64,000 nucleotides of DNA, taken from positions 66,162 to 130,161 of the forward strand of contig QWHN01000001.1 in NCBI GenBank assembly GCA_021404905.1, written 5' to 3'. This document shows positions 1-64,000 of this stretch, one piece after another. Position numbers and translations under genes: made by a program. This stretch comes from Candidatus Saccharibacteria bacterium CPR2 (GTDB lineage Bacteria; Patescibacteriota; Saccharimonadia; Saccharimonadales; QWHN01). The notes beneath the pieces are model-generated. The model saw nothing but the letters and a program-made list of their open reading frames with translations. It had not been told where the DNA came from and did not search any database. Numbering within the stretch: the stretch's first letter is position 1; each line of letters begins with the position of its first letter.

Positions 1-485
1 TGACGGCAAGTATCATTGCCAAGGGCAGACAGTAAAAATCTTTGCTCTTTTTCAACTTGATCCCAAGTTAAGTTTTCTTCATGCACTAAACGGCCTTGAA
101 AGTCATATTGGTACCTATGGGCAAAATGCAAACCGACTAAATCAAATCCCAGTTGTGTAACAGTTGTTGATTTACTTATATCATAACCGCTGGTTTGAGT
201 ATGTTGCCAAATTAAAGCTTCATCTGCTGAACCAGGGTAGACATTTCTTCCATCCAGAATAATAGAATGTATGTCAAAGCCATCTGGCCGCTTTGAATTT
301 ATAACATCCGCAGGAACTATTAATTCGCCGTTAGAATAAAAACTTGAGACTACTCCAACCTTATGTGGCAAAATCGGCTCAAGATTACTTAGTATTTGAT
401 ACGATTCTTCATAAAAATTAGGAGCATCTGACTCAATAAGTTCTTCAGGACCGCTATAAACATCTGCCGGAAATTTTCTGTACAT
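1..485 (-). CDS. hypothetical protein, partial (N-terminal 161 aa; runs off the window start)
   Basis: Own minus-strand translation. ATG at 483-485 (MYRKFPADVYSGPEELIES...) stays open with no stop to position 1. It is missing from the ORF track because it has no stop inside the window. Confidence 0.5.
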   Translation of the reverse strand, partial: MYRKFPADVYSGPEELIESDAPNFYEESYQILSNLEPILPHKVGVVSSFYSNGELIVPADVINSKRPDGFDIHSIILDGRNVYPGSADEALIWQHTQTSGYDISKSTTVTQLGFDLVGLHFAHRYQYDFQGRLVHEENLTWDQVEKEQRFLLSALGNDTCR

Positions 486-573
486 CCTAAAAACTGATTA
501 TATCATCAACGAAAAGTTTATGTCCAAATTTTGCGGCCTTGGGCTTATGCCTCAAAATAAAGAAACTTGAACT

Positions 574-650
574 TGGTAGCAGCGGCAGGGATCGAACCTG
601 CGGCCTTGGGCTTATGAGTCCCACGCTCTAACCAACTGAGCTACGCTGCC
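574..650 (-). tRNA. tRNA with anticodon CAT (elongator Met or lysidine-type Ile2), CCA encoded
   Basis: The reverse complement GGCAGCGTAGCTCAGTTGGTTAGAGCGTGGGACTCATAAGCCCAAGGCCGCAGGTTCGATCCCTGCCGCTGCTACCA folds as a 77-nt cloverleaf. It has a 7-bp acceptor stem (G1-U72), a GCTC/GAGC D stem, a CTCATAA anticodon loop and a GCAGG/CCTGC T stem with a TTCGATC loop. Confidence 0.9.
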
Positions 651-919
651 TCGCTCCAAGTTTCTTTACTTTGAGGTAAAAATTTTAGAGCTTCTTTACC
701 CCATAAGTTGCAACTTGCTGCGAGATAACTAACTACCTGTCCGCCAAAGTCTTGACGTCGGTGGGAGCTACTCTGCGTAAAATTAATTATTTCGCAAAAA
801 CACTATAACAGATAAGACTGAGCGGGTACAGCAAAATAATTTGAAAAAATAAAGAGCCTTTGACGTTTCATATTACTGAATTGTTAAAGGCTCTTTTTTG
901 TAGATCTATAGTATTGTTT

Positions 920-1081
920 TTAGCAAAACGGGCAACTGTCGTCCTCGCTTTTAGCTTTGATCTTTTTTATGACATCAGAATCTTCTGATTTGGACTGTTT
1001 CGATCCATTCTTTGATTTGGATTGTGGTTTTTTAAAATCAGCTTGGTCTACTGCAAGTCTTCCTAAGCTAAATAGTGTCAT
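920..1081 (-). CDS. small hypothetical protein (53 aa), Lys/Ser-rich with C-terminal CPFC
   Basis: Own translation gives MTLFSLGRLAVDQADFKKPQSKSKNGSKQSKSEDSDVIKKIKAKSEDDSCPFC*. A strong SD (GGGAGGG) lies 9 nt upstream of the ATG, and a hairpin plus T-run (about 850-900) lies downstream. The ORF is below the track length cutoff. Confidence 0.4.
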   Translation of the reverse strand: MTLFSLGRLAVDQADFKKPQSKSKNGSKQSKSEDSDVIKKIKAKSEDDSCPFC

Positions 1082-1230
1082 TTTTGTTTACCCTCCCAGG
1101 ACTTTGCCGTTAAACCAAAATGTGCGCGTCCTGTTTTGTTAATGTTTTTGTTTGTCATTTAAAGCATGACAATTATGATTATACATATAGTTGAATATTT
1201 GTCAATATGCTTGTGTTTATTATTATTTTA

Positions 1231-3942
1231 TTATGCTGTAATTTTTGGAGCCTGGACCTCGGCATATGTTCTGTCGAGTATTATGTCCAGTATTTTCATG
1301 AAGACCAATAAGCCTAGTGAGCCGATAGCAATAAATATCCAGTCTATTGTGTGTATTGGCGCTACTTTAAATATTTTTGCAATCGAAGGAATATAGAGAA
1401 CCAGTATCTGTAGAATCAAGGAGGTGAAAATTGCAACCAGCAACCACGGGTTTGCGAACCACGAGATTTTATATTCAGAACGTATTCCAATAAGCCGGAT
1501 AAGCTCATATATAACCATGGCAACGAATATCACCGCTGTCGCTCGAGCTCCGTCGTGGCCCGGCTCTGAAACAATGTACCAGTAGTGAACAAGCAGTGCT
1601 ACTGTCATCACCATACCAAATATAAACATCTCCAGCCAAATCCTAAAGTTGATAATGCTTCCCTGAAAATGGTTCGGTTTAAACCGCATTATGCCTTTTT
1701 CAGCAGGATCACTCCCAAGCGCAATTGCCGGAAGTCCATCAGTTACAATGTTAATAAATAATAATTGTGCGGCGCTTAATACTAATTTAGAGAAAAATAC
1801 AACTCCGCCAAGCACCGTCAACACCTCAGCTATATTGGCAGATAACAGATAATTCACAAATTTGCGAACGTTATCAAAAATACCCCTGCCTTCTTCTATC
1901 GCGCTAATAATGGTCAGAAACTGGTCATCAAGCAAAATCAAATCAGCAGCCTCTTTCGTAACATCAGTACCGGTGATCCCCATGGCCACGCCAATATCCG
2001 CGGCTTTTATGGCCGGCGCGTCATTCACGCCGTCACCAGTCATTGCAACCTGAAGTTTATGTTTTTGCAATGCTTTAACAATTCTAATTTTGTGTTCCGG
2101 ATTAACCCTAGCATAGACACTGGTCGAGAGTACTTTTTTTTCAAATTCTTCTTCACTAAGCTGATCAATCTCAACACCGGAAATAGCTTCACCGACGATC
2201 CCTATTTCTTTGGCAACAGCGCGAGCAGTTTCAATGTGATCTCCCGTAATCATCACCACTTTCATGCCAGCTTCATTTGTAACGCGTTGCATAACTTCCT
2301 TAACTTCCAGTCTCGGGGGATCCATCATTCCCTGCAGACCCAAAAATATTAAATTTGACTCCACTTCATTTTCGCCTTTTGGCTGAGTCCTTTCCTCTTT
2401 ATATGCCATTGCCAGCACGCGAAGCGCTGAAGACGCCATTTTGCTATTAATCTCTAAAACTTCATCTTTTAATTCTTTGGTTAATTTTTCTATTTTGCCG
2501 TCGATAAATATGCGATCACAATGGTTAAGCAACACATCGGCCGCTCCTTTTGATGCCACTAGAAATTCATTTTCATTGCGGTGAATCGTACTCATGCGTT
2601 TGCGCTCAGAGCTAAAAGGTATTTCATCGATTCGCTGGCATTTTTTTATTTCTTCCTCAAAATTCAGATCAGCTTTCATGGCAGAAACTATTAAGCAGCC
2701 CTCGGTTGGATCTCCCATTACTGATTTGTCTTTTAGTCTTGCATTGTTGCAAAGCATCCCGACTCTAAGCAGCGTATCGAGATTTTTTACATCAGTTAAA
2801 GGCTTATCATTAAGCAAAAAGTTTCCGGCCGTTTCATATCCGGAGCCGGTCACTTCATAAGTTTTTTGACTTGCCCAAATTTGTCTGACCGTCATTTCGC
2901 CCCTTGTTAGCGTACCAGTTTTATCGCTGCAAATTACGTCTGTAGAGCCAAGCGCTTCTACGGCCGAGAGTTTTCTAACGAGAGCATTTTTTGCCGCCAT
3001 CCTGCGAGCTCCAAGCGCTAAAGAGATTCTCACCACAAAGGCCAATCCTTCCGGTATCGCCGCGACTGCCAGGGCAACCGCAGCTGTAAATGCCAAAATT
3101 ACCCGCTGAAGTACTCCTTCATCTTGCAAATCTTTATCCAGAAAATAAATAATCACAAAAACCGCAACACATATTGCCAGAATTATCGCGCCGAGTTTGC
3201 GGCCCAGCTCATCCAGTTTTTTCTGCATAGGTGTTTGATCTTCTTCAACTTCATTGACCATTGTGGCTATTTTGCCGATTTGCGTGTCGTGCGCCGAAGC
3301 AACTACAATTCCTTCAGCTACTCCGGTGGTTACCAAAGTTCCGGAAAACGCCATATTTTTTTGGTCCCCAAGTGCTACAGTTTCGCTGATACTAAGAGTG
3401 TTTTTACTGACTGGTACAGACTCGCCAGTTAAAGAAGATTCATTAACCGACATGCTTTTTACCAAATAAAGCCTGATGTCCGCTGGTATTTTCGTACCTT
3501 CCTCAAGTAAAATAACGTCTCCAGGGACAATATCGATCGCGTCTATCTCAACAATCGAACCTCCACGGCGAACTTTGGCTTTATGCCCAACCAGTTTTTT
3601 GAGAGCTTCGACGGTTTTTTCTGCCTTATATTCGTTAAAAAAGCCGACTAACGCTATTGCGATTACTATGCAATAAATCAAAATAGATTCAGTATAGTTA
3701 TTGTGTTTTTCTAGATATGAAATCCCCAGGGAGACTGTCGCGGCGGCAATCAGGACAAAAATTAAAACGTCGTTAAATTGGCTTAAAAAAAGTTTCAGGG
3801 GTGAAATTTTTTTCGCAGTCTTTAATTCGTTTTTGCCAAACTTTTTTTGTCTTTGAGCGACATCAGCTTGGCTTAAACCAGACTCATACTTAACTCCAAA
3901 TTGATTCTGGATATCGTCTATTGACTGTTTGTAATATTCCAC
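1231..3942 (-). CDS. P-type cation-transporting ATPase (type IIA Ca2+/Mg2+-like)
   Basis: 903 aa. Motifs seen: TGES, the DKTGTLT phosphorylation site, MITGDH, TGDGVNDAPAIK, and about 10 TM segments. Confidence 0.95.
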   Translation of the reverse strand: MEYYKQSIDDIQNQFGVKYESGLSQADVAQRQKKFGKNELKTAKKISPLKLFLSQFNDVLIFVLIAAATVSLGISYLEKHNNYTESILIYCIVIAIALVGFFNEYKAEKTVEALKKLVGHKAKVRRGGSIVEIDAIDIVPGDVILLEEGTKIPADIRLYLVKSMSVNESSLTGESVPVSKNTLSISETVALGDQKNMAFSGTLVTTGVAEGIVVASAHDTQIGKIATMVNEVEEDQTPMQKKLDELGRKLGAIILAICVAVFVIIYFLDKDLQDEGVLQRVILAFTAAVALAVAAIPEGLAFVVRISLALGARRMAAKNALVRKLSAVEALGSTDVICSDKTGTLTRGEMTVRQIWASQKTYEVTGSGYETAGNFLLNDKPLTDVKNLDTLLRVGMLCNNARLKDKSVMGDPTEGCLIVSAMKADLNFEEEIKKCQRIDEIPFSSERKRMSTIHRNENEFLVASKGAADVLLNHCDRIFIDGKIEKLTKELKDEVLEINSKMASSALRVLAMAYKEERTQPKGENEVESNLIFLGLQGMMDPPRLEVKEVMQRVTNEAGMKVVMITGDHIETARAVAKEIGIVGEAISGVEIDQLSEEEFEKKVLSTSVYARVNPEHKIRIVKALQKHKLQVAMTGDGVNDAPAIKAADIGVAMGITGTDVTKEAADLILLDDQFLTIISAIEEGRGIFDNVRKFVNYLLSANIAEVLTVLGGVVFFSKLVLSAAQLLFINIVTDGLPAIALGSDPAEKGIMRFKPNHFQGSIINFRIWLEMFIFGMVMTVALLVHYWYIVSEPGHDGARATAVIFVAMVIYELIRLIGIRSEYKISWFANPWLLVAIFTSLILQILVLYIPSIAKIFKVAPIHTIDWIFIAIGSLGLLVFMKILDIILDRTYAEVQAPKITA

Positions 3943-4097
3943 TTAAAAATCTCTGTTTTTACGCTTAAGCTTATTATATGATACATTGGTCTTGAACCAA
4001 AAAATAAAAATGCATAAATTCAAAACTATAAATCCTTTGCAACGAGTAGCGTCTTTGAGGCATACTATAAGCATTATCAATATGCGTTCTAAAGGAG

Positions 4098-5486
4098 GTG
4101 GGTTTGGCACGACGTAAACGACCGTATGACTACGACTTGATCGTAATTGGGAGCGGTGCCGGCGGAGGTGTTGCCGCCCATATTTTGGCCCGCCAAGGCA
4201 AAAAAATCGCTATAGTTGAGGAAGAACGCATTGGCGGAGAATGTCCAAACTGGGGTTGCATACCGACTAAGGCGCTTCTCAGATCATCCGAGCTTTACCG
4301 CGAAGCCAGGGAAAGTAAAAGGTTTGGCATACGTACGGCTACAATTGGCTATAACTACCACGCCGTAAAAAATTGGGTGGATATCGCAGTCTACAGAACC
4401 GGCACGGCCGAAGGATTGCGGGCATATGAAAGCGAAGGTATACACATTATCAGAGGCAAGGCATATTTCATCTCTAAGCGTGAAATATCTGTCAGCGACA
4501 AACGCTACAGCGCTAAAAAATTCCTGATTGCCACAGGAACCCGTAACTTTGTGCCTCCTATTGTGGGTTTAACTGAATCTGGTTTTTTGACTCATCGTTC
4601 TGTTTTCGACCTAACTCAACCGCCAAGATCGCTGTTTATTATCGGTGGCGGGCCAATAGGTTGCGAATTTGCCCAGGCTTTTTCAGATTTTGAAAGTGGC
4701 GTTGTGATGGCGGAAGTTGGAGAGCGGTTGATCGCAAGAGAAAATCCAGAAGCGGGAGATCTCATAGGCAAAATTTTCCGAAAACGTGATGTTGTAGTAC
4801 TCACCAACACCAAAGTTATAAAAGTGGAAAGAGATCGCGTGAAAAAAATCGTCTATTTCGAGCAAAATGGCAAAATCCATTCGGTTCGAGTAGATAACAT
4901 TCTTCTAGCCGCAGGCATGATTCCAAATACCGACCTTGCTTTAGAAAATGCGAAAGTTGCTTACAATCAACATGGGATTATAGTAGACGAAACCATGCGT
5001 ACCACCGCGCGAAATATTTACGCTGCCGGTGATGTTGCCGGACCGTATCAGTTTACTCACATGGCAACTTACCAAAGTAAAATTGCCGCGCACAATATGT
5101 ATAGCCGTAAAAAATTAGTTGTAGATTATCACGCCGTTCCAAGATGTGTATTTACGAGTCCGGAAGTCGCCTCAGTTGGCTATACTGACGCGCAGGCCCA
5201 AGCCTTCAAGATAAAATTTGATACCGCAAGCGTTGATATAGATATAATCGGCAGAGCTAATACGTCCGATGATCACGAAGGGTTTGTGAAAGTATCGGCC
5301 CGGAAAAAAGACGGGGTTATAATTGGCGCTACTATTGTTGCCCCGCGTGCTGGGGAGATGATTCACGAACTGGCGCTAGCAGTCAACAAGGGGTTAACTG
5401 TCGCTGACGTTGCAAACACAATTCATGCGTTCCCAACTTGGAGCGAAGCCATCCGCGTAGCTTGCCATAAATTAATCAAACAATAA
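4098..5486 (+). CDS. FAD-dependent pyridine nucleotide-disulfide oxidoreductase (class I; dihydrolipoyl dehydrogenase/glutathione or mercuric reductase-like)
   Basis: GSGAGG FAD fold, redox-active GGECPNWGCIPTK (CxxxxC), a second GGGPIG dinucleotide fold, and a C-terminal dimerisation region with HAFPT. Confidence 0.85.
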   Translation: MGLARRKRPYDYDLIVIGSGAGGGVAAHILARQGKKIAIVEEERIGGECPNWGCIPTKALLRSSELYREARESKRFGIRTATIGYNYHAVKNWVDIAVYRTGTAEGLRAYESEGIHIIRGKAYFISKREISVSDKRYSAKKFLIATGTRNFVPPIVGLTESGFLTHRSVFDLTQPPRSLFIIGGGPIGCEFAQAFSDFESGVVMAEVGERLIARENPEAGDLIGKIFRKRDVVVLTNTKVIKVERDRVKKIVYFEQNGKIHSVRVDNILLAAGMIPNTDLALENAKVAYNQHGIIVDETMRTTARNIYAAGDVAGPYQFTHMATYQSKIAAHNMYSRKKLVVDYHAVPRCVFTSPEVASVGYTDAQAQAFKIKFDTASVDIDIIGRANTSDDHEGFVKVSARKKDGVIIGATIVAPRAGEMIHELALAVNKGLTVADVANTIHAFPTWSEAIRVACHKLIKQ

Positions 5487-5488
5487 GT

Positions 5489-5845
5489 CTATTTAAAAAT
5501 CTCAACGATTGGCCCAAAAACTGGCGGAAAAGTAAGAAGAAAGATTAATATTGACGAGGCAACAAACCACATTGCCGCGGTTTTTTCATGTTTACCAAGA
5601 CTCTTTTTATCTAAATTGCCCAGTGTGCCAATAAACAAATATTTGGCTACAAAAAACGCTGCCAGTGCAAACACAAATTTACCAAGCAGCGGTCCAACGG
5701 CGGGGTAAAAATCTAAAACTTTTTTGATTGGTTCGCTAACTTCAGAAGCAACTATCAATACAAAATAAACTGCTATGCCAACAGAACCGGCATATAGCGA
5801 ACTTATGCTTTTTACGTCCTGTGTTGTTGATTCCTTCTTTACCAT
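5489..5845 (-). CDS. hypothetical membrane protein
   Basis: 118-aa ORF with 3-4 hydrophobic segments, adjacent to the next membrane ORF. Confidence 0.6.
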   Translation of the reverse strand: MVKKESTTQDVKSISSLYAGSVGIAVYFVLIVASEVSEPIKKVLDFYPAVGPLLGKFVFALAAFFVAKYLFIGTLGNLDKKSLGKHEKTAAMWFVASSILIFLLTFPPVFGPIVEIFK

Positions 5846-5852
5846 ATTTCCC

Positions 5853-6380
5853 CTACCTTAGTGGCGCTGTTTTAGTAACTAATACCGCTTCTGCCGCGAC
5901 CACCAATACATAAACTAACGATGTAACTATGCCGAACAAAACTACTCTTTTTAGCAAAGGTTTTGAGGATAAACTTTTCCCTTGAGATACAACTATAATC
6001 GCAACCACCAGCATAATTATTAGCGGCGCAAACGCCAAGTGCTCTTTGTGTTCAAAGATAATGGTATGCAGCCAACTTGTTTCCTCTGATGCTTTCAGTA
6101 TGGTTCTGGGGCTAAAATCAGTTTTCTCTCTGTATGGGCGGTAGATAAACATACCCATAAAGTTAAGCAGAAAAATATTTGTAAATAACAGAACTACCAC
6201 TGTTTTAAACCAGTTAAATGCTTTCGCGAATTTATCCAGACTAAAATAGAGAGTTATTGCACAGCCAAATAATATTAGCGAGAACATGGACAACCCGCCG
6301 TGAATATCAGACATAATTTCCCAATAACTCAAAGTCAGGATTTTTTCAGCAAATTCACTAAATGAAGCTAAGAATAACAT
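5853..6380 (-). CDS. hypothetical membrane protein
   Basis: 175-aa ORF with about 5 hydrophobic segments. No motif recognised. Confidence 0.6.
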   Translation of the reverse strand: MLFLASFSEFAEKILTLSYWEIMSDIHGGLSMFSLILFGCAITLYFSLDKFAKAFNWFKTVVVLLFTNIFLLNFMGMFIYRPYREKTDFSPRTILKASEETSWLHTIIFEHKEHLAFAPLIIMLVVAIIVVSQGKSLSSKPLLKRVVLFGIVTSLVYVLVVAAEAVLVTKTAPLR

Positions 6381-6668
6381 TATTGAGTATCATTATTATG
6401 CTTATGCTACAAACTGTCAAACAAATGAAATACATATTATTGACTTAAGTATTGTAATTACCCCTGTAGGTTGATATTATTGAATTGATCGAAGAATGGA
6501 AGAGCCTCGAACTTGTTCTATCTTGTGATGTGGAGTGGAGCTCCGACGTTTCAGTCGGAGCAAGCAGTTGACTCCGATCGACAGTATCGGAATGGCAACT
6601 TCCACTGTCGCTTATCGGCTATAATGGACAAGAATGTGGTTACATAATCAAATTTGATCATTAATTAT

Positions 6669-6743
6669 TGCGGGGTGGAGCAGTGGCAGCTCGCGTGGCT
6701 CATAACCACGAGGTCGCAGGTTCGAGTCCTGCCCCCGCTACCA
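6669..6743 (+). tRNA. initiator-type tRNA-fMet (CAT), CCA encoded
   Basis: TGCGGGGTGGAGCAGTGGCAGCTCGCGTGGCTCATAACCACGAGGTCGCAGGTTCGAGTCCTGCCCCCGCTACCA. It shows a 1:72 mismatch, a GCGGGG-TGGAGCAG 5' end like bacterial initiators, and a CTCATAA anticodon loop. Confidence 0.9.
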
Positions 6744-6750
6744 AGATATG

Positions 6751-6776
6751 AAACCGACCATAGCGTCGGTTTTTTA
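6751..6776 (+). terminator. intrinsic terminator after tRNA-fMet
   Basis: ACCGAC-catagc-GTCGGT hairpin followed by TTTTT. Confidence 0.7.
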
Positions 6777-6780
6777 TCTT

Positions 6781-6919
6781 GATGGGGCAGAACTCCGGTT
6801 CTGCGACCGAGATTTTCTGAAAGAAAATATCGTAGTCGCAGGTTCGGTCATGACGAGCACGCACAGATGCTTGCATCGAGCATGCGAGGAAATGTGCTTT
6901 GTCTCTGCCCCCGCTACCA
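6781..6919 (+). pseudogene. tRNA-fMet-derived tRNA-like segment (degenerate second copy with ~54-nt insertion in the T-loop)
   Basis: It repeats GTCGCAGGTTCG (6835-6846 vs 6713-6724) and CTGCCCCCGCTACCA (6905-6919 vs 6729-6743). The 5' part, ttGATGGGGcaGAACtccgGTTC, mimics the acceptor and D arm. A long arm ends in the 7-nt loop CTGAAAG. Confidence 0.5.
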
Positions 6920-7179
6920 GGACGCATGATCATCTATACGGCTCCTTGCATTCCGCACCTCCGCCTTGCCAGAAATAAAATCAAGCACCCCGGTACGAAG
7001 GTAGACGAGAATTGCAAAGACTACCAAGGGGATCGCGTCATGTCATGCACAGATGTTATCGAGCATAAAATTGTATATATGCTTTTTTTCTGCTTGTTTT
7101 TCTAAGGCCTTGGCGGAATAAGCTGTTACTAAGCATAAGCTTATTGATTAAATTTGTTTTAGGCTGATAGTATATAAAT

Positions 7180-8193
7180 GTGAGTACTCTAAAAAAACAA
7201 CGCGGTTTTGCAATTGTTGAGTTAATAGTTGGACTTATTGTTATTGCTGCCATATCATTCGTTGGCTATACAGTTTATAAAAAAGTTACTAATAAAAAGG
7301 GCCAGGAAACTTCTACGAATCAAACCGCCCAAACTGATAATAATGAAAGTGAATTGAAGTTCGACAGCGATCCCGTCAGCTCCGACCCTATCGGCGATAA
7401 AATGGGCCCTTTCTATCACGATATTTACCTAACCACTGGGCAAGATGGGCTAACATTCAACGGCAAAGGCAAGAAATTAATCGAGCACGCATCCGTCCCA
7501 GACATTATTAGGCTCAAAGATGGCCGACTTGCAATTTATGCAGTAGATGCGGCAAAACGTAGTAAATCCGGCTTGTTAGTCGGAATATCAAAGAACGGTG
7601 GCGAAACATGGCAGTTTGGATCGGTTCGTTTTAACGCAACTCAAAATAAACCTGTTACTGGAGCTGATCCAGAGGTTGTTCTAACAGAAGATGGCAAAAT
7701 CCGATTGTATTTGCTAGTGCATGGCGGAGGGCCGGCACAAAACGGCATGCCGGCTTCAGGCGTCAAAAACAAAGTCCAAAGCGCTCTGAGTACTGATGGA
7801 ATCAACTTTACACCCGAAGACGGAGTGCGCGTAGAATACGCTGAAATTACTGACCCTGATGTAATAAAAATTGGCGACATTTGGTATGCCTATATCTCGC
7901 AAGGCCCTAAAAATATAGCATTTACTTCTGCTGATGGTTTGACTTTTAATGAGGCCAAGACAATTCGCGGCTCAGGCTCAGTCTCAAATACAGTTGATAT
8001 AGGTGACAATCAATTCAGGCAATATTACTGTGGGGGCTCAGCCATTAAGAGTGCCGTAACTACAGACGGCCTTAATTTTACTGACGATTCGGGTAACAGA
8101 CTTGAGCCGGATTCTGGTGAATATATTTGCGACCCTGCGCCCGTAAAAGTCGATTCCACATGGTTAATGGTTTACAAAGTCGGCCACAATTAA
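7180..8193 (+). CDS. type IV pilin-like signal (prepilin cleavage/methylation motif) fused to a BNR/Asp-box beta-propeller (sialidase/glycosidase-like) domain
   Basis: N-terminus KQRG|FAIVELIVGLIVIAAISFVGY has G-1, F+1 and E+5. Asp-box-like SKNGGETW, STDGINF and TTDGLNF follow. Start codon is GTG. Confidence 0.7.
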   Translation: MSTLKKQRGFAIVELIVGLIVIAAISFVGYTVYKKVTNKKGQETSTNQTAQTDNNESELKFDSDPVSSDPIGDKMGPFYHDIYLTTGQDGLTFNGKGKKLIEHASVPDIIRLKDGRLAIYAVDAAKRSKSGLLVGISKNGGETWQFGSVRFNATQNKPVTGADPEVVLTEDGKIRLYLLVHGGGPAQNGMPASGVKNKVQSALSTDGINFTPEDGVRVEYAEITDPDVIKIGDIWYAYISQGPKNIAFTSADGLTFNEAKTIRGSGSVSNTVDIGDNQFRQYYCGGSAIKSAVTTDGLNFTDDSGNRLEPDSGEYICDPAPVKVDSTWLMVYKVGHN

Positions 8194-8254
8194 TTACATA
8201 TAAATTTTTTTATTGTTCTTAGACTTCAAATTATAATACGCGGTTAATTGTTTC

Positions 8255-8284
8255 TTGACTTTTTATAACAATTATGTCTACAAT
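8255..8284 (+). promoter_or_regulatory. candidate sigma70-type promoter for the DEAD-box helicase (long ~100-nt 5' UTR)
   Basis: TTGACT (8255-8260), an 18-nt spacer, then TACAAT (8279-8284). Confidence 0.35.
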
Positions 8285-8385
8285 AGTCTAAGTTGTTTTC
8301 AATGGATCCGGGTTTAGTAGCCAAATTACTCGATTTCATTCTGGCAATCTGAGTAATATAACTGTAAACAAAAGGATCTTTTTTA

Positions 8386-9612
8386 ATGTCTTATATAAAT
8401 ACGTATCGTACAAAAAATAATACTAATTCACGTTCACGAAAATGGAATAACAGTAGGCCTACTCGATCACGCTCAAAATCGCGCAGGATCGGGCAATACA
8501 TAGATCCAAGCCGATTTATAAAAATTGCCACTGCTTCAAACGAGAAGCCATACGAGCCAAAACATACTTTTTCCGATTTTTTGATTAGCGACAAGCTAAA
8601 ATCTAATCTGGCGGCAAAAAGATATATCACCCCTTCCCACATCCAAGACCAAGCAATCCCCATAGGTTTGAGCGGAAAAGATGTGATCGGCATCGCCAGT
8701 ACTGGTACGGGCAAAACCGCAGCATTTGCTATTCCTATCATTCAAAATCTAACAACCGACTCTAGTTCATCGGCAATTATAGTTGCTCCTACAAGAGAGT
8801 TGGCACAGCAAATCGAGGAAGAATTTCGGGAGCTCTCAAGAGGATGCGGCCTATACAGCACTTTGTTAATTGGTGGAGCAAGTATGGGTAGACAACTAAG
8901 CGAGCTTAGGCGAAACCCACGTATAATCATTGGTACTCCGGGCCGCATAATGGACCATTTAAAGCGCCGGGCTTTAAGATTAGACAAGTTCAATCTGGTT
9001 GTGCTGGACGAAGTAGATCGCATGCTTGATATGGGTTTTGTCCAGGATGTTAGCGATATCTTAAAACAAACTAGTCAACAAAGGCAGATATTTTTCTTTT
9101 CCGCAACTATGGATACCAGGGTGCGTAAATTAATAGAGAACTTCTCTACCAATCCAACCACAATTTCTGTCAAAGCTGGTCTTGCAAGCGAAAATGTTCA
9201 TCAAGATGTTATAAAGTTCCAGCACAATAACGAAAAGCTGGATAAACTTCATGATATTTTGATAAACAAAGACGTATCAAAAGCAATAATTTTTGATGAA
9301 ACTCAACGAGATGTAGAGCATCTTGCAGTCGAACTTGTTTCTCGTGGTTTTTCTACCGAAGCACTTCATGGTGGTAAAAGCCAAGGTCAACGCAGAAGAG
9401 CTCTCTCAATGTTTAAATCCAACCAAGTGAATATACTCGTAGCTACAGATGTGGCAGCTCGAGGCATAGACGTTGCCGATATTACACATGTAATCAATTT
9501 TTCTATACCAAAGGTTTATGACGATTACATCCATCGCATTGGGCGAACCGGAAGAGCAGGTCGCGTAGGTTACGCGTTAACTTTTGTTGAAAATCGATCT
9601 AACTCATACTAA
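8386..9612 (+). CDS. DEAD-box ATP-dependent RNA helicase
   Basis: Q-motif region, GTGKTAAF (motif I), VLDEVD (motif II variant), SAT and HRIGRTGRAG (motif VI). A basic N-terminal extension is present. Confidence 0.95.
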   Translation: MSYINTYRTKNNTNSRSRKWNNSRPTRSRSKSRRIGQYIDPSRFIKIATASNEKPYEPKHTFSDFLISDKLKSNLAAKRYITPSHIQDQAIPIGLSGKDVIGIASTGTGKTAAFAIPIIQNLTTDSSSSAIIVAPTRELAQQIEEEFRELSRGCGLYSTLLIGGASMGRQLSELRRNPRIIIGTPGRIMDHLKRRALRLDKFNLVVLDEVDRMLDMGFVQDVSDILKQTSQQRQIFFFSATMDTRVRKLIENFSTNPTTISVKAGLASENVHQDVIKFQHNNEKLDKLHDILINKDVSKAIIFDETQRDVEHLAVELVSRGFSTEALHGGKSQGQRRRALSMFKSNQVNILVATDVAARGIDVADITHVINFSIPKVYDDYIHRIGRTGRAGRVGYALTFVENRSNSY

Positions 9613-9894
9613 TTGGTCGATGATAAGCTAAAGAGGTACAATGAAGATATGACGACTAATAAAAAAATCAAGTTTATTGAATCTGAAGAAGGAATTAAAG
9701 TAAAAAGAATACTGCGTTCCATGATGGACGATAAATCCTACAATACGTCCCCATGCTACAGCGCCAACAAAGATCTTTACCCAAACAACTTAATGTCTTT
9801 CGTAGATAAACATATGCAATATTTAAACGCACATCCGAATATTGATCCGAAACAATATATTGCGAATCTACGCCTGATAACCAGCATAAAATAG
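9613..9894 (+). CDS. hypothetical protein (start uncertain: TTG 9613 or ATG 9649)
   Basis: 93-aa ORF abutting the helicase stop. No motif recognised. Confidence 0.4.
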   Translation: MVDDKLKRYNEDMTTNKKIKFIESEEGIKVKRILRSMMDDKSYNTSPCYSANKDLYPNNLMSFVDKHMQYLNAHPNIDPKQYIANLRLITSIK

Positions 9895-9940
9895 ATCCGT
9901 CCCGGAAAATAAATTTATTGCTTATTTAGCGCTTTTTAAG

Positions 9941-10342
9941 CTATTCGTGCCCGAGTAAAAAATCTATCCATTGTCCGAAATTGCTCTTTTGTTCAGATGA
10001 ATTTTCTTCTTCATTATTCTGCTGTTCTGGTTTCGACTGGTTTTGAGCTTGATTGGGTAAGATCAAAACGTTTTCGCCTTTTGAAACTAGGTTGAATTTA
10101 CGCTTTGCCTCAAGTTCCAAAAACGCGTCAGTCTTATAGTATTCATTGCTAAGCTTCAGATTTTCATTTTCCAATTCCAGAAGCCTTACTTCCTCTTGAA
10201 GCCTACCGACTTCTTGTTGAAGCCCGTAGTTTTTTTGAACAACTTTGGCTGTATTCCAAACCAGGTATCCGGCAATCAGGGCTGACGTCAGCAAAACCAA
10301 GCTACGAGTGGAAAATAATGTTTTTAGCGGATTTTGTTTCAT
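9941..10342 (-). CDS. septum formation initiator family protein (FtsB/DivIC-like)
   Basis: N-terminal TM segment, then a coiled coil (LQQEVGRLQEEVRLLELENENLKLSNEYYKTDAFLELEAKRKFNLVSKGENVLIL), typical of FtsB/DivIC. Confidence 0.75.
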   Translation of the reverse strand: MKQNPLKTLFSTRSLVLLTSALIAGYLVWNTAKVVQKNYGLQQEVGRLQEEVRLLELENENLKLSNEYYKTDAFLELEAKRKFNLVSKGENVLILPNQAQNQSKPEQQNNEEENSSEQKSNFGQWIDFLLGHE

Positions 10343-10499
10343 GTTTGTTTTCCATCAGAGAAATACTCTGATTTTATTTTACACGCTAAAGAATTATTAG
10401 AAAAATACGAAATGAAAATTACTAACTAAAGATTATCAGATAAACAATAAAGCTGATGGGGATGGCAAGATTTTAACCTGCTATATAGGAATGCCCCCT

Positions 10500-10575
<76 letters not shown>

Positions 10576-10720
10576 ACCAAGGAAACACTACTTGTCCACC
10601 GAAGCTTTGGCGTAGGCGGAAGCTATATCCCCTGAGAAACATACGAATTATATTATCATTTATCAGATGAGAAGTATCAAGTGGTTTAGGATAAATTTCT
10701 CAAACACTAATTCCCATTTT

Positions 10721-11974
10721 CTACTTGCCAATTCCCTGCTCTCCAGACCCATCATTTCTCGCTATCCGAGCAATGGCTACTTCGTAAGCCGCGTCTTTAT
10801 AGGATATGCCCTGGGAACTTACGATATCGTGAATTTCATCTGTCGCATTAACGAGATATTTCTTCAGCTTTTTATAAACCTTTTGTTTACCCCAAATTTG
10901 GTTTTGCCTATTTTGCAACCACTCAAAGTAAGAGACAGTAACTCCTCCGGCATTGGCAATTATGTCCGGAACAACAACTACCTTATTTTTCGTTAGATAA
11001 TCGTGTGCTTTGTCCGATACTGGGTTATTAGCAAGTTCAACAATATACTTAGCCCTGCATTGTTTCATGTTTTTTTCTGTTATTGCGTCACTGAGCGCCG
11101 CAAGAATAAGTACATCGACATCAAGCGTGAGCAGTTCTTCGTTTGATACAAGTTTAGTATCTTGATTTTTCTTAGCAAAGTCTACTACTGATCTCCCTGC
11201 CAATTTCGCATCCATTACTTTTTTTGGGTCCAGGTTTTTCTCAGTAATTGAATAGACCCCACCAACAGAATCACTGACAGCTATAAGCTTGTATTTTTTA
11301 TTTGAGGCAATTAGCTCAGCAAAATGATAACCCACATTACCAAGACCCTGAATCGCTACGGTTTTTGGAAATTTTTCATTACGATTTTCTAAAATTCTCT
11401 CAAGAACATAATATCCACCCAGTCCCGTTGCTTCACTTCTCCCCCTGCTGCCTCCATTGTTTATCGATTTTCCCGTAAAAGCAGCTTTTGTTTGACTTTT
11501 AGTCGCCTTTTGATATTCATCAAGCATCCAATCCATAACTGATGAATCTGTATTTACATCTGGCGCTGGTATGTCTTTATCCTCACCAATATAAGGAGCA
11601 ATGAAACGCGCATAATTTCTAGAAAGCTCTTCCAAATCTTCTTTACTTAGAGTCCTAGGATCAACGGCTATTCCACCCTTTCCGCCCCCAAGAGGAAGGC
11701 CTATAGCTGCTGTTTTAAGTGTCATGAGCGTTGCCAGCGTAGCTACTTCAGATTTTGATACGCTGGGATGAAATCTAATGCCGCCCTTATGTGGCCCAAG
11801 GGAAGAATTATGTTGAATTCTATAAGCTTTAAAGCACTGTTTTGTTCTGTCCAAACATACTTCAAACTCAAATTCTGCCTTGTGTTCCAGTAAACTTTTT
11901 ACAGTTTTTTGAGGCAACCCCAATCTGCGACCAGTTTCAATAATTTTTCTTTTTAAGCCTTTATCCATAGACAA
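10721..11974 (-). CDS. gdhA: NAD(P)-dependent glutamate dehydrogenase (Glu/Leu/Phe/Val dehydrogenase family)
   Basis: GPHKGGIRFHP and LPLGGGKGG catalytic motifs, plus a GLGNVG dinucleotide fold. Confidence 0.9.
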   Translation of the reverse strand: MSMDKGLKRKIIETGRRLGLPQKTVKSLLEHKAEFEFEVCLDRTKQCFKAYRIQHNSSLGPHKGGIRFHPSVSKSEVATLATLMTLKTAAIGLPLGGGKGGIAVDPRTLSKEDLEELSRNYARFIAPYIGEDKDIPAPDVNTDSSVMDWMLDEYQKATKSQTKAAFTGKSINNGGSRGRSEATGLGGYYVLERILENRNEKFPKTVAIQGLGNVGYHFAELIASNKKYKLIAVSDSVGGVYSITEKNLDPKKVMDAKLAGRSVVDFAKKNQDTKLVSNEELLTLDVDVLILAALSDAITEKNMKQCRAKYIVELANNPVSDKAHDYLTKNKVVVVPDIIANAGGVTVSYFEWLQNRQNQIWGKQKVYKKLKKYLVNATDEIHDIVSSQGISYKDAAYEVAIARIARNDGSGEQGIGK

Positions 11975-12085
11975 TTCCCGTACTATTTATACTCTCGATT
12001 TTCTTTTTGTAAATTGCTTATGCCGTTTACGGATCATGCGGTTCGGTTTAAAATGTATTAAGTTAATGCTTATGCTCAAACGTAA

Positions 12086-12928
12086 ATGAAAAAAATGGTT
12101 TTCAATCCATCAAAACGGTTTGTGTTAGCCCATGTGATGGTGCCTTTGCTCGGAATACCTATAGTTATAGTGATACCGAAAATTGAATATGCTAGCGGCA
12201 GCACCTACGTGCCTACAATGAGTTCAATAGGCACAATTACACTTATACTTTCCATAATAGTTATAATAACTTCTCAGCTAGCCTATATTGGCACTAAAGC
12301 CAGTAAATCTCTTAGGGTTTGGTTTGGCATAAGCAATGTACTTACTGTCTGGGTTTTATTTATATTTACGCCCTCGCCCGTAGTAAGAAATTACGAAAAG
12401 ATTCGTGCTTATGGCAATGAAGACCACTCTATTTACGAACACGTATTGTTCTTTATAGTGGTCACGGTAATTTTTTACGGAATTTCGTATACGCTAATGA
12501 GTATAATTAAATACACTCAAATTAGTAAAAGCGAGTTTATAAAAAATAATTATGGCGAAGTTGAAACACCCTTAATTCTCATAATTATTGGAACTATAAT
12601 TGTCGCTTCTATTTTAGGGGGAGCAGGCATGATAGTTATGTTTGCTCTTTTAGTTTTTACTACCAATCTGCTTTATTTAGGATCTGCTTTTGTCAATTAC
12701 CATTCATTAATTGCTTTGTTGGTATCAATTTTTGCTGTCATAGCAACAGTTAAGTATTTCAAAGCGGCTAGGATAAATACAGATCTGCAAAAACACTCGG
12801 ACGCGTTTTTTAGAACTTCTTGGTCCGCTAATATACATCTTTTATCGTATTATATAATATGGTTATTCTTTACTATTTGGTACGGACATCTTTGGCCAGT
12901 TACGTCACTTAAAAACTTACCACTCTAA
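12086..12928 (+). CDS. polytopic membrane protein, paralog 1 of a tandem pair
   Basis: 280 aa with about 8 TM segments. It is collinear with the next ORF (..TNLLYLGSAF.. vs ..TNVSYLGTVF..; both end with an IW..F.T.W motif). Confidence 0.7.
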   Translation: MKKMVFNPSKRFVLAHVMVPLLGIPIVIVIPKIEYASGSTYVPTMSSIGTITLILSIIVIITSQLAYIGTKASKSLRVWFGISNVLTVWVLFIFTPSPVVRNYEKIRAYGNEDHSIYEHVLFFIVVTVIFYGISYTLMSIIKYTQISKSEFIKNNYGEVETPLILIIIGTIIVASILGGAGMIVMFALLVFTTNLLYLGSAFVNYHSLIALLVSIFAVIATVKYFKAARINTDLQKHSDAFFRTSWSANIHLLSYYIIWLFFTIWYGHLWPVTSLKNLPL

Positions 12929-12929
12929 A

Positions 12930-13778
12930 ATGAAAATACTACCAATCCCAGAACACCTAAAAAGACCCGCAGTAATTTTGCTTGCTGTTGGAATAATTTT
13001 AGCTATTGGATTGCCTTTAATCGACAAATCATTTGAAAATCATATTCAGCCATCAGTGATTTCATTTAGAGGTGTTGGGCTAGCAATGTTAATTCTTACG
13101 ATTTATACAGCCTATTCTTGCCTCAAGACGCATCACACCGGTACGGCAAAACTTACTATTTACTTCATCATGTACAACATCTTGATTATTGCGATGAAAT
13201 ACGTAGTTGCGCCACTGACTTTAGAGACTTCTGATTCAGAGTCTAGAGTGCGAAATTTAGGGATGAGAACCATATTTCAAAATCTTCTGGTCGCATTTCT
13301 AACAGCTCTAGTGGTTTTCTTTATCTATTACACAGTGTTTGCAATTGTGCGCCATATAAATATTCGTCGTAGCGAAGTTATGAAAGCTACACCCGGCGGT
13401 CTTAAAACCTCAATTGGGCTGATTATTGTAAGTATATTTTTATTCAGTATTATATTTGGCGGCTTAAGTGGATTCGCTTTTCTGGCAATACTTCTTTTTG
13501 AGACGAATGTTTCGTATTTAGGCACGGTTTTTACTAGTGTCTATTCATATGCAATAGTAGTTTTAATTATATCTGCGACGGTAATGGCTTATCTGACTTT
13601 TAGGGAAGCTGCGAAAGTTACTGACAGAACCAAGGATTCTAAAGTTTTCACCAACACAGCATCCTTGGGGCTTATGTTATTAATAGTCTATCATCTAATT
13701 TGGATTGCCTATTTTACCACCCTCGAAACAATCTGGCCGTTTAAAATTGTTGAGTCTCTTTTTGGCAGCATATTTTAG
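12930..13778 (+). CDS. polytopic membrane protein, paralog 2 of a tandem pair
   Basis: 282 aa. It starts 1 nt after the paralog 1 stop and has the same TM architecture. Confidence 0.7.
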   Translation: MKILPIPEHLKRPAVILLAVGIILAIGLPLIDKSFENHIQPSVISFRGVGLAMLILTIYTAYSCLKTHHTGTAKLTIYFIMYNILIIAMKYVVAPLTLETSDSESRVRNLGMRTIFQNLLVAFLTALVVFFIYYTVFAIVRHINIRRSEVMKATPGGLKTSIGLIIVSIFLFSIIFGGLSGFAFLAILLFETNVSYLGTVFTSVYSYAIVVLIISATVMAYLTFREAAKVTDRTKDSKVFTNTASLGLMLLIVYHLIWIAYFTTLETIWPFKIVESLFGSIF

Positions 13779-14344
13779 TGATACCGGTTTTCTAGACTTT
13801 CGCGCCCATATTTTAAAACTTTTGCCATCCAAACCAGTTCTTCAAACGCAGTGTTAATTAATTTTCTATAAAGTTGTTCGTCTCCAATAAAATTACCTTT
13901 TTTATTAAACAGCTTATCTACTTCAGGAAAATGAACATCACTAAAAGTGTATACAAGCCCTAATTCTCGAAAAACAGGCGCTAGCTGTTCTATTACTCTT
14001 GCGCCCCCGAAAATGCCCGAAGACACTCCAGCAACTGCAACCGGTTTGTGGATATAGTTTTTTAGCTCGCTATCTAACATGCGTTTCAATGTTCCTGGAA
14101 AGCTGTGGTTATACTCGGGTGTGACTACAAAGAAAGCATCTGCCTGAGCAGTTATTTTTGTATATCTTGGGTCTTTAACCTGTTCATCTTTTCCATCCAG
14201 TGGAAAGTTAAATTCTTTTGGATCTACGATAAACGTTTCTACGCCATCTATTTCAGTAGTAATTGAGTTAACATATCTTGCTACCAGACTTGATTTATTG
14301 TTTGGTCTCGTAGTGCCCAGTAAAATAGGGATGTTTAACACCAT
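13775..14344 (-). CDS. NAD(P)H-dependent FMN reductase family oxidoreductase
   Basis: ILLGTTRPNNKS.., VVTPEYNHSFPGTLKRMLD and a flavodoxin-like pattern. Confidence 0.8.
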   Translation of the reverse strand: MVLNIPILLGTTRPNNKSSLVARYVNSITTEIDGVETFIVDPKEFNFPLDGKDEQVKDPRYTKITAQADAFFVVTPEYNHSFPGTLKRMLDSELKNYIHKPVAVAGVSSGIFGGARVIEQLAPVFRELGLVYTFSDVHFPEVDKLFNKKGNFIGDEQLYRKLINTAFEELVWMAKVLKYGRESLENRYH

Positions 14345-14414
14345 AGTGCTAGCTCCGTTTATTACTAATAAATAGTAGCAAGATCAAATATTTAAGTGAA
14401 TGGTTAACTATTGT

Positions 14415-15074
14415 TCAGAATATACCCAGTATTTCCTTAATATCACGGATTATACCCCTGTCTCTCACCCACCATGGTTTATTTTCTTGCGCGTAACCCT
14501 TCCAGCGCTTTCTTTCGCCTTTAAGAATTCGTTCGTTCCCGCCGCCAGGATAAATTTTTTCTTTACGGTCTGCCCATAAAATCTTGGCAACAAATTTCAT
14601 TCTTTGACTGGTGAGTTCAGAGAGCTGTTGCTTTTGTTCTATGTTTAACTTGCTTATTAACTCATCTTGCTCTTTAGGGGTCAAAAGCTCCTCAAATATT
14701 TCAGTAACATCCAGGGGGGTGTCTGATAAAACTGTAACATGAGATTGCGAATTAATTATCATTGAACGCTTCATTCGCGCCTGATGGAACATTCCTAACA
14801 ATTCATCCGCATCTGTTTCCGAAAAACTCCCAGGGTTGAGCTCACCCTTGGCAACTTGAAGCTCCAACTCTGACGGAACATAACCCCATCTTTGGGCAAA
14901 ATCTTCTTCTGTTTCAATCTTCGGCTCAGACTCCGGTATGCCAACCGTGTCAGCATAAACTGATGATATTTTATTTTCAATTGGGCCAGATAACGGTTTT
15001 GTTTCTATGCGAATTTCATCTGGATTATCTCCAAAAAGATGCATTTGTTCTGGTTCTGGACTAGTAGGTTGCAT
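14415..15074 (-). CDS. hypothetical protein
   Basis: 219-aa ORF with an acidic N-terminal half. No motif recognised. Confidence 0.55.
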   Translation of the reverse strand: MQPTSPEPEQMHLFGDNPDEIRIETKPLSGPIENKISSVYADTVGIPESEPKIETEEDFAQRWGYVPSELELQVAKGELNPGSFSETDADELLGMFHQARMKRSMIINSQSHVTVLSDTPLDVTEIFEELLTPKEQDELISKLNIEQKQQLSELTSQRMKFVAKILWADRKEKIYPGGGNERILKGERKRWKGYAQENKPWWVRDRGIIRDIKEILGIF

Positions 15075-15090
15075 GCGTCATATTATATCA

Positions 15091-15597
15091 CTATTTTTGC
15101 TTTTTGTCTATCCTGGCCTTGAGCTCAGTTAGAGCATCTTTCATCCACGGCCAAGCAAAGTCTTTTGTTGGCACGTCTTTTATTGGATGCCAAACTAAAC
15201 TTGCAACATCATCTCCAGGAATCAGAGTTCCAGATTTAATTTCCGCTATATACATGAGTGTGCAGTAAGATACGTCCTCATTATATAAACCGCAGTAAAC
15301 ACCAATCAAACTAATGTTCTTGATACTTAGGCCAGTCTCTTCTTTAACTTCACGTTTCAGGCCTGCAATTGGATCTTCATTAAATTCCAAAAAACCTCCA
15401 ATAACATCGAGCTTGCCTTTATGGGGTTTTTCTTTGCGAATTGCAAGTAATACGCTGGGTCCATTAACTATAAAAACTCCAGTAGATGCTCGGGGGTTGT
15501 TGTAAGTTGTTCGATGGCAAACAGTACATATATGTTCAGTTTGGGTTTTTTGTTTTAATTCACCAGCACACCACGAACAATAAGTAAAAAGTGTCAT
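15091..15597 (-). CDS. NUDIX hydrolase with N-terminal zinc ribbon (NudC-like architecture)
   Basis: CSWC..x..CTVCH zinc ribbon and Nudix box GGFLEFNEDPIAGLKREVKEETGL. Confidence 0.85.
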   Translation of the reverse strand: MTLFTYCSWCAGELKQKTQTEHICTVCHRTTYNNPRASTGVFIVNGPSVLLAIRKEKPHKGKLDVIGGFLEFNEDPIAGLKREVKEETGLSIKNISLIGVYCGLYNEDVSYCTLMYIAEIKSGTLIPGDDVASLVWHPIKDVPTKDFAWPWMKDALTELKARIDKKQK

Positions 15598-15701
15598 ATT
15601 TCTAATAGTTTATGCCTATTCATAACTTTTTTAAGTGTAACATTAAAGACCCAAGCTAACTGCCTGGGTCTTTATTTTATATTAACTAGTTTGGTGTCTG
15701 A

Positions 15702-15899
15702 TTATTTTTTCTTAAGTGTCAAAAAACCATTTCTTGGATTTTCAACAACTGTGTAACCAGAAGGTAGGTCGTTTACAGCTTCAGGTCTTTGGTCTTTTGC
15801 AAAGTAAAAAATTCTTTGCTGTTTACCGCCACGAAGTGTAACGTCCTTTGCATGTAGGTAGTATGTTACCCCTTTTGAATTGGTGTGTGAATACGCCAT
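15702..15899 (-). CDS. small conserved-looking hypothetical protein (65 aa)
   Basis: AAGGAGGAG SD 5 nt upstream of the ATG. A hairpin (GACCCA..TGGGTC, about 15640-15672) lies downstream. Confidence 0.65.
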   Translation of the reverse strand: MAYSHTNSKGVTYYLHAKDVTLRGGKQQRIFYFAKDQRPEAVNDLPSGYTVVENPRNGFLTLKKK

Positions 15900-16114
15900 T
15901 TCTCCTCCTTACTTTATATCTTGCGTATCCCCAACATACGCTGAAGGCACATCTCTTGTCAACTCTAATTTTCTCTAAATACAGATCAAACATTTGCCCT
16001 ACTACTGTTTATTAAGTGAAATGGATTACAATAATATAAGAGAAAAAACATAAGCCTATTGCTCTAAAAGCCAGCTTACGATACACTAAATTTTAGTTTG
16101 AATAAGGGGGTTAA

Positions 16115-16744
16115 ATGGAAAGATATAGACAAAATCAACCGCGAGTCACACCTATATCGCATAATAATTCTAGTGAAAACGTTAGTGAAGTTGGTTCTTC
16201 ACAATCATCAAGCACGCCCCCCGCACATGAAGAGCCAAAAAAACATTCCGGTGGATTTTTCCCCGTAGATCCATCTGCTTCAGTTAAGGTGTTGATCGTT
16301 GCTTTAATTATAGCCTCTGTTACTGTAACTATTGCGTTAGGTGGAAGCCTAGTCAAATCTCTTACTAGAGATGATGAAAATACAAGCTATGTTAAATCTC
16401 AGCAATACCAAGCAGTTTTTCTAGATAATGGCCAAGTGTATTTTGGCAAAATCGTTACAATAGATGAAAAATATGTCCAACTTAGCGATATTTATTACCT
16501 TCAAGTAGAAAAACAAGTGCAACCAGAACAAAAGAAAGAGGGAGAGCAATCAAACTCTGAATCTAGTAATACAGATCAGTCTGGAGACCCAAAAATTTCG
16601 CTCGCAAAACTTGGTAAAGAGCTTCACGGCCCAGAAGACGTAATGTATATAAGAAGTGACAAAATAGTATTCTGGGAAAATCTCAAAGATGAAGGCCAAG
16701 TGACCTCAGCTATAAACGAATACAAAAAATCACAGGGCCAGTAG
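16115..16744 (+). CDS. membrane-anchored hypothetical protein
   Basis: 209 aa: disordered N-terminus, one TM segment (VKVLIVALIIASVTVTIALGG), then an extracytoplasmic domain. Confidence 0.6.
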   Translation: MERYRQNQPRVTPISHNNSSENVSEVGSSQSSSTPPAHEEPKKHSGGFFPVDPSASVKVLIVALIIASVTVTIALGGSLVKSLTRDDENTSYVKSQQYQAVFLDNGQVYFGKIVTIDEKYVQLSDIYYLQVEKQVQPEQKKEGEQSNSESSNTDQSGDPKISLAKLGKELHGPEDVMYIRSDKIVFWENLKDEGQVTSAINEYKKSQGQ

Positions 16745-16746
16745 AG

Positions 16747-16853
16747 ATTAGAAAATAGCAACTGGGAATTAGAAATTGGGAAACAGCAACTGGGAATTAG
16801 TTTTTAAAAATATACTATTTTCTATTTCCTAATTGCTGTTTCCCAATTTCTAT
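16747..16853. repeat. intergenic long-hairpin element built from GCAACTGGGAATT / TTTCCCAATT words (copy A), probable bidirectional terminator
   Basis: TAGAAATTGGGAAACAGCAA (left arm) is perfectly complementary to TTGCTGTTTCCCAATTTCTA (right arm). There is an internal 18-nt direct repeat AGCAACTGGGAATTAG x2. The element sits between convergent genes. Confidence 0.7.
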
Positions 16854-16889
16854 ACTCTATACGTCATACTGCATACTCTATACTCCATA

Positions 16890-17504
16890 CTACCCATCGT
16901 TTTTCAGCTCTTGTCTTGCTATAGCGTATGCTATAAACCTGGAAACTAAAATTCCTGCAAGTATTATGGTTATTATTGAGGATATACCGGCCACATCAGG
17001 CGACCAAAGAGGCGCGTGAAAGTCATAAACATAAAGCTCTTTTGGAGGTAATTTTAATTCATCAGGGCTAGAGCCCGGAGAAGCATTGCTGGTCACATAA
17101 TCTTGAATGCATTGTGCTCTAGCTGTTAGAGGTATATTGGGATTTTCGCAGACTTCCTGAGCTTTTTGGTAAATCTGTGAATTACTTGATTCTGTAGCTT
17201 CCTTGCGAGCTTTTTGGACTGCGCGGTCGTAACTAGACCTTAATTCAACTGGGGGAATATTCGAATTCATATGTGAAAAAATGTAACCGCCAAGTTTTTC
17301 CAGGGCTTCTTCAATCCCCTCATTTTTTTCATCTGCGGCTAAAACCTTCTCTCTTAGCTCAATTGTTTTTAAGCTGTTTTGCCTTAGCAGCCACAAAGAT
17401 ACAATAGCCGAAGCAATAAATAATAAAATTATTTGCCAGGTTTTTATCTTACCCAACCATTCAAAATAACTTTTTAGATTTTTCTTTGTGGTTTTAACTT
17501 TCAT
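16890..17504 (-). CDS. hypothetical membrane protein (N- and C-terminal TM segments)
   Basis: 204-aa ORF. No motif recognised. Confidence 0.6.
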   Translation of the reverse strand: MKVKTTKKNLKSYFEWLGKIKTWQIILLFIASAIVSLWLLRQNSLKTIELREKVLAADEKNEGIEEALEKLGGYIFSHMNSNIPPVELRSSYDRAVQKARKEATESSNSQIYQKAQEVCENPNIPLTARAQCIQDYVTSNASPGSSPDELKLPPKELYVYDFHAPLWSPDVAGISSIITIILAGILVSRFIAYAIARQELKNDG

Positions 17505-17639
17505 GGATTTAAACTAAATTGCGCTAGCGTAACCTTTATGACAACACTATATCAATCATACTCCTGATTGCATACTCTAAAACAGTTGTCAAAAATGTCG
17601 CCACTGGATAGTGTTAGCAAAATGAGAGATACTGTTTTT

Positions 17640-18914
17640 ATGCATATATATTTCTCTGGAATAGGAGGAGTGGCTATAGGACCTCTGGCACTCTTTGCTA
17701 AAGATGCCGGTTTTGAAGTTAGCGGATCTGATATCGTACAAAGTCGATATACAAAAATTATTGAAAATGCTGGAATAAGAGTCGCTATAGGCCAAACTGG
17801 TCAAGAAATTGTTGATTTGCATGAAAAAAAACCAATCGATTGGTTAGTCGCAACAGCAGCGCTTCCAGAAAATCATCCTGAGATTAATTTTGCCCGGCAA
17901 AAAGGAATTCGGATCAGCAAACGCGACGAGTTTTTAAATTACGTAATTAAAGAAAAAACCTTAAAAATTCTAGCTGTCGCAGGAACGCATGGAAAAACTA
18001 CCACTACCGGTATGTTAATCTGGTTGTTTAAAGCTTTTGGTATTCCAGTAAGTTATACGATTGGTACAAACGTAAGTTTTGGCCCAAGCGGACAATATCA
18101 GAGTGGCAGTAATTGGTTTGTTTACGAAGCCGACGAATTTGACCGTAATTTTTTGCGGTTTCAACCTAAAGTCAGCGTAATTACCAAAGTGGATTATGAC
18201 CATCCAGACACATACGCCACGATTGAAGATTACAAAAATGCATTTATTGAGTTTATCAAGCAAAGTCAGGAAACTTACCTGTGGAAGAAAGATTGTGAAT
18301 ATCTGAATATTTCTCCAAGTCAGAAATTGCATTGCATTGACGATACTTCAGTATTAGATACTTTAAATCTCCCAGGAATACACAACCGCGAAAATGCCAT
18401 GTTAGCTTTTAATATATTTACAACATTATTTGCTGATATAAGTAAAGAAAAGATTCTGGGATCTCTAAACAATTTCCCTGGCACAGAGCGTCGTTTTGAA
18501 AAATTAGCTCAAAATATTTATACCGACTATGCTCATCACCCGACCGAAATTCGCGCAGCTTTGCAAACTGCCAGTGAAGTATCCAGTAGTATTCTTGTGG
18601 TGTATCAGCCCCACCAAAACAAACGCCAGGTACGTTTACAAGATGAATACCAAGATTGTTTTAATCTTGCCAAAAAGGTTTATTGGCTACCGACATACAT
18701 TAGCCGGGAAGTTGATAAAAATATACTTACGCAGGAACAACTAATTTCAAAACTCAGCAATTCAGGCAATGTCCAGCCCACTCAAATGAATGGTGCGCTG
18801 GCTAAATTAATTGTTAACCATCAAAAAAATGGAGACTTGGTTTTAATTCTTGGAGCTGGAGATGTCGATGATTGGATAAGAAAAGTTGTGAAAAATGAAG
18901 AAATTGCAAGTTAA
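17640..18914 (+). CDS. murC: UDP-N-acetylmuramate--L-alanine ligase (Mur ligase family)
   Basis: MHIYFSGIGGVAIGPLA N-terminal Rossmann motif and AGTHGKTTTTGM P-loop. The track ORF opens at TTG 17568. ATG 17640 matches the usual MurC N-terminus. Confidence 0.85.
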   Translation: MHIYFSGIGGVAIGPLALFAKDAGFEVSGSDIVQSRYTKIIENAGIRVAIGQTGQEIVDLHEKKPIDWLVATAALPENHPEINFARQKGIRISKRDEFLNYVIKEKTLKILAVAGTHGKTTTTGMLIWLFKAFGIPVSYTIGTNVSFGPSGQYQSGSNWFVYEADEFDRNFLRFQPKVSVITKVDYDHPDTYATIEDYKNAFIEFIKQSQETYLWKKDCEYLNISPSQKLHCIDDTSVLDTLNLPGIHNRENAMLAFNIFTTLFADISKEKILGSLNNFPGTERRFEKLAQNIYTDYAHHPTEIRAALQTASEVSSSILVVYQPHQNKRQVRLQDEYQDCFNLAKKVYWLPTYISREVDKNILTQEQLISKLSNSGNVQPTQMNGALAKLIVNHQKNGDLVLILGAGDVDDWIRKVVKNEEIAS

Positions 18915-19335
18915 AATAAAGCGCTTTGACCGTACATTACCACTTCCCACCAAGCAAACAAGCGGTGCGGCTTGTTTTGATCTTTACGCACGAGTTGATA
19001 CAAAAATACAACCAAAATCAGTTGGTTATATTCCACTGAATGTGGCAATTGAGGCACCGAAAGAACATTGGGTATTATTGGCTGCTCGTAGTTCTTTGCA
19101 TAAACGTGGATTACTCCCAGCAAACGGCATTGGAATTGTTGATGAAGACTTTAGTGGAGATGGTGATGAGTTTCAACTTATCGTATATAACTTTACAGAT
19201 GAACTTGTGACAATTGAACGTAATGCGCGAATAGCACAAGCAATGGTCATTCCAACTTTGGATGTAAAGATAATTGATGCAAAAAAGCTAAACCGGCCGA
19301 ATCGCGGTGGAATTGGAAGTACTGGAGTTAACTAA
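18895..19335 (+). CDS. dut: dUTP diphosphatase (trimeric dUTPase)
   Basis: AACFDLYA, RSSLHKRG, GIVDEDFSG and RGGIGSTG motifs. It overlaps the murC 3' end by 20 nt. Confidence 0.9.
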   Translation: MKKLQVKIKRFDRTLPLPTKQTSGAACFDLYARVDTKIQPKSVGYIPLNVAIEAPKEHWVLLAARSSLHKRGLLPANGIGIVDEDFSGDGDEFQLIVYNFTDELVTIERNARIAQAMVIPTLDVKIIDAKKLNRPNRGGIGSTGVN

Positions 19336-19406
19336 ACCAAATCAACAATCTTTTCTTCGGATTTATTTGATATAATCATACTGAGTTTCAAAGAAGCAAT
19401 ACGGAA

Positions 19407-20285
19407 ATGATAATTAATAAAATCTTAAATAATTTTGCTCAATTGATAGTAGACGAGCGTGGTTTTTTTGAAAAAATTTGGAATTGGCTGGAAACCAATG
19501 GCCTTAAAATTGCTCTCATAGTTGCCATTGCATATGCAGTAATTCGAATTGGCAGCAAGTTTTTAGGAAGAGTAATTTACCAGTTTGTTAAAATTCACCA
19601 CCGTCATGGAACTGAAAAAGATATCAGGCAGAGATCAGATACCTTAAATAGTATTGTTGGTACATCATTTACCGTAATAGTTTGGGCGATTGTTCTTATG
19701 GTGTCGCTCTCAGAGGTTGGGATAAATGTTGGACCGTTAATTGCTGGTGCTGGAGTAGTTGGACTGGCTATAGGGTTCGGAGCACAGACATTGGTAAGAG
19801 ACTTCATGACCGGTTTGTTTATAATCACCGAAAATCAATATAGAGTTGGCGATATAGTCAGACTTTATGCCATTGGAGGCGTAACGGTTGATGGTGTGGT
19901 TGAGGCAGTAACTATGCGGACAACGATCTTAAGAGACCTCGATGGCAACGTTCATCATTTCCCAAATGGTGAAATAAAAGTCTCGACAAACATGACTCTT
20001 GAACACTCTGCGGTAAATATTAATGTCAAAGTTGATTACAAGAGTGATATTAAAAAAGTTGAATCAGTTATAAACAAAGTTGGGATTGACCTGGCAAATA
20101 ATGAAAACTGGCATAAAAAAGTTATTGAAGCCCCTCATTTTGAGCGTATTGAAAATCTAGGTGACGGTGCGGTAGAGATAAAGATCTTGGGCAAAACCAA
20201 GCCAATGGCTCAATGGACAGTTGCCGGTGAGTTTCGTAAACGGCTGAAAATTGCCTTCGATGAAAATAAAATAAAGATTGTTTAG
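19407..20285 (+). CDS. mechanosensitive ion channel family protein (MscS-like)
   Basis: Three TM segments followed by GAQTLVRDFMTGLFIITENQYRVGDIV. Confidence 0.85.
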   Translation: MIINKILNNFAQLIVDERGFFEKIWNWLETNGLKIALIVAIAYAVIRIGSKFLGRVIYQFVKIHHRHGTEKDIRQRSDTLNSIVGTSFTVIVWAIVLMVSLSEVGINVGPLIAGAGVVGLAIGFGAQTLVRDFMTGLFIITENQYRVGDIVRLYAIGGVTVDGVVEAVTMRTTILRDLDGNVHHFPNGEIKVSTNMTLEHSAVNINVKVDYKSDIKKVESVINKVGIDLANNENWHKKVIEAPHFERIENLGDGAVEIKILGKTKPMAQWTVAGEFRKRLKIAFDENKIKIV

Positions 20286-20295
20286 AGAATCCACA

Positions 20296-20826
20296 CTATA
20301 GGTATTTTCCAGTGGGGACATCTTTGATGCGCGGATGATACTCTCCCACTGATTTTCTAAGTGTATAGTTGGCATAAAAGTTTGTAATCATGGAAACTAC
20401 AGTAGCCATTCCATAATTTCTGTTCACTTTATGTAAATCAGTTAAAAGCTTATCGCCCGTCTCTGGCTCCTGGACAGAGAAATTGTCCAATACACCAAAA
20501 TGAGTTCCGTAATTATTGATGTTCACCACTCTAGCTCGAAACTCATCATTATCATAATCCTCTGGCTCAGCAAGGATAAACCACGTATTTGCTCCCAAGT
20601 GATTAGGAGTTAATGGAGCTCCATACCACTTAACTTCCTGGCTTGAAGCAATACTCAGTGGATTCTTGGCCGTATATCTAAAGATATCCATTAACTCTTT
20701 TTTCACAATTGATGTGCGGTTAGAGTTTCTAACCCTCTCCACGAAATCCAACAATCGCTGACAACTTCTTTCTTCTGCAATATCATCGTGTAATTCAACG
20801 TATTCTGGAGATATTTCCTTGTTCAT
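20296..20826 (-). CDS. hypothetical protein
   Basis: 176-aa ORF with a 4-nt overlap on the upstream MBL-fold gene, so probably in the same operon. Confidence 0.55.
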   Translation of the reverse strand: MNKEISPEYVELHDDIAEERSCQRLLDFVERVRNSNRTSIVKKELMDIFRYTAKNPLSIASSQEVKWYGAPLTPNHLGANTWFILAEPEDYDNDEFRARVVNINNYGTHFGVLDNFSVQEPETGDKLLTDLHKVNRNYGMATVVSMITNFYANYTLRKSVGEYHPRIKDVPTGKYL

Positions 20827-21464
20827 AAATCAACCTTAACACCATCTATTAAATCCAAAAACTTAATACCCTTACTATTTAGAGTGCTTTGACAAGTATT
20901 GTAATACCATTTTTTAGCCTCGGAGTTAAGATGCCAGTCATGAATCGGCAACACAACCCTCGGTTTAAGTTCAACCGCCAATTTAACTGCATTGGTTAAC
21001 GACCCCCAGGGTGCGGTAATTGGCAGGGCAAGTATATCTTTTGTTTCATCAAAAGAATGACTATCCCCAGGATGGGTAAGCACATCCATAAAATGAAACC
21101 CTTTATTCTTAACCTCCTGGGTCCAGGGTGTTACCTCATGATTTGCTTTAAAAGGACGAAGGCAATCGCTTGATGTTCTAAGCCGTGCTTTTATGTTTGC
21201 TTTTTCTATCAAATTTAAAATAGTTTGATCGGCAACAATATGCATATCTGGAAATTTTCTTACAAGAAATTTAACAAAAGGCATATAAAAATGATCCTGA
21301 TGTTCATGTGTTATTACGAGTCTGTCAACAACAGGTAAAGCTTCAAAATCTATTCCCGACTTCCAGGAGAATATGCCCGGGTCAAACAAAGCTGTTCTTT
21401 CTTTTGTCTCAGCCAATATACACGAATGGGCAAATTTTGTAACACTTATACTCATATTTGACAT
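20823..21464 (-). CDS. MBL-fold metallo-hydrolase
   Basis: ITHEHQDH (HxHxDH) motif. Confidence 0.8.
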   Translation of the reverse strand: MSNMSISVTKFAHSCILAETKERTALFDPGIFSWKSGIDFEALPVVDRLVITHEHQDHFYMPFVKFLVRKFPDMHIVADQTILNLIEKANIKARLRTSSDCLRPFKANHEVTPWTQEVKNKGFHFMDVLTHPGDSHSFDETKDILALPITAPWGSLTNAVKLAVELKPRVVLPIHDWHLNSEAKKWYYNTCQSTLNSKGIKFLDLIDGVKVDL

Positions 21465-21561
21465 TATATCATCGTAGTTTTATTGAAATTATTTCTTAAC
21501 TCTTATTTAGTTAAGCAACCTATATGTTTCGTGCTATATTGTTAATGGTTGAGCTAAACTT

Positions 21562-22869
21562 ATGATCCATCATTTAAAAAGAGGTATTAAATACGGCAAA
21601 AGCATGGGCTTCAATTTTTGGAGTTTAGTAATTATCGCTATAACCACAGCAATATTTGGCTATTGGATTATTAGTACGCGAGCAGCCGACAAGCCATATG
21701 CGCTTGAAGCAGAAGATGGCCAATTAATAAGCAGCCAGGTCAAAAAAATATACGATTCAAAAGCATCCGGATCCAGCGCAATCGAGTTTTCTGATAGCAG
21801 TATTTCAACAGAGGGAACCAATAAAGCTGGGTGGAATATCTACGATTTTCAAACGGATAGCGATGTTATTAGAGCCTCAATTCGTAGACAAAAACCAGTC
21901 ATGGTCAGGTGGTTTTTTAGCCTTGACCGCTATGTAAGGGATGAGACTACATTTGATAAAAAATTACGTGACTATGACGGATATCTAAAAAGCACAAATT
22001 TTCAGGATTTTCTAAAGGCACTTAAAGAAAACCAAACAATCTTAATTGTGACAAATAGCATGAAGGATAAGTGGTACTCAGAGTATAGCGCCTGTGAGGG
22101 TTGTAATTACCCGGATATTGCAAAATATTCATCTTACATAGACAAGTTGGAGGCGACTCTTAAAGATGCTGGGATAAAAATAATATGGGAGCCATTTAAC
22201 GAGCCAGACTTAAGATGGGGAGCGTTGTATGCTACCTTGCCCACTGCCGGAGCAACTGAAAATTTTTCAACTCCTTGGGTTCCATTCCAGGATTTTACTA
22301 AGGGTTGGGCTAATTGGAGTGGAGGGTCAGGAGACCTGTGGGCACAAATGCATCAAATAACAACATTTACACAGGCAAGCGGAGGTATAGTTAGAAACTA
22401 TATCAACGAAGTACCGTTTACTGAACGCTGGAAACCATACAACAATCTAGTCTCGTCTACCAAATGGCGTGTCGCCACGGCGCCTTACATAAACCTGGCT
22501 AGCTTTCACTTATATAGAAACAATTATGATGGTTATGCACCTGGGGCTGTAACTGATTATATTAATGAAATAGCGAGCGAACTAGACAACTGGTCTCAAA
22601 TAAAAGGAGAGAGAATGAAATTTTATATAGGAGAAATTGGGCCAAATTCAGGAGTAAATAAAGGTATGATTAATGCGGATGAAGCAAAATTCCTCCGAGA
22701 TGTTCATAATGGGCTCATGAATGACTCGCGTGTAAAAAATGAATACATAGGAATGACAGCTCATGTTTTTGAAAACGGAGATAATGCCGCAAACGAGATA
22801 TCAATTTGGGAAACTAGAAAAGGTTGGTGGGATTCAACCTATGATATTAACGATATAGTATTGCCCTAA
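21562..22869 (+). CDS. secreted glycoside hydrolase, GH5-like (TIM barrel)
   Basis: N-terminal TM/signal segment. IIWEPFNEPD is the GH5 acid/base NEP motif, and FYIGEIG is a nucleophile-like Glu. Confidence 0.65.
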   Translation: MIHHLKRGIKYGKSMGFNFWSLVIIAITTAIFGYWIISTRAADKPYALEAEDGQLISSQVKKIYDSKASGSSAIEFSDSSISTEGTNKAGWNIYDFQTDSDVIRASIRRQKPVMVRWFFSLDRYVRDETTFDKKLRDYDGYLKSTNFQDFLKALKENQTILIVTNSMKDKWYSEYSACEGCNYPDIAKYSSYIDKLEATLKDAGIKIIWEPFNEPDLRWGALYATLPTAGATENFSTPWVPFQDFTKGWANWSGGSGDLWAQMHQITTFTQASGGIVRNYINEVPFTERWKPYNNLVSSTKWRVATAPYINLASFHLYRNNYDGYAPGAVTDYINEIASELDNWSQIKGERMKFYIGEIGPNSGVNKGMINADEAKFLRDVHNGLMNDSRVKNEYIGMTAHVFENGDNAANEISIWETRKGWWDSTYDINDIVLP

Positions 22870-22885
22870 AATAGAATAAAAATTT

Positions 22886-23437
22886 TTAAAAACCAAAGTT
22901 AGAATCGCTAATATCTGTTTCCAGACTCTCTTGTTGATCAAGCTCGCTAACCATTCCGTCAACATCTTTTATACTCTGGTCTACATCATCTCCGGTAGCA
23001 GCCTGACTGTCATTAGTTGTTTGTTCGTTAGATTGAGTGGCTACAGGAATTTGTTCTGCCGTTTCATTAGAAGCAACATAGGCAGCATATACTAAACCTA
23101 TCAATGCAAGCGCTATCATGAGTGTTATTATGACCGCGATTATAATATTTAAGTTGTATTTATGTTTTGGCTTTGCTTGCGAAACAACTGGTTGAGGTGA
23201 TGTGCTTTCATGATTTTGATCTGTACTCTCACCAGCAACATGTGTTTCATTGGAAGATGCGGCAGATTCAGTCTCTTGCGAACTAACAGATGTTTGGCTG
23301 TCTTGAGTTTCACTAACTTGCTGGGTCGTATTTGTATTTTCCGCTGAGGTATCTTCGGCATTGTTTGTTGGGTTTTGAGTATCTTCTTCAGTGGGTTGAA
23401 CTTGAGAGTCGCCCTCCTGGTTTTTTTGAGTATCCAT
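22886..23437 (-). CDS. low-complexity (T/S/Q/E-rich) membrane-anchored protein
   Basis: 183 aa with one TM segment (IIIAVIITLMIALALIGLVYAAYV). Confidence 0.55.
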   Translation of the reverse strand: MDTQKNQEGDSQVQPTEEDTQNPTNNAEDTSAENTNTTQQVSETQDSQTSVSSQETESAASSNETHVAGESTDQNHESTSPQPVVSQAKPKHKYNLNIIIAVIITLMIALALIGLVYAAYVASNETAEQIPVATQSNEQTTNDSQAATGDDVDQSIKDVDGMVSELDQQESLETDISDSNFGF

Positions 23438-23438
23438 T

Positions 23439-24140
23439 TTAACCTCCTACTGTGCCGCTAGTGTTAGTTGATTGTTCTGTTTGTTGATCTGAAGATTGTT
23501 TTTGCTTTTCAAGTTGAGATTTTATTTCCTGCAGATCTGGTTTAATCGTGTTGATTACAAACTCCTTAACTTTATTTATCGAGTCAATTAAAGATGCTCT
23601 GGCATTTCTGGCGGTTTCCAGTAGTTCATAAAATGAGCTTGGATTATCTTGGCAGCTGCTCTCAACCGCTGAATTTAATTTTTCCGTATAAATATCAAAA
23701 TTCGCATCAACTTCATTTAGCAGGGTTTTTAACTGCGCAATATCTGCTTCAAGTTTTGTGGTATCTATCCCCGCTTCTTTGACTCCTGGTAATAATTCCT
23801 CGACTTTTCCCGTGAGTCTCTCGTAAATCTTTTTTCTATTAGTTTTTATATTTTCAGCGCTGGTAGATACACCTTTCAGAATACCTTGAGCTGCCTGGCA
23901 TTTAGCCTTAATGCGCTTTTCTTTCGCCGCGTCAGTTTTGGCCTTTGCTTTTGCTTCCAGCTCCTTTAGACGCTCGGCTTTTTTAGCTTCATATTCTTTT
24001 TTCTTATCTTCCAGCGTTGTGTCTGTTGGTTTTGTTGTGGTTGATTCTTGCTCCGTATTTTCCTCAATTGCATAAACTGGTGCAATTACGACAGATGCAA
24101 GCACAACTAGAATTGCAATTATTCCTGCAACTCTTTTCAT
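23439..24140 (-). CDS. secreted coiled-coil protein
   Basis: Signal peptide (AGIIAILVVLASVVIAPVYA) followed by K/E-rich heptad-like sequence. Confidence 0.6.
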   Translation of the reverse strand: MKRVAGIIAILVVLASVVIAPVYAIEENTEQESTTTKPTDTTLEDKKKEYEAKKAERLKELEAKAKAKTDAAKEKRIKAKCQAAQGILKGVSTSAENIKTNRKKIYERLTGKVEELLPGVKEAGIDTTKLEADIAQLKTLLNEVDANFDIYTEKLNSAVESSCQDNPSSFYELLETARNARASLIDSINKVKEFVINTIKPDLQEIKSQLEKQKQSSDQQTEQSTNTSGTVGG

Positions 24141-24231
24141 AACTTAGTTCCTCCAAATTATTCATAATTAGATTGTAGCATAAGAATTTAAAGGGGGCTT
24201 TAATTTATACGATCATGCTATTATTTGTATT

Positions 24232-24483
24232 ATGAAAAAGGTTAATTCAAATCAACAAGGCATGGCCATTATTGGCCTTATTATAGTTTTGTGTATCCTG
24301 CTGTATGTGGGGTATCTCCTATATTCAAGGGTATACAAACCAAATGACAGCAACCCGACTAATCCAAGCAGTGTAATGGAAGATGCTCAGGATAATGTCG
24401 ACAAGGCAAATGATGCTTCAAACAAAGCGAAAAGCTTATATGATCAAACAAACGATGCCACAAATAACCTAAATTCACCCTAG
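24232..24483 (+). CDS. small membrane-anchored protein
   Basis: 83 aa with one TM segment. Confidence 0.5.
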   Translation: MKKVNSNQQGMAIIGLIIVLCILLYVGYLLYSRVYKPNDSNPTNPSSVMEDAQDNVDKANDASNKAKSLYDQTNDATNNLNSP

Positions 24484-24524
24484 GATTTACAATAACTTTA
24501 ATACTTATCAATTAAATGAATTTT

Positions 24525-25646
24525 TTAGGCTACCCAGTATCCGTTGGCAAATAACAAAATCGACCAACCAAGCAAAAATGCGCTTGAAACAATATAAAGA
24601 AGTCGAACTTGCTTTGGTGCTTCCTTATGGGCCAGTAATATCAGGCCCAAGAATAGTGGAGCAATTATGATCATATATCTTCCAAAGCTATCTACTCGGC
24701 CGCTAAAAAGTGAGAGCAATCCAAACAACAAACAATAAATAAAGTATGGTTTGTTTAGGTACTTCCAAACTCCTATCAGCCCAAAAACATAAACGGCGAT
24801 ATACCAAACATCAACTGGGGTGGCTGTCGAAATAAAGTTAGCAATAAAATTTCCTGAAAGTCTTCCCCATTCTCGCTGGGCCAAAATGAATTGAAAAGGT
24901 GTGCCAAACTTATTCCATAAAAACGCCATGTAAAAAATAATCCCACTGCTTCCGATTATTATCGGAATATAATTTCGCCATTGTCGTATCTTTCCGCTGA
25001 AAAATATATCAGCTGCAAAGTATGCTAAAAGTATCAGCCCATGGACTCTAGTTGCAGTCGCAAGCCCGGCGACCAGACCAGCTGCCAGGTAGCTGTCTTT
25101 TTTATAAAGATATATCGACCAGACCGACAAAAATAGAAACAAGCTTTCGGTGTAACCAAGTGCGAAATAAAAAGCAGTTGGGAATATCGCCAACAATCCC
25201 AGCAATTCCATCGCTGGGATTTTAATTTTTCTTTCGTTTAATTCAAGCTTGGCCCATTTGTATAAGACAATCACTGCGGCCACCAAAGCAGACCAACCAA
25301 CTGCCAAGCTAGCCCATTGGTATGACAAACCAGACACCGAATTTACCAATCTTATTAGCATCAAATACAGAGGGAAAAATGCCGTTGTTGCGGTTGAATA
25401 TCCATCGCGAGCAATATTTATATAATGCACGGTGTCATATCTTATTAGGCTCTCTTTTAAAGTTAGCACCCCTCTGGTTTTAAAAATTTCAGCGTTTGGC
25501 AAAAAGTCAAAAACAAGCCTGTTCGCATACGCCAACGCTGCAACGATAGTTGCTATATATAGCAATGCGGCTACACCCAAAAATATATTTGGGTGATCAG
25601 TAGAATATTTTTCAATAGTATTGAATGTGTTTTTCAGGTATTTCAC
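24525..25646 (-). CDS. polytopic GT-C-type glycosyltransferase-like membrane protein (PIG-V/DUF2029-like)
   Basis: About 10 TM segments and YDTVHYINIARDGY in the first loop. It is divergent from the GtrA and GT2 genes. Confidence 0.55.
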   Translation of the reverse strand: MKYLKNTFNTIEKYSTDHPNIFLGVAALLYIATIVAALAYANRLVFDFLPNAEIFKTRGVLTLKESLIRYDTVHYINIARDGYSTATTAFFPLYLMLIRLVNSVSGLSYQWASLAVGWSALVAAVIVLYKWAKLELNERKIKIPAMELLGLLAIFPTAFYFALGYTESLFLFLSVWSIYLYKKDSYLAAGLVAGLATATRVHGLILLAYFAADIFFSGKIRQWRNYIPIIIGSSGIIFYMAFLWNKFGTPFQFILAQREWGRLSGNFIANFISTATPVDVWYIAVYVFGLIGVWKYLNKPYFIYCLLFGLLSLFSGRVDSFGRYMIIIAPLFLGLILLAHKEAPKQVRLLYIVSSAFLLGWSILLFANGYWVA

Positions 25647-25756
25647 TTTAACCCATTTTATAAGTTATTGCCAATATATTATAGGCAAAACTTTGACACT
25701 TAAAGCTAATAGTCGTAATAATAGTCCGTAAGAGTTATTAAAACAGGGATATTTCT

Positions 25757-26209
25757 GTGGTAAAACAAATGGTCGGATTTTTATTGGTTGGGGTGATAAA
25801 TACAGGTATCGATTTTTTGTTTTTTAATTTTTTTATAGAAGTATTTGGCCTTCCTGTAATTGTTAGCAACGTATTATCTGTTTCTATTGCCATGGCTTTT
25901 AGTTTTACGATGAATCGACGTTTGGTTTTTAAGTCTAAAGGTCCGGGAATTTTTATTCAAACTATTAAATTTGTTGCCGTTACTGCCGTTGGAATTTATG
26001 TCATTCAAAATGTCATCTTGTTTGTTTTGCTTTCTGATTCTCCAATTGCTCTTCCTGAGCTAAATGATTACTTTGATATCAATGTAAGAGCAAATATAGC
26101 GAAGATTATAGCTACCGGCGCAACTATGGTTTGGAATTTTGTATTTTATAAATTTGTTGTATTTAAGGAAGAAGTAAATGCCGACCAAATCGCAAAAGAA
26201 AAATCTTAA
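25757..26209 (+). CDS. GtrA family membrane protein
   Basis: 150 aa, 4 TM segments, FLLVGVINTGIDFLFFNF.. and WNFVFYKFVVF. Confidence 0.75.
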   Translation: MVKQMVGFLLVGVINTGIDFLFFNFFIEVFGLPVIVSNVLSVSIAMAFSFTMNRRLVFKSKGPGIFIQTIKFVAVTAVGIYVIQNVILFVLLSDSPIALPELNDYFDINVRANIAKIIATGATMVWNFVFYKFVVFKEEVNADQIAKEKS

Positions 26210-26930
26210 ATATTCAATTGTGGTTCCTGCTTACCACGAGGAGCTAATTATAGAAAATTCTTTGCGTAAGTTATATTCTTTTCTTAAAGAAGAAGGTTTG
26301 TTTCATCAAACTGAAGTTGTAGTCGTAACCGCGGATTCCCCCGATAATACGTCTGAGATAGTGGCGCAAGAGATCAAACAGTTTAAGTATTTCAAGCATG
26401 TCAAACCAGGAATAAAAGTGGGCAAAGGTAGAGATGTGAAGACTGGCATTTTAGCTGCAAGCGGAGAATATGTTTTATTTATGGATGCGGATTTAGCGAC
26501 CCCTCTTAGATATGTCAAGCCAGCTTTTGCAAAGTTAGGAAAGCACGATTTAATCATTGGGCAAAGAGACCTAAAAATTATTCATAGTGATTTTCGGAAA
26601 TATATTTCAATTTTTTCGAACTTGCTTATTAGGATTACATTGCTTCCCGGTTTTCGGGATACGCAGTGTGGGTTTAAGGCGTTTCGAAGAGACGTTGCTA
26701 ATACTATCCTTGAAAAGTCCAAGATAGTCGGCTGGGGTTTTGACTTTGAGATATTAAAAATTGCAAAAATAAATAGTCTATCAATTAACACTTTAAAAAT
26801 TAATGGCTGGCATGATCCAAAAATCGAAGCAGGGTTAACCGGAGTAAGCCCAATTCATGCAAGTTTATCTACACTATTAGAGTTATTGATTGTGAAGTTA
26901 AACAGTATTAGGGGCGTCTATAAAATATAA
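26178..26930 (+). CDS. family 2 glycosyltransferase (polyprenyl-phosphate sugar synthase-like)
   Basis: YSIVVPAYHEE, DADL and QCGFKAF motifs. Confidence 0.85.
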   Translation: MPTKSQKKNLKYSIVVPAYHEELIIENSLRKLYSFLKEEGLFHQTEVVVVTADSPDNTSEIVAQEIKQFKYFKHVKPGIKVGKGRDVKTGILAASGEYVLFMDADLATPLRYVKPAFAKLGKHDLIIGQRDLKIIHSDFRKYISIFSNLLIRITLLPGFRDTQCGFKAFRRDVANTILEKSKIVGWGFDFEILKIAKINSLSINTLKINGWHDPKIEAGLTGVSPIHASLSTLLELLIVKLNSIRGVYKI

Positions 26931-26984
26931 CAATAAATTGTTGTAATTGAATAATTAGATTACACTAATCACGGTGATTGCAAT

Positions 26985-28769
26985 TTAATAATAAAACCAC
27001 CTCAAGATGCCTTTTATATTTGAGACGTCGCTGATTTTCTTTGGAGCACCACCGTCAATATTGATCACGTAATCGGCCGATTCTTGGTCGTTGCTCACAC
27101 GAAATACAATCATATCGTCGTAAATCCAATGAAGCGGTAATGTTAGCCCCGGTGCTTTGTGAACAATTTTTTCCTCGTTGCTATGCAAATCTTTAACTAT
27201 TAATACGCCTTTGCCATCTCTTTGCTCTACCCATGCGGTTTTACGGCTCTGAGGGCTGTTTGAAAAAATAAAACTGTTTAAGCCTCCTGGGGAGCCATCC
27301 AACTGCTGAGTCGTATTATCTTCAAGGTCATATTCGTGCCATTTGGAATCATTAGTTTGAAAAACAAGCTTATCGTAATTTGGATGAAATATGTTCCAAG
27401 TAACACGGTTAATCACGACTTGTTTTTGGACACCAGTTGGATCCACTCTAAAGAAATAGGGTTCGGGATTTTCTTTGAATGAATCTGATGTGGCATAAAA
27501 AATTTGCCCATGTGTAGCTAGCACATCATTAAAACTGTCAGTTGCTGCTATCACTTTAGATTCACCGGTTTTCGTATTATAACTAACCATTTGTTGGCGT
27601 TGAGGAAAATTACCACTATCAGCAGCGCCAACCCTTACATATATTAGATATTCATTTATCCAACCGACCAGTTCAATTCTTTCTGCTAGATCCAGCCAGT
27701 CAAGCTCCGCTTTTTCCAAGTCGACAAGATGCAGCCCGCTTAACAAATATCCGCTTTCATTATGATCACCATCTCTGGTTGAAACTAATGCTGCAAGATT
27801 ATTCCCAGGATTAACAGAAAACCTCAGATCATCTCGCTCATTTCCCGTTCCCTTTATGACAACCTGCTCATTTTTCCCGTCAAGATCACTGCGATAAATA
27901 TCAAACTTACCTTCTCTTTTTGATACGAAATATCTACTTGGAGACGCAACCATTTCAAATTTATTATCAATAATATTTGACTGGCCTATTTCGACTGTTT
28001 TAGTTAGATAATTATCTGCTATCAAATTAACCTTATATGGTTTGTCATCACTTGGCGGTGGGACTGTAAGCAAAATTAAGCCTTCCTGATTAGCAAACGC
28101 GCTATTTTCACCCGATTCTGCTTCAGCCTCAGTAATTACTTGGCCAGTTAACCAATCAAACAATCTAATATAAATTTGCACGCCAGTGGATTTTAAAGTT
28201 ACGGGATCGAAATTATTCTTTCCTAGCCCAACATTGATCTCGCGCGATACAGTTTCGTATCCAAGCTTCTCTATGGTGAGCGTTGATCTCCCCAGGCGAA
28301 GCTGGCTCAGGGCTGCGTTCCCGGATTCATCTGTTTCAGTACTTATTTCGCCTATTGAAATTTTGACTTTCTTCAATGGTTGATTTGAGTCTTTATCTGT
28401 AATAGCAATGCTTGCCTTTGCTTTCACGCCGACAGCATTAAGCAAGCCATACCTAACGACCGGAACCGCAAACAATACAACTGTAATAATAACTATTGCT
28501 GAGATAGTGCCATACCTAAGGATTTTATTATCCCAAAAAGCGCGCAATCTATTTTTTAACCTGGCTTTAAAAGTCAGCTTACCGACAATTGGCTCCATTT
28601 GCTCATCTTGATTTCTTAACATCTGGTCGCTATCAGATCTTTGAATATCATTGACAGCATTTACGGTATCATCATTTTGATTAGAATCGGGGCCCAAAGA
28701 CATTTGTTTTTGAGAATTATTACTATCACCGTCAATGGGATTTTGTGAATCTTTTTGTGTATTGTCCAT
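26985..28769 (-). CDS. membrane-anchored protein with Ig-like (carboxypeptidase-regulatory-like) domains and a TolB/PD40-like beta-propeller region
   Basis: 594 aa: disordered N-terminus, one TM segment, and FDIYRSDLDGKNEQ-type repeats. Confidence 0.55.
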   Translation of the reverse strand: MDNTQKDSQNPIDGDSNNSQKQMSLGPDSNQNDDTVNAVNDIQRSDSDQMLRNQDEQMEPIVGKLTFKARLKNRLRAFWDNKILRYGTISAIVIITVVLFAVPVVRYGLLNAVGVKAKASIAITDKDSNQPLKKVKISIGEISTETDESGNAALSQLRLGRSTLTIEKLGYETVSREINVGLGKNNFDPVTLKSTGVQIYIRLFDWLTGQVITEAEAESGENSAFANQEGLILLTVPPPSDDKPYKVNLIADNYLTKTVEIGQSNIIDNKFEMVASPSRYFVSKREGKFDIYRSDLDGKNEQVVIKGTGNERDDLRFSVNPGNNLAALVSTRDGDHNESGYLLSGLHLVDLEKAELDWLDLAERIELVGWINEYLIYVRVGAADSGNFPQRQQMVSYNTKTGESKVIAATDSFNDVLATHGQIFYATSDSFKENPEPYFFRVDPTGVQKQVVINRVTWNIFHPNYDKLVFQTNDSKWHEYDLEDNTTQQLDGSPGGLNSFIFSNSPQSRKTAWVEQRDGKGVLIVKDLHSNEEKIVHKAPGLTLPLHWIYDDMIVFRVSNDQESADYVINIDGGAPKKISDVSNIKGILRWFYY

Positions 28770-28818
28770 TTTTTTAATTACCTTATGCGGTAATTATACA
28801 TCATTTGCTAAATAGTGC

Positions 28819-30135
28819 TTATGGTGTTAATCGATTAATATCTCTGGGGAAAAGAATGGCTTCTTTAATATTATTTAACCCAGTAATTTTCTGAGTAAAT
28901 CTATCTATGCCGAAACCACACCCGCCGTGCGGAGGTAGACCATACTTAAACGCCTGCAAATAATAGCTGAATCCCGGATCTTCCGGATCTATGCCTTTTT
29001 CCCGCATCTGTTCAACCATTTTCTGATAATTATTCTCGCGCATTGGGCATGTAGCTATTTCCACTCCCCTGAAAAGCAGATCAGCTGACAATACAGTATT
29101 TGGATTTTCAGGATTAATTTTTTGATAGAATTTATGGGTTTCTATCGGAAAATCGGTCACGAAAACTGCTTCGCAACCATCATTTTTCTTTGCCCAGTCA
29201 CATATCCATCGTTCTTCATCAGGGAATAAATCTTTTTCTCCAGTTGTGTTATTGCCAGTTGCTTTTGAATAAAGCTCGTGTATTTGAGTAACGGAATAAC
29301 GTGGAAAGTTATCCGTCAAGATCAATTCCGGCGCATTTAAACTGCGAAGTTCTTCAGAACATTCTTCATATATTTTTCTTAAAACCGAGCTTGTAAGATC
29401 TTGCACTAAATTCAGTACATCTTCATGAGACTCAATAAAACCCATTTCGATATCCAGCATAGTAACTTCGCAGACATGTCGTGTCGTGGCACTAAGCTCA
29501 GCTCTGAAAGCCGGACCAATTTCATAAACTCTTTCGTATACACCCACCATAATCTGCTTATATAGTTGCGGGCTCTGCGCCAAAGTCGCTTCTTTGCCAA
29601 AATAGTCAAATTTAAATACTTCTGCGCCGCCCTCAGCAGCACCCCCTACAATTTTTGGAGACTGAATTTCAGTAAAATCATTCTTGTTGAGAAAATCGCG
29701 AATATACTGCAGGATCTTGGATCTAATCCTAAAAATTTTTGTTTCTTGCAGGTTGCGCAGCCCGATTACACGATTCTCAAAAAGAGTATCAAGATTTTCG
29801 GGCTTATGGCTTAACGGTTTATCTATTTCGATAGGGGGTTCATCTGTAACCGGCGATAGAACATTTATCTTAGGGCTATGGATTTCGCTTCCTCCGGGAG
29901 CTCGATCATCTTCAACAACAAAGCCCGATATTTCAACAACTGTTCCGATTTGCATACCCCTTAATTTTTCCAGCTCTTTTTTCTCCTCAACCAACATCTG
30001 GACTAACCCGCTGCGGTCACGAACTAATAGAAAATTCAGTCCGCCAAGCTGACGCTTTTTATGTAACCATCCATAAATAGTGACTTCTTCCCCAACTTTT
30101 TTAGAGACGTCTTTTAAAAGTGTTCTATTTTTCAT
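28819..30135 (-). CDS. aspS: aspartate--tRNA ligase, archaeal/eukaryotic type (class IIb)
   Basis: 438 aa with an OB-fold N-terminus, LAQSPQLYKQ, FRAELSATTRHVCEVTMLDIEM (motif 2) and GCGFGIDR (motif 3). Confidence 0.85.
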   Translation of the reverse strand: MKNRTLLKDVSKKVGEEVTIYGWLHKKRQLGGLNFLLVRDRSGLVQMLVEEKKELEKLRGMQIGTVVEISGFVVEDDRAPGGSEIHSPKINVLSPVTDEPPIEIDKPLSHKPENLDTLFENRVIGLRNLQETKIFRIRSKILQYIRDFLNKNDFTEIQSPKIVGGAAEGGAEVFKFDYFGKEATLAQSPQLYKQIMVGVYERVYEIGPAFRAELSATTRHVCEVTMLDIEMGFIESHEDVLNLVQDLTSSVLRKIYEECSEELRSLNAPELILTDNFPRYSVTQIHELYSKATGNNTTGEKDLFPDEERWICDWAKKNDGCEAVFVTDFPIETHKFYQKINPENPNTVLSADLLFRGVEIATCPMRENNYQKMVEQMREKGIDPEDPGFSYYLQAFKYGLPPHGGCGFGIDRFTQKITGLNNIKEAILFPRDINRLTP

Positions 30136-31156
30136 AAGAATTTTCTTTATGATTATTATTCCTAGTTAGTGTAGCAACTATGGAACGGTTGTCATAATCT
30201 TTAAAAATGTCACTAGGTTGTCTGTCCATAATTTCTTCCACTATGTCCCTAAGTGTCACTACGCCAACAGTCCTCTCTTTTTTATCTATAACAATAAATA
30301 AATATTGTTTTGCGTCAAGAAATGCAGCTAGTGCTTCAGTTAAGGGTTGGTCCTGGTTTAAGTATTTTACATGATACGCACTGACTAAATCCCTCGCTTT
30401 TTGGGTAGTTTTTAAGCCGACGCAATCCTCCAGGGAAAGAATACCTACAATATTATCTAGACTATGCCTGTATACAGGAAATTTGGAATGGCCACTATCG
30501 TGAAGTTCTTTTAAAACTACGGGGCCGATGATCTCACTTTCTTTAACTGTTTCGATCGCGCTTTTTGGCGTCATAACATCTTTTACTTTTTTATCTTTAA
30601 AGCTCAGGCTGTGTTTGATGAGGCTGAGCTCCTGTTCGTCAATATCACTCTCATCGGCAATTTCGTGTTCATCAAGTACTTTATAAAGTTCTTCTTTTGA
30701 ATAAATTTTTACTTTTTCTTCGCCAACCAGCTTATCCAGATATAATGCAAGCGGCACGGAAATGGGCTTGAGAGCTTTCATAATAATAGATAAAGTTGGA
30801 GCGAGTTTTGCCCCTACTTGTAGGCCATGTTTCTTTAAAAACGCTTGAGGCAGTACTTCGGCAAAAATTGTTATCAAAATTGTCACTACAACTATTGTTA
30901 TTGGTCCGAAAAGCCACATGTCCAGAAAAACAGCCAATGTAGAATTAAGCAGAGCGTTGCATATAATTAAGGTTACTAGAAGTTCATGACCTCTAATTCG
31001 AAGCGGATAGACTAGCGCTGCTTGCTTATTTCCGAGTTCTTTTTTACGTTTTAGCTCGAAGGGGCTTATCGACATTAAACCCAACGTAAGTCCAGAAAAT
31101 AAACCCGATAAACTCAATATGATTATAGAGACTGTTACAATGAATGCTGTTTGCAT
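30125..31156 (-). CDS. CNNM/DUF21 transmembrane domain + CBS-pair protein
   Basis: LFSGLTLGLMSISPFEL.. DUF21 N-terminus followed by a tandem CBS region. There is no CorC C-terminal domain. Confidence 0.8.
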   Translation of the reverse strand: MQTAFIVTVSIIILSLSGLFSGLTLGLMSISPFELKRKKELGNKQAALVYPLRIRGHELLVTLIICNALLNSTLAVFLDMWLFGPITIVVVTILITIFAEVLPQAFLKKHGLQVGAKLAPTLSIIMKALKPISVPLALYLDKLVGEEKVKIYSKEELYKVLDEHEIADESDIDEQELSLIKHSLSFKDKKVKDVMTPKSAIETVKESEIIGPVVLKELHDSGHSKFPVYRHSLDNIVGILSLEDCVGLKTTQKARDLVSAYHVKYLNQDQPLTEALAAFLDAKQYLFIVIDKKERTVGVVTLRDIVEEIMDRQPSDIFKDYDNRSIVATLTRNNNHKENSYEK

Positions 31157-31237
31157 AAGACTAATTCTTAAGTCATTTACGTTTATCGTATTTGTACGTT
31201 ATGATAATAACACTTATAGAGAAAATTAGAGGAGCGT

Positions 31238-31906
31238 ATGGGTAAAAATTTTTGGATAATACTTACTGTTTGCGTTTTATTGCTTGTTGGGATATTTGTC
31301 GTTGCAAGCAAACAAGAAGACGAAAAAAAATCCGACAACCCATCCTACACAGAATTTATTAATGAACCGTTGGTTGTCCGAGAAAATGACCACAAAAGGG
31401 GCGCCTCGCAACCTAAAGTCACATTAATAGAGTTCGCCGATTTTCAATGTCCCGCATGTGGAAGTTTTTATCCGATATTAAAGCAACTGGAGAGTGATTT
31501 TCCTCAGGATTTACAGATGGTATTCAGGCACTTTCCTTTAACTAACATTCATCCAAATGCAATGTCCGCGCATAGAGCAGCCGAAGCAGCAGCAAAACAA
31601 GGCAAGTTTTTTGAGATGCATGATCTACTGTATGAGAACCAACAGCAATGGTCTGAATCGAGTTCTACCCAATTAGTTTTTGAAGCTTTCGCTAAACAGT
31701 TAGGGCTGAATGAAGAGCAGTTTAAGCAAGATCTTTCTAACGAAGATGCTTTTAATTTTATAAGTGCCCAAAGTGATGGCGGCAGGAAACTTGGGTTATC
31801 GGGTACTCCATCTTTTTATATCAACGGCGAAAGAATAGAGAATGATAAAATCAGTTCGTACGAAGATTTTAAGAGACTAATAGAAGAAAAAACCCAAAAT
31901 CAATAA
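31238..31906 (+). CDS. DsbA-family thiol:disulfide oxidoreductase (membrane anchored)
   Basis: FADFQCPACGSF CxxC thioredoxin motif and an N-terminal TM segment. Confidence 0.85.
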   Translation: MGKNFWIILTVCVLLLVGIFVVASKQEDEKKSDNPSYTEFINEPLVVRENDHKRGASQPKVTLIEFADFQCPACGSFYPILKQLESDFPQDLQMVFRHFPLTNIHPNAMSAHRAAEAAAKQGKFFEMHDLLYENQQQWSESSSTQLVFEAFAKQLGLNEEQFKQDLSNEDAFNFISAQSDGGRKLGLSGTPSFYINGERIENDKISSYEDFKRLIEEKTQNQ

Positions 31907-31909
31907 CAA

Positions 31910-32839
31910 TTAAAGCCAGTCTTTTCTTCTAAAAATCCAAAGTAAAAGAATACTAACTGATAGCGAAAAGGTTATCACGAAAAAGAAAGCGAATTTGGTC
32001 TCATCAAATGGCAAATCCACATTCATTCCATAAATACTGGATATTAAAGTAGGAATAGCTATAACAGCGGTTATGACTGTTAAAACTCTAATTACATAGT
32101 TTAGATTATTCGACATAATTGTAGAGTATGCTTCGCGTATGTTAACTATAGTTTTCAAACTGGAACGACAGCTTTCAATTGATTGTTCGTTGTTTAGTAA
32201 TAAATCCTCGACAATGTCTTGGTCGCTTTCATAGAGTCGAACATATTTGCCAAGAAGCAATCGCCTGAAAATAGCATTTGTTGGTACCAAAGCAGAGAGA
32301 AACTCATTTAGTTCGTCTTCTATTAATACAAAATTAACAAAATCCTGATTGCGAATTTCTTCAACCCGAAGACGGGAACGAATATTTTTTATATGACGGC
32401 TGACACTGTTTAAATATATTTCATATTGATCCACAATTTGATCCATGATTTGCAGGACAAGTTTGGTTCTTTGAGTCGTCGTGAAATCAATCTTTCCCTC
32501 AATGAATCGCTCCAGCCTCGGGATGGTGTTTAAAGATATTGTTATTAGAATATCCGGCCCAATTATAAATAAAAGCGGCATAGTGGAAATTTGCATATCA
32601 TCTTTAGTATTGGCGTATCTGGTGAATAAATATGTCAGTTCGCCTTCTTTTTCAAGACGAGGCATTTCATCTTCGTCGCGGGCATCATCAATGTGCCCGG
32701 GATCCAATTTAAATTTATTGACCAACATAGCTATCTCAGCATCATTGGGATTTTCAACATAAACCCAGGCGCCTTGTTTATAATCATCAAGCTCAACCAA
32801 TTTTTTACTACGGATATTCTTATAAAAATACCTAATCAT
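31910..32839 (-). CDS. corA: CorA family magnesium/cobalt transporter
   Basis: YGMNV signature (SIYGMNVDLPF) between two C-terminal TM segments. Confidence 0.9.
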   Translation of the reverse strand: MIRYFYKNIRSKKLVELDDYKQGAWVYVENPNDAEIAMLVNKFKLDPGHIDDARDEDEMPRLEKEGELTYLFTRYANTKDDMQISTMPLLFIIGPDILITISLNTIPRLERFIEGKIDFTTTQRTKLVLQIMDQIVDQYEIYLNSVSRHIKNIRSRLRVEEIRNQDFVNFVLIEDELNEFLSALVPTNAIFRRLLLGKYVRLYESDQDIVEDLLLNNEQSIESCRSSLKTIVNIREAYSTIMSNNLNYVIRVLTVITAVIAIPTLISSIYGMNVDLPFDETKFAFFFVITFSLSVSILLLWIFRRKDWL

Positions 32840-32957
32840 AGCTCTTTTCCTTATAGCATAAGTTTACATGACTTTTCATTGATCAGTAACCACAATTTTA
32901 ATCGTTGGCCCAAGCATGCATAAGCACTATGTTATAATCTGTTAGAAAACCAAATAC

Positions 32958-34655
32958 ATGGAACAAAGTATTTTTTCTGAAATTAGTGTAATTGTGGCGA
33001 TTGGCGCTGGTATTGCCGCTGTTATGTATGCGTTGCGCCAACCTTTAATTATCAGCTACATAATCACCGGGATATTGGTAGGACCATCTGTTTTTAATAT
33101 AGTTAAATCTCAAGACACCATAGAGACCTTTGCGAATATTGGTATAGTGCTGCTTTTGTTTATTGTAGGGCTGGGGCTGAATCCGCGTTTTATTAAAGAA
33201 ATTGGAAAGGCAGCTGTACTTACTGGATTGGGCCAAGTGCTCATCACTATGGGAGTAGGCTATTTGATCGCACGCAATTTTGTCGATAGTAACGTAGAGG
33301 CTATTTATGTCTCAACTGCTCTGGCTTTCAGTAGTACAATAATTGTTCTTAAATTACTTAACGACAAAAAAGAACAAAGTCGTCTCTATGGCAAAATAGC
33401 CATTGGGTTTTTACTTGTTCAAGACATACTTGCAACCATAGCTCTATTGATATCAGCCGCATCAGGAGATGGTAGCGGCCTTGCGAAAGGTGATTTGATG
33501 TTTCTGGGGTTCAAGGGTTTGGTGCTAACCGTGTTCTTAATTAGCGCTTCTATTAGAGTCTTGCCCGCATTGATGCCATTTGTTAGTAAATCTCAGGAAT
33601 TTTTATTTCTTTTTTCCGTAGCGTGGGGTCTTGGAATCGCCGCTCTAACAGCTGAGCTTGGTTTCTCACTCGAAGTCGGTGCGCTATTTGCCGGAGTAAC
33701 TCTGGCATCTTTGCCGTATGCGCAGGAAGTGGCATCAAGATTAAGGCCTTTGCGTGACTTTTTTATCGTATTGTTCTTTATTTCTCTTGGAGCGCATTTG
33801 GGAATAGATAACTTTGGCAGCGTCTTGCCAGTGGCGCTCTTACTTTCAGCTTTTGTCCTGATTGGCAACCCAATAATTGTTATGTTTATTATGGGTATGC
33901 TGGGTTATACCAAGAAAACTAGTTTTAAAGCTGGTTTGGCAGTTGCCCAGATTAGTGAATTTTCACTCATACTGGTAATTTTAGGCAACCGGTACGGGCA
34001 AGTTTCCAATGAAACAATAGCTTTGGTTACAATCATTGCTTTGGTCACGATCGCTATTTCAACCTACATGATCATATATTCAGAGAAGCTTTATAAGGTA
34101 ATTGAGAAATATTTAAAATTATTTGAACGTAAGAAAATTCGATACGAACAAAGCCCGCACAGTAAGTTCAAAGTTATATTGTTTGGTTATAAAAAGGGTG
34201 GAATAGAGTTTATCAGGCTATTTAAAAATCTCCATCACAGATTTGTAATTGTTGATTACGACCCTGATGTTATAGACCAACTCGAACATCAAAACCAACA
34301 CTATGTGTTTGGCGATGCCACAGACGTTGAATTGTTAAATGAGATCGGCGTGGGAGAATCTAATGTTGTAGCTTCAGTAATTACTGATTTTTACACAAAT
34401 AAGTTTTTAGTAGAACACATCCACGGTATCAATCCAAAAGCTGTAATAATAAGTCGAGCGGAAAACGCAAAAGAAGCCAGAGAACTTTATTCATTGGGCG
34501 CGTCTTACGTAATGCTTCCTCATTACTTAAGCGCGGAAAGAATTATGGCTTTTATTAAGAAAAACGGTTTTAAGAAATCGCAGTTTAACAAACTACGTCA
34601 AAAACATTTAGAATATCTAGAAAATAACAAGCAAGAACTTGAACCTTCCAGGTAA
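32958..34655 (+). CDS. cation:proton antiporter (CPA2/Kef-type) with C-terminal RCK/TrkA-N domain
   Basis: About 12 TM segments followed by a KVILFGYKKGG Rossmann-like RCK domain. Confidence 0.85.
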   Translation: MEQSIFSEISVIVAIGAGIAAVMYALRQPLIISYIITGILVGPSVFNIVKSQDTIETFANIGIVLLLFIVGLGLNPRFIKEIGKAAVLTGLGQVLITMGVGYLIARNFVDSNVEAIYVSTALAFSSTIIVLKLLNDKKEQSRLYGKIAIGFLLVQDILATIALLISAASGDGSGLAKGDLMFLGFKGLVLTVFLISASIRVLPALMPFVSKSQEFLFLFSVAWGLGIAALTAELGFSLEVGALFAGVTLASLPYAQEVASRLRPLRDFFIVLFFISLGAHLGIDNFGSVLPVALLLSAFVLIGNPIIVMFIMGMLGYTKKTSFKAGLAVAQISEFSLILVILGNRYGQVSNETIALVTIIALVTIAISTYMIIYSEKLYKVIEKYLKLFERKKIRYEQSPHSKFKVILFGYKKGGIEFIRLFKNLHHRFVIVDYDPDVIDQLEHQNQHYVFGDATDVELLNEIGVGESNVVASVITDFYTNKFLVEHIHGINPKAVIISRAENAKEARELYSLGASYVMLPHYLSAERIMAFIKKNGFKKSQFNKLRQKHLEYLENNKQELEPSR

Positions 34656-34663
34656 GTTATAAG

Positions 34664-35236
34664 TCAAATATATAGTTTATTGTTTTTTATATATCCGCCT
34701 ACCTCTTTAGCAACGTACTTACAGGCTGCGTCTTGTTTGATTTGTTCCCTTACTTTTGTAGAACTAACATCTGGATAAACTTTGGGCACAAACTTTACTC
34801 TTAGTTTTGTATCAATATTGTTGATTTTTGTTTTTTCATAATCATCAACTGCTACGATAAATGCAATCTGCTTGGCCAAACTATTTATATCACGCCATTT
34901 GTGAATATTGCCAAACACGTCGTTTCCCAGGATTAGTTTAAGATCTACGGCGTTATTTTTCTTAAAGATTGGGATTATCTCGCTTGCAGTATGATAATCC
35001 CCTTTTATTAATTTGAGTTTTTGAGTTGGTACGAGTAAATACGGGTTGTGTTTTGTTGCCAGCAGCGCCATAGCCAGCCTTTTTTCATACATTGACACGT
35101 TTGGTTTATATCTTGGCCTGCGTTCAGGAAGTATGTAAACTAAATCACAAATTTTTCGTTTAATAATTTCTTTAGCCAAAGCAATGTGGCCATTGTGTAT
35201 AGGGTCAAATGTTCCGCTGAATAATCCTAGTTTCAT
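34664..35236 (-). CDS. nadD: nicotinate-nucleotide adenylyltransferase
   Basis: MKLGLFSGTFDPIHNGH (HxGH) motif. ATG 35234-35236 overlaps the upstream stop in a TAATG arrangement. The track ORF extends to 35269. Confidence 0.85.
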   Translation of the reverse strand: MKLGLFSGTFDPIHNGHIALAKEIIKRKICDLVYILPERRPRYKPNVSMYEKRLAMALLATKHNPYLLVPTQKLKLIKGDYHTASEIIPIFKKNNAVDLKLILGNDVFGNIHKWRDINSLAKQIAFIVAVDDYEKTKINNIDTKLRVKFVPKVYPDVSSTKVREQIKQDAACKYVAKEVGGYIKNNKLYI

Positions 35237-36429
35237 TATCTGTTCACCTCTTTCTCGCAACTTGGGCATTTAATTTTTTTAGGCGTAACTATTGCATCTA
35301 CAGTATTTTTACAAAACGGGCAGGTTACGCATTTCATTGTGTTTGAAGAATTCTCAAAATTTGTTTCGCCTTCCTCTGCTATTCTCATACCGCAAACAAT
35401 AATTTCTGCTTTAGCCATGGCAGATTCATATAATTCTATAGCATGTGAAATTTGCCCCCTGTCCATATGGGCTTTAGCCAGTTTCAGGTAATCACTGGCT
35501 GGATTTCCAAGCGCGTAATTCGCATACTCTGGTTGGTTGAGGCAGATTGCACCAATGGTATTTAATAGATATTTTTCATATTCTTTGAAGGCTTTAATCC
35601 CATTTGGATAAAGACGGGCGATATTTATCAACTGATCAGCCATCACTATTATTTCAGATTTCACCTTTTCTTCGCGATATTTTGATATAGCTCTTACATT
35701 TTCATGAGTAACGCTAAAATTATTATTTTCACTTCCAAATAATACATTTTTTTCCGTTAGTTTATCTAAAATTCGCGCGGCTTCCTCTACTTTGTTTATT
35801 TGATTCTTATCAACTAACATTGGCGCGCTTAACACTTCTAGATGCGTAGGGTTGGCACCAAGGTCATAGCCCATTGCATTATAAAATCTCGCGAAAAGCT
35901 GATTGTCGCTACCGCTCATATTCAGCTCTTCTGTTTTCCTGTCACCAAAATCATCTACCTCAACCCAGCGTAATTTATATTTACGATTATCTGGACGATA
36001 ACCATTATTTTTTGCGTCAAAATCAGACATTTCTTCAGGATACGGCGAAATTGTCAGTAGCGCGTGTCCTTTCAACCTGCCTGTTTTGTATAAATCTTCT
36101 ATTAACTCTTCTTCTTTTTGCTCAATGCGCCTGCGCTGAATTTCGACTGGGTGCTGGGCTGTATAAATCCCAGATTGTAACATATCTCGATACAAAACTC
36201 CGCCTATTTCAAAACCCTCATTTACTGGATTCCAACTGGATTCTATAACGGATAAATGACCATGTGATGTTAGCGCTTCAAAAATGGCCGTTCGGGCATC
36301 ATCAACAACATACCTATATCTTTCCGGAGTCGGCTTTTCTAAAAAACTTCGAGCAGAACCAAGAGCATCATGAACCTGAAGTTCTTTTAAATCGCCTTCT
36401 TGTTCCAAAACTGGGAGTCTACCCTCCAA
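35236..36429 (-). CDS. hypothetical protein with C-terminal zinc ribbon, translationally coupled to nadD
   Basis: 397 aa with CVTCPFC..x..CPSC at the C-terminus. TTG start, with AAGGAG 7 nt upstream. Confidence 0.65.
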   Translation of the reverse strand: MEGRLPVLEQEGDLKELQVHDALGSARSFLEKPTPERYRYVVDDARTAIFEALTSHGHLSVIESSWNPVNEGFEIGGVLYRDMLQSGIYTAQHPVEIQRRRIEQKEEELIEDLYKTGRLKGHALLTISPYPEEMSDFDAKNNGYRPDNRKYKLRWVEVDDFGDRKTEELNMSGSDNQLFARFYNAMGYDLGANPTHLEVLSAPMLVDKNQINKVEEAARILDKLTEKNVLFGSENNNFSVTHENVRAISKYREEKVKSEIIVMADQLINIARLYPNGIKAFKEYEKYLLNTIGAICLNQPEYANYALGNPASDYLKLAKAHMDRGQISHAIELYESAMAKAEIIVCGMRIAEEGETNFENSSNTMKCVTCPFCKNTVDAIVTPKKIKCPSCEKEVNR

Positions 36430-36702
36430 AATAAAACTCCTTTCCCAAGCGAGAAAGGAGCAATGCTATTCAAGTGCATAACAAGTCCCTGCTCGGGGAA
36501 AATCTCTAAGTCAATGTATCTGGCTTATCCAACTACTTTTGCCCTTCAACTTTTCTCAGAAGGGTAATTTCATCGAATTTACAGTTGCGGCACAGCGCAC
36601 GAATCCCCTAGAATGCTCCACAACACTATAATGCGAAGCAGGGTCACGTGACTTCCATTGAAATAGAGTTAATTTGTTAACTAACGTAGCTCGATTATAA
36701 CA
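36430..36702 (-). promoter_or_regulatory. long structured 5' leader (~260 nt) with extended -10 promoter and SD-sequestering hairpin/attenuator
   Basis: TGTTATAAT (reverse complement of 36694-36702). Long-range pairings CCCTGCT/AGCAGGG and GGGGA/TCCCC. Hairpin CCCTTC..GAAGGG. Terminal hairpin CTCCTTTC-tcgcttgg-GAAAGGAG, whose 3' arm contains the SD, followed by TTTTATTTT. Confidence 0.45.
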
Positions 36703-36724
36703 AAATTGTTTTGAAAATTATTAT

Positions 36725-37090
36725 CTATTTAAGAGTTGCTAGGGAAACTCCAACTATCAAAATCACTATACCCAATAGATTGACGGTACTGATGGAGTCT
36801 CCAAAAATCTTCCAGCCAACCGTCAGCATTAAGATTAGGGTCAACGGTATGGTAATCAATTGAATTGAACTTAGCTGGTACTTACTCAACATCCACATAT
36901 TAAGAATCGTGGCGCTAAGATAAAATACAATGCCCAGTATCAATGAAGGCGAAGTTAAAAATAATAGTATCTTCTTGCTGAATATAAAATCACTCGTTAG
37001 TGAGAAATGGTTTTTTTCGACAGCGACCTTCCAGAAAGCCTGCCCCAGCACAAGTTGCAAGGCAAAAATTAGCCCGTAAATATAGATCAT
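36725..37090 (-). CDS. small 4-TM EamA/SMR-like (DMT superfamily) membrane protein
   Basis: 122 aa from ATG 37090 (MIYIYGLIFALQ..), 1 nt after the upstream stop. The track's longer ORF (to 37243) would overlap the upstream gene. Confidence 0.6.
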   Translation of the reverse strand: MIYIYGLIFALQLVLGQAFWKVAVEKNHFSLTSDFIFSKKILLFLTSPSLILGIVFYLSATILNMWMLSKYQLSSIQLITIPLTLILMLTVGWKIFGDSISTVNLLGIVILIVGVSLATLK

Positions 37091-37091
37091 A

Positions 37092-39170
37092 TCAAATACC
37101 TTTGTCTCTATAATCTCGAGACTTATCAAGACCAGATTTCGGTTTAATGACAACCCCCGGTTTTTCTTGATTGGAGCCTCCATGTAATCGTTGGAGCAGC
37201 TCATCCAGCTCATTGGTCTTTGGGTTGACCGTATTACCTTCACTCGTTTTACCAGGTTGAACCGATAGTTTGCCGGCAGGGCGTATTTTCACAAGAATAT
37301 ACCAACTGGCCACCGCCACAACCAATATTGTGAGTGTGACACCCGCTGTTATTATTAGACTGCCAGATTTTTCTGTTTCTGACGCCGGGATATTGAAAAC
37401 AAAACTTTGAGTTTCAACTAATGTGTTATTGTCAATATTTATATCATTTAACAGTCCAAGTTTATCTTCAATATTTATTTGCTGTGAGTGTTCAGCATCA
37501 CCAATTTTTACTTTTATAGTATGTAGACCTGGAGATACATTATTAAATATCGCCTGCCCCTGCTCGTCAGTCGTTGTTGCCCGAGGGTCAGAAAATAGTA
37601 TGGCTCGCGCTTTAGTAACCGGTTTTCCGTCGCTACCTTGAATTTTTACTGTAATTTTGTATCCTTTTGTGACAAGCTGCATAATATCGCTAACCGTTTC
37701 ATTGCCATTGGCATCGATAGCTTTAACTCGATAGTAGTAAGTTTGCCCGGGTTTTAACAATTTTGGATCAAGTTCCAGCGCATGCTCGGTTTTGATTTCA
37801 TTAGAGCTTACATTCATTCCCAGCGACTGTGTGGGGCCATACTCGATAACCGCAGCTGTTGGTTCATCCGTAGACCAACTGATTGTGACTTTGCGAAAGC
37901 TCACAAGTTCCGGATGCAAACTTTGAATTTTCGGGGCGCCGGATACTTTTGGCTCAACGTTCACGGGAGCCATGTTTGTCTCGCCTGTATTGCTCGATAC
38001 CGCCTCAAATATTTTTTCGAATGTATCGTCTGTAGATACTACTGTTTTTGTTTGATTAGTATTTTTATTTTCGTCACTGGTTGAGGGTGGAGGAGGTACA
38101 TTGCCCGACGCGGGCGCGGTAAATGTAACTTTTGAATTACCTAAATTCTTTAAGACATTTTCGTTGGTAGAACTGCTAAGTAATACTGAATCTTGTTCTA
38201 ACGTTAAATCAGAACTTCCCGAGTCGGAGAGAGCATAGAAAGTAACTTTTGCAACTGTTATATTACCCTCTAGAGTTTGGCCCATGCTTTTACCCATGTT
38301 AATAGTTAAAACTCCGTTCGATACGTCTTGATTCGCCGCGATATCAAAGCTACTACCAGCATTATTGGTAGATACATATTGCAATAAACTGGAATCATAT
38401 TTAACAACAGCTCTGACCGTATTAACTTTATTGCTACCAGAGTTGCCAACTATGGTAAAACTTATGTTCCCGCCTTTTTCTACAGATCCGCTTGTTGGTT
38501 CAATCGACAACGAACCATCTACAACTGTACCCGGACTTGGCTCGGGTTCTGGCTCTGGTTCAGGTTCAGGCGTCGGTTCTGGCTCCGGTTCTGGCGTAGG
38601 CTCAGGATTTGGAGTTTGCGATACAATATTAAAATCAAAAGAACCCTTTATACTTAAAACGTTTTGGTTGGTATCGCTGCTAAGAGCTACAGAGTCATCA
38701 GCTATGTTTACTTTTGCTACTCCACTTTCGCCAATAACTTTAAATGTAATATTAGCCATGAAAACATTACCCGTTTGCGCAGAAATAGAGCCTAGAGCGA
38801 TCCTGACGTCACCATTACCTCCAGACTCATGCGCCTTAATATCAAACGCGCTACCATTTGTATCTATAGATACAAATTCAAGTTTGCTGTTGTCATAAGT
38901 AAGATGAGCATCTACGGCATTAATGGATTCATCGCCAGTATCAAGATTAAGAGCTACGGTAGCGCTATCATTATTATTTACTGTGGGCGTAGAAGAACTA
39001 ACGTTTATTGCCGTATTTTCTCCCGCCCAGCTCTGCAATATGATATAGCCAATAACAGCTAGGGTAAGCATAAATATTGCTAGCAACGCCGCACTAAAGG
39101 TATTCTTAGGGTTTTGAGTGAACTTGGATTTTACAGACTTATCTTTTGACACCGGATGTTTTTTGATCAT
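37092..39170 (-). CDS. scaffoldin-like surface protein: signal anchor, 2 cohesin-like modules, PE/PT linker, FN3, Ig-like (CarboxypepD_reg-like) domain, C-terminal TM, cytoplasmic tail
   Basis: Cohesin-like ..AVDAHLTYDNSKLEFVSIDTNGSAFDI..ANITFKVIGESGVAKVNI, with a second copy ..VVKYDSSLLQYVSTNNAGSSFDI..AKVTFYALSDSGSSDL. Linker PNPEPTPEPEPEPTPEPEPEPEPEPSP. FN3 VTISWSTDEPTAAVIEYG. TM segment LIITAGVTLTILVVAVASWYILV. Confidence 0.75.
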   Translation of the reverse strand: MIKKHPVSKDKSVKSKFTQNPKNTFSAALLAIFMLTLAVIGYIILQSWAGENTAINVSSSTPTVNNNDSATVALNLDTGDESINAVDAHLTYDNSKLEFVSIDTNGSAFDIKAHESGGNGDVRIALGSISAQTGNVFMANITFKVIGESGVAKVNIADDSVALSSDTNQNVLSIKGSFDFNIVSQTPNPEPTPEPEPEPTPEPEPEPEPEPSPGTVVDGSLSIEPTSGSVEKGGNISFTIVGNSGSNKVNTVRAVVKYDSSLLQYVSTNNAGSSFDIAANQDVSNGVLTINMGKSMGQTLEGNITVAKVTFYALSDSGSSDLTLEQDSVLLSSSTNENVLKNLGNSKVTFTAPASGNVPPPPSTSDENKNTNQTKTVVSTDDTFEKIFEAVSSNTGETNMAPVNVEPKVSGAPKIQSLHPELVSFRKVTISWSTDEPTAAVIEYGPTQSLGMNVSSNEIKTEHALELDPKLLKPGQTYYYRVKAIDANGNETVSDIMQLVTKGYKITVKIQGSDGKPVTKARAILFSDPRATTTDEQGQAIFNNVSPGLHTIKVKIGDAEHSQQINIEDKLGLLNDINIDNNTLVETQSFVFNIPASETEKSGSLIITAGVTLTILVVAVASWYILVKIRPAGKLSVQPGKTSEGNTVNPKTNELDELLQRLHGGSNQEKPGVVIKPKSGLDKSRDYRDKGI

Positions 39171-39252
39171 TGATTAACACCAACCTTCAACATTGAATAT
39201 TCTTATGCTTAAGTATGAGGTACCATTGATTTATTTGTCAATGCGATATCTC

Positions 39253-39360
39253 CTAGGTCCAGTTACTAAGTAAGATAGATAAATCAAAGACATTCACGGT
39301 ACCATCATTATTTAAATCTGCCGATTCATTGCTGGATTGAAATTTCTGTGTAGTTCTATG
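39253..39360 (-). pseudogene. orphan dockerin half-repeat remnant (no start codon)
   Basis: Own translation gives ..KNHRTTQKFQSSNESADLNNDGTVNVFDLSILLSNWT*. It matches the second Ca-binding repeat of the two dockerins in this window. An in-frame TAA lies upstream and there is no ATG. Confidence 0.55.
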
Positions 39361-39379
39361 ATTTTTTTATTCATTTTAC

Positions 39380-40015
39380 TTAAGACCCCCATCTTGAAAG
39401 TAATGTGCTTAGATCAAAAATGTTGACTACCCCATCACCGTTAAGATCTGCTCGTTCATTATTGGATTGAGCTTGCCAACGCGATAACAATATAGAAAGA
39501 TCAAAAATATCTACTTTATTATCAGCGTTTATATCACCCAGCTTGGTGGGTTGCGGAGTTGATATAACACAATTATCTCCAAAATTCTCAGGGATACAAC
39601 TAGAATCTGAGGTTAAGATTAGCTTATCCAGTTTAACTCCGTTTTCATGGCCAATAATTTTAATTGAGTGGTTACCTTTTGCTAAATTAATGCGCGCCTT
39701 TTGAGAATTATTTCCGTTAGTGTAATCGACCCACGTCCAATTCGAGGAAGATATCGCCGTACTATCCCCCGCGAGCAAACATTGTTGGCCATCAATATCC
39801 ACATAAAGTCCATTATTATTACCCGAAGCCTGCATCCTAAGCCATATAATATAAGTAGCAGACGTCTCTATGCTCACATTATAACTAGCTTCACCTCCCT
39901 TTGCCGTACAAGCAGCGGCAGATACTGGCTTACCAGACAAAGTTAAAGTTAGTAATAATGTAAGACCCGTGCTAATAAAAATGTCAAATACAATTTTATT
40001 ATTCCCAAGTGTCAT
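39380..40015 (-). CDS. secreted CBM-like (CBM6/35-like jelly-roll) protein with C-terminal type-I-like dockerin
   Basis: Starts at ATG 40015 (MTLGNNKIVFDIFISTGLTLLLTLTL..), overlapping the upstream stop by 17 nt. Dockerin GDINADNKVDIFDLSILLSRW..ADLNGDGVVNIFDLSTLLSRWGS. Confidence 0.7.
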   Translation of the reverse strand: MTLGNNKIVFDIFISTGLTLLLTLTLSGKPVSAAACTAKGGEASYNVSIETSATYIIWLRMQASGNNNGLYVDIDGQQCLLAGDSTAISSSNWTWVDYTNGNNSQKARINLAKGNHSIKIIGHENGVKLDKLILTSDSSCIPENFGDNCVISTPQPTKLGDINADNKVDIFDLSILLSRWQAQSNNERADLNGDGVVNIFDLSTLLSRWGS

Positions 40016-41507
40016 CACTTTGCTCCTCAGGCTTATTTGGTTCAATAACATTTCCTGGCTTGTTAATCCTATCTCCCGGCAAACGTTCCAAAAGTGAATC
40101 CAGATCATCATCATTTTTTTGACTTGCCGCGTTGCTGGGAGGGTTGTCTATTATGGTTGGCTGAACGTCTTTTATGTTATTTTTTCTTTTTAACCTAAAG
40201 CTTGGCAGGCGCAAGCCTCCATTTTTATACTTTTTCCATACTAATAAACCACCACCACTTGCTATTACTAGAACCCCAATTACTAACAGTGCCAGTTGCA
40301 ATAAATTTGATTTCTTATTTTCAATTTCAATCCTAAAGTATTGAGGAGTAACATAGGCGTCGTCGGCAACATCTTGCCCTGTTTCTATACCAAGCGAATC
40401 CTCAATAAAAATAGTCTGGGTTATTTCGCTCCCATTTACTGACAGTGAAATTACGTGATCGCCAGGCGCCAAATCGTTGAAGGTAGCTTGAGCTTCATTG
40501 TTAAGTTGTGTTTTGCGTTCATTATCACTTCCCTTGTCAATTATTATTTCCGAACCGTTTAAGTTGTTTTTGTCTTTGCCAATAACTGCAATGATCGCCG
40601 TGTAGCCTCTTGTATACAAGTATCTGATACCGCTCGATGTTGTTGCGCCCTCCTGATTCACACTTTTGGCACGATAGTAATATTTTTGGCCTGATTTTGT
40701 CAGGGCCTTCTCAAAACTTAGTTCATGGTTTGTGCTTAATTCTCTAGCGGATACATTAAAACCAAGTTGTTTAGTGAGCCCATATTCAACGACTGAAGTT
40801 GCTTGGACATTAGTTCTCCAAGATATAGTTACATTTTTAAAGCTGACTTTTTTGGGAAACAAATCCAGCAGTTTAGGTGCTGTTGGGTCAGAAGGTACTA
40901 CCGTTATAGGTGTAAATGGCTCGGTACTAATTAATTCATCGGGATTATTGTTTGAACCTTGCTGCGTGTTTTGATTATTATTGCTATTGTCATTTCTCCC
41001 TAGATTAATCGATGTGCCGCTTTTAGCCCCTACTTCGAGCGTTTTGCCTTCGCTAACGGCTATTGATGGGTCGGTAAACTCGATATTGGTATTTACAGGG
41101 CCACTGCCGCTTTTTGCCTTAAAGGTTATTTTAGCAATCACTGCATCTCCCTTAACGAAAGGAGGCAACGAGCCTCTGGTAATTTGCACGCTTCCCGACC
41201 CTCCGGTTTCACGCACACCCACACCAAAGGCACTACTGGAACTATCTACTGAAACAAATTCAAGAAATGATTCGTCATACGTAAGTTTAATATCTACAGA
41301 ATCAACATCTTTGCTGTCACTATTTATTTTAGCTGTCAGTGTAACATTTTCGCCTTGCGCTACAGTTACTGAGCTTGGATCAAGATAGAAATTTACCCCT
41401 GCCGCGGCAATGCTCGATTTAGTTATTAACAAAACGGATAACAAACACAGTGCTATGCTAAGCAAAATTATTTTTATTTTTGCACCACTGTTCATAACCA
41501 ATAGCAT
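39999..41507 (-). CDS. scaffoldin-like surface protein paralog: signal, 1 cohesin-like module, FN3, Ig-like domain, C-terminal TM, cytoplasmic tail
   Basis: ..SVDIKLTYDESFLEFVSVDSSSSAFGV..AKITFKAKSGSGPVNTNI, VTISWRTNVQATSVVEYG, and TM segment LALLVIGVLVIASGGGLLVW. Domain order matches 37092..39170. Confidence 0.75.
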   Translation of the reverse strand: MLLVMNSGAKIKIILLSIALCLLSVLLITKSSIAAAGVNFYLDPSSVTVAQGENVTLTAKINSDSKDVDSVDIKLTYDESFLEFVSVDSSSSAFGVGVRETGGSGSVQITRGSLPPFVKGDAVIAKITFKAKSGSGPVNTNIEFTDPSIAVSEGKTLEVGAKSGTSINLGRNDNSNNNQNTQQGSNNNPDELISTEPFTPITVVPSDPTAPKLLDLFPKKVSFKNVTISWRTNVQATSVVEYGLTKQLGFNVSARELSTNHELSFEKALTKSGQKYYYRAKSVNQEGATTSSGIRYLYTRGYTAIIAVIGKDKNNLNGSEIIIDKGSDNERKTQLNNEAQATFNDLAPGDHVISLSVNGSEITQTIFIEDSLGIETGQDVADDAYVTPQYFRIEIENKKSNLLQLALLVIGVLVIASGGGLLVWKKYKNGGLRLPSFRLKRKNNIKDVQPTIIDNPPSNAASQKNDDDLDSLLERLPGDRINKPGNVIEPNKPEEQSDDTWE

Positions 41508-41601
41508 TATAGCATTATTGCATTAACTAGATATTCACAATCATCATCATAAGTTCCATTGTTATATTTCTTGGCATGAAATGGGTTTACAATAACTGTG
41601 G

Positions 41602-43053
41602 ATGAAAGACGAAATTCAAAAAGCATGGTTACAGTTAAAAGCTGTGGGAAAATTATCAAACATTATTAGAAACCACGGCTATGATGCATACATAATTGGC
41701 GGCGCCGTGCGTGATATATTACTCGGACATTTACCAAAAGATTTTGACATCGTAACTAATGCCAAGCCAGAAGAAATTGAAAAATTGCCGGGGCTTAAAA
41801 AATCAAAATTTAAAGATACGGCTCAAGCTTTTGGCGTAACCAGAGTAGTGCTGGAGATGTCGGATAACGGCACTTCACAAGACGTTGATATTGAGGTGTC
41901 GACATATAGAAAAGATGTTGAATCACACTTAGGACGCCAGTTAACAAAAGTTGAATTTTCTACTTTAGAGGACGATGTAGGGCGACGCGACTTAACAATC
42001 AACGCATTAGCCCTAGATCCAAATACAAATCAACTTATAGATTTGGTTGATGGAGTTAAGGATTTGGGAACCAAAACTATAAGATTTATAGGCGACCCTT
42101 TAAGCAGAATTCAAGAGGACCCTTTGCGCATTCTAAGAGCAATCCGCTTAAAAAATCAACTCGGGTTTCATTATGACAACCAAACAGAGTCAGATATCCA
42201 TAGAGCTGTAAAACAGGGTTTTGTAAAACAAATAGTAAGCGATCGGATTCAAACAGAATTAACGAGAATGTTGGTGCATCGCAATAGAATCTCAGCAATT
42301 TCGGATCTGGATTATTTTGGCATTATTAATGAAATAGTTCCAGAGTTACTTAATATGAAAGGTGTTCCCCAACCAAGTGAGTTTCATATGGAAGGAGACG
42401 TTTGGGAACATACTTTACTTGCTTTGCAACACTTGCCGGGCAAAGTAAGCTCCAGGCTGGTCTGGGCAGTATTGTTGCACGACATTGGAAAACCGGAAAC
42501 AATTGAAACTTCAGAAAAAACCGGAGATAGAATCCGGTTCAATAAGCACTATCTGGTTGGCGCGAAAATCGCGGAGCAAATACTAAAGAGACTGCATTTT
42601 AGCAACAAATTTATTAATGATGTGTACTGGATGATTGACAATCACATGGGCATAGATATGCTGCCAAGAATGAAACCATCGAAACAAAAGGCTTTTCTGT
42701 CTCACGGTGCTTTCTTAGACCTGTTTGAACTTCACAAAGCCGATGCGTACGCAGCCTGGAATAAACACAAAGATGGAACAATCGAAGTAGCCGAGCCAGA
42801 ATTTAATGAACTGGATGAATTATGGAAAAATTATTCGCAAAAAAACCATCGCGCGTCTTTGGATCTAAAAAATGATTTAGGCATTGATGGAGACTGGATA
42901 ATGCGACACTTCGGCATAAAGCCCGGTAAAAAATTGGGTGAAATTTTAAGTAAAGCAAATGACGCGTATATTGATGGAGATGTTGTAGACGAAAAAGAAT
43001 GCGAAGAATTTGTTGAAAAATTGCTAACCGTTCCAGTTACTAAGCATGATTGA
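41602..43053 (+). CDS. cca: CCA-adding tRNA nucleotidyltransferase with HD domain
   Basis: GGAVRDILLG..DFDIVT, RRDLTINALA and a C-terminal HD (LLHDIGK) region. Confidence 0.85.
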   Translation: MKDEIQKAWLQLKAVGKLSNIIRNHGYDAYIIGGAVRDILLGHLPKDFDIVTNAKPEEIEKLPGLKKSKFKDTAQAFGVTRVVLEMSDNGTSQDVDIEVSTYRKDVESHLGRQLTKVEFSTLEDDVGRRDLTINALALDPNTNQLIDLVDGVKDLGTKTIRFIGDPLSRIQEDPLRILRAIRLKNQLGFHYDNQTESDIHRAVKQGFVKQIVSDRIQTELTRMLVHRNRISAISDLDYFGIINEIVPELLNMKGVPQPSEFHMEGDVWEHTLLALQHLPGKVSSRLVWAVLLHDIGKPETIETSEKTGDRIRFNKHYLVGAKIAEQILKRLHFSNKFINDVYWMIDNHMGIDMLPRMKPSKQKAFLSHGAFLDLFELHKADAYAAWNKHKDGTIEVAEPEFNELDELWKNYSQKNHRASLDLKNDLGIDGDWIMRHFGIKPGKKLGEILSKANDAYIDGDVVDEKECEEFVEKLLTVPVTKHD

Positions 43054-45555
43054 AAGATCGAATACGTTGACTGTACCGTCTTTATTTATGTCCGAAGTAG
43101 TATCACTGGAGTTCCACTTTGAAAGCAGTATGGATAGATCAAAAATATCTACTTTCTCATCGCTATTCAGGTCTCCAGAGATAGACGCCGGTGTATTGTC
43201 GATGGTTACGACGATGAAAGCACTAACCCGCATATTACCAGCAGCGTCATACGCTCGAGCTGTTAGATTGTAATTGCCATTCTCGATTGTTGCTGAATTC
43301 CAAGTTGTAAAGTAGGGTGACCGGCTAACTTCCGCCACCTTGACATTACCAAGCCAGAATTCAACGAGAACTACACCTACATTATCACTAGCTTCGGCAA
43401 TCAAATCGGTTTGACCAAATATAGTTTCTCCTGATGATGGCGAGACTATGCTTACGCTCGGCTTGGCTGTATCTGGTAGCGGCGGTGATACTACTGGCAT
43501 TGAAACAATTGGTCCCGCGTCGCCGGACGCAGTTTTCACTCCTTGTTGGTCTACATATCTAGCCCTGACTCTGAAATCATAAGATTGGTTATTGGTGAGA
43601 CCATCTACAACCAACGACTTATTCGTGGTTGGGGTAGACCACATCCAACTATCACTGGTTTGGGACCTGTAACTTACCATGTATTCAACGGGTAGCGTGT
43701 TCCGACTATCGTTCCAGGTAAGCGAAACCTGCCCATCGCCCGGAGTAGCACTAAAATCCGAAGGCGCATATATTGTCGGAGCGGGGGCGGATCCGTCTGT
43801 CCTTCCTACATGAACCCCGTTTCCATTTAGAGCCGTGTACAAATAATTATCCGAGGAACTCGCAAGTCCGAACGGAAAAGCATCTCCCCCCCTATAATAG
43901 TCATCAGCAACATCAGTAGCGGTTGTCGCTGCCGGTAGATCAACTTTATACATTCTAGCGCTTAACGCTGATGTCCCCAGACCACATGCATACAGAGCGT
44001 CATTTGTAAGTGTTATCGGACCCGGGTTTAAGGCTCCGGTAATTTTTGTTGGGCTAAGGTTGGATGCTGTATGCGCATTGTCGACTTTGTATAATCCATT
44101 TTGACTGGAAATAAACAATCTACCAACGGTATTTGGGTCGGCAATTACGTATCCAGTCATCTCATTCATGCTACTTTGGCTCCATATTCTAACCCAAGAA
44201 GCTCCGTAGTCATTTGATCGATATACACCCTTGGCAGGATCAAATGCATAAACGTATTGAGACCCTGGTACCCACGAGAATCTTCCAGTTTTCGCGACTC
44301 TAGCAGTATTGAATGCGTCACCACTGGCTTTTTGCCATGCACCATTACCAACTTTACGCCAAATTCCTGCACCGCTTAGTGCTCCGTTTTGATCCTGAGA
44401 GTCATAAGCGACAGCTGCTAATATTACACGATTATTAGACGCTTCTTGACCAACAGCCACTCCAACTGCTCTATTGCCATTAGTGCTAGCCAAACTCAAA
44501 CCTTCATCCACCCATGAGCCTCCACTGGTTGGGTTCTGGATAGATAAAACCTCTCCGCTTTGATTCTTATCCCTATGACCACCAGCTAAATAAACAGTAG
44601 ATGGATTCGTGGAAGCATCAACAGCTATATCATATCCAGTATTAAATACGCCAGGATTTTTAATATCAACGTTTTGCATATTATCCGTCGAATATAAGAA
44701 AACCCAGTCAGTATTTGCTACGAACACAGCCCCGGGATTGTTTGGATCGGTCGCGATTGCCCTGTTTATCGTCACCCCAAGCCCTTGAACAGTCGGATAC
44801 CAATTCACCCCACCATCCGTTGACCTCCATACTCCAGATCTGCCCGCAACATAGATATTATTACTATCGTTAGGATCAATTGCGATCTGGGCAGCAACAA
44901 AATAATTGCCCCCTACCATCACGCCTCTATTGTGCTCTGAAAGCAACCAAGTTGAATTAGTCCCAGCAACCTCATAATGGATATTACTTCTATTGGAAGT
45001 CAGGGACTGCCAACTACTCCCACCATTAGTTGATTTCATGAGATTGATCCCATCGCCATTCATCTCCGGTTCGAACACTGCACCGATTATTAGCACATGA
45101 TTTTGCCCATTCGCGTATCCGTCGATCGATTCCCATCTTGCCACGGTGGTATTCACTCCACTATTTATCGCCTGCCAACTACTCCCACCATTAGTTGATT
45201 TAAAAATTCCCGCCCGCCCAGCGACAATATAAACAGTGCTATCAATAATCTTTATTTCCTCGACTATAGATGGAGCACTAGAAAGCTTACTAAACGAACC
45301 TTGGCCTCTAGCATTTGTTGTCTTCCATATGCCATCGTTATATGTCCCGACATAAAGCACATCTGGATTAGCCGGATCCATCGCGATTGATCTTAAATAC
45401 TTGCCCTTAATACTTGGGTCGAGATACGTCCACGTTGCTCCACCATTGGTCGATTTCATCACCCCATCATAAAAAGTCGCGACATAAATGATATTATTTG
45501 TTTCATCTAAGGCGATTAAGTTGCCTGTGGATCTGGGATGCTCACTGTTACTCAC
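43024..45555 (-). pseudogene. C-terminal fragment of an interrupted BNR/Asp-box (Sortilin-Vps10/GH74-like) beta-propeller + FN3 + Ig-like + dockerin surface protein
   Basis: No signal peptide. It begins at a GTG inside a repeat unit. Asp-boxes STNGGATW, STNGGSSW (x2), STDGGVNW and SNDYGASW. Dockerin GDLNSDEKVDIFDLSILLSKW..SDINKDGTVNVFDLSIMLSNWNG. The matching N-terminal fragment is at 55943..56494. Confidence 0.7.
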
Positions 45556-45613
45556 GACATTATTATTGCCTCCCTATTGTAATGCGAGTCAGAACTGCAA
45601 TTATAGGTGAAGG

Positions 45614-46120
45614 TTAATTCTGTTCCTCGGGATATGTACTCATTATGGCGAAAATATCGGAAATTAACCTTAATGGAGTATTACTGATGGTGTGTAGTGA
45701 ATAACCTTGAATTCGCTTAATGTCTGCCTTTGTTATTACGCCTGGACTACTATAGATAATTAAAGGTATCTGCTTAGACTTAAGGGTATCGAAAAGTTTA
45801 CCAAATGAATCTCCTGTTGGCTCGTATGCTAAAACTATCAATCTATACTCATTATCAATCAGGTCTGCACTTCTAGAGTCTGCTGCCTTTAAGTCGACAT
45901 CAAAGAAGCCAGTATTCCTAATTAGGAGTGTTTCGTGAGCCATATCAGTACTTGCTGAAGGTACAATCGCTACTGGTCTTTTAATGTTCTTGAACAGTCG
46001 TTTTTCCTTCTTGCGGAAAAACTTTAGATAAACAAAGAAACCAACCAGCCACACTATGACTGGCCACACAAAAACAAGTAGTGTTATTAAATCTGCTGAT
46101 GTTCCAAGGTCTACTGACAT
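45614..46120 (-). CDS. small membrane protein: N-terminal TM segment + ~120-aa alpha/beta domain of unknown family (candidate effector)
   Basis: ATG 46120 (MSVDLGTSADLITLLVFVWPVIVWLVGFFVYLKFF..) with TAGGAG 6 nt upstream. It lies 8 nt after the NTase stop and is the last gene of the operon. Confidence 0.6.
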   Translation of the reverse strand: MSVDLGTSADLITLLVFVWPVIVWLVGFFVYLKFFRKKEKRLFKNIKRPVAIVPSASTDMAHETLLIRNTGFFDVDLKAADSRSADLIDNEYRLIVLAYEPTGDSFGKLFDTLKSKQIPLIIYSSPGVITKADIKRIQGYSLHTISNTPLRLISDIFAIMSTYPEEQN

Positions 46121-46128
46121 AAATACTC

Positions 46129-46890
46129 CTACCATATTATCTGATTCCAGCTGCCTGCTCGCAAGCATTCCGCTGCTTTATTAGCTATCAAACGCTTTTC
46201 ATCTTGAGTTAACTCGTTAGCAACATTGTTGCTTGCGTTTCCAGGATCGATAAGCTGAGTGGTATGAATTGTATTTTGAAGTGAGTCTAAAACAACGATC
46301 ATATTATTTGCGGTCGTATAACGATTGTGGCCACTTAAAGCATTAATTGTAAAAATCTCAAGAGGAAATGAAGGAAATTCCAACCTGTGTCGATGACGCC
46401 AAATTTTTAACAGTCGTATCTCATCGTGTCTATTACTTCCATTGATATGGCTAATATGTCTGTCGATGTTGGTTTTTTTCCAGGTGTTTTGTTTGCGGCT
46501 GTAAATGCTGTGGTCAGTAGTTGCGGAACCTTGCTTACGACCAGGAACCAAATCTACCTTGATGCCATTTAGATTAACGCCTATAGATACATTCTGCTTT
46601 GTTACTTGATATCCGCGCTCCCTTAGGTAGTCGTATAAGTTTTGGTATACACGAGCCAATGGCCATTCTGAAGCATTAAGACTTGGGCTTAGTGAAATAA
46701 ATAGATCAACATCAGTGGATAATCGAACTGCTGTGCCTTTCGCAAATGAACCTGAAGGTTTAATTTCAAGTAGGTACCCGTTTGCCCATTCACGGATCAC
46801 GGGAGATAGTGTCTGTATCGCTGTCACCAAAGCTATTGAGCTGGGCGCCTGAGCAGTGATTACGGACCGTAGGTAGGTGTCATTGTCCAC
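46129..46890 (-). CDS. OAS/cGAS/CD-NTase-like (SMODS-type) nucleotidyltransferase
   Basis: GSFAKGTAVRLSTDVDLFIS (G-S-x11-D-x-D), IKVDLVPG, WKKTNIDRH and LLKIWRHRHRLEFPSFPLEIFT. A likely GTG start at 46890 lies 1 nt after the hsdMS stop. The track start is TTG 46935. Confidence 0.65.
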   Translation of the reverse strand: MDNDTYLRSVITAQAPSSIALVTAIQTLSPVIREWANGYLLEIKPSGSFAKGTAVRLSTDVDLFISLSPSLNASEWPLARVYQNLYDYLRERGYQVTKQNVSIGVNLNGIKVDLVPGRKQGSATTDHSIYSRKQNTWKKTNIDRHISHINGSNRHDEIRLLKIWRHRHRLEFPSFPLEIFTINALSGHNRYTTANNMIVVLDSLQNTIHTTQLIDPGNASNNVANELTQDEKRLIANKAAECLRAGSWNQIIW

Positions 46891-46891
46891 A

Positions 46892-49342
46892 TCAACCCCA
46901 TATATCCGCAATTCTATTTTGGGTCTTCTGCTCAAATTTGTGGATTAGTTTTCGATTTAAGTTCAGGATTGTCCGCTCTTCCAAAATCGACTTAATTATC
47001 TCCTTTTGCACCCCGACTGGTGGGAGGGGTATTTCTAATTCAGCGACTCTTTGTAAGCCTAGTTTTGGAACGCCCACTCCAGCAGTTAGTCTTCTAATTT
47101 GAGATTGAATAGTGGGTTCCTGTAGGACTATGGCGAGATAATCTTTGTCTATTGTATCGTTGCGGATAACTAGTTTTGCGGCATTTTCAGTTAAATAGGA
47201 TCCGTCCAGATCAGGCGGAACGACTCCCGTTTTTCCGATGGTCCCTGCTATTGATATGTATACATCATTTGAGCTAATGGTATATCTTTCAATTTCTTTA
47301 CGAACGTCATCGTCGATAAATTTAATGCTAGTTTTGTCAATACCGCCTTCGTTCATATCAACAACTCTAATGTATGGGTATTTGGTAGGTTCATCGGAAA
47401 ATGATTTACCTTTCGGAATTCGTTTTCCACCTTTAATATCTACTAACTCAGACAGTCTAATTACCTCCCACTCTGGGTTAATAGGTAAGCTCGGTGTCCA
47501 ATTATCAATTGCTTGCTGAGCACCTTCAATAACTTTTCTGTATGAACTAAGTTCGTCAGCTATCTCTTTTTGGATATCAATAGTAGGGAGAGGGATTTTG
47601 AAGGGTTTAAGATCTTCTGTTTTCATTGAGACATTGGCCGCGCCGCGCATTAATTTGGCAAGATCATCCTTCACAGATGATAAGATCCAGTAAAGATACC
47701 TGCCATCAAGATCGTCACCTGGTATTACAGCTGCCAACAAGTTTGCGAGTGCAAATTTTCCTTTGAAATAATGAACTCTTTTTATGCTTGCGTGGCCGTG
47801 GCCTGTTGCCGAAATGAGCGGAATACATACTGCTTCTGCATCAAAATCAAAATGTGTAGAAGTTTTAAACTCTTGGGCAGTTAGAATTAAGGGATAATCA
47901 CCTGCTTCTGTTTTTGTGCTCGAAGACTTGCCTTTTTCAATTCTTGCAACGTCACCCAAACTAATTAGGGGGTATTCAGAATCCAAGGGCGCTACGGACA
48001 AATACTTATTACCCACCAGGGAGATATCATCAGAAGTTAGAACTGAGTCTTTCGAGACCTTATGTGCTAGTTTGCACGTAATGTGATTATTAGGTTCTTG
48101 TTGAAATTCTTTTATCACCTTCAATGCATCAATGAGGTCATTTTCCTTAATTGGCTTTCTCACCGCTCCAAGTGAAACCCCTACTTGTTTTACTTCTGTA
48201 AATAGTATATCGGTGCTGCGTTTTGCGAGTTCCTTGTCTAGAAATATAATCGAGGTCTTTACTCCAGAGTATGGGAGAAATACTCCGGAAGGTAGTGAGA
48301 CGACCGCATAAAGATAATTCTCAACCAACATCTTCCTGAGTTGCTTATATGCGTTACCAGATTGGAAAATGATTCCCTCTGGTACGATCACACCCGCTCG
48401 ACCACTTGTAGATAAGTGCTCGGCAATATAATCAGTAAACAGGACCTCTGCACGATTTGCTTGAACACCAAAACGCTTATGGGGACGAATACCACCCTTT
48501 GGAGTCATAAACGGTGGATTTGCTAAGATAACATCGAAACTATCATCCCAGCGATCGTCGCTAGTTAAAGAGTCGTATTCATAAATATGCGGTTGTGGAA
48601 AGCCGTGCAAGTACATATTGACTCTTGATAGTTTTACCATATCAGGCGAGATGTCATAGCCAACAATACTATTAGCTAGTCGCTTTCGTTCGTCAGGGGT
48701 TAGCCTTGTTTCATCGTTGGGTTTACCACTTTCGTCCTTACCATCGTGAGAGTTAAGGATGTGCTTGTAAGCTGAAATTAAGAACCCTGCCGTACCACAC
48801 GCTGGGTCGAGTATTCGATCAGTCTTTTTTGGGTCAACTACTGAAACGATGAAATCAATGATGTGGCGTGGCGTACGGAACTGCCCAGCATCACCTTGAC
48901 TACCAAGTACGGATAACAGGTACTCAAATGAGTTGCCCAACTCTTCACTATGATGATAAGTAAATTCGTTGATTTGCTTTAGGAACAAACTTAGAGTCTC
49001 GGGGTCACGATAAGGCAGATATGCGTCCTTAAATATATCTCGGAATAATTGTGGTATGTGCGGATTTTGAGAGAGTTTTGAAACCGCTTCTACATAGAGA
49101 TCAAGGCGCTCCAAACCGCCAAGCTTTGGATCCATTAACTTTGACCAAGAATACTTTTCGTAACCGTTATTGAAGAACTGTGGCTTACCCCCAAGTTCAA
49201 TAGCTTCTTGATCCATATCGTCCATAAATTTGTAGATAAGGGCGTTAGTGATCTGATCAACCTGTGCCTTAGGGTCTGGAACTTTGCCTACAAGAATGTC
49301 TCTGGCGGAATCGATTTTTCGTTTAATATCAGTCGTCAGCAT
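46892..49342 (-). CDS. hsdM: Type I R-M fused methyltransferase-specificity subunit (HsdM N-terminal ~440 aa + two-TRD HsdS)
   Basis: LDPACGTAGFL (motif I) and ILANPPFMTPKGG (motif IV, N6-adenine). These are followed by TRD1 (ISLGDVARIEKGKS..), a central conserved helix (LPTIDIQKEIADELSSYRKVIEGAQQAIDNW), TRD2 (IRLSELVDIKGGKR..) and a distal helix (LPPVGVQKEIIKSILEE..). Confidence 0.85.
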   Translation of the reverse strand: MLTTDIKRKIDSARDILVGKVPDPKAQVDQITNALIYKFMDDMDQEAIELGGKPQFFNNGYEKYSWSKLMDPKLGGLERLDLYVEAVSKLSQNPHIPQLFRDIFKDAYLPYRDPETLSLFLKQINEFTYHHSEELGNSFEYLLSVLGSQGDAGQFRTPRHIIDFIVSVVDPKKTDRILDPACGTAGFLISAYKHILNSHDGKDESGKPNDETRLTPDERKRLANSIVGYDISPDMVKLSRVNMYLHGFPQPHIYEYDSLTSDDRWDDSFDVILANPPFMTPKGGIRPHKRFGVQANRAEVLFTDYIAEHLSTSGRAGVIVPEGIIFQSGNAYKQLRKMLVENYLYAVVSLPSGVFLPYSGVKTSIIFLDKELAKRSTDILFTEVKQVGVSLGAVRKPIKENDLIDALKVIKEFQQEPNNHITCKLAHKVSKDSVLTSDDISLVGNKYLSVAPLDSEYPLISLGDVARIEKGKSSSTKTEAGDYPLILTAQEFKTSTHFDFDAEAVCIPLISATGHGHASIKRVHYFKGKFALANLLAAVIPGDDLDGRYLYWILSSVKDDLAKLMRGAANVSMKTEDLKPFKIPLPTIDIQKEIADELSSYRKVIEGAQQAIDNWTPSLPINPEWEVIRLSELVDIKGGKRIPKGKSFSDEPTKYPYIRVVDMNEGGIDKTSIKFIDDDVRKEIERYTISSNDVYISIAGTIGKTGVVPPDLDGSYLTENAAKLVIRNDTIDKDYLAIVLQEPTIQSQIRRLTAGVGVPKLGLQRVAELEIPLPPVGVQKEIIKSILEERTILNLNRKLIHKFEQKTQNRIADIWG

Positions 49343-49344
49343 AT

Positions 49345-51864
49345 TTATTCCATAAATGAATTAATTGATACATAGTCCTTAACATACTCGGGTACTTTTT
49401 CCCGATAACCATTCAGTGCCTTGAATTCCTCAAAAGTGAGCTTAGGGTTGGTATGCAAACGGGCGAATTCCTTGCTTTCAACAATCTCTCGTATTTCAGG
49501 GTCTGTTACATAAGCCTTGAAATAGTGTTTCGTGACTTGTAAGTGATCATTGTCTGGCTTTTCGATAGTTACAAATTTCTCAAATTCCTCATCTAGGAGC
49601 TCGTCCTTTGACTTAAATTTAGGAATATTTCCGAATGCTTTATCAATCATCTCTCGAAGCGAAACACGTCGATCTGATTTAATAGACTTGCGTAGTTTAT
49701 CAAGGTTAAAGTAGTCGTCAGGTTTATCAAATTTCTCGCTACGAACATAATCTTCGGCTGCCTCAGGGCTAATATTTTCGTACAAATGTTTTACTTGAGG
49801 ATCGGCTTGTATCGCTTGCTCAAACTTCTCATATAGCTTCCAATCTACTTTCATACCCTCAACACCTACTTGTGTTTCAGACATAGTCTTCAGCGGATCG
49901 AGTTTCGCTAGGTCAATTTCTTCAGGCATAGCACCAGGCCCGCCAGTTTTTCCCCCAGAGTTTTCAATAGGTAGTTTAAGAACTTCATCATAGTTGAATT
50001 TGTCTTCGAAGTATTCGCAGTTAGCAAAGAAGTCGAATAGCTTGAATTGCTCTTTTTCAACTTCAACAATTTCTTTCTCGCCGTATTCCGCCTGACGATA
50101 TTTGAATGAATTCTTGCGAGTACCCCGACCTTTAATCTGAACAAAATCGGTTGGTGAGAATATCGGTCGAAGCATTGCAAGGTTAAGTAGATCAGGGCAG
50201 TCATAGCCAGTGGTCATCATACCAACAGTTACACAGACACGAGTTTTTGAGGATTTGTAACCTTCGATAAACTTTGTGTGGCCATTCAAATTGTTATTTG
50301 TGAAATTAGTTGTAAAAGTTTGTGCATCTTTTATGTTCGAAGTCACCTGTACTGCAAAGTCAGAATTGTACTTGCCTGGGAACATTTGATCTGCAAATTG
50401 ATTTAAGATTTGAGTAATCTTACTTGCGTGAGGTTGACTAACTGCAAACACTATTGATTTGCCTATCTCGCCGCTTATAGGGTCACGTAAGGCATTTTCA
50501 ATAAAGGTTTTGCAGAAAATATAGTTTGTTTTTTCGTTATAGAACTTGCGTTCAAAATCAGTTTGAAAATATGTTTGTACTTCTTCGACTCCGTCGTCAC
50601 CTTCAACTATCACAGAGTAACCTTTATCTGACAATAGCTGAGTGGTGATTTCTGTCCTCGCGTCGACCACCACAGGATTAATAAGGTAGCCATCCTTTAC
50701 ACCATCTACAAGGCTGTACCTATATGTCGGATCTCCGCTTTCGCAACCGAATGTTTTGTAAGTGTCTAGCAATTGTCGACGTTCCCACGAACGCTGGTCT
50801 TTATCGTTAATTTCTTCTTTATCGAGATTCTTAAGATAGTCTTTTGGCGTTGCGGTGAGGCCCAATTTGTATCCAACAAAGTATTCAAAAACTGCGCGAC
50901 TATTCCCGCTTATAGAGCGGTGAGCTTCATCAGAAATAATCAGATCAAAGTCAGTTGGCGAGAAAAAGTCACGGTATTTATTATTTGAAGCTAACGTCTG
51001 CACGGTGCTGACCACAATTTCAGCTTTCCGCCAGTCGTCACGATTTCGTTTGAATATCACACTTACAAAATCGTTCTTAAGTATCTCTGTGAATGATTTC
51101 TCGGCTTGTTCCTCAAGTTCTATGCGGTCAACCAAAAAAAGTACACGCTTTGCGTTGCCTGATTTTAAGAATAACCTGATTACGGCCGCTGTAGTCAGGG
51201 TTTTGCCTGTTCCTGTTGCCATTTCGAAGAGGTATCTAGTTTTGTCGTTTCTAGCAGCCTTCTGAAGCGCCTGAACGGCTTTTACTTGGTAGGGGCGAAG
51301 GAATTTAAGCTTACGGTCATCAATCAAAGAATGTCTTAAGTTTTCATCTGACCAACGGGGATCTTTTTTGTAGTCTGGGTATTGGGTGAGTACGACATAG
51401 TCTTCATTAATCTCAATCTCGCTTAACTTTTTAGGGTCTGGCTTAAATTTCTTGTGTTCTGCTAGTGAGCTTTGTGAAGGAAATTGGCTAATTACCTCTG
51501 GATTACCTTGTTCGAGGTCCCAGAAGTAATGTAAATCACCATTAGAGAGAATTACAAAACGAGATCCTTGACTTAAGGCATATCGGCGAGCTTGTTCTTT
51601 ACCGTCTAGTGGATTTTTGCCTGATTTCTTTGCTTCAAGGACAACTATTGGGAATCCCTTGTTATCAAGTAATAAATAATCAACGAAGCCATTGTGTGTT
51701 TTTTCAAAATCTTCACCTAGGTCGTCAAGTTTATCAGTAGTAAGCTTCACATTTGGCTCAAGCTGTATGTTAGCTTGGCCTTCGTCTGTATCAAAAAAAC
51801 GCCAGCCTGAATCCTGTAATAGGTTGTTAATTTTGATTCTTGCTGATGCTTCTTTTGTAGACAT
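49345..51864 (-). CDS. hsdR: Type I restriction enzyme R subunit (EcoAI/EcoEI-size class)
   Basis: N-terminal PD-(D/E)xK region (FVDYLLLD..VVLEAKKS), MATGTGKT, SDEAHRS (DEAH), LGLTATP, QIKGRGTR and a C-terminal helical domain. Confidence 0.9.
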   Translation of the reverse strand: MSTKEASARIKINNLLQDSGWRFFDTDEGQANIQLEPNVKLTTDKLDDLGEDFEKTHNGFVDYLLLDNKGFPIVVLEAKKSGKNPLDGKEQARRYALSQGSRFVILSNGDLHYFWDLEQGNPEVISQFPSQSSLAEHKKFKPDPKKLSEIEINEDYVVLTQYPDYKKDPRWSDENLRHSLIDDRKLKFLRPYQVKAVQALQKAARNDKTRYLFEMATGTGKTLTTAAVIRLFLKSGNAKRVLFLVDRIELEEQAEKSFTEILKNDFVSVIFKRNRDDWRKAEIVVSTVQTLASNNKYRDFFSPTDFDLIISDEAHRSISGNSRAVFEYFVGYKLGLTATPKDYLKNLDKEEINDKDQRSWERRQLLDTYKTFGCESGDPTYRYSLVDGVKDGYLINPVVVDARTEITTQLLSDKGYSVIVEGDDGVEEVQTYFQTDFERKFYNEKTNYIFCKTFIENALRDPISGEIGKSIVFAVSQPHASKITQILNQFADQMFPGKYNSDFAVQVTSNIKDAQTFTTNFTNNNLNGHTKFIEGYKSSKTRVCVTVGMMTTGYDCPDLLNLAMLRPIFSPTDFVQIKGRGTRKNSFKYRQAEYGEKEIVEVEKEQFKLFDFFANCEYFEDKFNYDEVLKLPIENSGGKTGGPGAMPEEIDLAKLDPLKTMSETQVGVEGMKVDWKLYEKFEQAIQADPQVKHLYENISPEAAEDYVRSEKFDKPDDYFNLDKLRKSIKSDRRVSLREMIDKAFGNIPKFKSKDELLDEEFEKFVTIEKPDNDHLQVTKHYFKAYVTDPEIREIVESKEFARLHTNPKLTFEEFKALNGYREKVPEYVKDYVSINSFME

Positions 51865-52013
51865 ATATATTTACATTTTCATAGTATTTGCCAAATTATT
51901 ATTTGATATTGCAAATTACATATTTGATTATAACGGTAATCACAAGAATTCTCGATGTTAAAAATGAAGAATTTGATGATTATGGTCATCCTTTATGAAC
52001 TATAATAAAAGTT

Positions 52014-52391
52014 ATGAGTACTAAAGGGCGAAAATTATGGGATGGTAAAAGCCAGGATATTGTTATCCCGAAACTCGAAGCAGCATTTGCCGTGGATGCA
52101 ACCGTTACCGAAGCCTGTTTTTACGCAGATATTAGTACATCTTCGTATTATCGGTTTGTTGAGAAAAACTCCCAATTTCGGGACAGATTTGCACAACTTC
52201 GGAATAAGCCAGTTTTATTAGCACGCCAAACTGTGGTAAATGCTCTGAAAACCGATCCTCATCTAGCATTCAGGTATCTTGAGAAGAAGCGAAAACTAGA
52301 GTTTGGAAAAACGGTACAGATTGAACGACAAACTACCGAATACGAAAAATTATCTGACCAGCAGCTACACGAACTAATTTTTGGGAAGTAG
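52014..52391 (+). CDS. HTH protein (phage terminase-small-subunit/phBC6A51-like HTH)
   Basis: ..VTEACFYADISTSSYYRFVEKNSQFRDRF.. pattern, in an element context. Confidence 0.5.
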   Translation: MSTKGRKLWDGKSQDIVIPKLEAAFAVDATVTEACFYADISTSSYYRFVEKNSQFRDRFAQLRNKPVLLARQTVVNALKTDPHLAFRYLEKKRKLEFGKTVQIERQTTEYEKLSDQQLHELIFGK

Positions 52392-52595
52392 CTTTTCTGG
52401 TTTTAACTGCAAAGCCTTGGCAAGCTTGTACATAGTTGTAAGGGTTGGATTACGTTCACCCCTCTCGATACCACCTATATAAGTACGGTCAAGGCCGGCA
52501 TTATCTGCAAGCTCAGATTTATTTAAACCAAGAAATTCTCTTCTTTTTTGAACCTGTTTTCCAAAGTTGATTAATAATTTACTGTTTTCTCTCAT
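52374..52595 (-). CDS. XRE-family (cI/Cro-like) HTH transcriptional regulator
   Basis: LGLNKSELADNAGLDRTYIGGIERGERNPTLTTMYKLAKAL. Confidence 0.85.
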   Translation of the reverse strand: MRENSKLLINFGKQVQKRREFLGLNKSELADNAGLDRTYIGGIERGERNPTLTTMYKLAKALQLKPEKLLPKN

Positions 52596-52640
52596 AACCT
52601 ATAATGTATAACAAGTGGTGACTATAGACCACACAAAATA

Positions 52641-53228
52641 ATGAATATGAATAGTCAAGATAAGCATTTTACTAGTCGCTCGGCTCGATCGAGGCAAAAA
52701 AGAGAAGTCTTACTAGCGAGACCCGATTTTATTCGTGATACAAAAGATTTACACGAACGAAAACTCTCCAAAGAACAGCTTGAAAAAGAAGTAATTGTGC
52801 TTATTGAGAAGTATAAGTTGGGACCAAGTTGGATTTTTGGGCTAGTTGAATATATTGACCGTCTTGACCCGACATATCTTATAAGACTTCCTCGTCCAGC
52901 AGTTGAAATCCGTACTAATAAAGAAACTGGGATAAATGAGCTTTGGATCAGGATTAATGAAGATACTACGCTTGAAGACATCAAACAACGCTGGTCTTTC
53001 ATAAAGTGGTATCAAGAAAAACTGGACTATACCAAACAAAAGAAGTTTCAGCCTAACGATAAAGCCGTGCTAGAACGAAATAAATTTGTCTATGAACTAC
53101 GAGAAAATGGCTTAAGCCACCAACAGATTGCAGACAAATTAAATGATAAATACCCCGACGAAGTCTTTGTCTACAGCGATATTGCAACAATGCTACGTAA
53201 CTACAAGCGACAAACAGGCATTAATTAA
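52641..53228 (+). CDS. hypothetical protein with C-terminal HTH-like segment
   Basis: ..ENGLSHQQIADKLNDKY.. at the C-terminus. Divergent from the XRE gene. Confidence 0.5.
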   Translation: MNMNSQDKHFTSRSARSRQKREVLLARPDFIRDTKDLHERKLSKEQLEKEVIVLIEKYKLGPSWIFGLVEYIDRLDPTYLIRLPRPAVEIRTNKETGINELWIRINEDTTLEDIKQRWSFIKWYQEKLDYTKQKKFQPNDKAVLERNKFVYELRENGLSHQQIADKLNDKYPDEVFVYSDIATMLRNYKRQTGIN

Positions 53229-53237
53229 GCTTAATTC

Positions 53238-53537
53238 TTGCCTTATACGGGCGGACAGATACTTGAGAAGATAGTCTCGGTATCTGCTATGAGAATTAAT
53301 TATTACGATCAATATTCAGCAAATGATCTAGCACTTGTTTCTGTGCTTATCTACTTAGGTTTTGCCGTTGAGCGAGTTGAAAAAGACGTCAAAGGCAAGG
53401 CTACTTTCTACTTTTATCGTAATTCTGAGCTTGATCAAGCGGTCCAAGAATACTGGTCTGGAGATATTTCCGTTGAGCCAAGATCCTATTTTGATGCCAT
53501 TAAGCGAACAAAAACAAGGATCTATTCGGAGACGTGA
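53238..53537 (+). CDS. hypothetical protein (DUF5659-like pattern); start TTG 53238 or ATG 53289
   Basis: ..LALVSVLIYLGFAVERVEKDVKGKATFYFYRNSELDQAVQEYW... Confidence 0.45.
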   Translation: MPYTGGQILEKIVSVSAMRINYYDQYSANDLALVSVLIYLGFAVERVEKDVKGKATFYFYRNSELDQAVQEYWSGDISVEPRSYFDAIKRTKTRIYSET

Positions 53538-53719
53538 TGCAACTTACCCAGAACCAAATCCGAAAATTCCAGTCTATTTACAAAGAGCATTTTTCTATTG
53601 ATTTGTCAGACGAAGAAGCAATAGAAAAGGGCTCACAACTCGTGAAAATTTTGCGAAAGGTTTATAAGCCAATCCCCAAAAATGAAGATGAGAATAATAA
53701 TGAACCAGCGATTACTTGA
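53534..53719 (+). CDS. small hypothetical protein
   Basis: 61 aa with a 4-nt ATGA overlap on the upstream ORF. Confidence 0.4.
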   Translation: MMQLTQNQIRKFQSIYKEHFSIDLSDEEAIEKGSQLVKILRKVYKPIPKNEDENNNEPAIT

Positions 53720-54062
53720 TTATTCTGATATATCCGCAGATGTCTACAGTTATACCGAAGCTAAAGGTATTTACTGGGTCAAAATTACTTGGGGTGGCAG
53801 TGGTATGTACATCACAAGCTTCACTGTGCGCCACTCAAAACACGAGGATCAAAAATGGTGGGTTCAGCCTCCTAAGTACCCACCACACTGGAAGTCGCCA
53901 CTGGAGTTCACGAAAACTAGTGAACTTTGGTCATTGCTTGAGCGACTTTGTATACAAGCGGTCGAGCGTTACAGCCCTGAATTAGTAGTCACCGACATCG
54001 ACGACAACTTTGATATGAAGAAGGCTCTTGACGAGGTATGGCCAGATACAAACCCACCCTAA
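53682..54062 (+). CDS. hypothetical protein
   Basis: 126-aa ORF (alternative start MNQRLL.. at 53700). No motif recognised. Confidence 0.45.
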   Translation: MKMRIIMNQRLLDYSDISADVYSYTEAKGIYWVKITWGGSGMYITSFTVRHSKHEDQKWWVQPPKYPPHWKSPLEFTKTSELWSLLERLCIQAVERYSPELVVTDIDDNFDMKKALDEVWPDTNPP

Positions 54063-54165
54063 CCTATATAGATATCTATATAGATAATCTATCTTTTTAG
54101 ATTATCTATCTACATTGGTCTTCTAAGCTAAATAGATTTAATGAACCACTAATAAGGAGTTAATA

Positions 54166-54414
54166 ATGGATAAGAGATTAATAGAGTTACCAAAAACAGT
54201 CTTCACAATTACCTACTTCGATCCTTCAAGTAATCACGATGATGATTGTGTTATTGGTGTATACCTAACTGAAAAAAGTGCTAATGAACACTGGTTATCA
54301 CTGAATACTAATCCAGAAAAACCGGAGTTCATAAGTTACTTTATCGAAGAAGTTCAATTGCACTTAGAACCTGCCATAGATGACTCCAGCCGTAAAAGTA
54401 AGTATGATAAATGA
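54166..54414 (+). CDS. hypothetical protein
   Basis: 82 aa with AAGGAG 7 nt upstream of the ATG. Immediately upstream of the recombinase. Confidence 0.5.
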   Translation: MDKRLIELPKTVFTITYFDPSSNHDDDCVIGVYLTEKSANEHWLSLNTNPEKPEFISYFIEEVQLHLEPAIDDSSRKSKYDK

Positions 54415-54441
54415 TGACTATAGTCAACAAAGGAGAATGAT

Positions 54442-56043
54442 ATGAAATATTTTGTTTACATAAGAAAATCAACCGAAGACGAAGAAAAACAAGTTCTCTC
54501 GCTTGAAACACAGATGGATAAAGCTAAGGAAATGTTTGGTCACCTTGACCTAATATTTCTTGAGCCAGAGTCGGCAAGTGCCTTTAAACCGTACAATCGC
54601 CCTATCTTTGCAGATATGATCAAGCGAATTGAGAATGGTGAAGCACAAGGCATTATTGCCTGGCACCCTGACCGTGTTTCTCGTAATGAGATTGACGCTG
54701 CACAGGTGACATATATGATCCGTACTGGCAAAATACAGGATTTGAAGTTTGGTTCATACAATTTTGATAACTCACCAGAGGGCATAATGATGCTCCAAAT
54801 GGTTATGTCTCAGTCCCAATACTTCTCAGCAAAGTTGAGTAAAGACGTAAAGCGTGGACTTGAGAAAAAGATCAAAATGGGCTGGAAGCCAGGAGTTGTT
54901 AAGGCTGGTTATCTCAATAACCCTGGTATGGAAAAAGGATCTCGGATTGTCAGCGAAGATCCGGTGAGGTATCGCCAAGTTAGGAAAATGTGGGATTTGC
55001 TTCTAACGGGTGCTTACACAGTTCCCCAAATTCAGGATATAGCTAACAATGAATGGGGATTTCGCTCAGTAAAACGAAAGAAAATTGGCGGTGGTCCGAT
55101 AGCTCGCAGTACACTTTACGCGTTGTTTACCGATCCCTTCTACGCAGGTCAATTATTCCATAAAGGTGAATATTATAAGGGTAGTCACAAGGCGATGATT
55201 ACGCTCGATGAGTTTGATCGAGCCCAGATGATCTTGGGTAGAAAAGGTAAACCTCGTCCACAGAAACACCGCTTTGCGTTTACTGGATTTATTCGTTGTG
55301 GCGATTGTGGTTGTTCAATTACTGCAGAGCCCAAACTCAAAGTCCTTAAGAGTACTGGTGAGACTAAGAAATATGTTTACTATCACTGCACTTGGAAGCG
55401 ACCTTGCAATCAACGCAAGGTTATAACTGAGGCAGAGCTAGAAAAACAGATTGAAGCCGAACTATCCAAGATCACTATAATCCCTGAATTTAAGGATTGG
55501 GCACTCGATGTTCTGAATAGCTCAAGCGACGAAGAGATTGAAAATAGGACTATTCTTCACAAGCAGCAAACCAGCACAATGTTAGCCATCCAAAAGCAAC
55601 TTGATAACTTGATCCAGATGTATACTCGGGAGCTTATTGACGATCAAGAATATACCAAGCAGCGTAGCGAACTGCAAGGGCAGAAAGTCAAGATCCAGGA
55701 AAAGCTGCGTAAAACAGAAGATCGTGCTGACGAATGGCTAGAACTGGCCGAAAAAGTATTCGACTTTGCAGTCCACGCACGACATAACTTTGTACACGGT
55801 GATCTAAACGCTAAAAAGGAGATATTTGTAGCACTAGGAAACAACCCAATACTAATGGACGGTCAGCTTACGATTGAGTTAAATGAATGGTTCAAACCAA
55901 TAGCTGAAAATAGTGAAAAACTAGCTACTGATTTTGAGCTGGTCAGAACCGACAAAAAAGACCCCCAAAACGGAGGTCAGTTTTTGCAATCCAATCAGGA
56001 TTTATTTTCTTGGCTCCGGAAAATGATGGCGTCGGATTCGTGA
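54442..56043 (+). CDS. large serine recombinase (integrase)
   Basis: YIRKSTEDEEKQVLSLETQ catalytic-Ser resolvase domain, a recombinase domain, a CGDCGCSITAE..YYHCTW zinc ribbon and a long coiled coil. AAGGAG SD. Confidence 0.9.
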   Translation: MKYFVYIRKSTEDEEKQVLSLETQMDKAKEMFGHLDLIFLEPESASAFKPYNRPIFADMIKRIENGEAQGIIAWHPDRVSRNEIDAAQVTYMIRTGKIQDLKFGSYNFDNSPEGIMMLQMVMSQSQYFSAKLSKDVKRGLEKKIKMGWKPGVVKAGYLNNPGMEKGSRIVSEDPVRYRQVRKMWDLLLTGAYTVPQIQDIANNEWGFRSVKRKKIGGGPIARSTLYALFTDPFYAGQLFHKGEYYKGSHKAMITLDEFDRAQMILGRKGKPRPQKHRFAFTGFIRCGDCGCSITAEPKLKVLKSTGETKKYVYYHCTWKRPCNQRKVITEAELEKQIEAELSKITIIPEFKDWALDVLNSSSDEEIENRTILHKQQTSTMLAIQKQLDNLIQMYTRELIDDQEYTKQRSELQGQKVKIQEKLRKTEDRADEWLELAEKVFDFAVHARHNFVHGDLNAKKEIFVALGNNPILMDGQLTIELNEWFKPIAENSEKLATDFELVRTDKKDPQNGGQFLQSNQDLFSWLRKMMASDS

Positions 56044-56494
56044 TTGAAGTTGGTCGCCAAGTATTGCCACTGTCGGTAGAAACAAACAAATCGCCCCAAC
56101 CACCAGTTGTATTGGTTGTGCCGCCAATTGCCGCATATACTTTCCCGGATGTATTTTTTGAATGGGTTATAGATGCTATTTTTAAATAACCTTGATTACT
56201 AAACCCTTCGCCTTGATTTACAGGAACCCATTTATCTCCTTGGTTTGTGGATTTGTGTATGCCCGCTACATCAGCCCCTACAAGAAGTTCATTAGTGCTG
56301 TTGGGGTTTATGGAAATTACATTCTGAAATCCAGCCCCGTGAAGCCCACTCTGAGAGAAACTAAGATTAATCGAATCTGTGCCAGCTGAGCTTTTTATTA
56401 TGAGATAGCCTGTAACCGACATCGATCCCGCAAAAGCAAGCGCAAATAAAAAATTTACTGCACTGTTCTTATTTATACGAATCTTACTAAACAT
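55943..56494 (-). pseudogene. N-terminal fragment of the interrupted BNR/dockerin surface protein (signal anchor + 2 Asp-box repeats); last ~15-25 codons are read-through into element DNA
   Basis: AVNFLFALAFAGSMSVTGYLII signal anchor, then STNQGDKW and STDSGNTW. The tail ..KKINPDWIAKTDLRFGGLFCRF* is antisense to the recombinase 3' end. Confidence 0.7.
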
Positions 56495-56641
56495 CTATAG
56501 TTAAATTATACGATAAACATAAGTATAGTTATGCAAATTCAGTTCGCAAAAATCACTAAATTTGATTGGCGCATTTGCGAAAATAATAAGTTGTAATTTA
56601 TTTAATAATGTATAATTACTTTTGTAAACAAAGGTAAAGGC

Positions 56642-57019
56642 ATGGCTAAATGTAATGTACTGATAGTTGAAGATGATGAAAGCCTGAGAAAATCCTTGGA
56701 GGAAAAGCTCACACACGAAGGCTTTGAGGTCGTCAGTGTAGTGAATGGAAACGAAGCGTTTGATGCCGCAAAAACATATAAGCCGCAACTTATTCTGTTA
56801 GACATAATTTTACCAACTAAATCTGGCTGGGAAGTTTTGCAAAACTTAAAGGGCAATGACACTACAAAATCAATTCCAGTGTTAATAATTAGCAATTTTG
56901 GATCTGAAACGTCCAAAGAGCAGGCGGCAAATGCGGGAGCGGAAGATTTTATTCTTAAGAGTAACGTCGGTCTTGGAGACTTGGTCTCTAAAGTAAAAGA
57001 AAAGCTTAGTCGCAAGTAA
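56642..57019 (+). CDS. stand-alone response regulator receiver (CheY-like), paralog 1
   Basis: VLIVEDDESL.., phospho-acceptor LLDIILP, and ..ISNFG..KS. No output domain. Confidence 0.9.
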   Translation: MAKCNVLIVEDDESLRKSLEEKLTHEGFEVVSVVNGNEAFDAAKTYKPQLILLDIILPTKSGWEVLQNLKGNDTTKSIPVLIISNFGSETSKEQAANAGAEDFILKSNVGLGDLVSKVKEKLSRK

Positions 57020-57082
57020 TTAATACTTAATGCCATATTGCTTGAGCTTATATAGTAATATAAGTATGAGCTAGGAACAGTT

Positions 57083-57502
57083 ATGGCACATCAACCGCAT
57101 GTATTTATCGTTGAAGATGATTTGGCATTAAGATTAACTCTCGAAGAAAAACTCAAGAGCAGTGGTTTTGAGGTTACTTCAACGGGAAAAGGCAGTGAAG
57201 CAGCAATGATTGCTGAAAAAGTTCTGCCTGATGTGATAATACTCGATATAATTTTGCCAAATAAATCCGGTTGGGAGATCCTGAAAGAATTTAAAGGCAG
57301 TAAATCAACGAAAGATATACCCGTCATAATAGTTAGTAATTTTGGAACTGAATCATCGGCTATGCAGGCTAAAGAGGCTGGCGCGATTGAATTTATTATG
57401 AAAAGCAATATTAGTTTGGAAGATCTTTTGGAGCGCATTAAGCAAGCAATACATGCCAGTAAATCATCTGTAAAAGAAATAAAAAATAGCTCGAGTACAT
57501 GA
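57083..57502 (+). CDS. stand-alone response regulator receiver (CheY-like), paralog 2
   Basis: VFIVEDDLAL.., ILDIILP, and ..VSNFG..KS. Collinear with paralog 1. Confidence 0.9.
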   Translation: MAHQPHVFIVEDDLALRLTLEEKLKSSGFEVTSTGKGSEAAMIAEKVLPDVIILDIILPNKSGWEILKEFKGSKSTKDIPVIIVSNFGTESSAMQAKEAGAIEFIMKSNISLEDLLERIKQAIHASKSSVKEIKNSSST

Positions 57503-57527
57503 TACAATTACTCGTAAGACTTGTATC

Positions 57528-58586
57528 TTGGTGCGGTGGGACATGAAAAACTATAAAAATAATCACATTCTTTCAAGAGCCTTCTTTTATATATTTCTGG
57601 TTATATTTATATTCATAGTTTTTTATTTTTCCTTAAACTCCAGTTATTACATTAATTTTAATCAATACAATATACTACTCGCCTTCTCTACTTTTATCCC
57701 GTTATTAATAGGTGTTTTTTCGCTGGCACAATATTTTGCAACTAAAGATGACCAGTTATTGGTACTGGGAAGCGGCTTTATAATCGTATTTTTCTTAGAA
57801 ATAATTCATTTTTTAATTTACGGGGATCCCAATTCCAATATCAGACAAGTTGCACTTGGGTCTCCAAGCCAATGGACTAATGTATTTTCTAGTTTGTTCC
57901 TGCCATTGATGGTTATTTACGGGTGGTGGGTGTGGCACAGGGAGCATCGTTTTAACAAAAAAGGTCTTTTCGCACCGCCAAAAATAATTATTTCTATTAC
58001 ATCAATAGGAGTAATTTTATGGTTAACTTTAATAGTCTTCCCCATTTTTCAACTATCCTTTTACAGATATAGCGACGGCAATTATCTTCATCTTATAAAC
58101 GCTTTTCTGATATTTATTTCAATAATATTAATATTCATAAAAAAAGAGTGGGCAAACTTAAGTTTGGACAAGTGGATATTAGCAGGTTTGATTATGATGT
58201 TTTTCGCTCAAATATTATTCTTTAGTAATTCGTTAGTGCAGTTTGACGCCTTATTTAGTGCTGGCTACACAATAAAAATTGTTTCCTACATGATGTTTAT
58301 GATTGGGCTAATTATTAATATGCATCAGACCATAAAAAGTGCTGAGGAAAATAGACAAATTTTAGAAAAAGAAAATATTGAGCTTAGAAATACCCGGGAA
58401 ACCTCGATAGTTTTAAAGATTATGGCTGAAAAAAATAAACGCAATATTGAAAAGGCTTTGGAAGAGACGCAAAAAAGTAAGAAGGAGCTTGAGCAAATGA
58501 ACGAGATTATGGTGGACCGAGAACTTAAAATGATGGAACTTAAAAGTGAAATTACAAAATTAAAGAAAGCACAAGGTCTAAAGTAA
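57528..58586 (+). CDS. polytopic (about 7-8 TM) sensor-like membrane protein with C-terminal coiled coil, no kinase domain
   Basis: MASE-like hydrophobic core followed by ..EQMNEIMVDRELKMMELKSEITKLKKAQG. Confidence 0.6.
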   Translation: MVRWDMKNYKNNHILSRAFFYIFLVIFIFIVFYFSLNSSYYINFNQYNILLAFSTFIPLLIGVFSLAQYFATKDDQLLVLGSGFIIVFFLEIIHFLIYGDPNSNIRQVALGSPSQWTNVFSSLFLPLMVIYGWWVWHREHRFNKKGLFAPPKIIISITSIGVILWLTLIVFPIFQLSFYRYSDGNYLHLINAFLIFISIILIFIKKEWANLSLDKWILAGLIMMFFAQILFFSNSLVQFDALFSAGYTIKIVSYMMFMIGLIINMHQTIKSAEENRQILEKENIELRNTRETSIVLKIMAEKNKRNIEKALEETQKSKKELEQMNEIMVDRELKMMELKSEITKLKKAQGLK

Positions 58587-58597
58587 CATAATTTCCC

Positions 58598-60229
58598 ATG
58601 AATAGTTATTTATTTAGTCAGGTCATTGTAGCTATATCTGCATTGATGCTTGTTTACTCGCTCTTTATTTTCATCAATTTGCATCAAGTGTTGTCAAGCA
58701 TAACTATCAAAAAAACGATTCGATACTGGTGGACGATACTCGCGTCCATGGTGAGTTTTATTGTGATTGGATATTGTTATGTAATTATAGATTTTTACGT
58801 TTTGGGCAATCATTCTTTTGCGGGAGAATTGATCTCTACACCAAATTTGATTTATCTGGGCTTAGTGGGTTCTATCGGTATCTTTATTACCAGTAAAATA
58901 TTTAAATACACAGTTATTGAACTGCACGCGCATCAGATGAAGCTATCTACCTATTTTCATGTTATTAATGACGCGCGAGCTACAACGGAAAAACTGGTTG
59001 GCGAGCAAAATTTTAGACTAGCAGTACAGACCGAACAAATGACACGGCAAAGAAAAGCAGTTTTAAACGTACTTGAAGACGTAAGTGTTGAAAGAGATAA
59101 AACTAAAGATTTAGCTGATGATTTAAAGAAATTTCATATGGCGGTAGAAAACGCATCAGACCAAATACTGATTACTGATGCTGAAGGAATTATTCTTTAT
59201 GCCAATAAAGCCGCGGAACATATAACTGGTTTTTCTCGAAAAGAAATGATCGGCCAAAAGGCCGGATCAAAACATCTGTGGGGCGGAAATATGGATAAAA
59301 AATTCTATGAAAATTTATGGCACATTATTAAAGACAAAAAAGACGTATTCGTTGGGGATATCAAAAACTCCAGAAAAAATGGAACAATCTATTACTCGTC
59401 CGCGACAATTAGCCCAGTTCTTGATGAGCGCGAAAACGTTATATATTTCGTAGATATCCAGCGTGACATTACAAAACTCAAAGAGATCGATGAAGCAAAA
59501 ACAGAATTTGTTTCTTTAGCGTCTCATCAACTTAGAACTCCTTTATCCTCAGTAAACTGGATAACAGAAATGCTGTTATCAAAAGACATTGGCGAGTTAA
59601 ATGAAAAACAAAACAAATTCGTAGAGCTTATTCATGACAGCAACCAAAGAATGATAGCTTTAGTGGAAGATTTACTTAACGTTTCAAGGATAGAACTTGG
59701 CAAATTTTTGCCAGAACCTGAAAAAATTAATTTAGTAGAAATAGTTGAGAGCGTGATTGATGAACTTAGACCAAAGTTAAAATCACGAAAAGTCTCAATC
59801 CATAAACACATAAGTTCAGACGTGGGAACTTTATATTTGGATTCACATCATACTCGAATGGCAATACAGAACCTGCTTGATAACTCAGCTAAGTATGCCT
59901 TTGAAGGCGGAGAGATAACGGTTACCATCAAAAAAATTAACAAAGGCACCTCAGTAGACGACCACAGTTTACATGAGAATGGAGTTTTGTTGTCAATCTC
60001 TGATACAGGTTATGGCATTCCTGTAGACCAACAAGATAAGATTTTCCAGAAGTTATTCCGCGCCCAGAATGTCATTGAACATGAAACTGAAGGAACAGGC
60101 TTGGGGCTATATATAGTAAAGTCATTAGTAGAAAGAGCTGGCGGAAAAATTTGGTTTAAATCTGAAGAAAACAAGGGCACGACGTTTTACATCTTGTATC
60201 CCCGGAAGGCTAAAGCACACAAAAAGTAG
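58598..60229 (+). CDS. membrane-bound PAS sensor histidine kinase
   Basis: About 4 TM segments, a coiled coil, PAS (NASDQILITDAEGIILYANKAAEHITGFSRKEMIGQ), HisKA H-box (FVSLASHQLRTPL), and HATPase N and G boxes (LLDNSAKYA, DTGYGIP, GTGLGLYIV). Confidence 0.9.
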   Translation: MNSYLFSQVIVAISALMLVYSLFIFINLHQVLSSITIKKTIRYWWTILASMVSFIVIGYCYVIIDFYVLGNHSFAGELISTPNLIYLGLVGSIGIFITSKIFKYTVIELHAHQMKLSTYFHVINDARATTEKLVGEQNFRLAVQTEQMTRQRKAVLNVLEDVSVERDKTKDLADDLKKFHMAVENASDQILITDAEGIILYANKAAEHITGFSRKEMIGQKAGSKHLWGGNMDKKFYENLWHIIKDKKDVFVGDIKNSRKNGTIYYSSATISPVLDERENVIYFVDIQRDITKLKEIDEAKTEFVSLASHQLRTPLSSVNWITEMLLSKDIGELNEKQNKFVELIHDSNQRMIALVEDLLNVSRIELGKFLPEPEKINLVEIVESVIDELRPKLKSRKVSIHKHISSDVGTLYLDSHHTRMAIQNLLDNSAKYAFEGGEITVTIKKINKGTSVDDHSLHENGVLLSISDTGYGIPVDQQDKIFQKLFRAQNVIEHETEGTGLGLYIVKSLVERAGGKIWFKSEENKGTTFYILYPRKAKAHKK

Positions 60230-60350
60230 AAAATAGGAATTGGCAACTAGGAATTTGTTGTCTTGAAGTGTCTTGAAGGGTGGCACCCTTACTACTGTTC
60301 TTAACTATTTCCCAATTGCTAGTTGCTAGTTTCCAATTGCTAATTCCCAA
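60230..60350. repeat. intergenic hairpin element of the GGAATT/CCCAATT-word family (copy B)
   Basis: GAAAATAGGAATTGGCAACTAGGAATTT .. AAGGGTGgCACCCTT .. CTATTTCCCAATTGCTAGTTGCTAGTTTCCAATTGCTAATTCCCAAT. It also contains GTCTTGAAG x2 and sits between convergent genes, like copy A. Confidence 0.6.
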
Positions 60351-60353
60351 TCA

Positions 60354-61583
60354 CTATTCATTCCTGAGCGCGTCGATAGGGCTGATTTCTGCCGCTCTCT
60401 TTGCGGGAAAGTATACAACCGCCAGCCCCACCAAAGTCGTAAAAACAAGTGTTAATAATATTGTGTAAAACGGCATCGAAAAGAGTGAAAAACTTTCACT
60501 AACCCCCCTGCCCCTTGCCGAAGCATTAACGACAATATTTAAAATTGTCGATAAAATTGCCGCGCCAATTATTCCGCTCAAGCCTCCAAGAAATGCGAGC
60601 AGCCAAGCCTCTATGGTAAACAACATTCTAATATCGCGGCGCCGAGAGCCAATAGACATCATCAGCCCAACTTCTTGTGTTCTTTCAAGAAGCGAGATCG
60701 TTAAAGTGTTGAACATTCCAAGCACGGCAACTATCATGCCGACGCTACCAAAACCAACCAGTATTATATTAAAAAACTTAAATATTCTGTTAATTTCATT
60801 TAGGGTATCTATTGGTGATTGCGTTTGAAATCCCTTACTTTCAATTTGCTGTCGTATGTTGGGGATAACTTCAGTATTTTCTGCGACAACTTTGGTTTGG
60901 CTGTACATTTCAACCTGCAAGTCATCAAAAACTTTTCCAGAAAGAAATATTTCAGATCCGCCTTCGGACTCATACACACCAATTATCTTAAAGTTGGCTT
61001 TATAATCTTCTTTTAATCTACTGTTGCTACTGGCGGCAGAAACAAGTAAAGATAATTCTTTGCCAACAGCAGTATTTGGGTCTTTAAGCCCCATTTTTTC
61101 GAGCAATGCCTTACTAACAACCATTTGCCCTTTTTCATCAACGTTAAGTACTTCACCGGTAATGAGGCTTAGACTGCTAAGATCTAAGTACTGCTTATCA
61201 ACACCAAATACAACCGTATCAGTTTCAGCGCCATCAAAACTAGCACTTCCCGCAAATGAATAAGCGGTGCCAACATCCTCAACGCCGCTCATCTCTTTAA
61301 ATTGTTGGATATTTTGTTTGTTCAATATAATAATCTTGGAATTAGCTGAAGCAACATCAATAGTCTTTACTGATTGAGAGCCAACTATTTCTTTTGTAAC
61401 CAGATTTCTGAGCCCAAATCCAAGAGAGATTAAGAAGAATATAGCTCCAATTCCAATAACAACTCCCAGAATCGTAAGCCCCGATCGAAGCTTTTTAAAT
61501 CGCATGTTCTTCAGTGCCATGTCAAAAACTATAGACATTCTAAGACGACTTTTTTTCGCTGTAATGAATTTCTCTGTGCTCAT
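60354..61583 (-). CDS. ABC transporter permease, FtsX/MacB-type (4 TM with large extracytoplasmic domain)
   Basis: N-terminal TM segment, a ~220-aa loop, then three C-terminal TM segments ending ..AKRAAEISPIDALRNE. Confidence 0.85.
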   Translation of the reverse strand: MSTEKFITAKKSRLRMSIVFDMALKNMRFKKLRSGLTILGVVIGIGAIFFLISLGFGLRNLVTKEIVGSQSVKTIDVASANSKIIILNKQNIQQFKEMSGVEDVGTAYSFAGSASFDGAETDTVVFGVDKQYLDLSSLSLITGEVLNVDEKGQMVVSKALLEKMGLKDPNTAVGKELSLLVSAASSNSRLKEDYKANFKIIGVYESEGGSEIFLSGKVFDDLQVEMYSQTKVVAENTEVIPNIRQQIESKGFQTQSPIDTLNEINRIFKFFNIILVGFGSVGMIVAVLGMFNTLTISLLERTQEVGLMMSIGSRRRDIRMLFTIEAWLLAFLGGLSGIIGAAILSTILNIVVNASARGRGVSESFSLFSMPFYTILLTLVFTTLVGLAVVYFPAKRAAEISPIDALRNE

Positions 61584-62371
61584 TTTTCTTGTCCAGCCCC
61601 TTGTTTAGCTGATTTTTCTTGAGCCAAAGAGCTAAACCTTTTTGCAACATTTCTTTTGTCTGGAGACTGAGTGACGCTGGCTCCGCCATTTACCAACCTA
61701 CCGTCTTGCAGTTCATAAACTATGTCTCCCATTGGCAAATAGCGCAAATCGTGAGTAACTAAAATAATTGTTTTATTAAATTCCGCTTTGCAACCCTGTA
61801 ATGTGCTCATAACCATATCACTGCTCATAGTATCCAAGTTGCCTGTTGGCTCGTCGGCAACAATAAAGTCAGGATCAGCAACTAGTCCCCTGGCCATAGA
61901 CACCCTTTGCTGCTCACCTCCGGAGAGTTGAGTTGGGTATTTATGGGCGTATTTGTCCATTCCAATTTGCTTCAGATATTTGATGGCTTGCTCTTGTGCT
62001 GATCTTTTAGACCAACCAGAAAAATAAAGAGGTAAACTTACATTCTCAACAACTTTCAAGCTTTTTACCCAATAGCTTGTCTGATACACTCTGCCCAAAG
62101 TTTTTGCCCTAAAGCCGGCAACTTGTTCGGGATTTAGGGAGTAAAGGTCAGTTCCTCGAAACATTAACTTACCTTCCATTGGCTTAAGAAGCCCCGATAA
62201 AATATTGAGCAATGTAGATTTGCCACTTCCAGAGGGACCAAAGATTATAACAAATGAACTTTCAGGAACATCGAAACTTAAACCTTTAAGCACTTCTTGC
62301 ATACTTTCGCCCACGTGATACGAATGCGCCACATTCTCGATCCTTAGCATCACCCCCTTATCTTCACCCAT
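61580..62371 (-). CDS. ABC transporter ATP-binding protein (MacB/LolD/FtsE-like)
   Basis: GPSGSGKSTLLN (Walker A), LSGGEQQRV (signature) and IVADEPTGNLD (Walker B). It overlaps the permease by 4 nt. Confidence 0.9.
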   Translation of the reverse strand: MGEDKGVMLRIENVAHSYHVGESMQEVLKGLSFDVPESSFVIIFGPSGSGKSTLLNILSGLLKPMEGKLMFRGTDLYSLNPEQVAGFRAKTLGRVYQTSYWVKSLKVVENVSLPLYFSGWSKRSAQEQAIKYLKQIGMDKYAHKYPTQLSGGEQQRVSMARGLVADPDFIVADEPTGNLDTMSSDMVMSTLQGCKAEFNKTIILVTHDLRYLPMGDIVYELQDGRLVNGGASVTQSPDKRNVAKRFSSLAQEKSAKQGAGQEK

Positions 62372-62374
62372 TTT

Positions 62375-64000
62375 TTAGAACCCAAATACTTTCTTTAGAG
62401 TATTTAAAATTATAGTTATAATGCTTTCGCTTGCTCTTCCTATGATAGCAGACTGATCTTTTCCATACCCGGCATTTCTCGCGCCGTCATTGGAAACAGG
62501 TCTTAAGTGGTAAACCTGTGATGTTGCCAGATCAGAAACGATTACCGTGTGCTCCGTAACTAACGCTGTGTCTTCAGCGGTTTTGTTGTTGTATGTATCA
62601 CCACTCGAGCCTTCACCGTACTCAACCTGGCTGGTAGATGGTTCATCCGTCTTCCATGAAACAATTATCTGACCTTTCGATTCACTGCCGGCACCTCGAA
62701 TTGATGGTTCTATTAAGATCTCATCGACTTTCGGCGGACGCGTATCAAGAGCCGTGCGGAAGGTTTGCGTATCAGAAATTGCTACGTTGCCGTCTTTGTC
62801 TCTAGATTCAGCAATAAGTGAATATTCGCTATCGTCTAGTAATCCTCTTATTAATACCTTGTGGTCCGTTACCATTGTCGAATCAACAATTTCCTTTGAA
62901 CCCTGAGCTGGAGTTTGATACCTAACCAAAGAAGTTGATAGAACGTTTGTCGTCCATGTGACTTGTTGGGTGCTGGTTGGCTCACCTTCGACTGGCTCAA
63001 ATCTCAGGTTTTCTATCCTTGGCCTCGGGGGTGTTTCGAAAGACAGTACCGTGCCTTCGTATTCCGTGCCCTCAGAATCCACCGGATTTAAGCGATAGAA
63101 ATATTTCACGCCATCACTTAAGCCTGCAAGTTCAGATGTGTAGGTAGATTCCGCGACCGAGGTATTAGTTGTAGTTAAGCCGCCAAAGCCCTCGCTCTCG
63201 CCATAATAGAGTTTTACTTTCACGGCATTCTTTGATGTAAACTCAACAATCGCTCCAGTCAGTGTAATGTTTTTAACGGTTACGTCCTTTATTGATGGTG
63301 GCGGATCGGTAGTAAATGAATACTCGCTTGAAACTCCAGTATTGCCATCTTCATCAGTCCACTTGGCAACATAGTAATAGGTCGTGCCGGCTGCCAGATT
63401 GTCGAGCGTTACTTCATGGGCAGTAATTTGGTCAGAGATGGATACCTCCGAGGCACTATATTTCCCGCTCTGCGTTCCAAACGCGATTTTTGAATCACTA
63501 GCTCTGTCCGTACTCCAAGTTATGGTTGCTTTTTTAGTACTTATATTACCCGCCTCAGGCTCGGCAACCAGATTCGCCGGTTCCGTAAATTTACCAGTAG
63601 GCAACATTGATACTGCTGTGCTCTGCGCGCCACAATTATTGGTTGAATCGCAAGCGGCAACTTTATAGTAGTAAGTTATCTGACTTAAGTTGGCGTCAAT
63701 ATAGGTCGTGCTCGAGCTAGTACCAACCTCAGAGAAACTAACATTATTTGTTGAACGGTAAACTTTGTAGTTCGCGACTCCGGCACCGACATTAGATGGA
63801 GTGTCCCAGGTGATGGCAAGGCGCCATTTACTCGTAGATTTAATTGACACGTCAGCAATGTCCGGGTTGAGAGGTATGCCCGGCGCTGTGGTGTTGGCGG
63901 TAAATGTTGTCGAGGCGTAAAGCGAATAGTTAATATTGCTTGATTCATCCTTTGCTACTACATAGAAAGTATTGCTCCCCGGCTGATTCGCGTATGCTCC
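62375..64000 (-). CDS. large FN3-repeat surface protein, partial (5' end beyond window)
   Basis: Repeats of the ..TITWSTDRASDSKIAFG..YYYVAKWTDEDGN.. type. Own translation shows the frame stays open upstream of the track's GTG (63850) to position 64000 (GAYANQPGSNTFYVVAKDESSN..). Confidence 0.75.
   Translation of the reverse strand, partial: GAYANQPGSNTFYVVAKDESSNINYSLYASTTFTANTTAPGIPLNPDIADVSIKSTSKWRLAITWDTPSNVGAGVANYKVYRSTNNVSFSEVGTSSSTTYIDANLSQITYYYKVAACDSTNNCGAQSTAVSMLPTGKFTEPANLVAEPEAGNISTKKATITWSTDRASDSKIAFGTQSGKYSASEVSISDQITAHEVTLDNLAAGTTYYYVAKWTDEDGNTGVSSEYSFTTDPPPSIKDVTVKNITLTGAIVEFTSKNAVKVKLYYGESEGFGGLTTTNTSVAESTYTSELAGLSDGVKYFYRLNPVDSEGTEYEGTVLSFETPPRPRIENLRFEPVEGEPTSTQQVTWTTNVLSTSLVRYQTPAQGSKEIVDSTMVTDHKVLIRGLLDDSEYSLIAESRDKDGNVAISDTQTFRTALDTRPPKVDEILIEPSIRGAGSESKGQIIVSWKTDEPSTSQVEYGEGSSGDTYNNKTAEDTALVTEHTVIVSDLATSQVYHLRPVSNDGARNAGYGKDQSAIIGRASESIITIILNTLKKVFGF

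Follow-up and report, generated by a model that had tools for sequence, protein, structure and literature searches.

Directly downstream of the initiator tRNA gene, the window (the complete 64,000-nt stretch of DNA analyzed here) contains a non-coding block, at positions 6781-6919, which, judging from sequence comparisons, we regard with moderate confidence as belonging to a conserved family of structured, tRNA-fMet-derived elements and as a “shadow” of this tRNA that is likely to be expressed as a small RNA. The block is conserved in relatives, its stems show compensatory pairing, its position and strand are fixed with respect to the tRNA, its tRNA-like parts co-vary with the cognate tRNA, and DNA is inserted at CCA ends in these loci. 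The initial annotation viewed this segment primarily as a scar of serial integration and excision and considered an expressed tRNA-like or structured RNA to be less likely; the latter option now appears to be better supported.

Architecture of the block downstream of tRNA-fMet

The features of the region are the following.

6669-6743, + strand: intact tRNA-Met(CAT) (ARAGORN; Rfam RF00005, 63.6 bits)
6742-6781, + strand: terminator-like hairpin of the tRNA (inverted repeat; terminator scan, 6750-6773)
6781-6799, + strand: variable 5′ leader (repeat search; MFE fold)
6800-6842, + strand: hairpin H1 (fold; 98% identity over 53 nt to locus L019)
6843-6846, + strand: TTCG, the first four T-loop bases, the point where the tRNA-like sequence is interrupted (alignment)
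6857-6885, + strand: hairpin P2 (compensatory changes; core motif search)
6886-6904, + strand: variable linker (alignments; folds)
6905-6919, + strand: copy of the tRNA 3′ end, CTGCCCCCGCTACCA (repeat search)
6920-7043, + strand: non-coding stretch with the third CTACCAAG at 7021-7028 (comparison to border element X; model R1)
7044-7066, + strand: second, shortened P2 core, ATGC-ACA-GAT-GTT-ATC-GA-GCAT (repeats; motif search)
7061-7090, + strand: weak terminator-like hairpin (GCATAAA...TATATGC) followed by T7, at the end of the non-coding block (MFE fold)

The tRNA at 6669-6743, whose initiator-type features (A11:U24 and the 1x72 mismatch) can be read off the sequence, is the source of the copied segments of the block. 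As proposed initially, 6781-6919 re-uses pieces of this tRNA: a repeat search recovered exact, colinear copies of the tRNA 3′ end (15 nt) and of the T-stem 5′ half (12 nt; GTCGCAGGTTCG, at 6713-6724 and 6835-6846), which recur 122-176 nt downstream, the former extending to 18 nt at 94% identity (CTGCCCCCGCTACCA[A/G]GA, at 6729-6746 and 6905-6922). These repeats exceed chance expectation in a formal test, given that among 1000 first-order Markov simulations of 6400-7400, exact repeats of at least 15 nt appeared in 0.1% of the runs and those of at least 12 nt in 4.7%. The 3′ tail at 6905-6919 exactly reproduces the T-stem 3′ strand, the acceptor 3′ strand, the discriminator base and CCA. Between the two copied pieces, the tRNA-like sequence breaks off after the TTCG of the T-loop, a tetranucleotide found at this position in 8 of the 12 aligned copies; thus, the initial annotation correctly placed an insertion in the T-loop, although the inserted segment spans 58 nt (6847-6904) rather than ~54 nt.

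For the + strand of 6781-6922, the predicted fold has a free energy of −60.8 kcal/mol (z = −4.55). H1 is built on a base helix of TCTGCGAC (6800-6807) with GTCGCAGG (6835-6842), with a TA bulge at 6833-6834 and an apical stem-loop at 6808-6832 that includes a purine-purine mismatch; its 3′ arm repeats the variable loop and the T-stem 5′ strand of the tRNA, and the 5′ arm is complementary to this copy. The 9-bp arm with a 7-nt loop, CTGAAAG, that was initially noticed here does exist, but as the tip of this much longer hairpin and not as an anticodon arm. P2, which occupies the position of the T-loop, consists, from the base upward, of a lower stem (GCA/TGC), a CxA mismatch, GC:GC pairs, an internal loop (ACA/GA) and a 4-bp stem (GATG/CATC) closed by the loop CTTG; the RCA/GA internal loop is conserved, with two G-C pairs and the CxA mismatch adjoining it. 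The P2 core motif had 13 matches in the 252 kb searched, compared to 0.1 expected per 64 kb. Two interpretations of P2 were considered and rejected, namely, a K-turn in the internal loop, which would disrupt the covarying 4-bp stem, and a nested copy of the cognate T-arm, given that the type 2 module of L013 keeps the P2 core though its tRNA differs. At the position of the linker, 6886-6904, relatives often have a third small hairpin, P3.

The perfect complementarity between GGGGCAG (6784-6790) and CTGCCCC (6905-6911) that had been pointed out initially is real, and the whole of 6784-6795 is a 92% inverted copy of tRNA positions 6724-6735 (repeat search); the leader 6781-6799 corresponds, in degenerate and inverted form, to the T-arm and acceptor 3′ strand of the tRNA. 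GGGGCAGA (6784-6791) and TCTGCCCC (6904-6911) can form a closing helix, P1, and GAAC-TCCG-GTTC in the leader can form an alternative mini-hairpin. In the folds of relatives, the register of P1 shifts among members, so that P1 is weakly supported and was ruled out as a feature of the family.

The terminator-like hairpin between the tRNA and the block takes the CCAAG of the tRNA 3′ end into its stem and is followed by a T-run; every family member has an equivalent hairpin at this position. An intrinsic terminator also follows the 3′ tail in most relatives, on the same strand in L026, L019 and L013, and in these three loci, it is present even when the gene downstream runs in the same direction. 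In the window, L013, L019 and L026, no sigma-70-like promoter was detected in the interval that separates the tRNA terminator from the block.

Scans with ARAGORN and Rfam, of the kind that the initial annotation had recommended, detected in this region only the true tRNA at 6669-6743 and nothing within the block, even at E≤10. Neither 6781-6919 nor the relatives' blocks qualify as a tRNA gene or pseudogene (RF00005, ARAGORN), with tRNA likeness in 6781-6919 limited to the T-stem 5′ strand and the 3′ tail, and ARAGORN found no tmRNA in the block or its relatives. Among the known tRNA-like RNAs in Rfam 15 (YrlA, TLS, mascRNA), none matched the window region at E≤10, and the relatives' blocks had no Rfam 15 match at the gathering score. 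The group I intron model (RF00028) did not match the block; in one relative, L029, a true group I intron resides in the tRNA upstream of the block, outside the block itself. BLAST searches of the block against phage and plasmid collections produced no match, and those with the tRNA-like locus L031 matched only a phage tRNA-Met, over the tRNA part. No known RNA family or protein partner for the element was found in Rfam or the literature, and the literature on Saccharibacteria, searched for tRNA-like RNAs, T-loop introns or serine recombinases, yielded nothing relevant.

As also stated initially, the block is richer in GC than its surroundings (0.48-0.52 compared to 0.29-0.35 in the flanks) and its ORFs are short and overlapping; these ORFs have no coding support because they have no Pfam match and public assemblies of the same strain contain no gene calls over the block. 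Exact-protein look-ups of two flanking genes retrieved only identical copies from the same strain, with no variation.

Further downstream, part of the insert recurs, as had been noticed, the second copy being at 7044-7066 (CA[C/T]GCACAGATG at 6858 and 7044; ATCGAGCAT at 6875 and 7058). Stable folding of this second P2 was not found (z = −0.23), and it is probably a remnant of a second tandem unit. The intervening stretch, 6920-7043, has no match with model R1 and is probably decayed remnant DNA; the possibility that 6920-7040 is a degenerate X element was ruled out, the similarity not being above that of shuffles. In L028 and L021, a second, partly decayed unit follows in tandem, and the most plausible reading of 6920-7070 is that it is what decay has left of a further unit. 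The hairpin at 7061-7090 was not called by the terminator scan because it contains too few G-C pairs. The three copies of CTACCARG reported initially were all recovered on the + strand, at 6738, 6914 and 7021, that is, 3 copies in 290 nt, whereas ~2 would be expected over both strands of the entire 64-kb window. Elsewhere in the window, CTACCAAG is found at 48900 and 51285, apparently in reading-frame-like sequence far from any tRNA; these are probably chance matches.

Relatives of the block and covariation of its stems

Modules of the same kind follow tRNA-fMet in other Saccharibacteria, including L013, where the Pyr_redox neighbor is 88% identical to that in the window, and L019, where the DEAD helicase is 59% identical. 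Between L019 and the window, H1 is identical at 52 of 53 positions, and all flanks are unalignable. A pattern scan of metagenomes revealed 8 more member loci (L021, L022, L024-L029) along with a tRNA-like outlier, L031; part of the apparent invariance among these loci reflects ascertainment because the pattern required TAGTCGCAGG and CTGCCCCCGCTAC. Two other metagenome matches, L023 and L030, are chance matches, as is L020, the sole match in two pattern scans of viral contigs, which is located inside a topoisomerase-like coding region. A covariance model search detected tandem second copies in L021 and L028. In all members, the module lies on the strand of the tRNA, after the tRNA terminator, and in L013, L022, L026 and L028, as in the window, the tRNA 3′ end is directly repeated downstream of the tRNA, at 162-186 nt. 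A set of 8 loci was found via the recombinase, independently of the block; in 7 of the 8 (L019, L032, L033, L035, L036, L038 and L039), H1-like or block-like modules follow the last X element, and no such module was seen in the fetched locus L037.

The tRNA-like parts follow the cognate tRNA. In relatives, the tail changes along with the T-stem of the tRNA that it accompanies (CCTGG in L033, CCTAC in L035), and in L013, a parallel module at 6420-6600 on the − strand retains the P2 core, is located after another tRNA-Met and ends in a tail, ATTCTCGCCCCTGGTACCA, which is a copy of its own upstream tRNA. In the window, an 18-nt fragment is present after the other tRNA-Met. Several copies are decayed: L028b and L021b lack the CCA, L036 lacks the tail, and L039 lacks P2. 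Such decay suggests birth-and-death dynamics, as in mobile or duplicated DNA. The two copies in L021 share an identical 104-nt left part and differ in P2, which points to recombination rather than simple vertical descent.

Comparison with relatives, another check that had been suggested, showed that the core, 6781-6919, recurs with compensatory changes, one of the two findings, along with abundant transcription, that the initial annotation had named as jointly telling against a scar. In a MAFFT alignment of 12 copies, 86.4% of the pairing cells are compatible with pairing, compared to 30-48% with slid partners, and 14 pairs have double changes, yielding a score of 0.439, compared to 0.159 in shuffles (reached in 0 of 500). 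In a model-fitted alignment, 92% of the cells pair, and 18 pairs are double-changed. The compensatory changes involve all P2 pairs, a hairpin that was recovered independently by RNAalifold, and the apical stem of H1. The base helix of H1 is likewise complementary in sequences as different as TCACGACC/GGTCGTGA (L013 type 2), GGACCTC/GAGGTCC (L033) and CCTGCGAC/GTCGCAGG (L039), and in L036 (TCTGCGGC/GTCGCGGG), it is held by G-U wobbles that are possible on the + strand only. Over all pairs, G-U and A-C counts are 19 and 15, respectively, which does not clearly fix the strand. Covariation of this kind across diverged homologues is one of the general signs of a structured non-coding RNA gene, and it is present here.

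Most members lack the acceptor 5′ strand, the D-arm and the anticodon, and have H1 tips such as CTTG, GAA or GTA. The outlier L031 (33.9 bits with model R1) is tRNA-Met-like in having an acceptor stem and an anticodon arm with CAT; its D-loop is abnormal, and an insertion of ~70 nt, containing a P2-like hairpin, is present at the same T-loop position. Together with the leader of L022, which keeps a tRNA 5′-end-like GCGGCGGTAGGG, and that of the window, which can form a 7-bp acceptor-like stem, mismatches included, this locus would fit a real or recently dead tRNA gene with an intron-like T-loop insertion, removed at the RNA level to yield a tRNA or a tRNA half. Non-canonical introns, including those in the T-loop, and split tRNA genes are known in Archaea, and the block resembles the T-loop introns in that the insertion occupies a fixed T-loop position of a tRNA-like sequence; unlike them, it is bacterial, and most copies have no tRNA 5′ half. 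We consider such a gene extremely unlikely here: removal of the insert would leave most members without the acceptor 5′ strand and the anticodon arm of a complete tRNA, ARAGORN and Rfam reject the block, the abnormality of L031 extends to its D-loop, and we know of no T-loop splicing system in Bacteria.

The tRNA-fMet locus as an integration site

The 3′ ends of tRNA genes are classic integration sites, and partial tRNA duplications mark att sites. All 9 loci examined (9/9) carry, at tRNA-fMet, islands of one large-serine-recombinase family, and insertions directly adjoin the CCA end of the tRNA or that of the block itself. A second conserved tRNA-like border element, X, is present at this hot spot, and X-bounded segments are arranged in tandem in L037, L038 and L027. 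The same junction, TAAGCAYTTTGACCTCTG, follows the CCA of the tRNA in L025 and the CCA of the block in L021, and in L027, the CCA of the block is followed by a 2.5-kb segment with a second X element as its boundary. Where a locus carries an island, the block is situated outside it, on the far side of X and a terminator, and hence is not an arm of that island. No recombinase adjoins the block in the window, L013, L022, L026 or L028, and no tyrosine recombinase was noticed next to it in the loci read; the only large serine recombinase detected in the window lies at a distance of 48 kb and shows no more than weak similarity (23% identity) to the recombinases of the tRNA-fMet islands.

The initial proposal of integration and excision scars at tRNA-fMet therefore holds for the locus, which is an integration site (9/9 loci, insertions at CCA ends, and decayed copies at 7044-7066 and in L028b and L021b), but not for the core block as a neutral scar, given its conservation and compensatory changes in relatives. 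As in an att scar, a direct repeat of the tRNA 3′ end follows the intact tRNA (15 nt exact, 6729-6743/6905-6919); between the repeats, however, there is no island DNA, only the terminator hairpin, the leader, H1 and P2 (~160 nt), and this DNA does not behave neutrally, as the compensatory changes and the 98% identity of H1 across genomes with 59% protein identity attest. That the block consists of functionless tRNA 3′ fragments displaced by serial integration and excision is, hence, distinctly unlikely. The repeated tRNA 3′ end, the islands in 9/9 loci, the tandem X-bounded segments (L037, L038, L027) and the commonness of degenerate copies (6920-7070, L028b, L021b, the 18-nt fragment at the other tRNA-Met) are all compatible with neutral debris, but debris would not retain H1 at 52/53 positions at such a protein distance, would not preserve pairing through double substitutions in 14-18 pairs, and would not maintain the P2 core where the module derives from another tRNA; thus, for the core block, covariation and conservation contradict this explanation. 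Very recent horizontal copies of a single sequence would account for the similarity, but the diverged P2 stems and leaders argue otherwise.

The main rival, possible if rather unlikely, is a role at the DNA level, whereby the CCA-to-CCA unit, made up of terminator, leader, H1, P2 and the tRNA 3′ copy, would be a miniature non-autonomous integrative cassette, or an arm of one. Its hairpins would function when the DNA is folded as a single strand or as a cruciform, with H1 and P1 rebuilding a duplex copy of the T-arm region of the tRNA gene for a recombinase, much as a dif site is rebuilt by the forked-hairpin attP of CTX phage. Direct repeats of the tRNA 3′ end (15-24 nt, 160-190 nt apart) are a classic att signature, the arms of H1, and in the window also those of P1, repeat the target tRNA sequence in direct and inverted orientation, and the tRNA-like parts track the cognate tRNA variant. 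Tandem units exist in L028 and L021, and the 104 identical nt of the L021 units run exactly from GCTACCA to GTCGCAG; the shared TAAGCAYTTTGACCTCTG junction in L025 and L021, the X-bounded segment after the CCA of the block in L027 and the status of the locus as a recombinase hot spot point in the same direction. Against such a cassette, no recombinase adjoins the block in the window and the four loci named above, the block is outside the island where an island is present, and large serine recombinases use short double-stranded sites and, to our knowledge, do not require hairpins. Moreover, the RCA/GA loop, the CxA mismatch and the G-U wobbles possible on the + strand only are more typical of RNA, and terminators bracket the unit on one strand.

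Known DNA systems resemble the block in part. Islands in tRNA genes are reportedly flanked by direct repeats of the tRNA 3′ end (attL/attR), with the T-loop as a crossover sublocation; similarly, an intact tRNA is followed here by a partial copy of its 3′ end, from around the variable loop and the T-arm, and recombinase-bearing islands occupy the same tRNA in relatives. Unlike attL/attR, however, the repeats are only ~160 nt apart with no genes between them, a conserved hairpin interrupts the copy at the T-loop, the direct copy pairs with an inverted tRNA copy into a hairpin, the stems covary, and the block is outside the recombinase island where one exists. Work on Streptococcus ICESt1/ICESt3 is said to have defined CIMEs, which arise in site-specific accretion at the 3′ end of a tRNA or another gene. 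Like the block, CIMEs are gene-less units with att-like repeats that offer further sites, so that elements pile up in tandem, and the block locus indeed has insertions at the CCA of the tRNA or the block and X-bounded segments in a row; CIMEs, however, derive from larger elements by deletion and have no conserved secondary structure. The forked-hairpin attP of CTX phage and the attC sites of integrons are recombination sites made of folded single-stranded DNA. The block shares with these imperfect hairpins whose arms rebuild a target-like duplex, bulged bases, a variable tip and a structure that is kept more than the sequence, but has no associated Xer or integron integrase, the recombinase of the locus being a large serine recombinase.

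P2 with its tRNA-matched flanks could also be a new kind of target-matched module, in which the 3′ third of the neighboring tRNA, in both direct and inverted form, surrounds a constant structured core, or else a bacterial insertion element specific for the T-loop; we rate either as very unlikely. The same core would have been re-fitted to tRNA-fMet, to the second tRNA-Met and to the tRNA-like gene in L031, and, as RNA or folded DNA, would mark or create attachment sites at tRNA 3′ ends, serving islands as a homology-bearing guide or adaptor.

A candidate small RNA tied to the initiator tRNA

Returning to the reading of the block as a tRNA-derived RNA, transcription most probably covers the module, either reading through from tRNA-fMet or starting at an unrecognized promoter, and the module would act in the cell as a small tRNA-derived RNA whose tRNA-like parts are kept matched to the neighboring tRNA. 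GCAGG could pair either with the 5′ arm of H1 or with the 3′ CCTGC, the latter forming a T-stem-like helix around P2, and the module might switch between the two states. At the DNA level, the 3′ end of the block, which reproduces the attachment sequence of the tRNA, would thereby provide a second landing site for islands that target tRNA-fMet.

There are known RNAs that re-use the T-arm, acceptor or CCA of a tRNA or come from a tRNA trailer, namely, YrlA, the tRNA-like domain of tmRNA and 3′ETS-leuZ. Like these, the block re-uses tRNA parts, and it is located directly downstream of a tRNA on the same strand. It differs from them in having no Rfam match, no intact T-loop, which is replaced by a separate hairpin domain, and, mostly, no acceptor stem; nor was any rsr/rtcB or smpB gene noted beside the block in the loci read.

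Saccharibacteria are episymbionts with reduced genomes, in which few non-coding RNAs have been described. The element is conserved and structured, and is covered by no Rfam family, ARAGORN model or searchable paper; in it, the 3′ third of a tRNA has been rebuilt into a new hairpin architecture that still matches the parent tRNA. The analysis also maps tRNA-fMet as a hot spot for a widespread family of large-serine-recombinase islands, with its border element X. Either way, model R1 and the P2 core motif provide testable sequences: if the element acts as RNA, it would be a candidate regulator or decoy tied to the biology of the initiator tRNA, and if it acts as DNA, it would be an unusual structured attachment module.

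A tRNA-derived block downstream of tRNA-fMet

The window belongs to a Saccharibacteria-like genome, judging from the names returned by a protein search. The single tRNA of this region, which we take to be the initiator on the strength of the A11:U24 pair and the 1x72 mismatch read from its sequence, is followed by the core block (window 6781-6919, +); the parts of the locus are:

6669-6743 (+), tRNA-Met(CAT), the single true tRNA by ARAGORN and Rfam
6742-6781 (+), terminator hairpin downstream of the tRNA, from the inverted repeat and terminator scan
~20 nt, variable leader that follows the upstream tRNA-like gene and its terminator (family anatomy)
6800-6842 (+), H1, long hairpin: base helix TCTGCGAC/GTCGCAGG, TA bulge, apical stem-loop
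6843-6846 (+), TTCG, the first four T-loop bases, directly after H1
6857-6885 (+), P2, hairpin after TTCG
6905-6919 (+), 3' tail closing the unit: tRNA T-stem 3' strand, acceptor 3' strand, CCA

The repeats listed in the initial annotation were recovered by a repeat search, namely, an exact 15-nt repeat (CTGCCCCCGCTACCA, at 6729 and 6905), an exact 12-nt repeat (GTCGCAGGTTCG, at 6713 and 6835) and two collinear segments of the sequence in between, which occur again at 7044-7066. These repeats exceed chance expectation: of 1000 simulations of a 1-kb region, 0.1% produced an exact 15-nt repeat, and the three copies of CTACCARG fall within 290 nt, compared to ~2 expected across the whole window. 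The block is also, as initially described, richer in GC than its flanks, and its ORFs are all short and overlap one another. None of them matches Pfam, and public assemblies have no gene called here. The + strand fold is unusually stable (-60.8 kcal/mol, z = -4.55). In most of the public short-read assemblies available for this strain, the contig breaks off inside the tRNA-fMet 3' end, at ~6710-6740 (contig ends L002-L012), as expected if this segment has more than one copy in the genome, across the community, or in both.

In the window, the tRNA segment is repeated in inverted orientation by the 5' arm of H1 and again, further upstream, by 6784-6795. Taken as a whole, the block thus forms an imperfect palindrome of the 3' third of the tRNA, from which P2 branches off at the T-loop. 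Across the family, the apical stem-loop of H1 varies by lineage, with pairing and one purine-purine mismatch kept. P2 starts at its base with a variable lower stem, followed by a mismatch that is CxA in most cases; above this come two G-C pairs and an internal loop in which RCA (5' strand) faces GA (3' strand), and a 4-bp stem with a small loop forms the tip. The linker 3' of P2 is variable, often with a third small hairpin.

No match to the block was found in Rfam 15 or with ARAGORN (even at E<=10), or in the phage and plasmid collections and the searchable literature. It is akin to tRNA-derived RNAs and to tRNA-end attachment repeats, and each of its ingredients has precedents.

Relatives and conserved pairing

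The public contigs from this strain do not differ from the window and thus provide no variation. In L013, the closest relative found via the neighbouring Pyr_redox protein (88% identity), tRNA-fMet is followed, as in the window, by a terminator hairpin and then by the long hairpin that the window carries; next come a different ~86-nt insert, CCTGCCCCCGCTACCA and a strong terminator. The genes around the block are rearranged. L019, found by scanning one genome per species, encodes a DEAD helicase just 59% identical to that of the window, its H1 hairpin is identical at 52 of 53 positions, and outside the tRNA and the hairpin there is no further alignable sequence. A metagenome scan anchored on both tRNA-derived pieces yielded 8 further member loci, along with L031, a tRNA-like outlier, and two matches due to chance. 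In L021 and L028, the covariance model built from 12 copies (R1) then detected a second copy in tandem; in other loci, the copies it detected are weaker and diverged.

In the MAFFT alignment of the 12 copies, standard pairs occupied 86.4% of the cells, compared to 30-48% with the 3' partners slid, and in 14 pairs both partners had changed. None of 500 shuffles reached the covariation score of 0.439 (0.159 in shuffles), and RNAalifold recovered P2 independently. The model-fitted alignment, itself fitted to the structure, gave 92% pairing and 18 double-changed pairs. Because the scan pattern itself fixed part of H1 and the tail, invariance there was not counted as evidence. Among copies found by other routes, the H1 base varies with complementarity retained:

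L036, TCTGCGGC/GTCGCGGG, pairing via G-U wobbles possible on the + strand only
L039, CCTGCGAC/GTCGCAGG, complementary variant
L033, GGACCTC/GAGGTCC, complementary variant
L013 type 2, TCACGACC/GGTCGTGA, complementary variant

In the L032 block, the T-stem halves changed jointly, to GGAGG and CCTCC, which suggests that the alternative T-stem-like helix enclosing P2 may be relevant as well. Compensatory changes in relatives, which the initial annotation had set, together with abundant transcription, against its own proposal of integration and excision scars, are present in the core block (14-18 double-changed pairs).

Matching to the adjoining tRNA

The other tRNA-Met(CAT) of L013, at 6619-6695 (-), has its own module downstream:

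L013 6420-6600 (-), second block type behind the other tRNA-Met(CAT), H1 arms and tail matching that tRNA

This module comprises a terminator hairpin, H1, a canonical P2 core (GC-ACA-G...C-GA-GC-A) and a tail, ATTCTCGCCCCTGGTACCA, identical to the 3' end of its tRNA. Likewise, the block tails of L033 and L035 each carry the T-stem variant found in the tRNA-fMet of the same locus (CCTGG and CCTAC, respectively). What stays constant in the module is therefore P2 plus the architecture, with the tRNA-like parts fitted to the adjoining tRNA.

Several further observations concern tRNA-like sequences:

L031 12767-12915 (-), nearly complete gene resembling tRNA-Met(CAT), including an acceptor stem and an anticodon arm
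L029 342-567 (-), group I intron (Rfam, 107.6 bits) interrupting the tRNA just upstream of the L029 block

In the L031 gene, a P2-like insertion of ~70 nt occupies the T-loop position seen in the blocks, and the D-loop is abnormal, with 3 nt; the contig is not Saccharibacteria-like in appearance. By its 3' end, the intron-bearing tRNA of L029 is not tRNA-fMet, yet the block retains the fMet-type tail. In the window, the non-coding stretch upstream of tRNA-fMet (6480-6650) is GC-richer and includes a 13-nt near-copy of the tRNA-fMet 5' end (6529-6541) and a hairpin (6539-6570) similar to the tip of H1 in the type 2 block of L013. An 18-nt direct repeat at 532-549 (-), CATAAGCCCAAGGCCGCA, copies tRNA-Met 574-650 (-) from the anticodon loop to the T-stem, lying ~25 nt downstream of it; H1 and P2 are absent there.

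Integration at tRNA-fMet and the nature of the block

tRNA-fMet and the block of L019 are separated by a 4.3-kb segment with genes for a 530-aa large serine recombinase (Resolvase, Recombinase, Zn-ribbon) and an NYN-domain protein. The recombinase belongs to a tRNA-fMet-island family with hundreds of relatives (56-80% identical, ~525-530 aa):

L019 2925-4517 (-), recombinase gene, antisense into tRNA-fMet
L032-L039 ~10001-11590 (+), recombinase gene, antisense into tRNA-fMet

The use of tRNA-fMet as an integration site, proposed initially, is upheld by the recombinase frame, which runs into the tRNA and ends antisense inside it in all 9 loci examined; in L019, it is read as stopping in the anticodon loop, so that the last ~13 residues are encoded by the tRNA gene. 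The window encodes another large serine recombinase of the same domain composition (54442-56043, +), weakly similar to the island family and with no adjoining tRNA.

At the far end of each island lies X, a conserved tRNA-like element of ~105 nt that is unrecognised by ARAGORN and Rfam and absent from the window. Its terminal part consists of a palindromic T-arm-like hairpin, GGGCTACCA and a terminator; the 3' end reads GTTCCAATTCGAATGnACnnGGGCTACCA before the terminator hairpin, and the last bases track the host tRNA variant.

Copies of X
L019 7226-7330 (+)
L032 4741-4845 (-)
L033 2115-2219 (-)
L035 5967-6071 (-)
L036 5682-5785 (-)
L021 186-290 (-)
L024 1291-1395 (-)
L025 1839-1943 (-)
L027 3478-3582 and 680-759 (both -)
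L037 and L038, several copies each

A block or block-like hairpin module lies downstream of X in 7 of the 8 recombinase-ascertained loci; the stretch of L037 that was read shows none. The junction sequence TAAGCAYTTTGACCTCTG abuts the tRNA CCA in L025 and the block CCA in L021, a 2.5-kb segment bounded by a second X abuts the CCA of the block in L027, and L037 and L038 contain several X-bounded segments in tandem. Given these insertions abutting CCA ends, the 3' end of the block acts like a duplicate of the attachment sequence. The two blocks of L021 share an identical 104-nt left part (GCTACCA through H1 to GTCGCAG) and differ in their P2 domains, which points to recombination within the array.

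In the main rival reading, which we consider rather unlikely, the same hairpins would act at the DNA level, within a miniature cassette that provides an attachment site. This rival agrees well with the tandem units, the junction data and the direct and inverted copies matched to the target, and less well with the RNA-like motifs and with a block that lies outside the recombinase islands. On balance, the core block is best read as a candidate small structured RNA on the strand of the tRNA, a reading in keeping with several features: it is always co-oriented with the tRNA and bracketed by intrinsic terminators, its non-Watson-Crick features are conserved, and the CCA end is kept in most copies; a promoter scan for the block found none.

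The initial reading of the region as integration debris survives only in part. Window 6920-7070 fits that description, judging from the lack of a detectable relation to X or a match to R1 and from a second P2 core that does not fold; it resembles the decayed second units of L028 and L021. The core block, in contrast, does not behave like neutral DNA. The candidate RNA and the DNA cassette are compatible, not mutually exclusive: the module may have arisen when the tRNA 3' end was duplicated during integration events, and may then have been retained as an RNA.

Follow-up and report, generated by a model that had tools for sequence, protein, structure and literature searches.

A probable non-cellulosomal cohesin-dockerin surface-display locus with transmembrane scaffoldins in a Saccharibacteria bacterium

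Organization of the locus

The window, the whole stretch of 64,000 nucleotides that was analyzed, comes from Candidatus Saccharibacteria bacterium CPR2, which bears out the CPR-like context proposed in an initial annotation made from the sequence alone. It is a tiny bacterium of a parasitic type. The locus comprises two scaffoldin genes (scaA and scaB), a gene for a small dockerin protein (docS), a four-TM gene, and a BNR-dockerin gene split by an integrated element (Table 1). Both scaffoldins are annotated in the database as "hypothetical protein" (ScaA is identical to MCE7936287.1 and ScaB to MCE7936289.1), and their proposed paralogy is borne out by BLASTP (E 3e-53, 29% identity across 488 aa). 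The scaB and docS genes overlap by 17 nt if docS starts at the ATG at 40015, or by 20 nt with the GTG one codon earlier that is used in gene calls on the relatives' contigs. A promoter-like TTGACA-18-CATACT (39241-39212) lies ahead of scaA, and the four-TM gene starts 1 nt past the scaA stop. This gene had been described as DMT/SMR-like: a hydrophobicity scan recovers the four hydrophobic segments, whereas the DMT likeness is confined to a sub-threshold TMEM234/DMT-clan match (E 0.026 for the window gene and 5.2e-4 for its L005 ortholog), with no match in NCBIfam or PDB.

Table 1. Features of the locus and of the integrated element (nucleotide positions refer to the window)
Feature	Position	Strand	Description
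Terminator-like hairpin	36436-36461		after the four-TM gene
4-TM membrane protein	36725..37090	-	121 aa from ATG at 37090
ScaA	37092..39170	-	692 aa, two-cohesin scaffoldin, TM-anchored; signal segment residues 27-45
ScaA tail motif	37140-37214	-	ELDELLQRL...KPGVVIKP
ScaA TM	~37296-37364		residues 603-625
ScaA Ig-like	~37401-37661
ScaA FN3-like	~37671-37934
ScaA Coh2	38121-38528
ScaA (PE/PT)n linker	38529-38618
ScaA Coh1	38592-39023
Remnant of deleted cargo gene	39280..39341	-	last ~30 codons
DocS	39383..40015	-	211 aa, small secreted dockerin protein; signal segment, ~115-aa Cys-bracketed beta-rich module
DocS dockerin	39383-39538		C-terminal
ScaB	39999..41507	-	502 aa, single-cohesin scaffoldin, TM-anchored; Met5 is the start in relatives
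ScaB layout (residues)			signal segment 11-29; cohesin ~36-170; low-complexity linker 175-196; FN3-like ~200-299; Ig-like (CarboxypepD_reg-type) ~301-395; TM helix 402-428; tail 429-502
ScaB tail motif	40038..40109	-	DDLDSLLERLPGDRINKPGNVIEP, residues ~467-490
BNR-dockerin C-terminal part	43024..45555	-	843 aa; BNR/Sortilin-type beta-propeller, FN3, Big_7, dockerin (43027-43176)
Integrated element	45560..56040	.	~10.5 kb, ends approximate
1-TM effector	45614-46168		TM effector 1.3e-17 (PADLOC)
CBASS cyclase	46129-46935		PDLC00803 3.5e-83 (PADLOC)
Type I RM, fused M+S	46892-49342		MTase_I 1.1e-92 (PADLOC)
Type I RM, R	49345-51864		REase_I 2e-59 (PADLOC)
Large serine recombinase	54442-56043	+	XisF/Ccr-like; overlaps end of BNR N-terminal fragment
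BNR-dockerin N-terminal fragment	55943..56494	-	signal peptide and first propeller blades

Transmembrane scaffoldins and their cytoplasmic tails

The cohesin assignment withstood both profile searches and structure prediction, as all three modules exceed the Pfam Cohesin cut-off of 24.1 bits. ScaB scores 49 bits (E 9e-13), and the ScaA modules, each scanned alone, reach 28.1 (Coh1) and 31.4 bits (Coh2); neither was detected in a full-length Pfam scan of ScaA at E<=0.1. ScaA Coh1 aligns with the ScaB cohesin (E 5e-18), and the two ScaA cohesins are joined, as anticipated, by a (PE/PT)n linker (residues ~185-214). By sequence, the family profile matches solved cohesins, including 1g1k and 2vn5 (E ~1e-5) and those of NagJ and R. 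flavefaciens. An AF2 model of ScaB, built on 63 sequences, has a pLDDT of 80.6 with domain cores above 90, and its best Foldseek matches in PDB are cohesins: 2w1n, the Coh-FN3 pair of C. perfringens GH84C (E 3.3e-12), 1g1k (TM 0.81, rmsd 2.1 A), and 2xdh, a non-cellulosomal cohesin from an archaeon (TM 0.70). The possibility that these modules are unrelated Ig or FN3 folds is ruled out by the Pfam scores, the family profile, and the structural matches.

The FN3 and Ig-like domains described earlier correspond to two beta-sandwiches at the expected positions of the ScaB model and recur in the family (CarboxypepD_reg in 22 of 37 scanned members, the FN3-like Pur_ac_phosph_N match in 10), but in the window scaffoldins themselves the fn3/Pur_ac_phosph_N and CarboxypepD_reg matches remain below cut-off (E ~5e-4 to 9e-4). 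In a hydrophobicity scan each scaffoldin has a single TM-like segment towards either end (ScaA residues 27-45 and 603-621, ScaB residues 11-29 and 405-423), the C-terminal one followed by basic residues and a cytoplasmic tail of 60-80 aa.

Near the end of this tail, the columns L-D-x-L-L and K-P-G-x-V-I-x-P are invariant between the ScaA and ScaB lineages. PGxV(I/V)xP is C-terminal in about half of the long tails of the family and absent from the ectodomains; in its strict form, PGx[IVLT][IVLT]xP, the motif occurs in 22 of 42 long-tailed members, where its distance to the C-terminus is always 4-15 residues, and has no occurrence in 23,665 aa of family ectodomain. Since the motif is conserved at this position, the earlier idea of cytoplasmic coupling gains indirect support.

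Dockerin proteins and the split BNR gene

Two proteins had been credited with duplicated Ca-binding dockerin repeats, and both pass the Dockerin_1 cut-off of 22.9 bits (DocS 35.8, BNR protein 28.8). Each has two D-x-N-x-D-x3-(D/N)-x2-D repeats with the Ca-loop residues (D1, N3, D5, D/N9, D12) intact. DocS, whose amino-acid identity to its L001 ortholog is 100%, scores 29.1 against the NCBIfam dockerin_GC cut-off of 29 and matches the PDB dockerins 2y3n, 5lxv, and 1daq; the window dockerins also match 2jnk/2ozn. The description of DocS as a CBM-like jelly-roll protein coupled to scaB stands as to the coupling, whereas the CBM label has near-threshold, sub-cut-off matches behind it: GH115_C at 23.8 bits (cut-off 24.1) and, in an ortholog, CBM_6 at E 0.004. 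Profile and PDB searches gave no confident family assignment for the N-terminal modules of the cargo, and a glycan-binding role is weakly suggested.

The 843-aa BNR ORF has no signal peptide and is preceded by an in-frame stop 18 nt upstream of its GTG. It matches Sortilin-Vps10 (1.9e-15) and Big_7 (1.3e-15), with weak PDB matches to the BNR glycosyl hydrolase 3b7f and to 6p2k. It converges on a divergent CCA-enzyme gene, beyond which it lies, and is outside the scaffoldin operon. The missing signal peptide, MFSKIRINKNSAVNFLFALAFAGSMSV, is found in the translated N-terminal fragment together with an Asp-box, STDSGNTW; the genuine sequence of this fragment probably ends near residue 150 (~56043). 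An intact 817-aa gene occupies the same slot in L006 and has the signal peptide in common with the fragment (39% identity over 98 aa, E 8e-15). As the initial annotation held, a mobile element interrupts the gene, the two ORF halves flanking the serine-recombinase element; L001 and L006 lack this element, and in both the CCA gene is a close neighbor of the response-regulator genes. The element also carries small phage-like genes.

Cargo turnover among close relatives

In relatives, a 1055-aa X-FN3-dockerin gene sits between docS and scaA. The remnant at this place in the window encodes SNESADLNNDGTVNVFDLSILLSNWT and a stop, that is, the second dockerin repeat, in the same sequence with which the L001 gene ends; L001 positions 12164-15245 are absent from the window by blastn, and the two alignments overlap by ~12 nt at the junction. 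Compared with a close relative, the window is without two cargo genes, one of which left this remnant. Cargo turnover between close relatives takes the form of deletion, of a payload swap, or of the insertion of an element. Partial decay of the locus is possible, since DocS is the only intact dockerin protein within the window. Rather than the "minimal" system first envisaged, the window holds a partly degraded copy, with two cargo genes gone and the BNR gene split.

Family breadth and gene pairing

In an exhaustive search, the best 150 matches included 63 proteins no longer than 800 aa, and about 60 of these 63 have the signal, TM, and tail layout. The predicted cohesin-FN3-Ig-TM-tail architecture is that of a broad family, which accounts for about 60 clusters in these 150 matches; Pfam Cohesin is matched by 20 of 37 members scanned. 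The suggested survey of related genomes found the cohesin-TM gene directly adjoining a dockerin gene in eight of nine distant loci with usable flanks (L012, L013, L015, L016, L017, L018, L019, and L020), with spacings of -26 to +32 nt. L015 has, in addition, genes for an adaptor (Coh-Big_7-FN3-Doc) and for a cargo protein of the layout S8 protease-FG-GAP-dockerin. Signal segments are present on ScaA, ScaB, DocS, and the BNR N-terminal fragment, which, together with the C-terminal TM helices and this gene adjacency, upholds the view of a membrane-tethered display. The broad family, the pairing, the adaptor and protease cargo, the tail motif, and the cargo differences are new here.

A surface-display system and its alternatives

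We consider the locus to be a non-cellulosomal cohesin-dockerin surface-display system, with a probability of roughly 0.78. ScaA, with two cohesins, and ScaB, with one, would be exported via their N-terminal signal segments and held in the cytoplasmic membrane by the single C-terminal TM helix, with the FN3-like and Ig-like stalk lifting the cohesins off the membrane. Secreted two-repeat, Ca2+-binding dockerin proteins, namely DocS, the BNR-propeller protein, and, in relatives, several other X-FN3-dockerin proteins, would plug into the cohesins that they presumably fit and thereby be kept on the cell surface. The core unit would be the tightly coupled pair of a cohesin-TM gene and a dockerin gene, around which extra cargo genes may be added, swapped, and lost between strains. 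The most likely task of the cargo is to bind or process glycans or proteins, either on a host cell or in the environment, and the tail motif is probably a binding site for a cytoplasmic partner by which the scaffoldin is positioned or regulated. In Southlakia epibionticum, another Saccharibacterium, a dockerin-domain protein is essential for growth on the host (PMC10633639).

A true small cellulosome, in which the scaffoldins organize dockerin-bearing glycoside hydrolases and CBMs for polysaccharide breakdown by a sugar-fermenting Saccharibacterium, is unlikely. The BNR/Sortilin propeller weakly resembles GH74-type and BNR glycosyl hydrolases, a GH115_C/CBM6-like module lies near threshold in a 657-aa cargo as in DocS, and family members have a GH5 gene nearby in L017 and a GH114 gene in L012. 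However, at curated thresholds no catalytic family of glycoside hydrolases is matched by any cargo of the window or of L001-L006, no locus has more than three cohesins, and the cargo of distant loci consists mainly of Big_7 arrays, along with the S8 protease with FG-GAP repeats. With no recognized glycoside hydrolase, CBM3, SLH, or sortase anchor, the locus does not strictly qualify as a cellulosome.

Still less probable is a transmembrane receptor that relays a dockerin ligand or host surface signal through the TM helix to a reader of the tail motif. Paralogs and distant members alike keep the motif, a PAS histidine kinase and two response regulators adjoin the locus in the window and close relatives, and the essential Southlakia dockerin protein likewise adjoins a response regulator and PAS kinase; yet no two-component genes were found beside distant family members, about a third of tails are <=40 aa, about half of the long ones lack the strict motif, and the tail has no recognizable signalling domain. 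Display and such signalling would also be compatible and need not exclude each other.

That the proteins are independent adhesins, with cohesin-like modules as generic beta-sandwich spacers, dockerins as non-pairing Ca-stabilized ends, and adjacency reflecting shared regulation, is very improbable: non-cellulosomal modules often have no demonstrated partners, and a third paralog in the same genome is surrounded by housekeeping genes and has no dockerin gene in its vicinity, so that not every family member is paired in cis, but the tight or overlapping pairs in distant loci, the adaptor bearing both modules as adaptor scaffoldins do, and the same-position repeats of the locus dockerins, which differ at only a few of 20 residues across unrelated cargo and keep their Ca loops, all speak against it.

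Comparison with known systems

The surface-display reading has its closest structural counterpart in the C. perfringens GH84C/NagJ Coh-FN3 and NagH-type dockerin modules (2w1n, 2ozn, 2jh2). There, too, FN3 directly follows the cohesin and the modules assemble non-cellulolytic secreted proteins, but the cohesins are on soluble secreted enzymes of a Firmicute pathogen, without TM helix, cytoplasmic tail, or Ig-like stalk. Cellulosome anchors (SLH-bearing SdbA, OlpB, and Orf2p of C. thermocellum; ScaE of R. flavefaciens with its sortase signal) similarly dock dockerin partners through one or a few surface-held cohesins, whose fold (type I: 1g1k, 2vn5, 6kgf, 4dh2) is matched here. The Saccharibacteria locus differs in its anchor, a C-terminal TM helix and tail instead of SLH or LPXTG, in having no CBM3 primary scaffoldin, and in cargo not recognizable as cellulases; at positions 10-11 of the repeat its dockerins read I/V-F, in contrast to S-T in the type I dockerins of C. 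thermocellum.

Proteins that combine a single cohesin with a C-terminal TM helix have been predicted from the genomes of H. luporum, C. cibarium, and Lachnoclostridium sp. MSJ-17 as possible non-SLH anchoring scaffoldins (PMC11557425), so TM-helix anchoring of cohesins is not unprecedented; these proteins, with the same predicted principle of anchoring, belong to another phylum, the Firmicutes, with no FN3-Ig stalk, tail motif, or paired dockerin gene described in that paper. The Archaeoglobus fulgidus cohesin 2xdh and the wider non-cellulosomal set (Peer et al. 2009, as cited in PMC10066038) share a non-cellulolytic host and few modules per genome, whereas the Saccharibacteria modules occur in a conserved tight gene pair with a membrane-anchored architecture across many lineages. 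The locus may thus represent a cellulosome-like kit for hanging exchangeable proteins at the Saccharibacteria cell surface, one that, judging from gene content and order, recurs in many related uncultured bacteria.

Organization of the locus and its genomic context

The membrane-anchored scaffoldins ScaA, with two cohesin modules (Coh1 and Coh2), and ScaB, with one, are encoded in a compact block of four closely packed minus-strand genes at 36.7-41.5 kb of the window, together with DocS, a small secreted dockerin protein, and a protein with four transmembrane (TM) segments; a promoter-like site lies immediately upstream of scaA. In the CPR2 genome, MCE7936287.1 and MCE7936289.1, both annotated as "hypothetical protein", match ScaA and ScaB exactly. 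The AspRS encoded in the window shares 100% identity with its counterpart in Candidatus Saccharibacteria bacterium CPR2, the next relatives being ~72% identical and belonging to Saccharimonadales. Since all three proteins match this Saccharibacteria genome, the CPR-like, non-clostridial context proposed in the initial annotation is correct.

Coordinates of features at and around the scaffoldin locus (window positions)
Feature	Position	Strand	Remarks
CAT-anticodon tRNA genes (three)	574-650, 6669-6743, 10500-10575
Gene for conserved 397-aa protein	35236-36429	-	C-terminal CxxC...CxxC zinc-ribbon
Terminator-like hairpin	36436-36461		after four-TM gene
Four-TM protein gene	ATG at 37090	-	121 aa; start 1 nt past scaA stop
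scaA	37092-39170	-	692 aa
docS	ATG at 40015	-	211 aa; 17-nt overlap with scaB end
scaB	39999-41507	-	502 aa
CCA-adding enzyme gene	41602-43053	+	divergent; between four-gene block and 843-aa ORF
843-aa ORF	43024-45555	-	C-terminal part of BNR protein; dockerin at end
Integrated element, ~10.5 kb	45560-56040		between the two BNR gene pieces
N-terminal part of BNR protein	55943-56494	-	signal peptide and first Asp-box blades
Two response regulators and PAS histidine kinase	56642-60229	+	flank the BNR cargo slot
X-FN3-dockerin gene, 657 or 578 aa			84% and 69% relatives; between CCA gene and scaB
X-FN3-dockerin gene, 1055 or 1070 aa			84% and 69% relatives; between docS and scaA
Scaffoldin tail peptide			DDLDSLLERLPGDRINKPGNVIEP

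The four-TM protein resembles TMEM234 (DMT clan) weakly (E 0.026, 15 bits), and its ortholog on contig L005 does so at E 5.2e-4 and 20.5 bits, both under the cut-off of 30.1; this is the sole SMR/EamA/DMT-type profile match found, and neither NCBIfam nor the PDB gave a match for the four-TM protein. On the other side of the hairpin lies the gene for the zinc-ribbon protein, which has no match in Pfam or NCBIfam; in every relative this gene keeps its place, with the locus on one side and the NMN adenylyltransferase gene on the other. Elsewhere in the window, three CAT-anticodon tRNA genes occur inside 10 kb, presumably representing the initiator, the elongator, and a lysidine-modified tRNA-Ile.

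The gene for a large beta-propeller dockerin cargo, the BNR protein, was initially described as interrupted by a mobile element, and both of its pieces can now be placed. The 843-aa ORF is devoid of a signal peptide, and an in-frame stop precedes its GTG start by 18 nt; the piece encoding the signal peptide is found on the far side of a ~10.5 kb element. This element, absent from the locus in the relatives compared, carries a large serine recombinase (XisF/Ccr-like), a type I restriction-modification system with fused M and S, a CBASS cyclase (match 3.5e-83), a 1-TM effector, and small phage-like genes including one for an HTH protein. Lodged inside a surface-protein gene of a Saccharibacterium, this large-serine-recombinase element bears a defence island.

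Cohesin modules and scaffoldin architecture

All three cohesin-like modules score above the gathering cut-off (24.1 bits) of the Pfam Cohesin family (PF00963): the ScaB module at 49 bits and, each scanned as a separate module, ScaA Coh1 at 28.1 and Coh2 at 31.4 bits, neither of which was reported by a Pfam scan of full-length ScaA. The paralogy of ScaA and ScaB is evident over 488 aa (E 3e-53), and the extra N-terminal module of ScaA aligns with the ScaB cohesin (E 5e-18). A profile of the cohesin region of the family, i.e., of proteins with the ScaA/ScaB architecture, matches, at the level of sequence, solved cohesins of C. cellulolyticum (1g1k/2vn5, E ~1e-5), C. perfringens NagJ, and R. flavefaciens.

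An AlphaFold model of ScaB was built from 63 family sequences (pLDDT 80.6, with domain cores above 90), replacing an earlier 5-sequence model that was discarded (pLDDT 47.6). Its top PDB match is 2w1n, the cohesin-FN3 pair of C. perfringens GH84C (E 3.3e-12), followed by a long series of cohesins including 2vn5, 6kgf, 4dh2, and the archaeal non-cellulosomal 2xdh, and it superposes on 1g1k with a TM score of 0.81 and an rmsd of 2.1 A over 148 columns. The cohesin, with residues 40-170 modelled at pLDDT above 90, is predicted to adopt the nine-stranded flattened beta-sandwich (jelly-roll) that is superposable on solved cohesins, and the 30-37% identity of Coh1 and Coh2 to ScaB suggests a cohesin-like fold for them as well. 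The alternative, that these modules are unrelated Ig or FN3 folds, is not upheld, because Pfam, the family profile, and the ScaB model all give cohesin; the original assignment holds by HMM for all three modules and by structure prediction for that of ScaB.

Beyond the cohesin, residues ~200-299 of the ScaB model form an FN3-like sandwich and residues ~301-395 an Ig-like one, which is of the CarboxypepD_reg type in 22 of 37 relatives; a TM helix (402-428) follows, and then a tail predicted to be disordered save for a short helix at LDSLL. Hydrophobicity analysis likewise indicates one N-terminal and one C-terminal segment per scaffoldin.

Dockerins and the nature of the cargo

Duplicated Ca-binding dockerin repeats, as first noted in two proteins, are present in both. 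With 35.8 and 28.8 bits, respectively, DocS and the BNR protein exceed the cut-off of 22.9 bits for dockerin type I (PF00404), and the cargo of relatives, i.e., their secreted dockerin-bearing proteins, scores 25.7-36.5 bits. A dockerin is defined by two tandem segments of ~22 residues, in each of which an EF-hand-like Ca loop (D/N at positions 1, 3, 5, and 9; D at 12) precedes a helix. Two such repeats with the loop pattern D1-N3-D5-(D/N)9-D12 occur in DocS (DINADNKVDIFD and DLNGDGVVNIFD) and in the BNR protein (DLNSDEKVDIFD and DINKDGTVNVFD), and a helix probably follows each loop. The two repeats within each dockerin are very alike, and a dual binding mode is therefore possible.

Neither Pfam, at curated thresholds, nor PDB sequence searches assign any cargo to a glycoside hydrolase (GH) catalytic family; a weak BNR/GH74-like similarity is all the GH-related signal detected. 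In the PDB, matches were confined to the FN3, Big_7, and dockerin parts of the cargo, with none for its N-terminal payloads. The scaffoldins, with two cohesins in ScaA and one in ScaB, fall short of a multi-cohesin CBM3 primary scaffoldin, and no CBM was detected on either. Likewise, the Pfam scan gave no SLH match, and the extreme C-termini of ScaA and ScaB bear no sorting signal, a single TM helix being followed by a hydrophilic tail of 60-80 aa. The proposal of a cellulosome-like, membrane-tethered system is supported: the scaffoldins would work in the manner of the anchoring scaffoldins of cellulosomes. The system is not a strict cellulosome, however, lacking three defining features: a recognised dockerin-GH, a CBM3 scaffoldin, and an SLH or sortase anchor. 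Among solved structures it is closest to the non-cellulosomal Coh-FN3 of C. perfringens. The principle of TM anchoring is itself not new, because single-cohesin proteins with a C-terminal TM helix have already been predicted in a few Firmicutes (PMC11557425).

A conserved motif in the cytoplasmic tail

Two stretches of the tail, L-D-x-L-L and K-P-G-x-V-I-x-P, are invariant between the ScaA and ScaB lineages. Among the 42 family members whose tails have at least 45 aa, 22 carry the strict motif PGx[IVLT][IVLT]xP, always 4-15 residues from the C-terminus, and it is absent from 23,665 aa of family ectodomain sequence; a second group of tails ends in P(K/R)NEPK(L/M)xV(V/F)R. A sortase- or exosortase-type signal is ruled out, because the motif comes 40-70 residues after the TM helix and not before it. 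The conserved cytoplasmic motif offers a handle for finding an intracellular partner.

Breadth of the family and pairing with dockerin genes

The breadth of the family became visible only by exhaustive search. Word-index protein searches, whether they used ScaB alone or a 37-sequence profile, retrieved only three close full-length relatives and FN3 look-alikes; a scan of a species-representative genome collection gave only FN3 look-alikes in unrelated phyla, and a metagenome contig scan with a narrower alignment gave three loci. The exhaustive profile search produced 9234 matches at E<=1e-3, giant FN3-repeat proteins accounting for many of them. Of the top 150, 63 do not exceed 800 aa, and ~60 of these share the layout of signal segment, single TM helix at ~350-450, and tail.

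A dockerin gene directly adjoins the cohesin-TM gene in eight of nine distant loci. Apart from the third paralog of the CPR2 genome, all eight distant members with usable flanks (~25-30% identity) adjoin one, with gaps of -26 to +32 nt, the commonest partner being a Big_7-dockerin protein of 330-530 aa; one contig (L013) has four dockerin genes at one locus. Such pairing, which recurs and often involves overlapping genes, is the chief indirect indication that cohesins and dockerins of paired genes work together, and it indirectly argues that the ScaA and ScaB cohesins may bind dockerins in a Ca2+-dependent manner.

Several loci have further features of their own. On contig L015 (105-5400), genes for an S8 subtilase-FG-GAP-dockerin protein, a cohesin-Big_7-FN3-dockerin adaptor, and a TM-anchored cohesin protein follow one another in a two-tier arrangement; a 552-aa protein, P0166, has its cohesin at the N-terminus and its dockerin at the C-terminus like this adaptor. 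Contigs L018 (6667-13229) and L012 (8001-16154), from two distant genomes, have the cohesin-TM/dockerin pair inside or beside the hrcA-grpE-dnaK heat-shock cluster, with the order HrcA, GrpE, Coh-TM, Big_7-Doc, DnaK in L018. The CPR2 genome encodes a third paralog, MCE7936458.1, which clusters with L010 5240-6751. Its gene is flanked by those for EF-P and a TlyA/FtsJ-type methyltransferase and lies near a type IV pilus operon and the S6-SSB-S18 genes; its neighbourhood lacks a dockerin gene.

Cargo turnover and recombination in relatives

The locus is common to three Logan-assembly lineages, with ScaB identities of 98% (L006), 84% (L001), and 69%, the latter two having two cargo genes more than the window. 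The 1055-aa cargo gene has been deleted in the window, because only its last ~30 codons remain (39280-39341; protein sequence identical). The deletion of ~3.1 kb corresponds to L001 12164-15245; ~12 nt at the junction fall in both alignments, which suggests microhomology, and the 98% relative has the same scar. In the slot of the BNR gene, this relative has an intact 817-aa gene (L006 6019-8472), whose product shares the signal peptide with the BNR protein and is 63% identical to it in the FN3-Big_7-dockerin end, whereas the ~500-aa middle is unrelated, being the BNR propeller in the window and another module with an extra Big_7 in L006. This is a payload swap.

DNA identity to L001 across window 36401-43022 is mosaic: 99-100% in docS and scaA, 84-95% in the CCA gene, and only 73-75% in the core of the ScaB ectodomain (40320-41219), pointing to recent exchange of the docS-scaA block, diversification of ScaB, or both. 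Together, these observations mark the locus as a hot spot where DNA recombines, cargo genes are deleted, payloads are swapped, and elements insert. Such rapid turnover of cargo between near-identical strains suggests selection for changing targets.

Possible implications for epibiotic attachment

To our knowledge, how ultrasmall epibiotic bacteria recognize and hold their hosts is largely unexplained, type IV pili being the main factor implicated so far in attachment. The findings confirm the original observation and support its interpretation as a display system, in which scaffoldins anchored in the membrane would present secreted dockerin proteins at the surface of the cell. The core unit would consist of a cohesin-TM gene and a dockerin gene, additional cargo being strain-specific. 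Judging from a weakly CBM6-like module, the BNR propeller, Big_7 arrays, FG-GAP repeats, and a subtilase, the cargo may bind or process surface glycans or proteins, be it in the environment or on a host cell. New features are the transmembrane format, which includes a conserved tail motif, the conserved pairing of genes, the wide occurrence of the family among uncultured bacteria with small genomes, and the turnover of cargo.

A transposon screen in a cultivated Saccharibacterium, Southlakia epibionticum, identified a dockerin-domain protein, SEML1_0315, as essential for epibiotic growth but named no partner (PMC10633639). Its gene is flanked by response regulator and PAS kinase genes (supplement of PMC10633639), a position that resembles the BNR-dockerin slot of the window, likewise beside response regulators and a PAS kinase, although the likeness is suggestive only. 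The accessible part of the supplementary tables of PMC10633639 contains no cohesin or dockerin Pfam accessions, and in the searchable literature on Saccharibacteria we found SEML1_0315 as the only mention of a cohesin or dockerin and no description of a cohesin partner family. Another Southlakia protein, SEML1_0890, was rejected as a family member because it has only 195 aa.

A broader reading, to which we assign a probability of roughly one in five, is that the family and its paired dockerin genes form a general, exchangeable surface-attachment apparatus of Saccharibacteria and related ultrasmall bacteria, in which the scaffoldin would be positioned or regulated from inside through the tail motif PGxV(I/V)xP and the strain-specific cargo would decide which host surface the cell recognizes. 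If true, this apparatus would supply the cohesin partner for dockerin proteins like the essential one of S. epibionticum. The parts are modular, so specific pairings are testable with recombinant modules. The conserved, membrane-anchored cohesin family with its tightly linked dockerin genes provides concrete candidates for the partner of that essential protein. It also widens the range of cohesin-dockerin assembly to include a transmembrane type of scaffold and a phylum in which the scaffoldins described here are annotated as hypothetical.

Follow-up and report, generated by a model that had tools for sequence, protein, structure and literature searches.

The 64,000-nucleotide stretch of DNA analysed here (the window) contains a minus-strand GH74-like BNR/FN3/Ig/dockerin gene that lies in two parts, 56494..56014 and 45573..43024, with ~10,440 bp of element DNA between them. 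This arrangement raises the question of whether the element is a switch that controls the gene, as in the skin and fdxN systems, or whether it came to lie there in some other way. The comparisons described below indicate that the DNA at 45574..56013 is probably a mobile island that bears anti-phage cargo, relies on a large serine recombinase (LSR) for its movement and belongs to a family usually residing at tRNA 3' ends, and that here recombined with a look-alike site in the GH74-like gene, inactivating it.

The divided gene and its junctions

The 5' part of the gene (56014..56494, minus strand) encodes a signal anchor together with the opening propeller blades, its last residues at the core being ..PSFSG, while the 3' part (GGNNNVVSNSEHPRSTGNL..., 43024..45573, minus strand) encodes the remaining propeller blades plus FN3, Big_7 and dockerin domains and has no signal peptide. 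The called 5' open reading frame (ORF; 55943..56494, 183 aa), which includes the signal anchor and Asp-boxes, continues beyond the core to 55943 by way of 23 element-encoded codons (AKKINPDW...CRF) that are antisense to LSR coding DNA. The called 3' ORF (43024..45555, minus strand, 843 aa) matches Sortilin-Vps10/BNR, fn3, Big_7 and Dockerin_1, and its frame is open upstream of the GTG up to 45573 (GGNNNVV...), where it is closed by an element-derived TAG (45576-45574). These ORFs and domain matches confirm the original prediction that the fragments belong to one gene: they share a strand, and their order is correct. Moreover, single alignments of intact homologs span the junction and take in 94-98% of the joined query, and thus the split of a single gene is more than chance. 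The joined protein also shows sequence similarity, in its N-terminal part only, to the GH74 structures 4lgn, 6p2m and 5fkr (E 3e-13 to 1e-11). 'Xyloglucanase' is the source name of some homologs, and the nearest homolog shares only 44% identity. The gene appears to encode a GH74-like secreted BNR/FN3/Ig/dockerin protein, and the element is predicted to inactivate it, leaving a signal-anchored 160-aa stub with 23 junk codons and a leaderless 3' remainder. Lesions are absent from both gene halves and from the LSR.

Both junctions contain CTCC in the same codon phase (plus strand, 45570-45573 and 56014-56017). The left junction (B'-core-P, 45567..45573) reads TGCCTCC and differs at one position from the right junction (P'-core-B, 56011..56017), TGGCTCC, which encodes LSR residues Trp524-Leu525 and within whose CTCC the crossover falls. 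The element consists of 10,440 bp (45574..56013) plus one 4-bp core; the boundaries first given, 45540 and 56060, are replaced by the CTCC cores. Only CTCC is identical at both junctions, making CT, TC or CC the candidate crossover dinucleotides. As anticipated, no long in-register direct repeat is present, TG[G/C]CTCC (6/7 positions) being all that the junctions have in common, and the longest direct match nearby is an out-of-register 11-mer. At the crossover, where a search for imperfect inverted half-sites had been suggested, no dyad signal was seen at the core and no clear motif in the P' and B' arms. A terminator-like hairpin (GACCTCCGTTTTGGGGGTC, then a T-run; 55960..55978, minus strand) falls within the 3' portion of the LSR coding sequence; read along the strand of the host gene, it comes shortly after the junction.

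Joining the flanks in silico at CTCC and comparing the result with intact homologs produced an in-frame join, a 3027-nt ORF of 1008 aa with no internal stop in which ..PSFSG is followed by GNNNVVSNSEHPRSTGNL.., in agreement with the expectation that excision would rebuild a ~1000-aa protein without long repeats. The joined sequence agrees at the junction with the FSGGNN...HPRSTGNL consensus of 59 aligned intact homologs, and the junction segment FSGGNNNVVSNSEHPRSTGNL, which fits all of this alignment, also falls inside the single alignments to the GH74 structures. The join first proposed, at an AG dinucleotide (..SGAK to HPRSTGN..), was ruled out, as it removes the GGNN...(L)P.. segment conserved in 59/59 aligned homologs; the CTCC join instead yields ..FSG followed by GNNNVVSNSEHPRSTGN... 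Precise excision would, on this reconstruction, restore the gene.

The source is a metagenome-assembled genome (MAG), and one Logan contig (L002) ends within the LSR gene, as might be seen if the element had been wrongly joined into the gene during assembly or binning. Such an artefact is, however, very improbable. Two Logan assemblies show the same integrated state as the NCBI MAG; the left-junction arrangement (element, left junction, 3' fragment) was independently assembled from SRR8954568 and SRR7663065 and is also present in the NCBI record; and Logan further contains exact matches to the two proteins spanning the right junction, the LSR and the 5' fragment. In addition, both junctions carry the family core in the same codon phase, which a chimera would not give.

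A family of tRNA-targeting islands

As predicted, the LSR (54442..56043, plus strand, 533 aa) sits at the element edge and contains Resolvase, Recombinase and Zn_ribbon_recom domains (PF00239, PF07508 and PF13408; phrog_95 integrase, E 2e-64), with the catalytic domain PF00239 at residues 4-147 (E 2.3e-16). All invariant family residues are present: in an alignment of 28 family sequences, R8, the nucleophilic serine S10 and W524 occupy invariant columns, as do the cysteines C286, C289, C316 and C322. Sequence similarity to 4kis, a structure of the A118 integrase CTD, is weak. The integrase ORF does run through the junction, its last 8 codons (residues 526-533, RKMMASDS) and stop lying in host DNA beyond the crossover.

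Domain and defence-system matches confirm that the intervening DNA carries its own cargo. Type I restriction-modification (R-M) genes occupy 46892..51864 (minus strand) and comprise HsdR (49345-51864; REase_I, E 2e-59) and an 816-aa fused HsdM-HsdS (46892-49342; MTase_I, E 1e-92, with Specificity_I matches). Minimal CBASS genes at 45614..46935 (minus strand) comprise a CD-NTase/SMODS cyclase (46129-46935; PADLOC PDLC00803, E 3.5e-83; Pfam SMODS) and a 1TM effector (45614-46168; PADLOC TM effector PDLC01057, E 1.3e-17). This type I R-M and type I CBASS (cyclase plus TM effector) cargo is predicted to be anti-phage. A conserved core module of mixed strands (52014..54414) is composed of a TerS-like ORF (52014-52391, plus), an XRE HTH gene (52374-52595, minus), orf195 (52641-53228, plus), DUF5659 (53238-53537, plus), orf61 (53534-53719, plus), orf126 (53682-54062, plus) and orf82 (54166-54414, plus). 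By tblastn, the number of related loci sharing a core gene is 37 for orf61, 25 for DUF5659, 13 for XRE and 10 for orf195; orf61, orf82 and orf126 matched no annotated family, and none is assignable as a recombination directionality factor.

Of the 80 related genome loci kept, 64 have a tRNA gene into which the LSR frame extends in antisense orientation. For the closest relatives this tRNA is tRNA-Asn(GTT), which overlaps the LSR 3' end in L003, L004, L005, L007, L012, L013, L014 and L015; the other relatives occupy nine additional tRNAs or occur as circles. One sister island at tRNA-Asn (L003) has the same cargo and core genes as the window element (identities of 85% for HsdR, 72% for the cyclase and 68% for the LSR), and L004 shows tandem remnants at the same tRNA. 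Two contigs of 6-9 kb (L009 and L010) have exact 30-nt terminal overlaps, indicating that they are circles, and encode LSR tails matching the predicted excised tail. The left junctions of the relatives consist of host DNA, TGGCTCC and P arm; this TGGCTCC core, the reverse complement of the tRNA terminus ..GGAGCCA, falls within the closing part of the LSR's own frame. In LI (A118-family) serine integrase sites, attB has its distal motif 5 bp closer to the centre than attP does (PMC3783163). The relatives show the same offset, their P-arm TTAGAAC ending at +22 and the tRNA TTCGAAC at +17, i.e. 5 bp further out on the P arm. Members of the family, which are 6-9 kb circles and integrated copies, are widespread in Patescibacteria, and we define these tRNA-targeting LSR islands, by their sequences, as a family in the present analysis.

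The window element shares the family's organization, with the core module (XRE, a ~195-aa protein, DUF5659 and a ~60-aa protein) upstream of the LSR and variable cargo. Its LSR ORF crosses attP at the conserved Trp-Leu (TGGCTCC), and the P arm encodes the native tail W-x-x-[VI]-V-x-x-V-R-T. This P arm (45574..45617, plus strand), in which the original 3' terminus of the LSR gene now lies displaced, fits the attP spacing, as it carries TCAGAAC at +16..+22, where relatives carry the conserved TTAGAAC. A hairpin equivalent to that at 55960..55978 follows tRNA-Asn in the relatives. No tRNA lies antisense to the 3' end of the window LSR; the only tRNAs in the window are three tRNA-Met, all far from the element. 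Also, none of the related loci is another copy in a GH74-like gene. The window copy is thus, as far as sequence can tell, a family member by descent at a non-canonical site.

One consequence of this organization is that the LSR C-terminus depends on the state of the element. The predicted excised frame reads ..W-L-PIVMRVRTAIIGEG and then terminates, its stop overlapping the effector's stop. The circular relatives have tails that agree with this prediction (WLPIVMRVRTAII..). At least 16 homologs, the two circles among them, end in W-[LR]-x-[VI]-V-x-x-V-R-T-x-I, a pattern that the predicted tail WLPIVMRVRTAIIGEG also fits; an RKMMASDS-type tail was found in 0 of 120 homolog clusters. The circular form would encode a native tail of at least 14 residues, conserved as ..W-L-x-V-V-x-x-V-R-T-x-I.., versus 8 host-encoded residues when integrated. 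The latter are read from the opposite strand of the target, which is the GH74-like gene here and a tRNA gene in relatives. Conservation of the native tail may be no more than a by-product of the DNA-binding half-site. It is conceivable, though doubtful, that the family LSRs exist in two state-dependent forms in which the tail swap is a built-in switch of activity, stability or directionality, coupled in the window to reversible on/off control of the secreted dockerin protein. If true, this would give serine integrases an analogue of integration-dependent immunity.

Origin of the insertion

The family normally integrates at the very 3' terminus of a tRNA gene, through recombination in the TGGCTCC core. 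The window copy would have recombined with the look-alike TCCGGAGGCA inside the GH74-like gene, with the crossover in CTCC; the stub would then be fused to the 23 junk codons, followed by the element-borne terminator, and the gene would be off. The host site TCCGGAGGCA agrees with the tRNA-Asn 3' end TCCGGAGCCA at 9/10 positions, and the opposite strand of the right junction is identical to this 10-mer of the relatives. About 4 such 9/10 matches are expected by chance in the 64-kb window, so core similarity alone is insufficient to explain the choice of site, and the B arm lacks TTCGAAC at the canonical attB spacing (2/7 positions match). Both points count against an off-target landing. So do the presence of the copy in one genome only, where a one-off event and a retargeted lineage are indistinguishable, and the divergence of the LSR (68% identity to the nearest tRNA-Asn user) and of the P arm (CTATTGTAATGCGAGTCAGAAC versus CCGTAGTGATGGAAGTTAGAAC in tRNA-Asn users). 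The same divergence would suit an LSR lineage that evolved a genuine attB in the GH74-like gene, much as comK serves the A118 integrase, making the insertion on-target and non-regulatory. Indeed, the clade has switched among at least 10 tRNA targets, indicating that its specificity evolves readily. We nevertheless consider retargeting unlikely: the junction has kept, as its core, the exact tRNA-Asn 3' end 10-mer, the B arm has no conserved motif at attB spacing, the RKMMASDS-type tail recurs in none of the homolog clusters, and, with the nearest host-gene homolog at 44% identity, no conserved target population is visible.

The original prediction had likened the element to skin and fdxN, and its gene interruption and in silico ORF restoration stand; the idea of a resident, developmentally excised element is not supported, as the relatives are mobile, at tRNAs or circular. 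A programmed skin/fdxN-like or active-lysogeny-like switch, in which conditional excision would permit the surface GH74-like/dockerin protein, draws on the perfect ORF produced by CTCC excision, on the intactness of both halves, the LSR, both junctions and the displaced LSR tail, and on the terminator, which would cleanly end the stub transcript. The lesion-free halves and LSR, which also weigh against an off-target landing, fit either a recent insertion or a maintained reversible arrangement. However, the terminator is a family feature, also found after tRNA-Asn in relatives, and hence not gene-specific, and the relatives are mobile and tRNA-targeting, some being free circles. The element is also not tied to one gene, since the sister island and closest relatives sit at tRNA-Asn; occurrence of the segment in unrelated contexts in related genomes, which had been named as telling against the skin/fdxN analogy, is closely approached by this sister island, the tRNA-abutting loci and the circles. 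An empty site (attB), a circle (attP), the intact host protein and the excised LSR isoform were absent from every collection searched, including the empty-site and circular forms of the window copy that had been proposed as a check, and skin-like programmed excision is accordingly unsupported. Saccharibacteria are not known to differentiate terminally. Taken together, a programmed switch appears improbable. Because the relatives normally insert at a tRNA gene end, we favor an off-target landing and infer that the insertion is a secondary event, not a programmed switch. The element presumably remains capable of excision.

Comparison with known systems

Like Listeria A118/phi10403S (comK), Bacillus SPbeta (spsM), B. 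subtilis skin with SpoIVCA (sigK) and Anabaena fdxN with XisF, the window element has an LSR at one edge and lies inside a protein-coding gene without long flanking repeats, and its precise excision would restore the frame. Unlike these, it has no phage structural genes, no developmental or conditional excision is evident, its relatives target tRNAs and form small circles, and its recombinase frame crosses attP.

Serine integrases such as that of phiC31 integrate at pseudo-attB sites. Like these, the window site resembles the canonical attB around the crossover (9/10) while its arms diverge, but it lies in a natural genome and not a heterologous host, and its secondary-site status is deduced from relatives. 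An attP within a coding sequence, such that integration alters the protein C-terminus, is found in Mx8 intP and SSV1-type integrases, and mycobacteriophages such as BPs, with attP likewise inside coding sequence, show integration-dependent immunity. As in these systems, integration here gives a protein encoded by the element a different C-terminal tail; there, however, the proteins are tyrosine integrases or repressors and here an LSR, for which any effect of the tail swap is putative.

Similar to Prochlorococcus tycheposons and PICI-like islands, the family members are small, sit at tRNA 3' ends and combine an integration module with variable cargo, often defence; some have a terS-like gene, and tandem remnants can occur at one tRNA, as in L004. 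Tycheposon-type elements have tyrosine recombinases in 910/937 cases (bioRxiv 10.1101/2020.12.28.424599). The present family, in contrast to tycheposons, uses an LSR, has a core of 7 bp and not a long duplicated tRNA segment and resides in Patescibacteria, with the window copy located away from a tRNA.

The interrupted gene and its neighborhood

The original prediction held that the element splits one surface-protein gene on the minus strand, and the ORF layout and domain content bear this out. The 5´ fragment (55943..56494, 183 aa) encodes a signal anchor and Asp-boxes, and the 3´ fragment (43024..45555, 843 aa) has no leader and matches Sortilin-Vps10/BNR, fn3, Big_7 and Dockerin_1. On the gene strand, the 5´ side of the junction reads ...TTTTCC GGAG CCAAGAAAAT... 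and the 3´ side ...ACAATAG GGAG GCAATAATAATGTCGTG..., with GGAG (56017..56014 and 45573..45570) in identical codon phase at both. The 3´ fragment stays open 5´ of its GTG (GGNNNVV) until an element-derived TAG. Joining the flanks in silico at GGAG (CTCC on the plus strand; attB, ...GACATTATTATTGCCTCCGGAAAATGATGGCG...) yields a 3027-nt ORF of 1008 aa with a single terminal stop, and the rebuilt protein reads ..PSFSG/GNNNVVSNSEHPRSTGNL.. (slash, junction). Homologs returned for a joined query, which are ~40% identical, cover 94-98% of it in single alignments that cross the junction, and a 60-sequence alignment gives the consensus P-Q-F-S-G-G-N-N-(4-6 residues)-H-P-R-S-T-G-N-L over this region, in agreement with the rebuilt protein. 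GH74 xyloglucanase structures also span the junction by sequence alignment (query residues 46-210, 4lgn residues 9-165). Therefore, the halves are not two naturally separate genes.

The integrated gene can give at most an anchored stub of 160 aa that carries 23 junk residues at its end, plus a leaderless remainder, from which we infer that the insertion inactivates a secreted protein. Two genes away lies a gene for a 502-aa cohesin-domain membrane protein (39999-41507, minus strand), separated from the dockerin gene by a CCA-adding enzyme gene (41602-43053, plus strand); in L001, a Logan contig of the same locus, the cohesin protein is followed by a further dockerin protein of 212 aa (15538-16176). 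Such gene content is suggestive of a cohesin-dockerin assembly on the surface of a Saccharibacterium, of which the disrupted GH74-like protein is likely a component. Directly upstream, on the promoter side of the interrupted gene, are plus-strand ORFs (56642-57019, 57083-57502 and 57528-60229) encoding two receiver-only response regulators in tandem; next come a multi-pass membrane protein and another large ORF, which by eye looks like a PAS/histidine-kinase protein.

The recombinase family and the crossover site

The 533-aa large serine recombinase (LSR; 54442..56043, plus strand) at the right edge of the element carries Resolvase, Recombinase and Zn_ribbon_recom domains. Its relatives number thousands; among the best 120, all named sources are Patescibacteria save one Nitrososphaeraceae-labelled MAG. 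A profile scan of one genome per species returned at least 542 related loci, and in 64 of the best 80 the LSR stop overlaps or abuts an antisense tRNA: tRNA-Ser at 20 loci, Gln at 12, Asn at 10, Asp, Lys and Trp at 5 each, Arg at 4, and Gly, Tyr and Thr at one each. The LSR runs off the contig end in four of the 80, and several other loci of the non-tRNA group still show ..DSNPRP.. tails. For the nearest relatives inspected at the DNA level, the target is tRNA-Asn at L003, L004, L005/L013, L012, L014 and L015, and tRNA-Asp at L016; ARAGORN places tRNA-Asn(GTT) over the LSR 3´ end in L003, L004, L005 and L007.

The C-termini of the homologs fall into two classes. Class (a) tails, for example ..S-W-L-R-G-L-D-S-N-Q-R-P-I-D, correspond to the 3´ half of a tRNA translated in antisense. 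Class (b) tails, W-[LR]-x-[VI]-V-x-x-V-R-T-x-I, occur in at least 16 clusters, including two Logan contigs (L009, 6154 nt; L010, 8597 nt) whose exact 30-nt terminal overlaps indicate that they are circular molecules. L009 carries DUF559 and DUF4238 genes, and L010 encodes SocA_Panacea, a Y-family polymerase (IMS) and an SRAP protein. L059, L075 and L076 have LSR tails of the form ..DSNPRPIGYT.. and DNA that resembles a tRNA 3´ half followed by an insertion; ARAGORN called no tRNA at these LSR 3´ ends. These ends may correspond to tRNA-Asn and tRNA-Asp genes with introns, which have been reported from Patescibacteria (PMC13011429).

In the tRNA-Asn-integrated relatives the far junction consists of host DNA, TGGCTCC and CCGTAGTGATGGAAGTTAGAAC... 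(L004, 3289; L005/L013, 481; L014, 914; L015, 122), the last stretch encoding the displaced native tail W-L-P-V-V-M-E-V-R-T. Since both junctions carry TGGCTCC, the canonical direct repeat is this 7-mer, which reads antisense to the tRNA end GGAGCCA. Integration leaves the tRNA intact, and a hairpin and T-run inside the LSR 3´ coding region come after it; a terminator-like hairpin is retained in the window element (55978..55960). The P-arm TTAGAAC ends 22 nt past the 7-mer and the tRNA TTCGAAC 17 nt past it, a geometry that appears to fit the serine-integrase model, in which the zinc-ribbon motif of the LI (A118-family) integrase is shifted 5 bp inward in attB (PMC3783163). The L005/L013 island (Saccharimonadales) spans 481-11600 by its junctions (~11.1 kb) and includes housekeeping-like Ham1-like and aldo-keto reductase genes, a 1059-aa helicase-PLD protein and an Ltp-like lipoprotein. 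L004 has two copies of TGGCTCC plus P arm, at 2604 and 3289 (685 nt apart), of which the outer is degenerate (WLP-stop-CWKLEL) and has the look of a scar left by an earlier island, apparently reflecting serial or tandem integration at tRNA-Asn.

In the window the LSR-side 7-mer is TGGCTCC and the opposite one TGCCTCC. This mismatch, together with Trp524 (TGG), which is invariant in the family and seen in real attP sequences, places the crossover in CTCC. The AG crossover proposed in the original prediction (SGAK/HPRSTGN) does not survive comparison with the homolog alignment, as it would delete the conserved GGNN..P.. segment. A crossover in the shared CAA or AA, 5-8 nt off the core, was ruled out because it would turn the attP Trp524 codon from TGG to TGC or remove it, against TGGCTC in the real attP of L009 and of a further relative, L011. 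That AA is the best dyad centre of the reconstructed attP and shows no signal in a family-wide dyad scan; in both analyses dyad symmetry is too weak to fix the crossover centre by itself.

The original prediction had the LSR frame run up to or through the junction, and it does run through, the plus-strand 3´ end being ...TCT TGG CTC C/GG AAA ATG ATG GCG TCG GAT TCG TGA, such that host DNA encodes residues 526-533 (RKMMASDS). Circularized in silico (attP, ...GGATTTATTTTCTTGGCTCCCTATTGTAATGCG...), the frame becomes ...S-W-L-P-I-V-M-R-V-R-T-A-I-I-G-E-G-stop, a 539-aa form whose stop overlaps that of the effector gene. This predicted excised tail, LPIVMRVRTAII, falls in class (b), a validation of the predicted crossover and element ends that does not depend on the host gene; an RKMMASDS-like tail occurs in none of the 120 homolog clusters (the best 120 of thousands of relatives). 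The conserved native tail covers roughly one half-site, and thus DNA-level constraint alone could explain its conservation. Integration-driven change of a protein C-terminus is known in tyrosine-integrase systems (Mx8, SSV1, integration-dependent immunity).

Cargo and state of the integrated copy

ORF and domain scans recovered the predicted cargo of R-M, NTase, XRE and small-ORF genes. Within the element are a fused N6_Mtase and Methylase_S protein of 816 aa (46892-49342, minus strand), an 839-aa ResIII/HSDR_N protein, a SMODS nucleotidyltransferase, a 184-aa membrane protein, an XRE regulator, a DUF5659 protein and small ORFs; PADLOC assigns this cargo to type I R-M and to CBASS, the latter as a cyclase (E 3.5e-83) accompanied by a 1TM effector. 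L003, a sister island at tRNA-Asn, shares HsdR (85% identity), the cyclase (72%), orf61 (70%), the LSR (68%), the effector (67%), DUF5659 (64%), XRE (55%) and HsdMS (54%). Type I methylase and specificity subunits form a single polypeptide in both islands (838 aa in L003, 2514-5030), and the HsdMS identity, low beside that of HsdR, may reflect a divergent specificity (target-recognition) part. A prophage was ruled out, as the element has no capsid, tail or large-terminase genes and just a weak TerS-like match (phrog_4102, E 8.6e-10); it is possibly a PICI-like satellite.

The two gene halves, the LSR and the junctions on either side are all undamaged, which makes the insertion either recent or reversible. 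The empty site, circle junction and P´ arm had no exact DNA match in JGI metagenomes or IMG/VR, and neither the rebuilt 1008-aa protein (Gly and Ala variants) nor the 539-aa LSR had an exact match in a 15-billion-protein collection. In L002, an independent assembly of the locus (SRR7663065), the break falls at LSR residue 198, within the gene and away from the att junctions; one possible cause is that the metagenome contains another related recombinase.

Site choice and comparison with known elements

An assembly artefact is very improbable: the left-junction arrangement is found in the NCBI MAG and two independent Logan assemblies, and exact LSR and 5´-fragment proteins, spanning the right junction, are on record in Logan. 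The pre-integration host site, TCCGGAGGCA, resembles the tRNA-Asn 3´ end of relatives, TCCGGAGCCA, with 7 of 8 matches beyond two obligatory identical bases (chance probability ~4e-4 by our calculation), though sites matching at least 9 of 10 positions are common (4 in the window, both strands). The sister island L003 at tRNA-Asn and the lack of the window's tail type among the 120 homolog clusters likewise make this copy look off-target. The window has no tRNA-Asn; it has three tRNA-Met(CAT) within 10 kb (574-650, minus; 6669-6743, plus; 10500-10575, minus). The P arm retains TCAGAAC at the expected position, and the zinc-ribbon motif is absent from the host B arm, where 2 of 7 positions match. 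GGATTCG in that arm (56031-56037, plus strand), the T-loop-like motif of the canonical tRNA site, was set aside as a displaced recognition motif since it lies 9 bp outward of the canonical position, probably by coincidence, though it could have helped site capture. An integrase retargeted to a genuine attB in the GH74-like gene is an unlikely reading, and a regulated switch, of which restoration on excision would be a part, is less likely still, there being no sign that excision is programmed. Most likely, the window copy is a mobile defense island at a look-alike site: an LSR-driven island of the tRNA-targeting Patescibacteria family would have landed inside the surface-protein gene, which precise excision would restore.

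Gene-splitting serine-integrase elements are well known and the split itself is ordinary. The interest lies in the family, a large Patescibacteria serine-integrase clade at extreme tRNA 3´ ends via a 7-bp core in its own frame, a niche usually held by tyrosine integrases; our literature search found no description of it. At 6-11 kb the family elements are small; circular forms occur, and the cargo is of restriction, CBASS and toxin-antitoxin type, making the family a visible route of defense-gene movement among ultra-small, hard-to-culture bacteria. Its integrases are compact and have defined attP and attB sites, which makes them candidate tools for the genetics of Saccharibacteria and relatives, and the window copy would be a natural example of look-alike-site integration that knocks out a surface protein.

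Like A118/comK, SPbeta and skin, the window element works as a gene-interrupting serine-integrase element. As in the skin/fdxN-like interruption originally proposed, precise excision would restore the gene, but, unlike skin, the element is not a resident tied to that one gene. Like tycheposons, of which 910 of 937 use tyrosine recombinases (bioRxiv 10.1101/2020.12.28.424599), the family consists of tRNA-targeting islands; unlike them, it uses a serine integrase whose gene contains attP at the 3´ end of the coding region.
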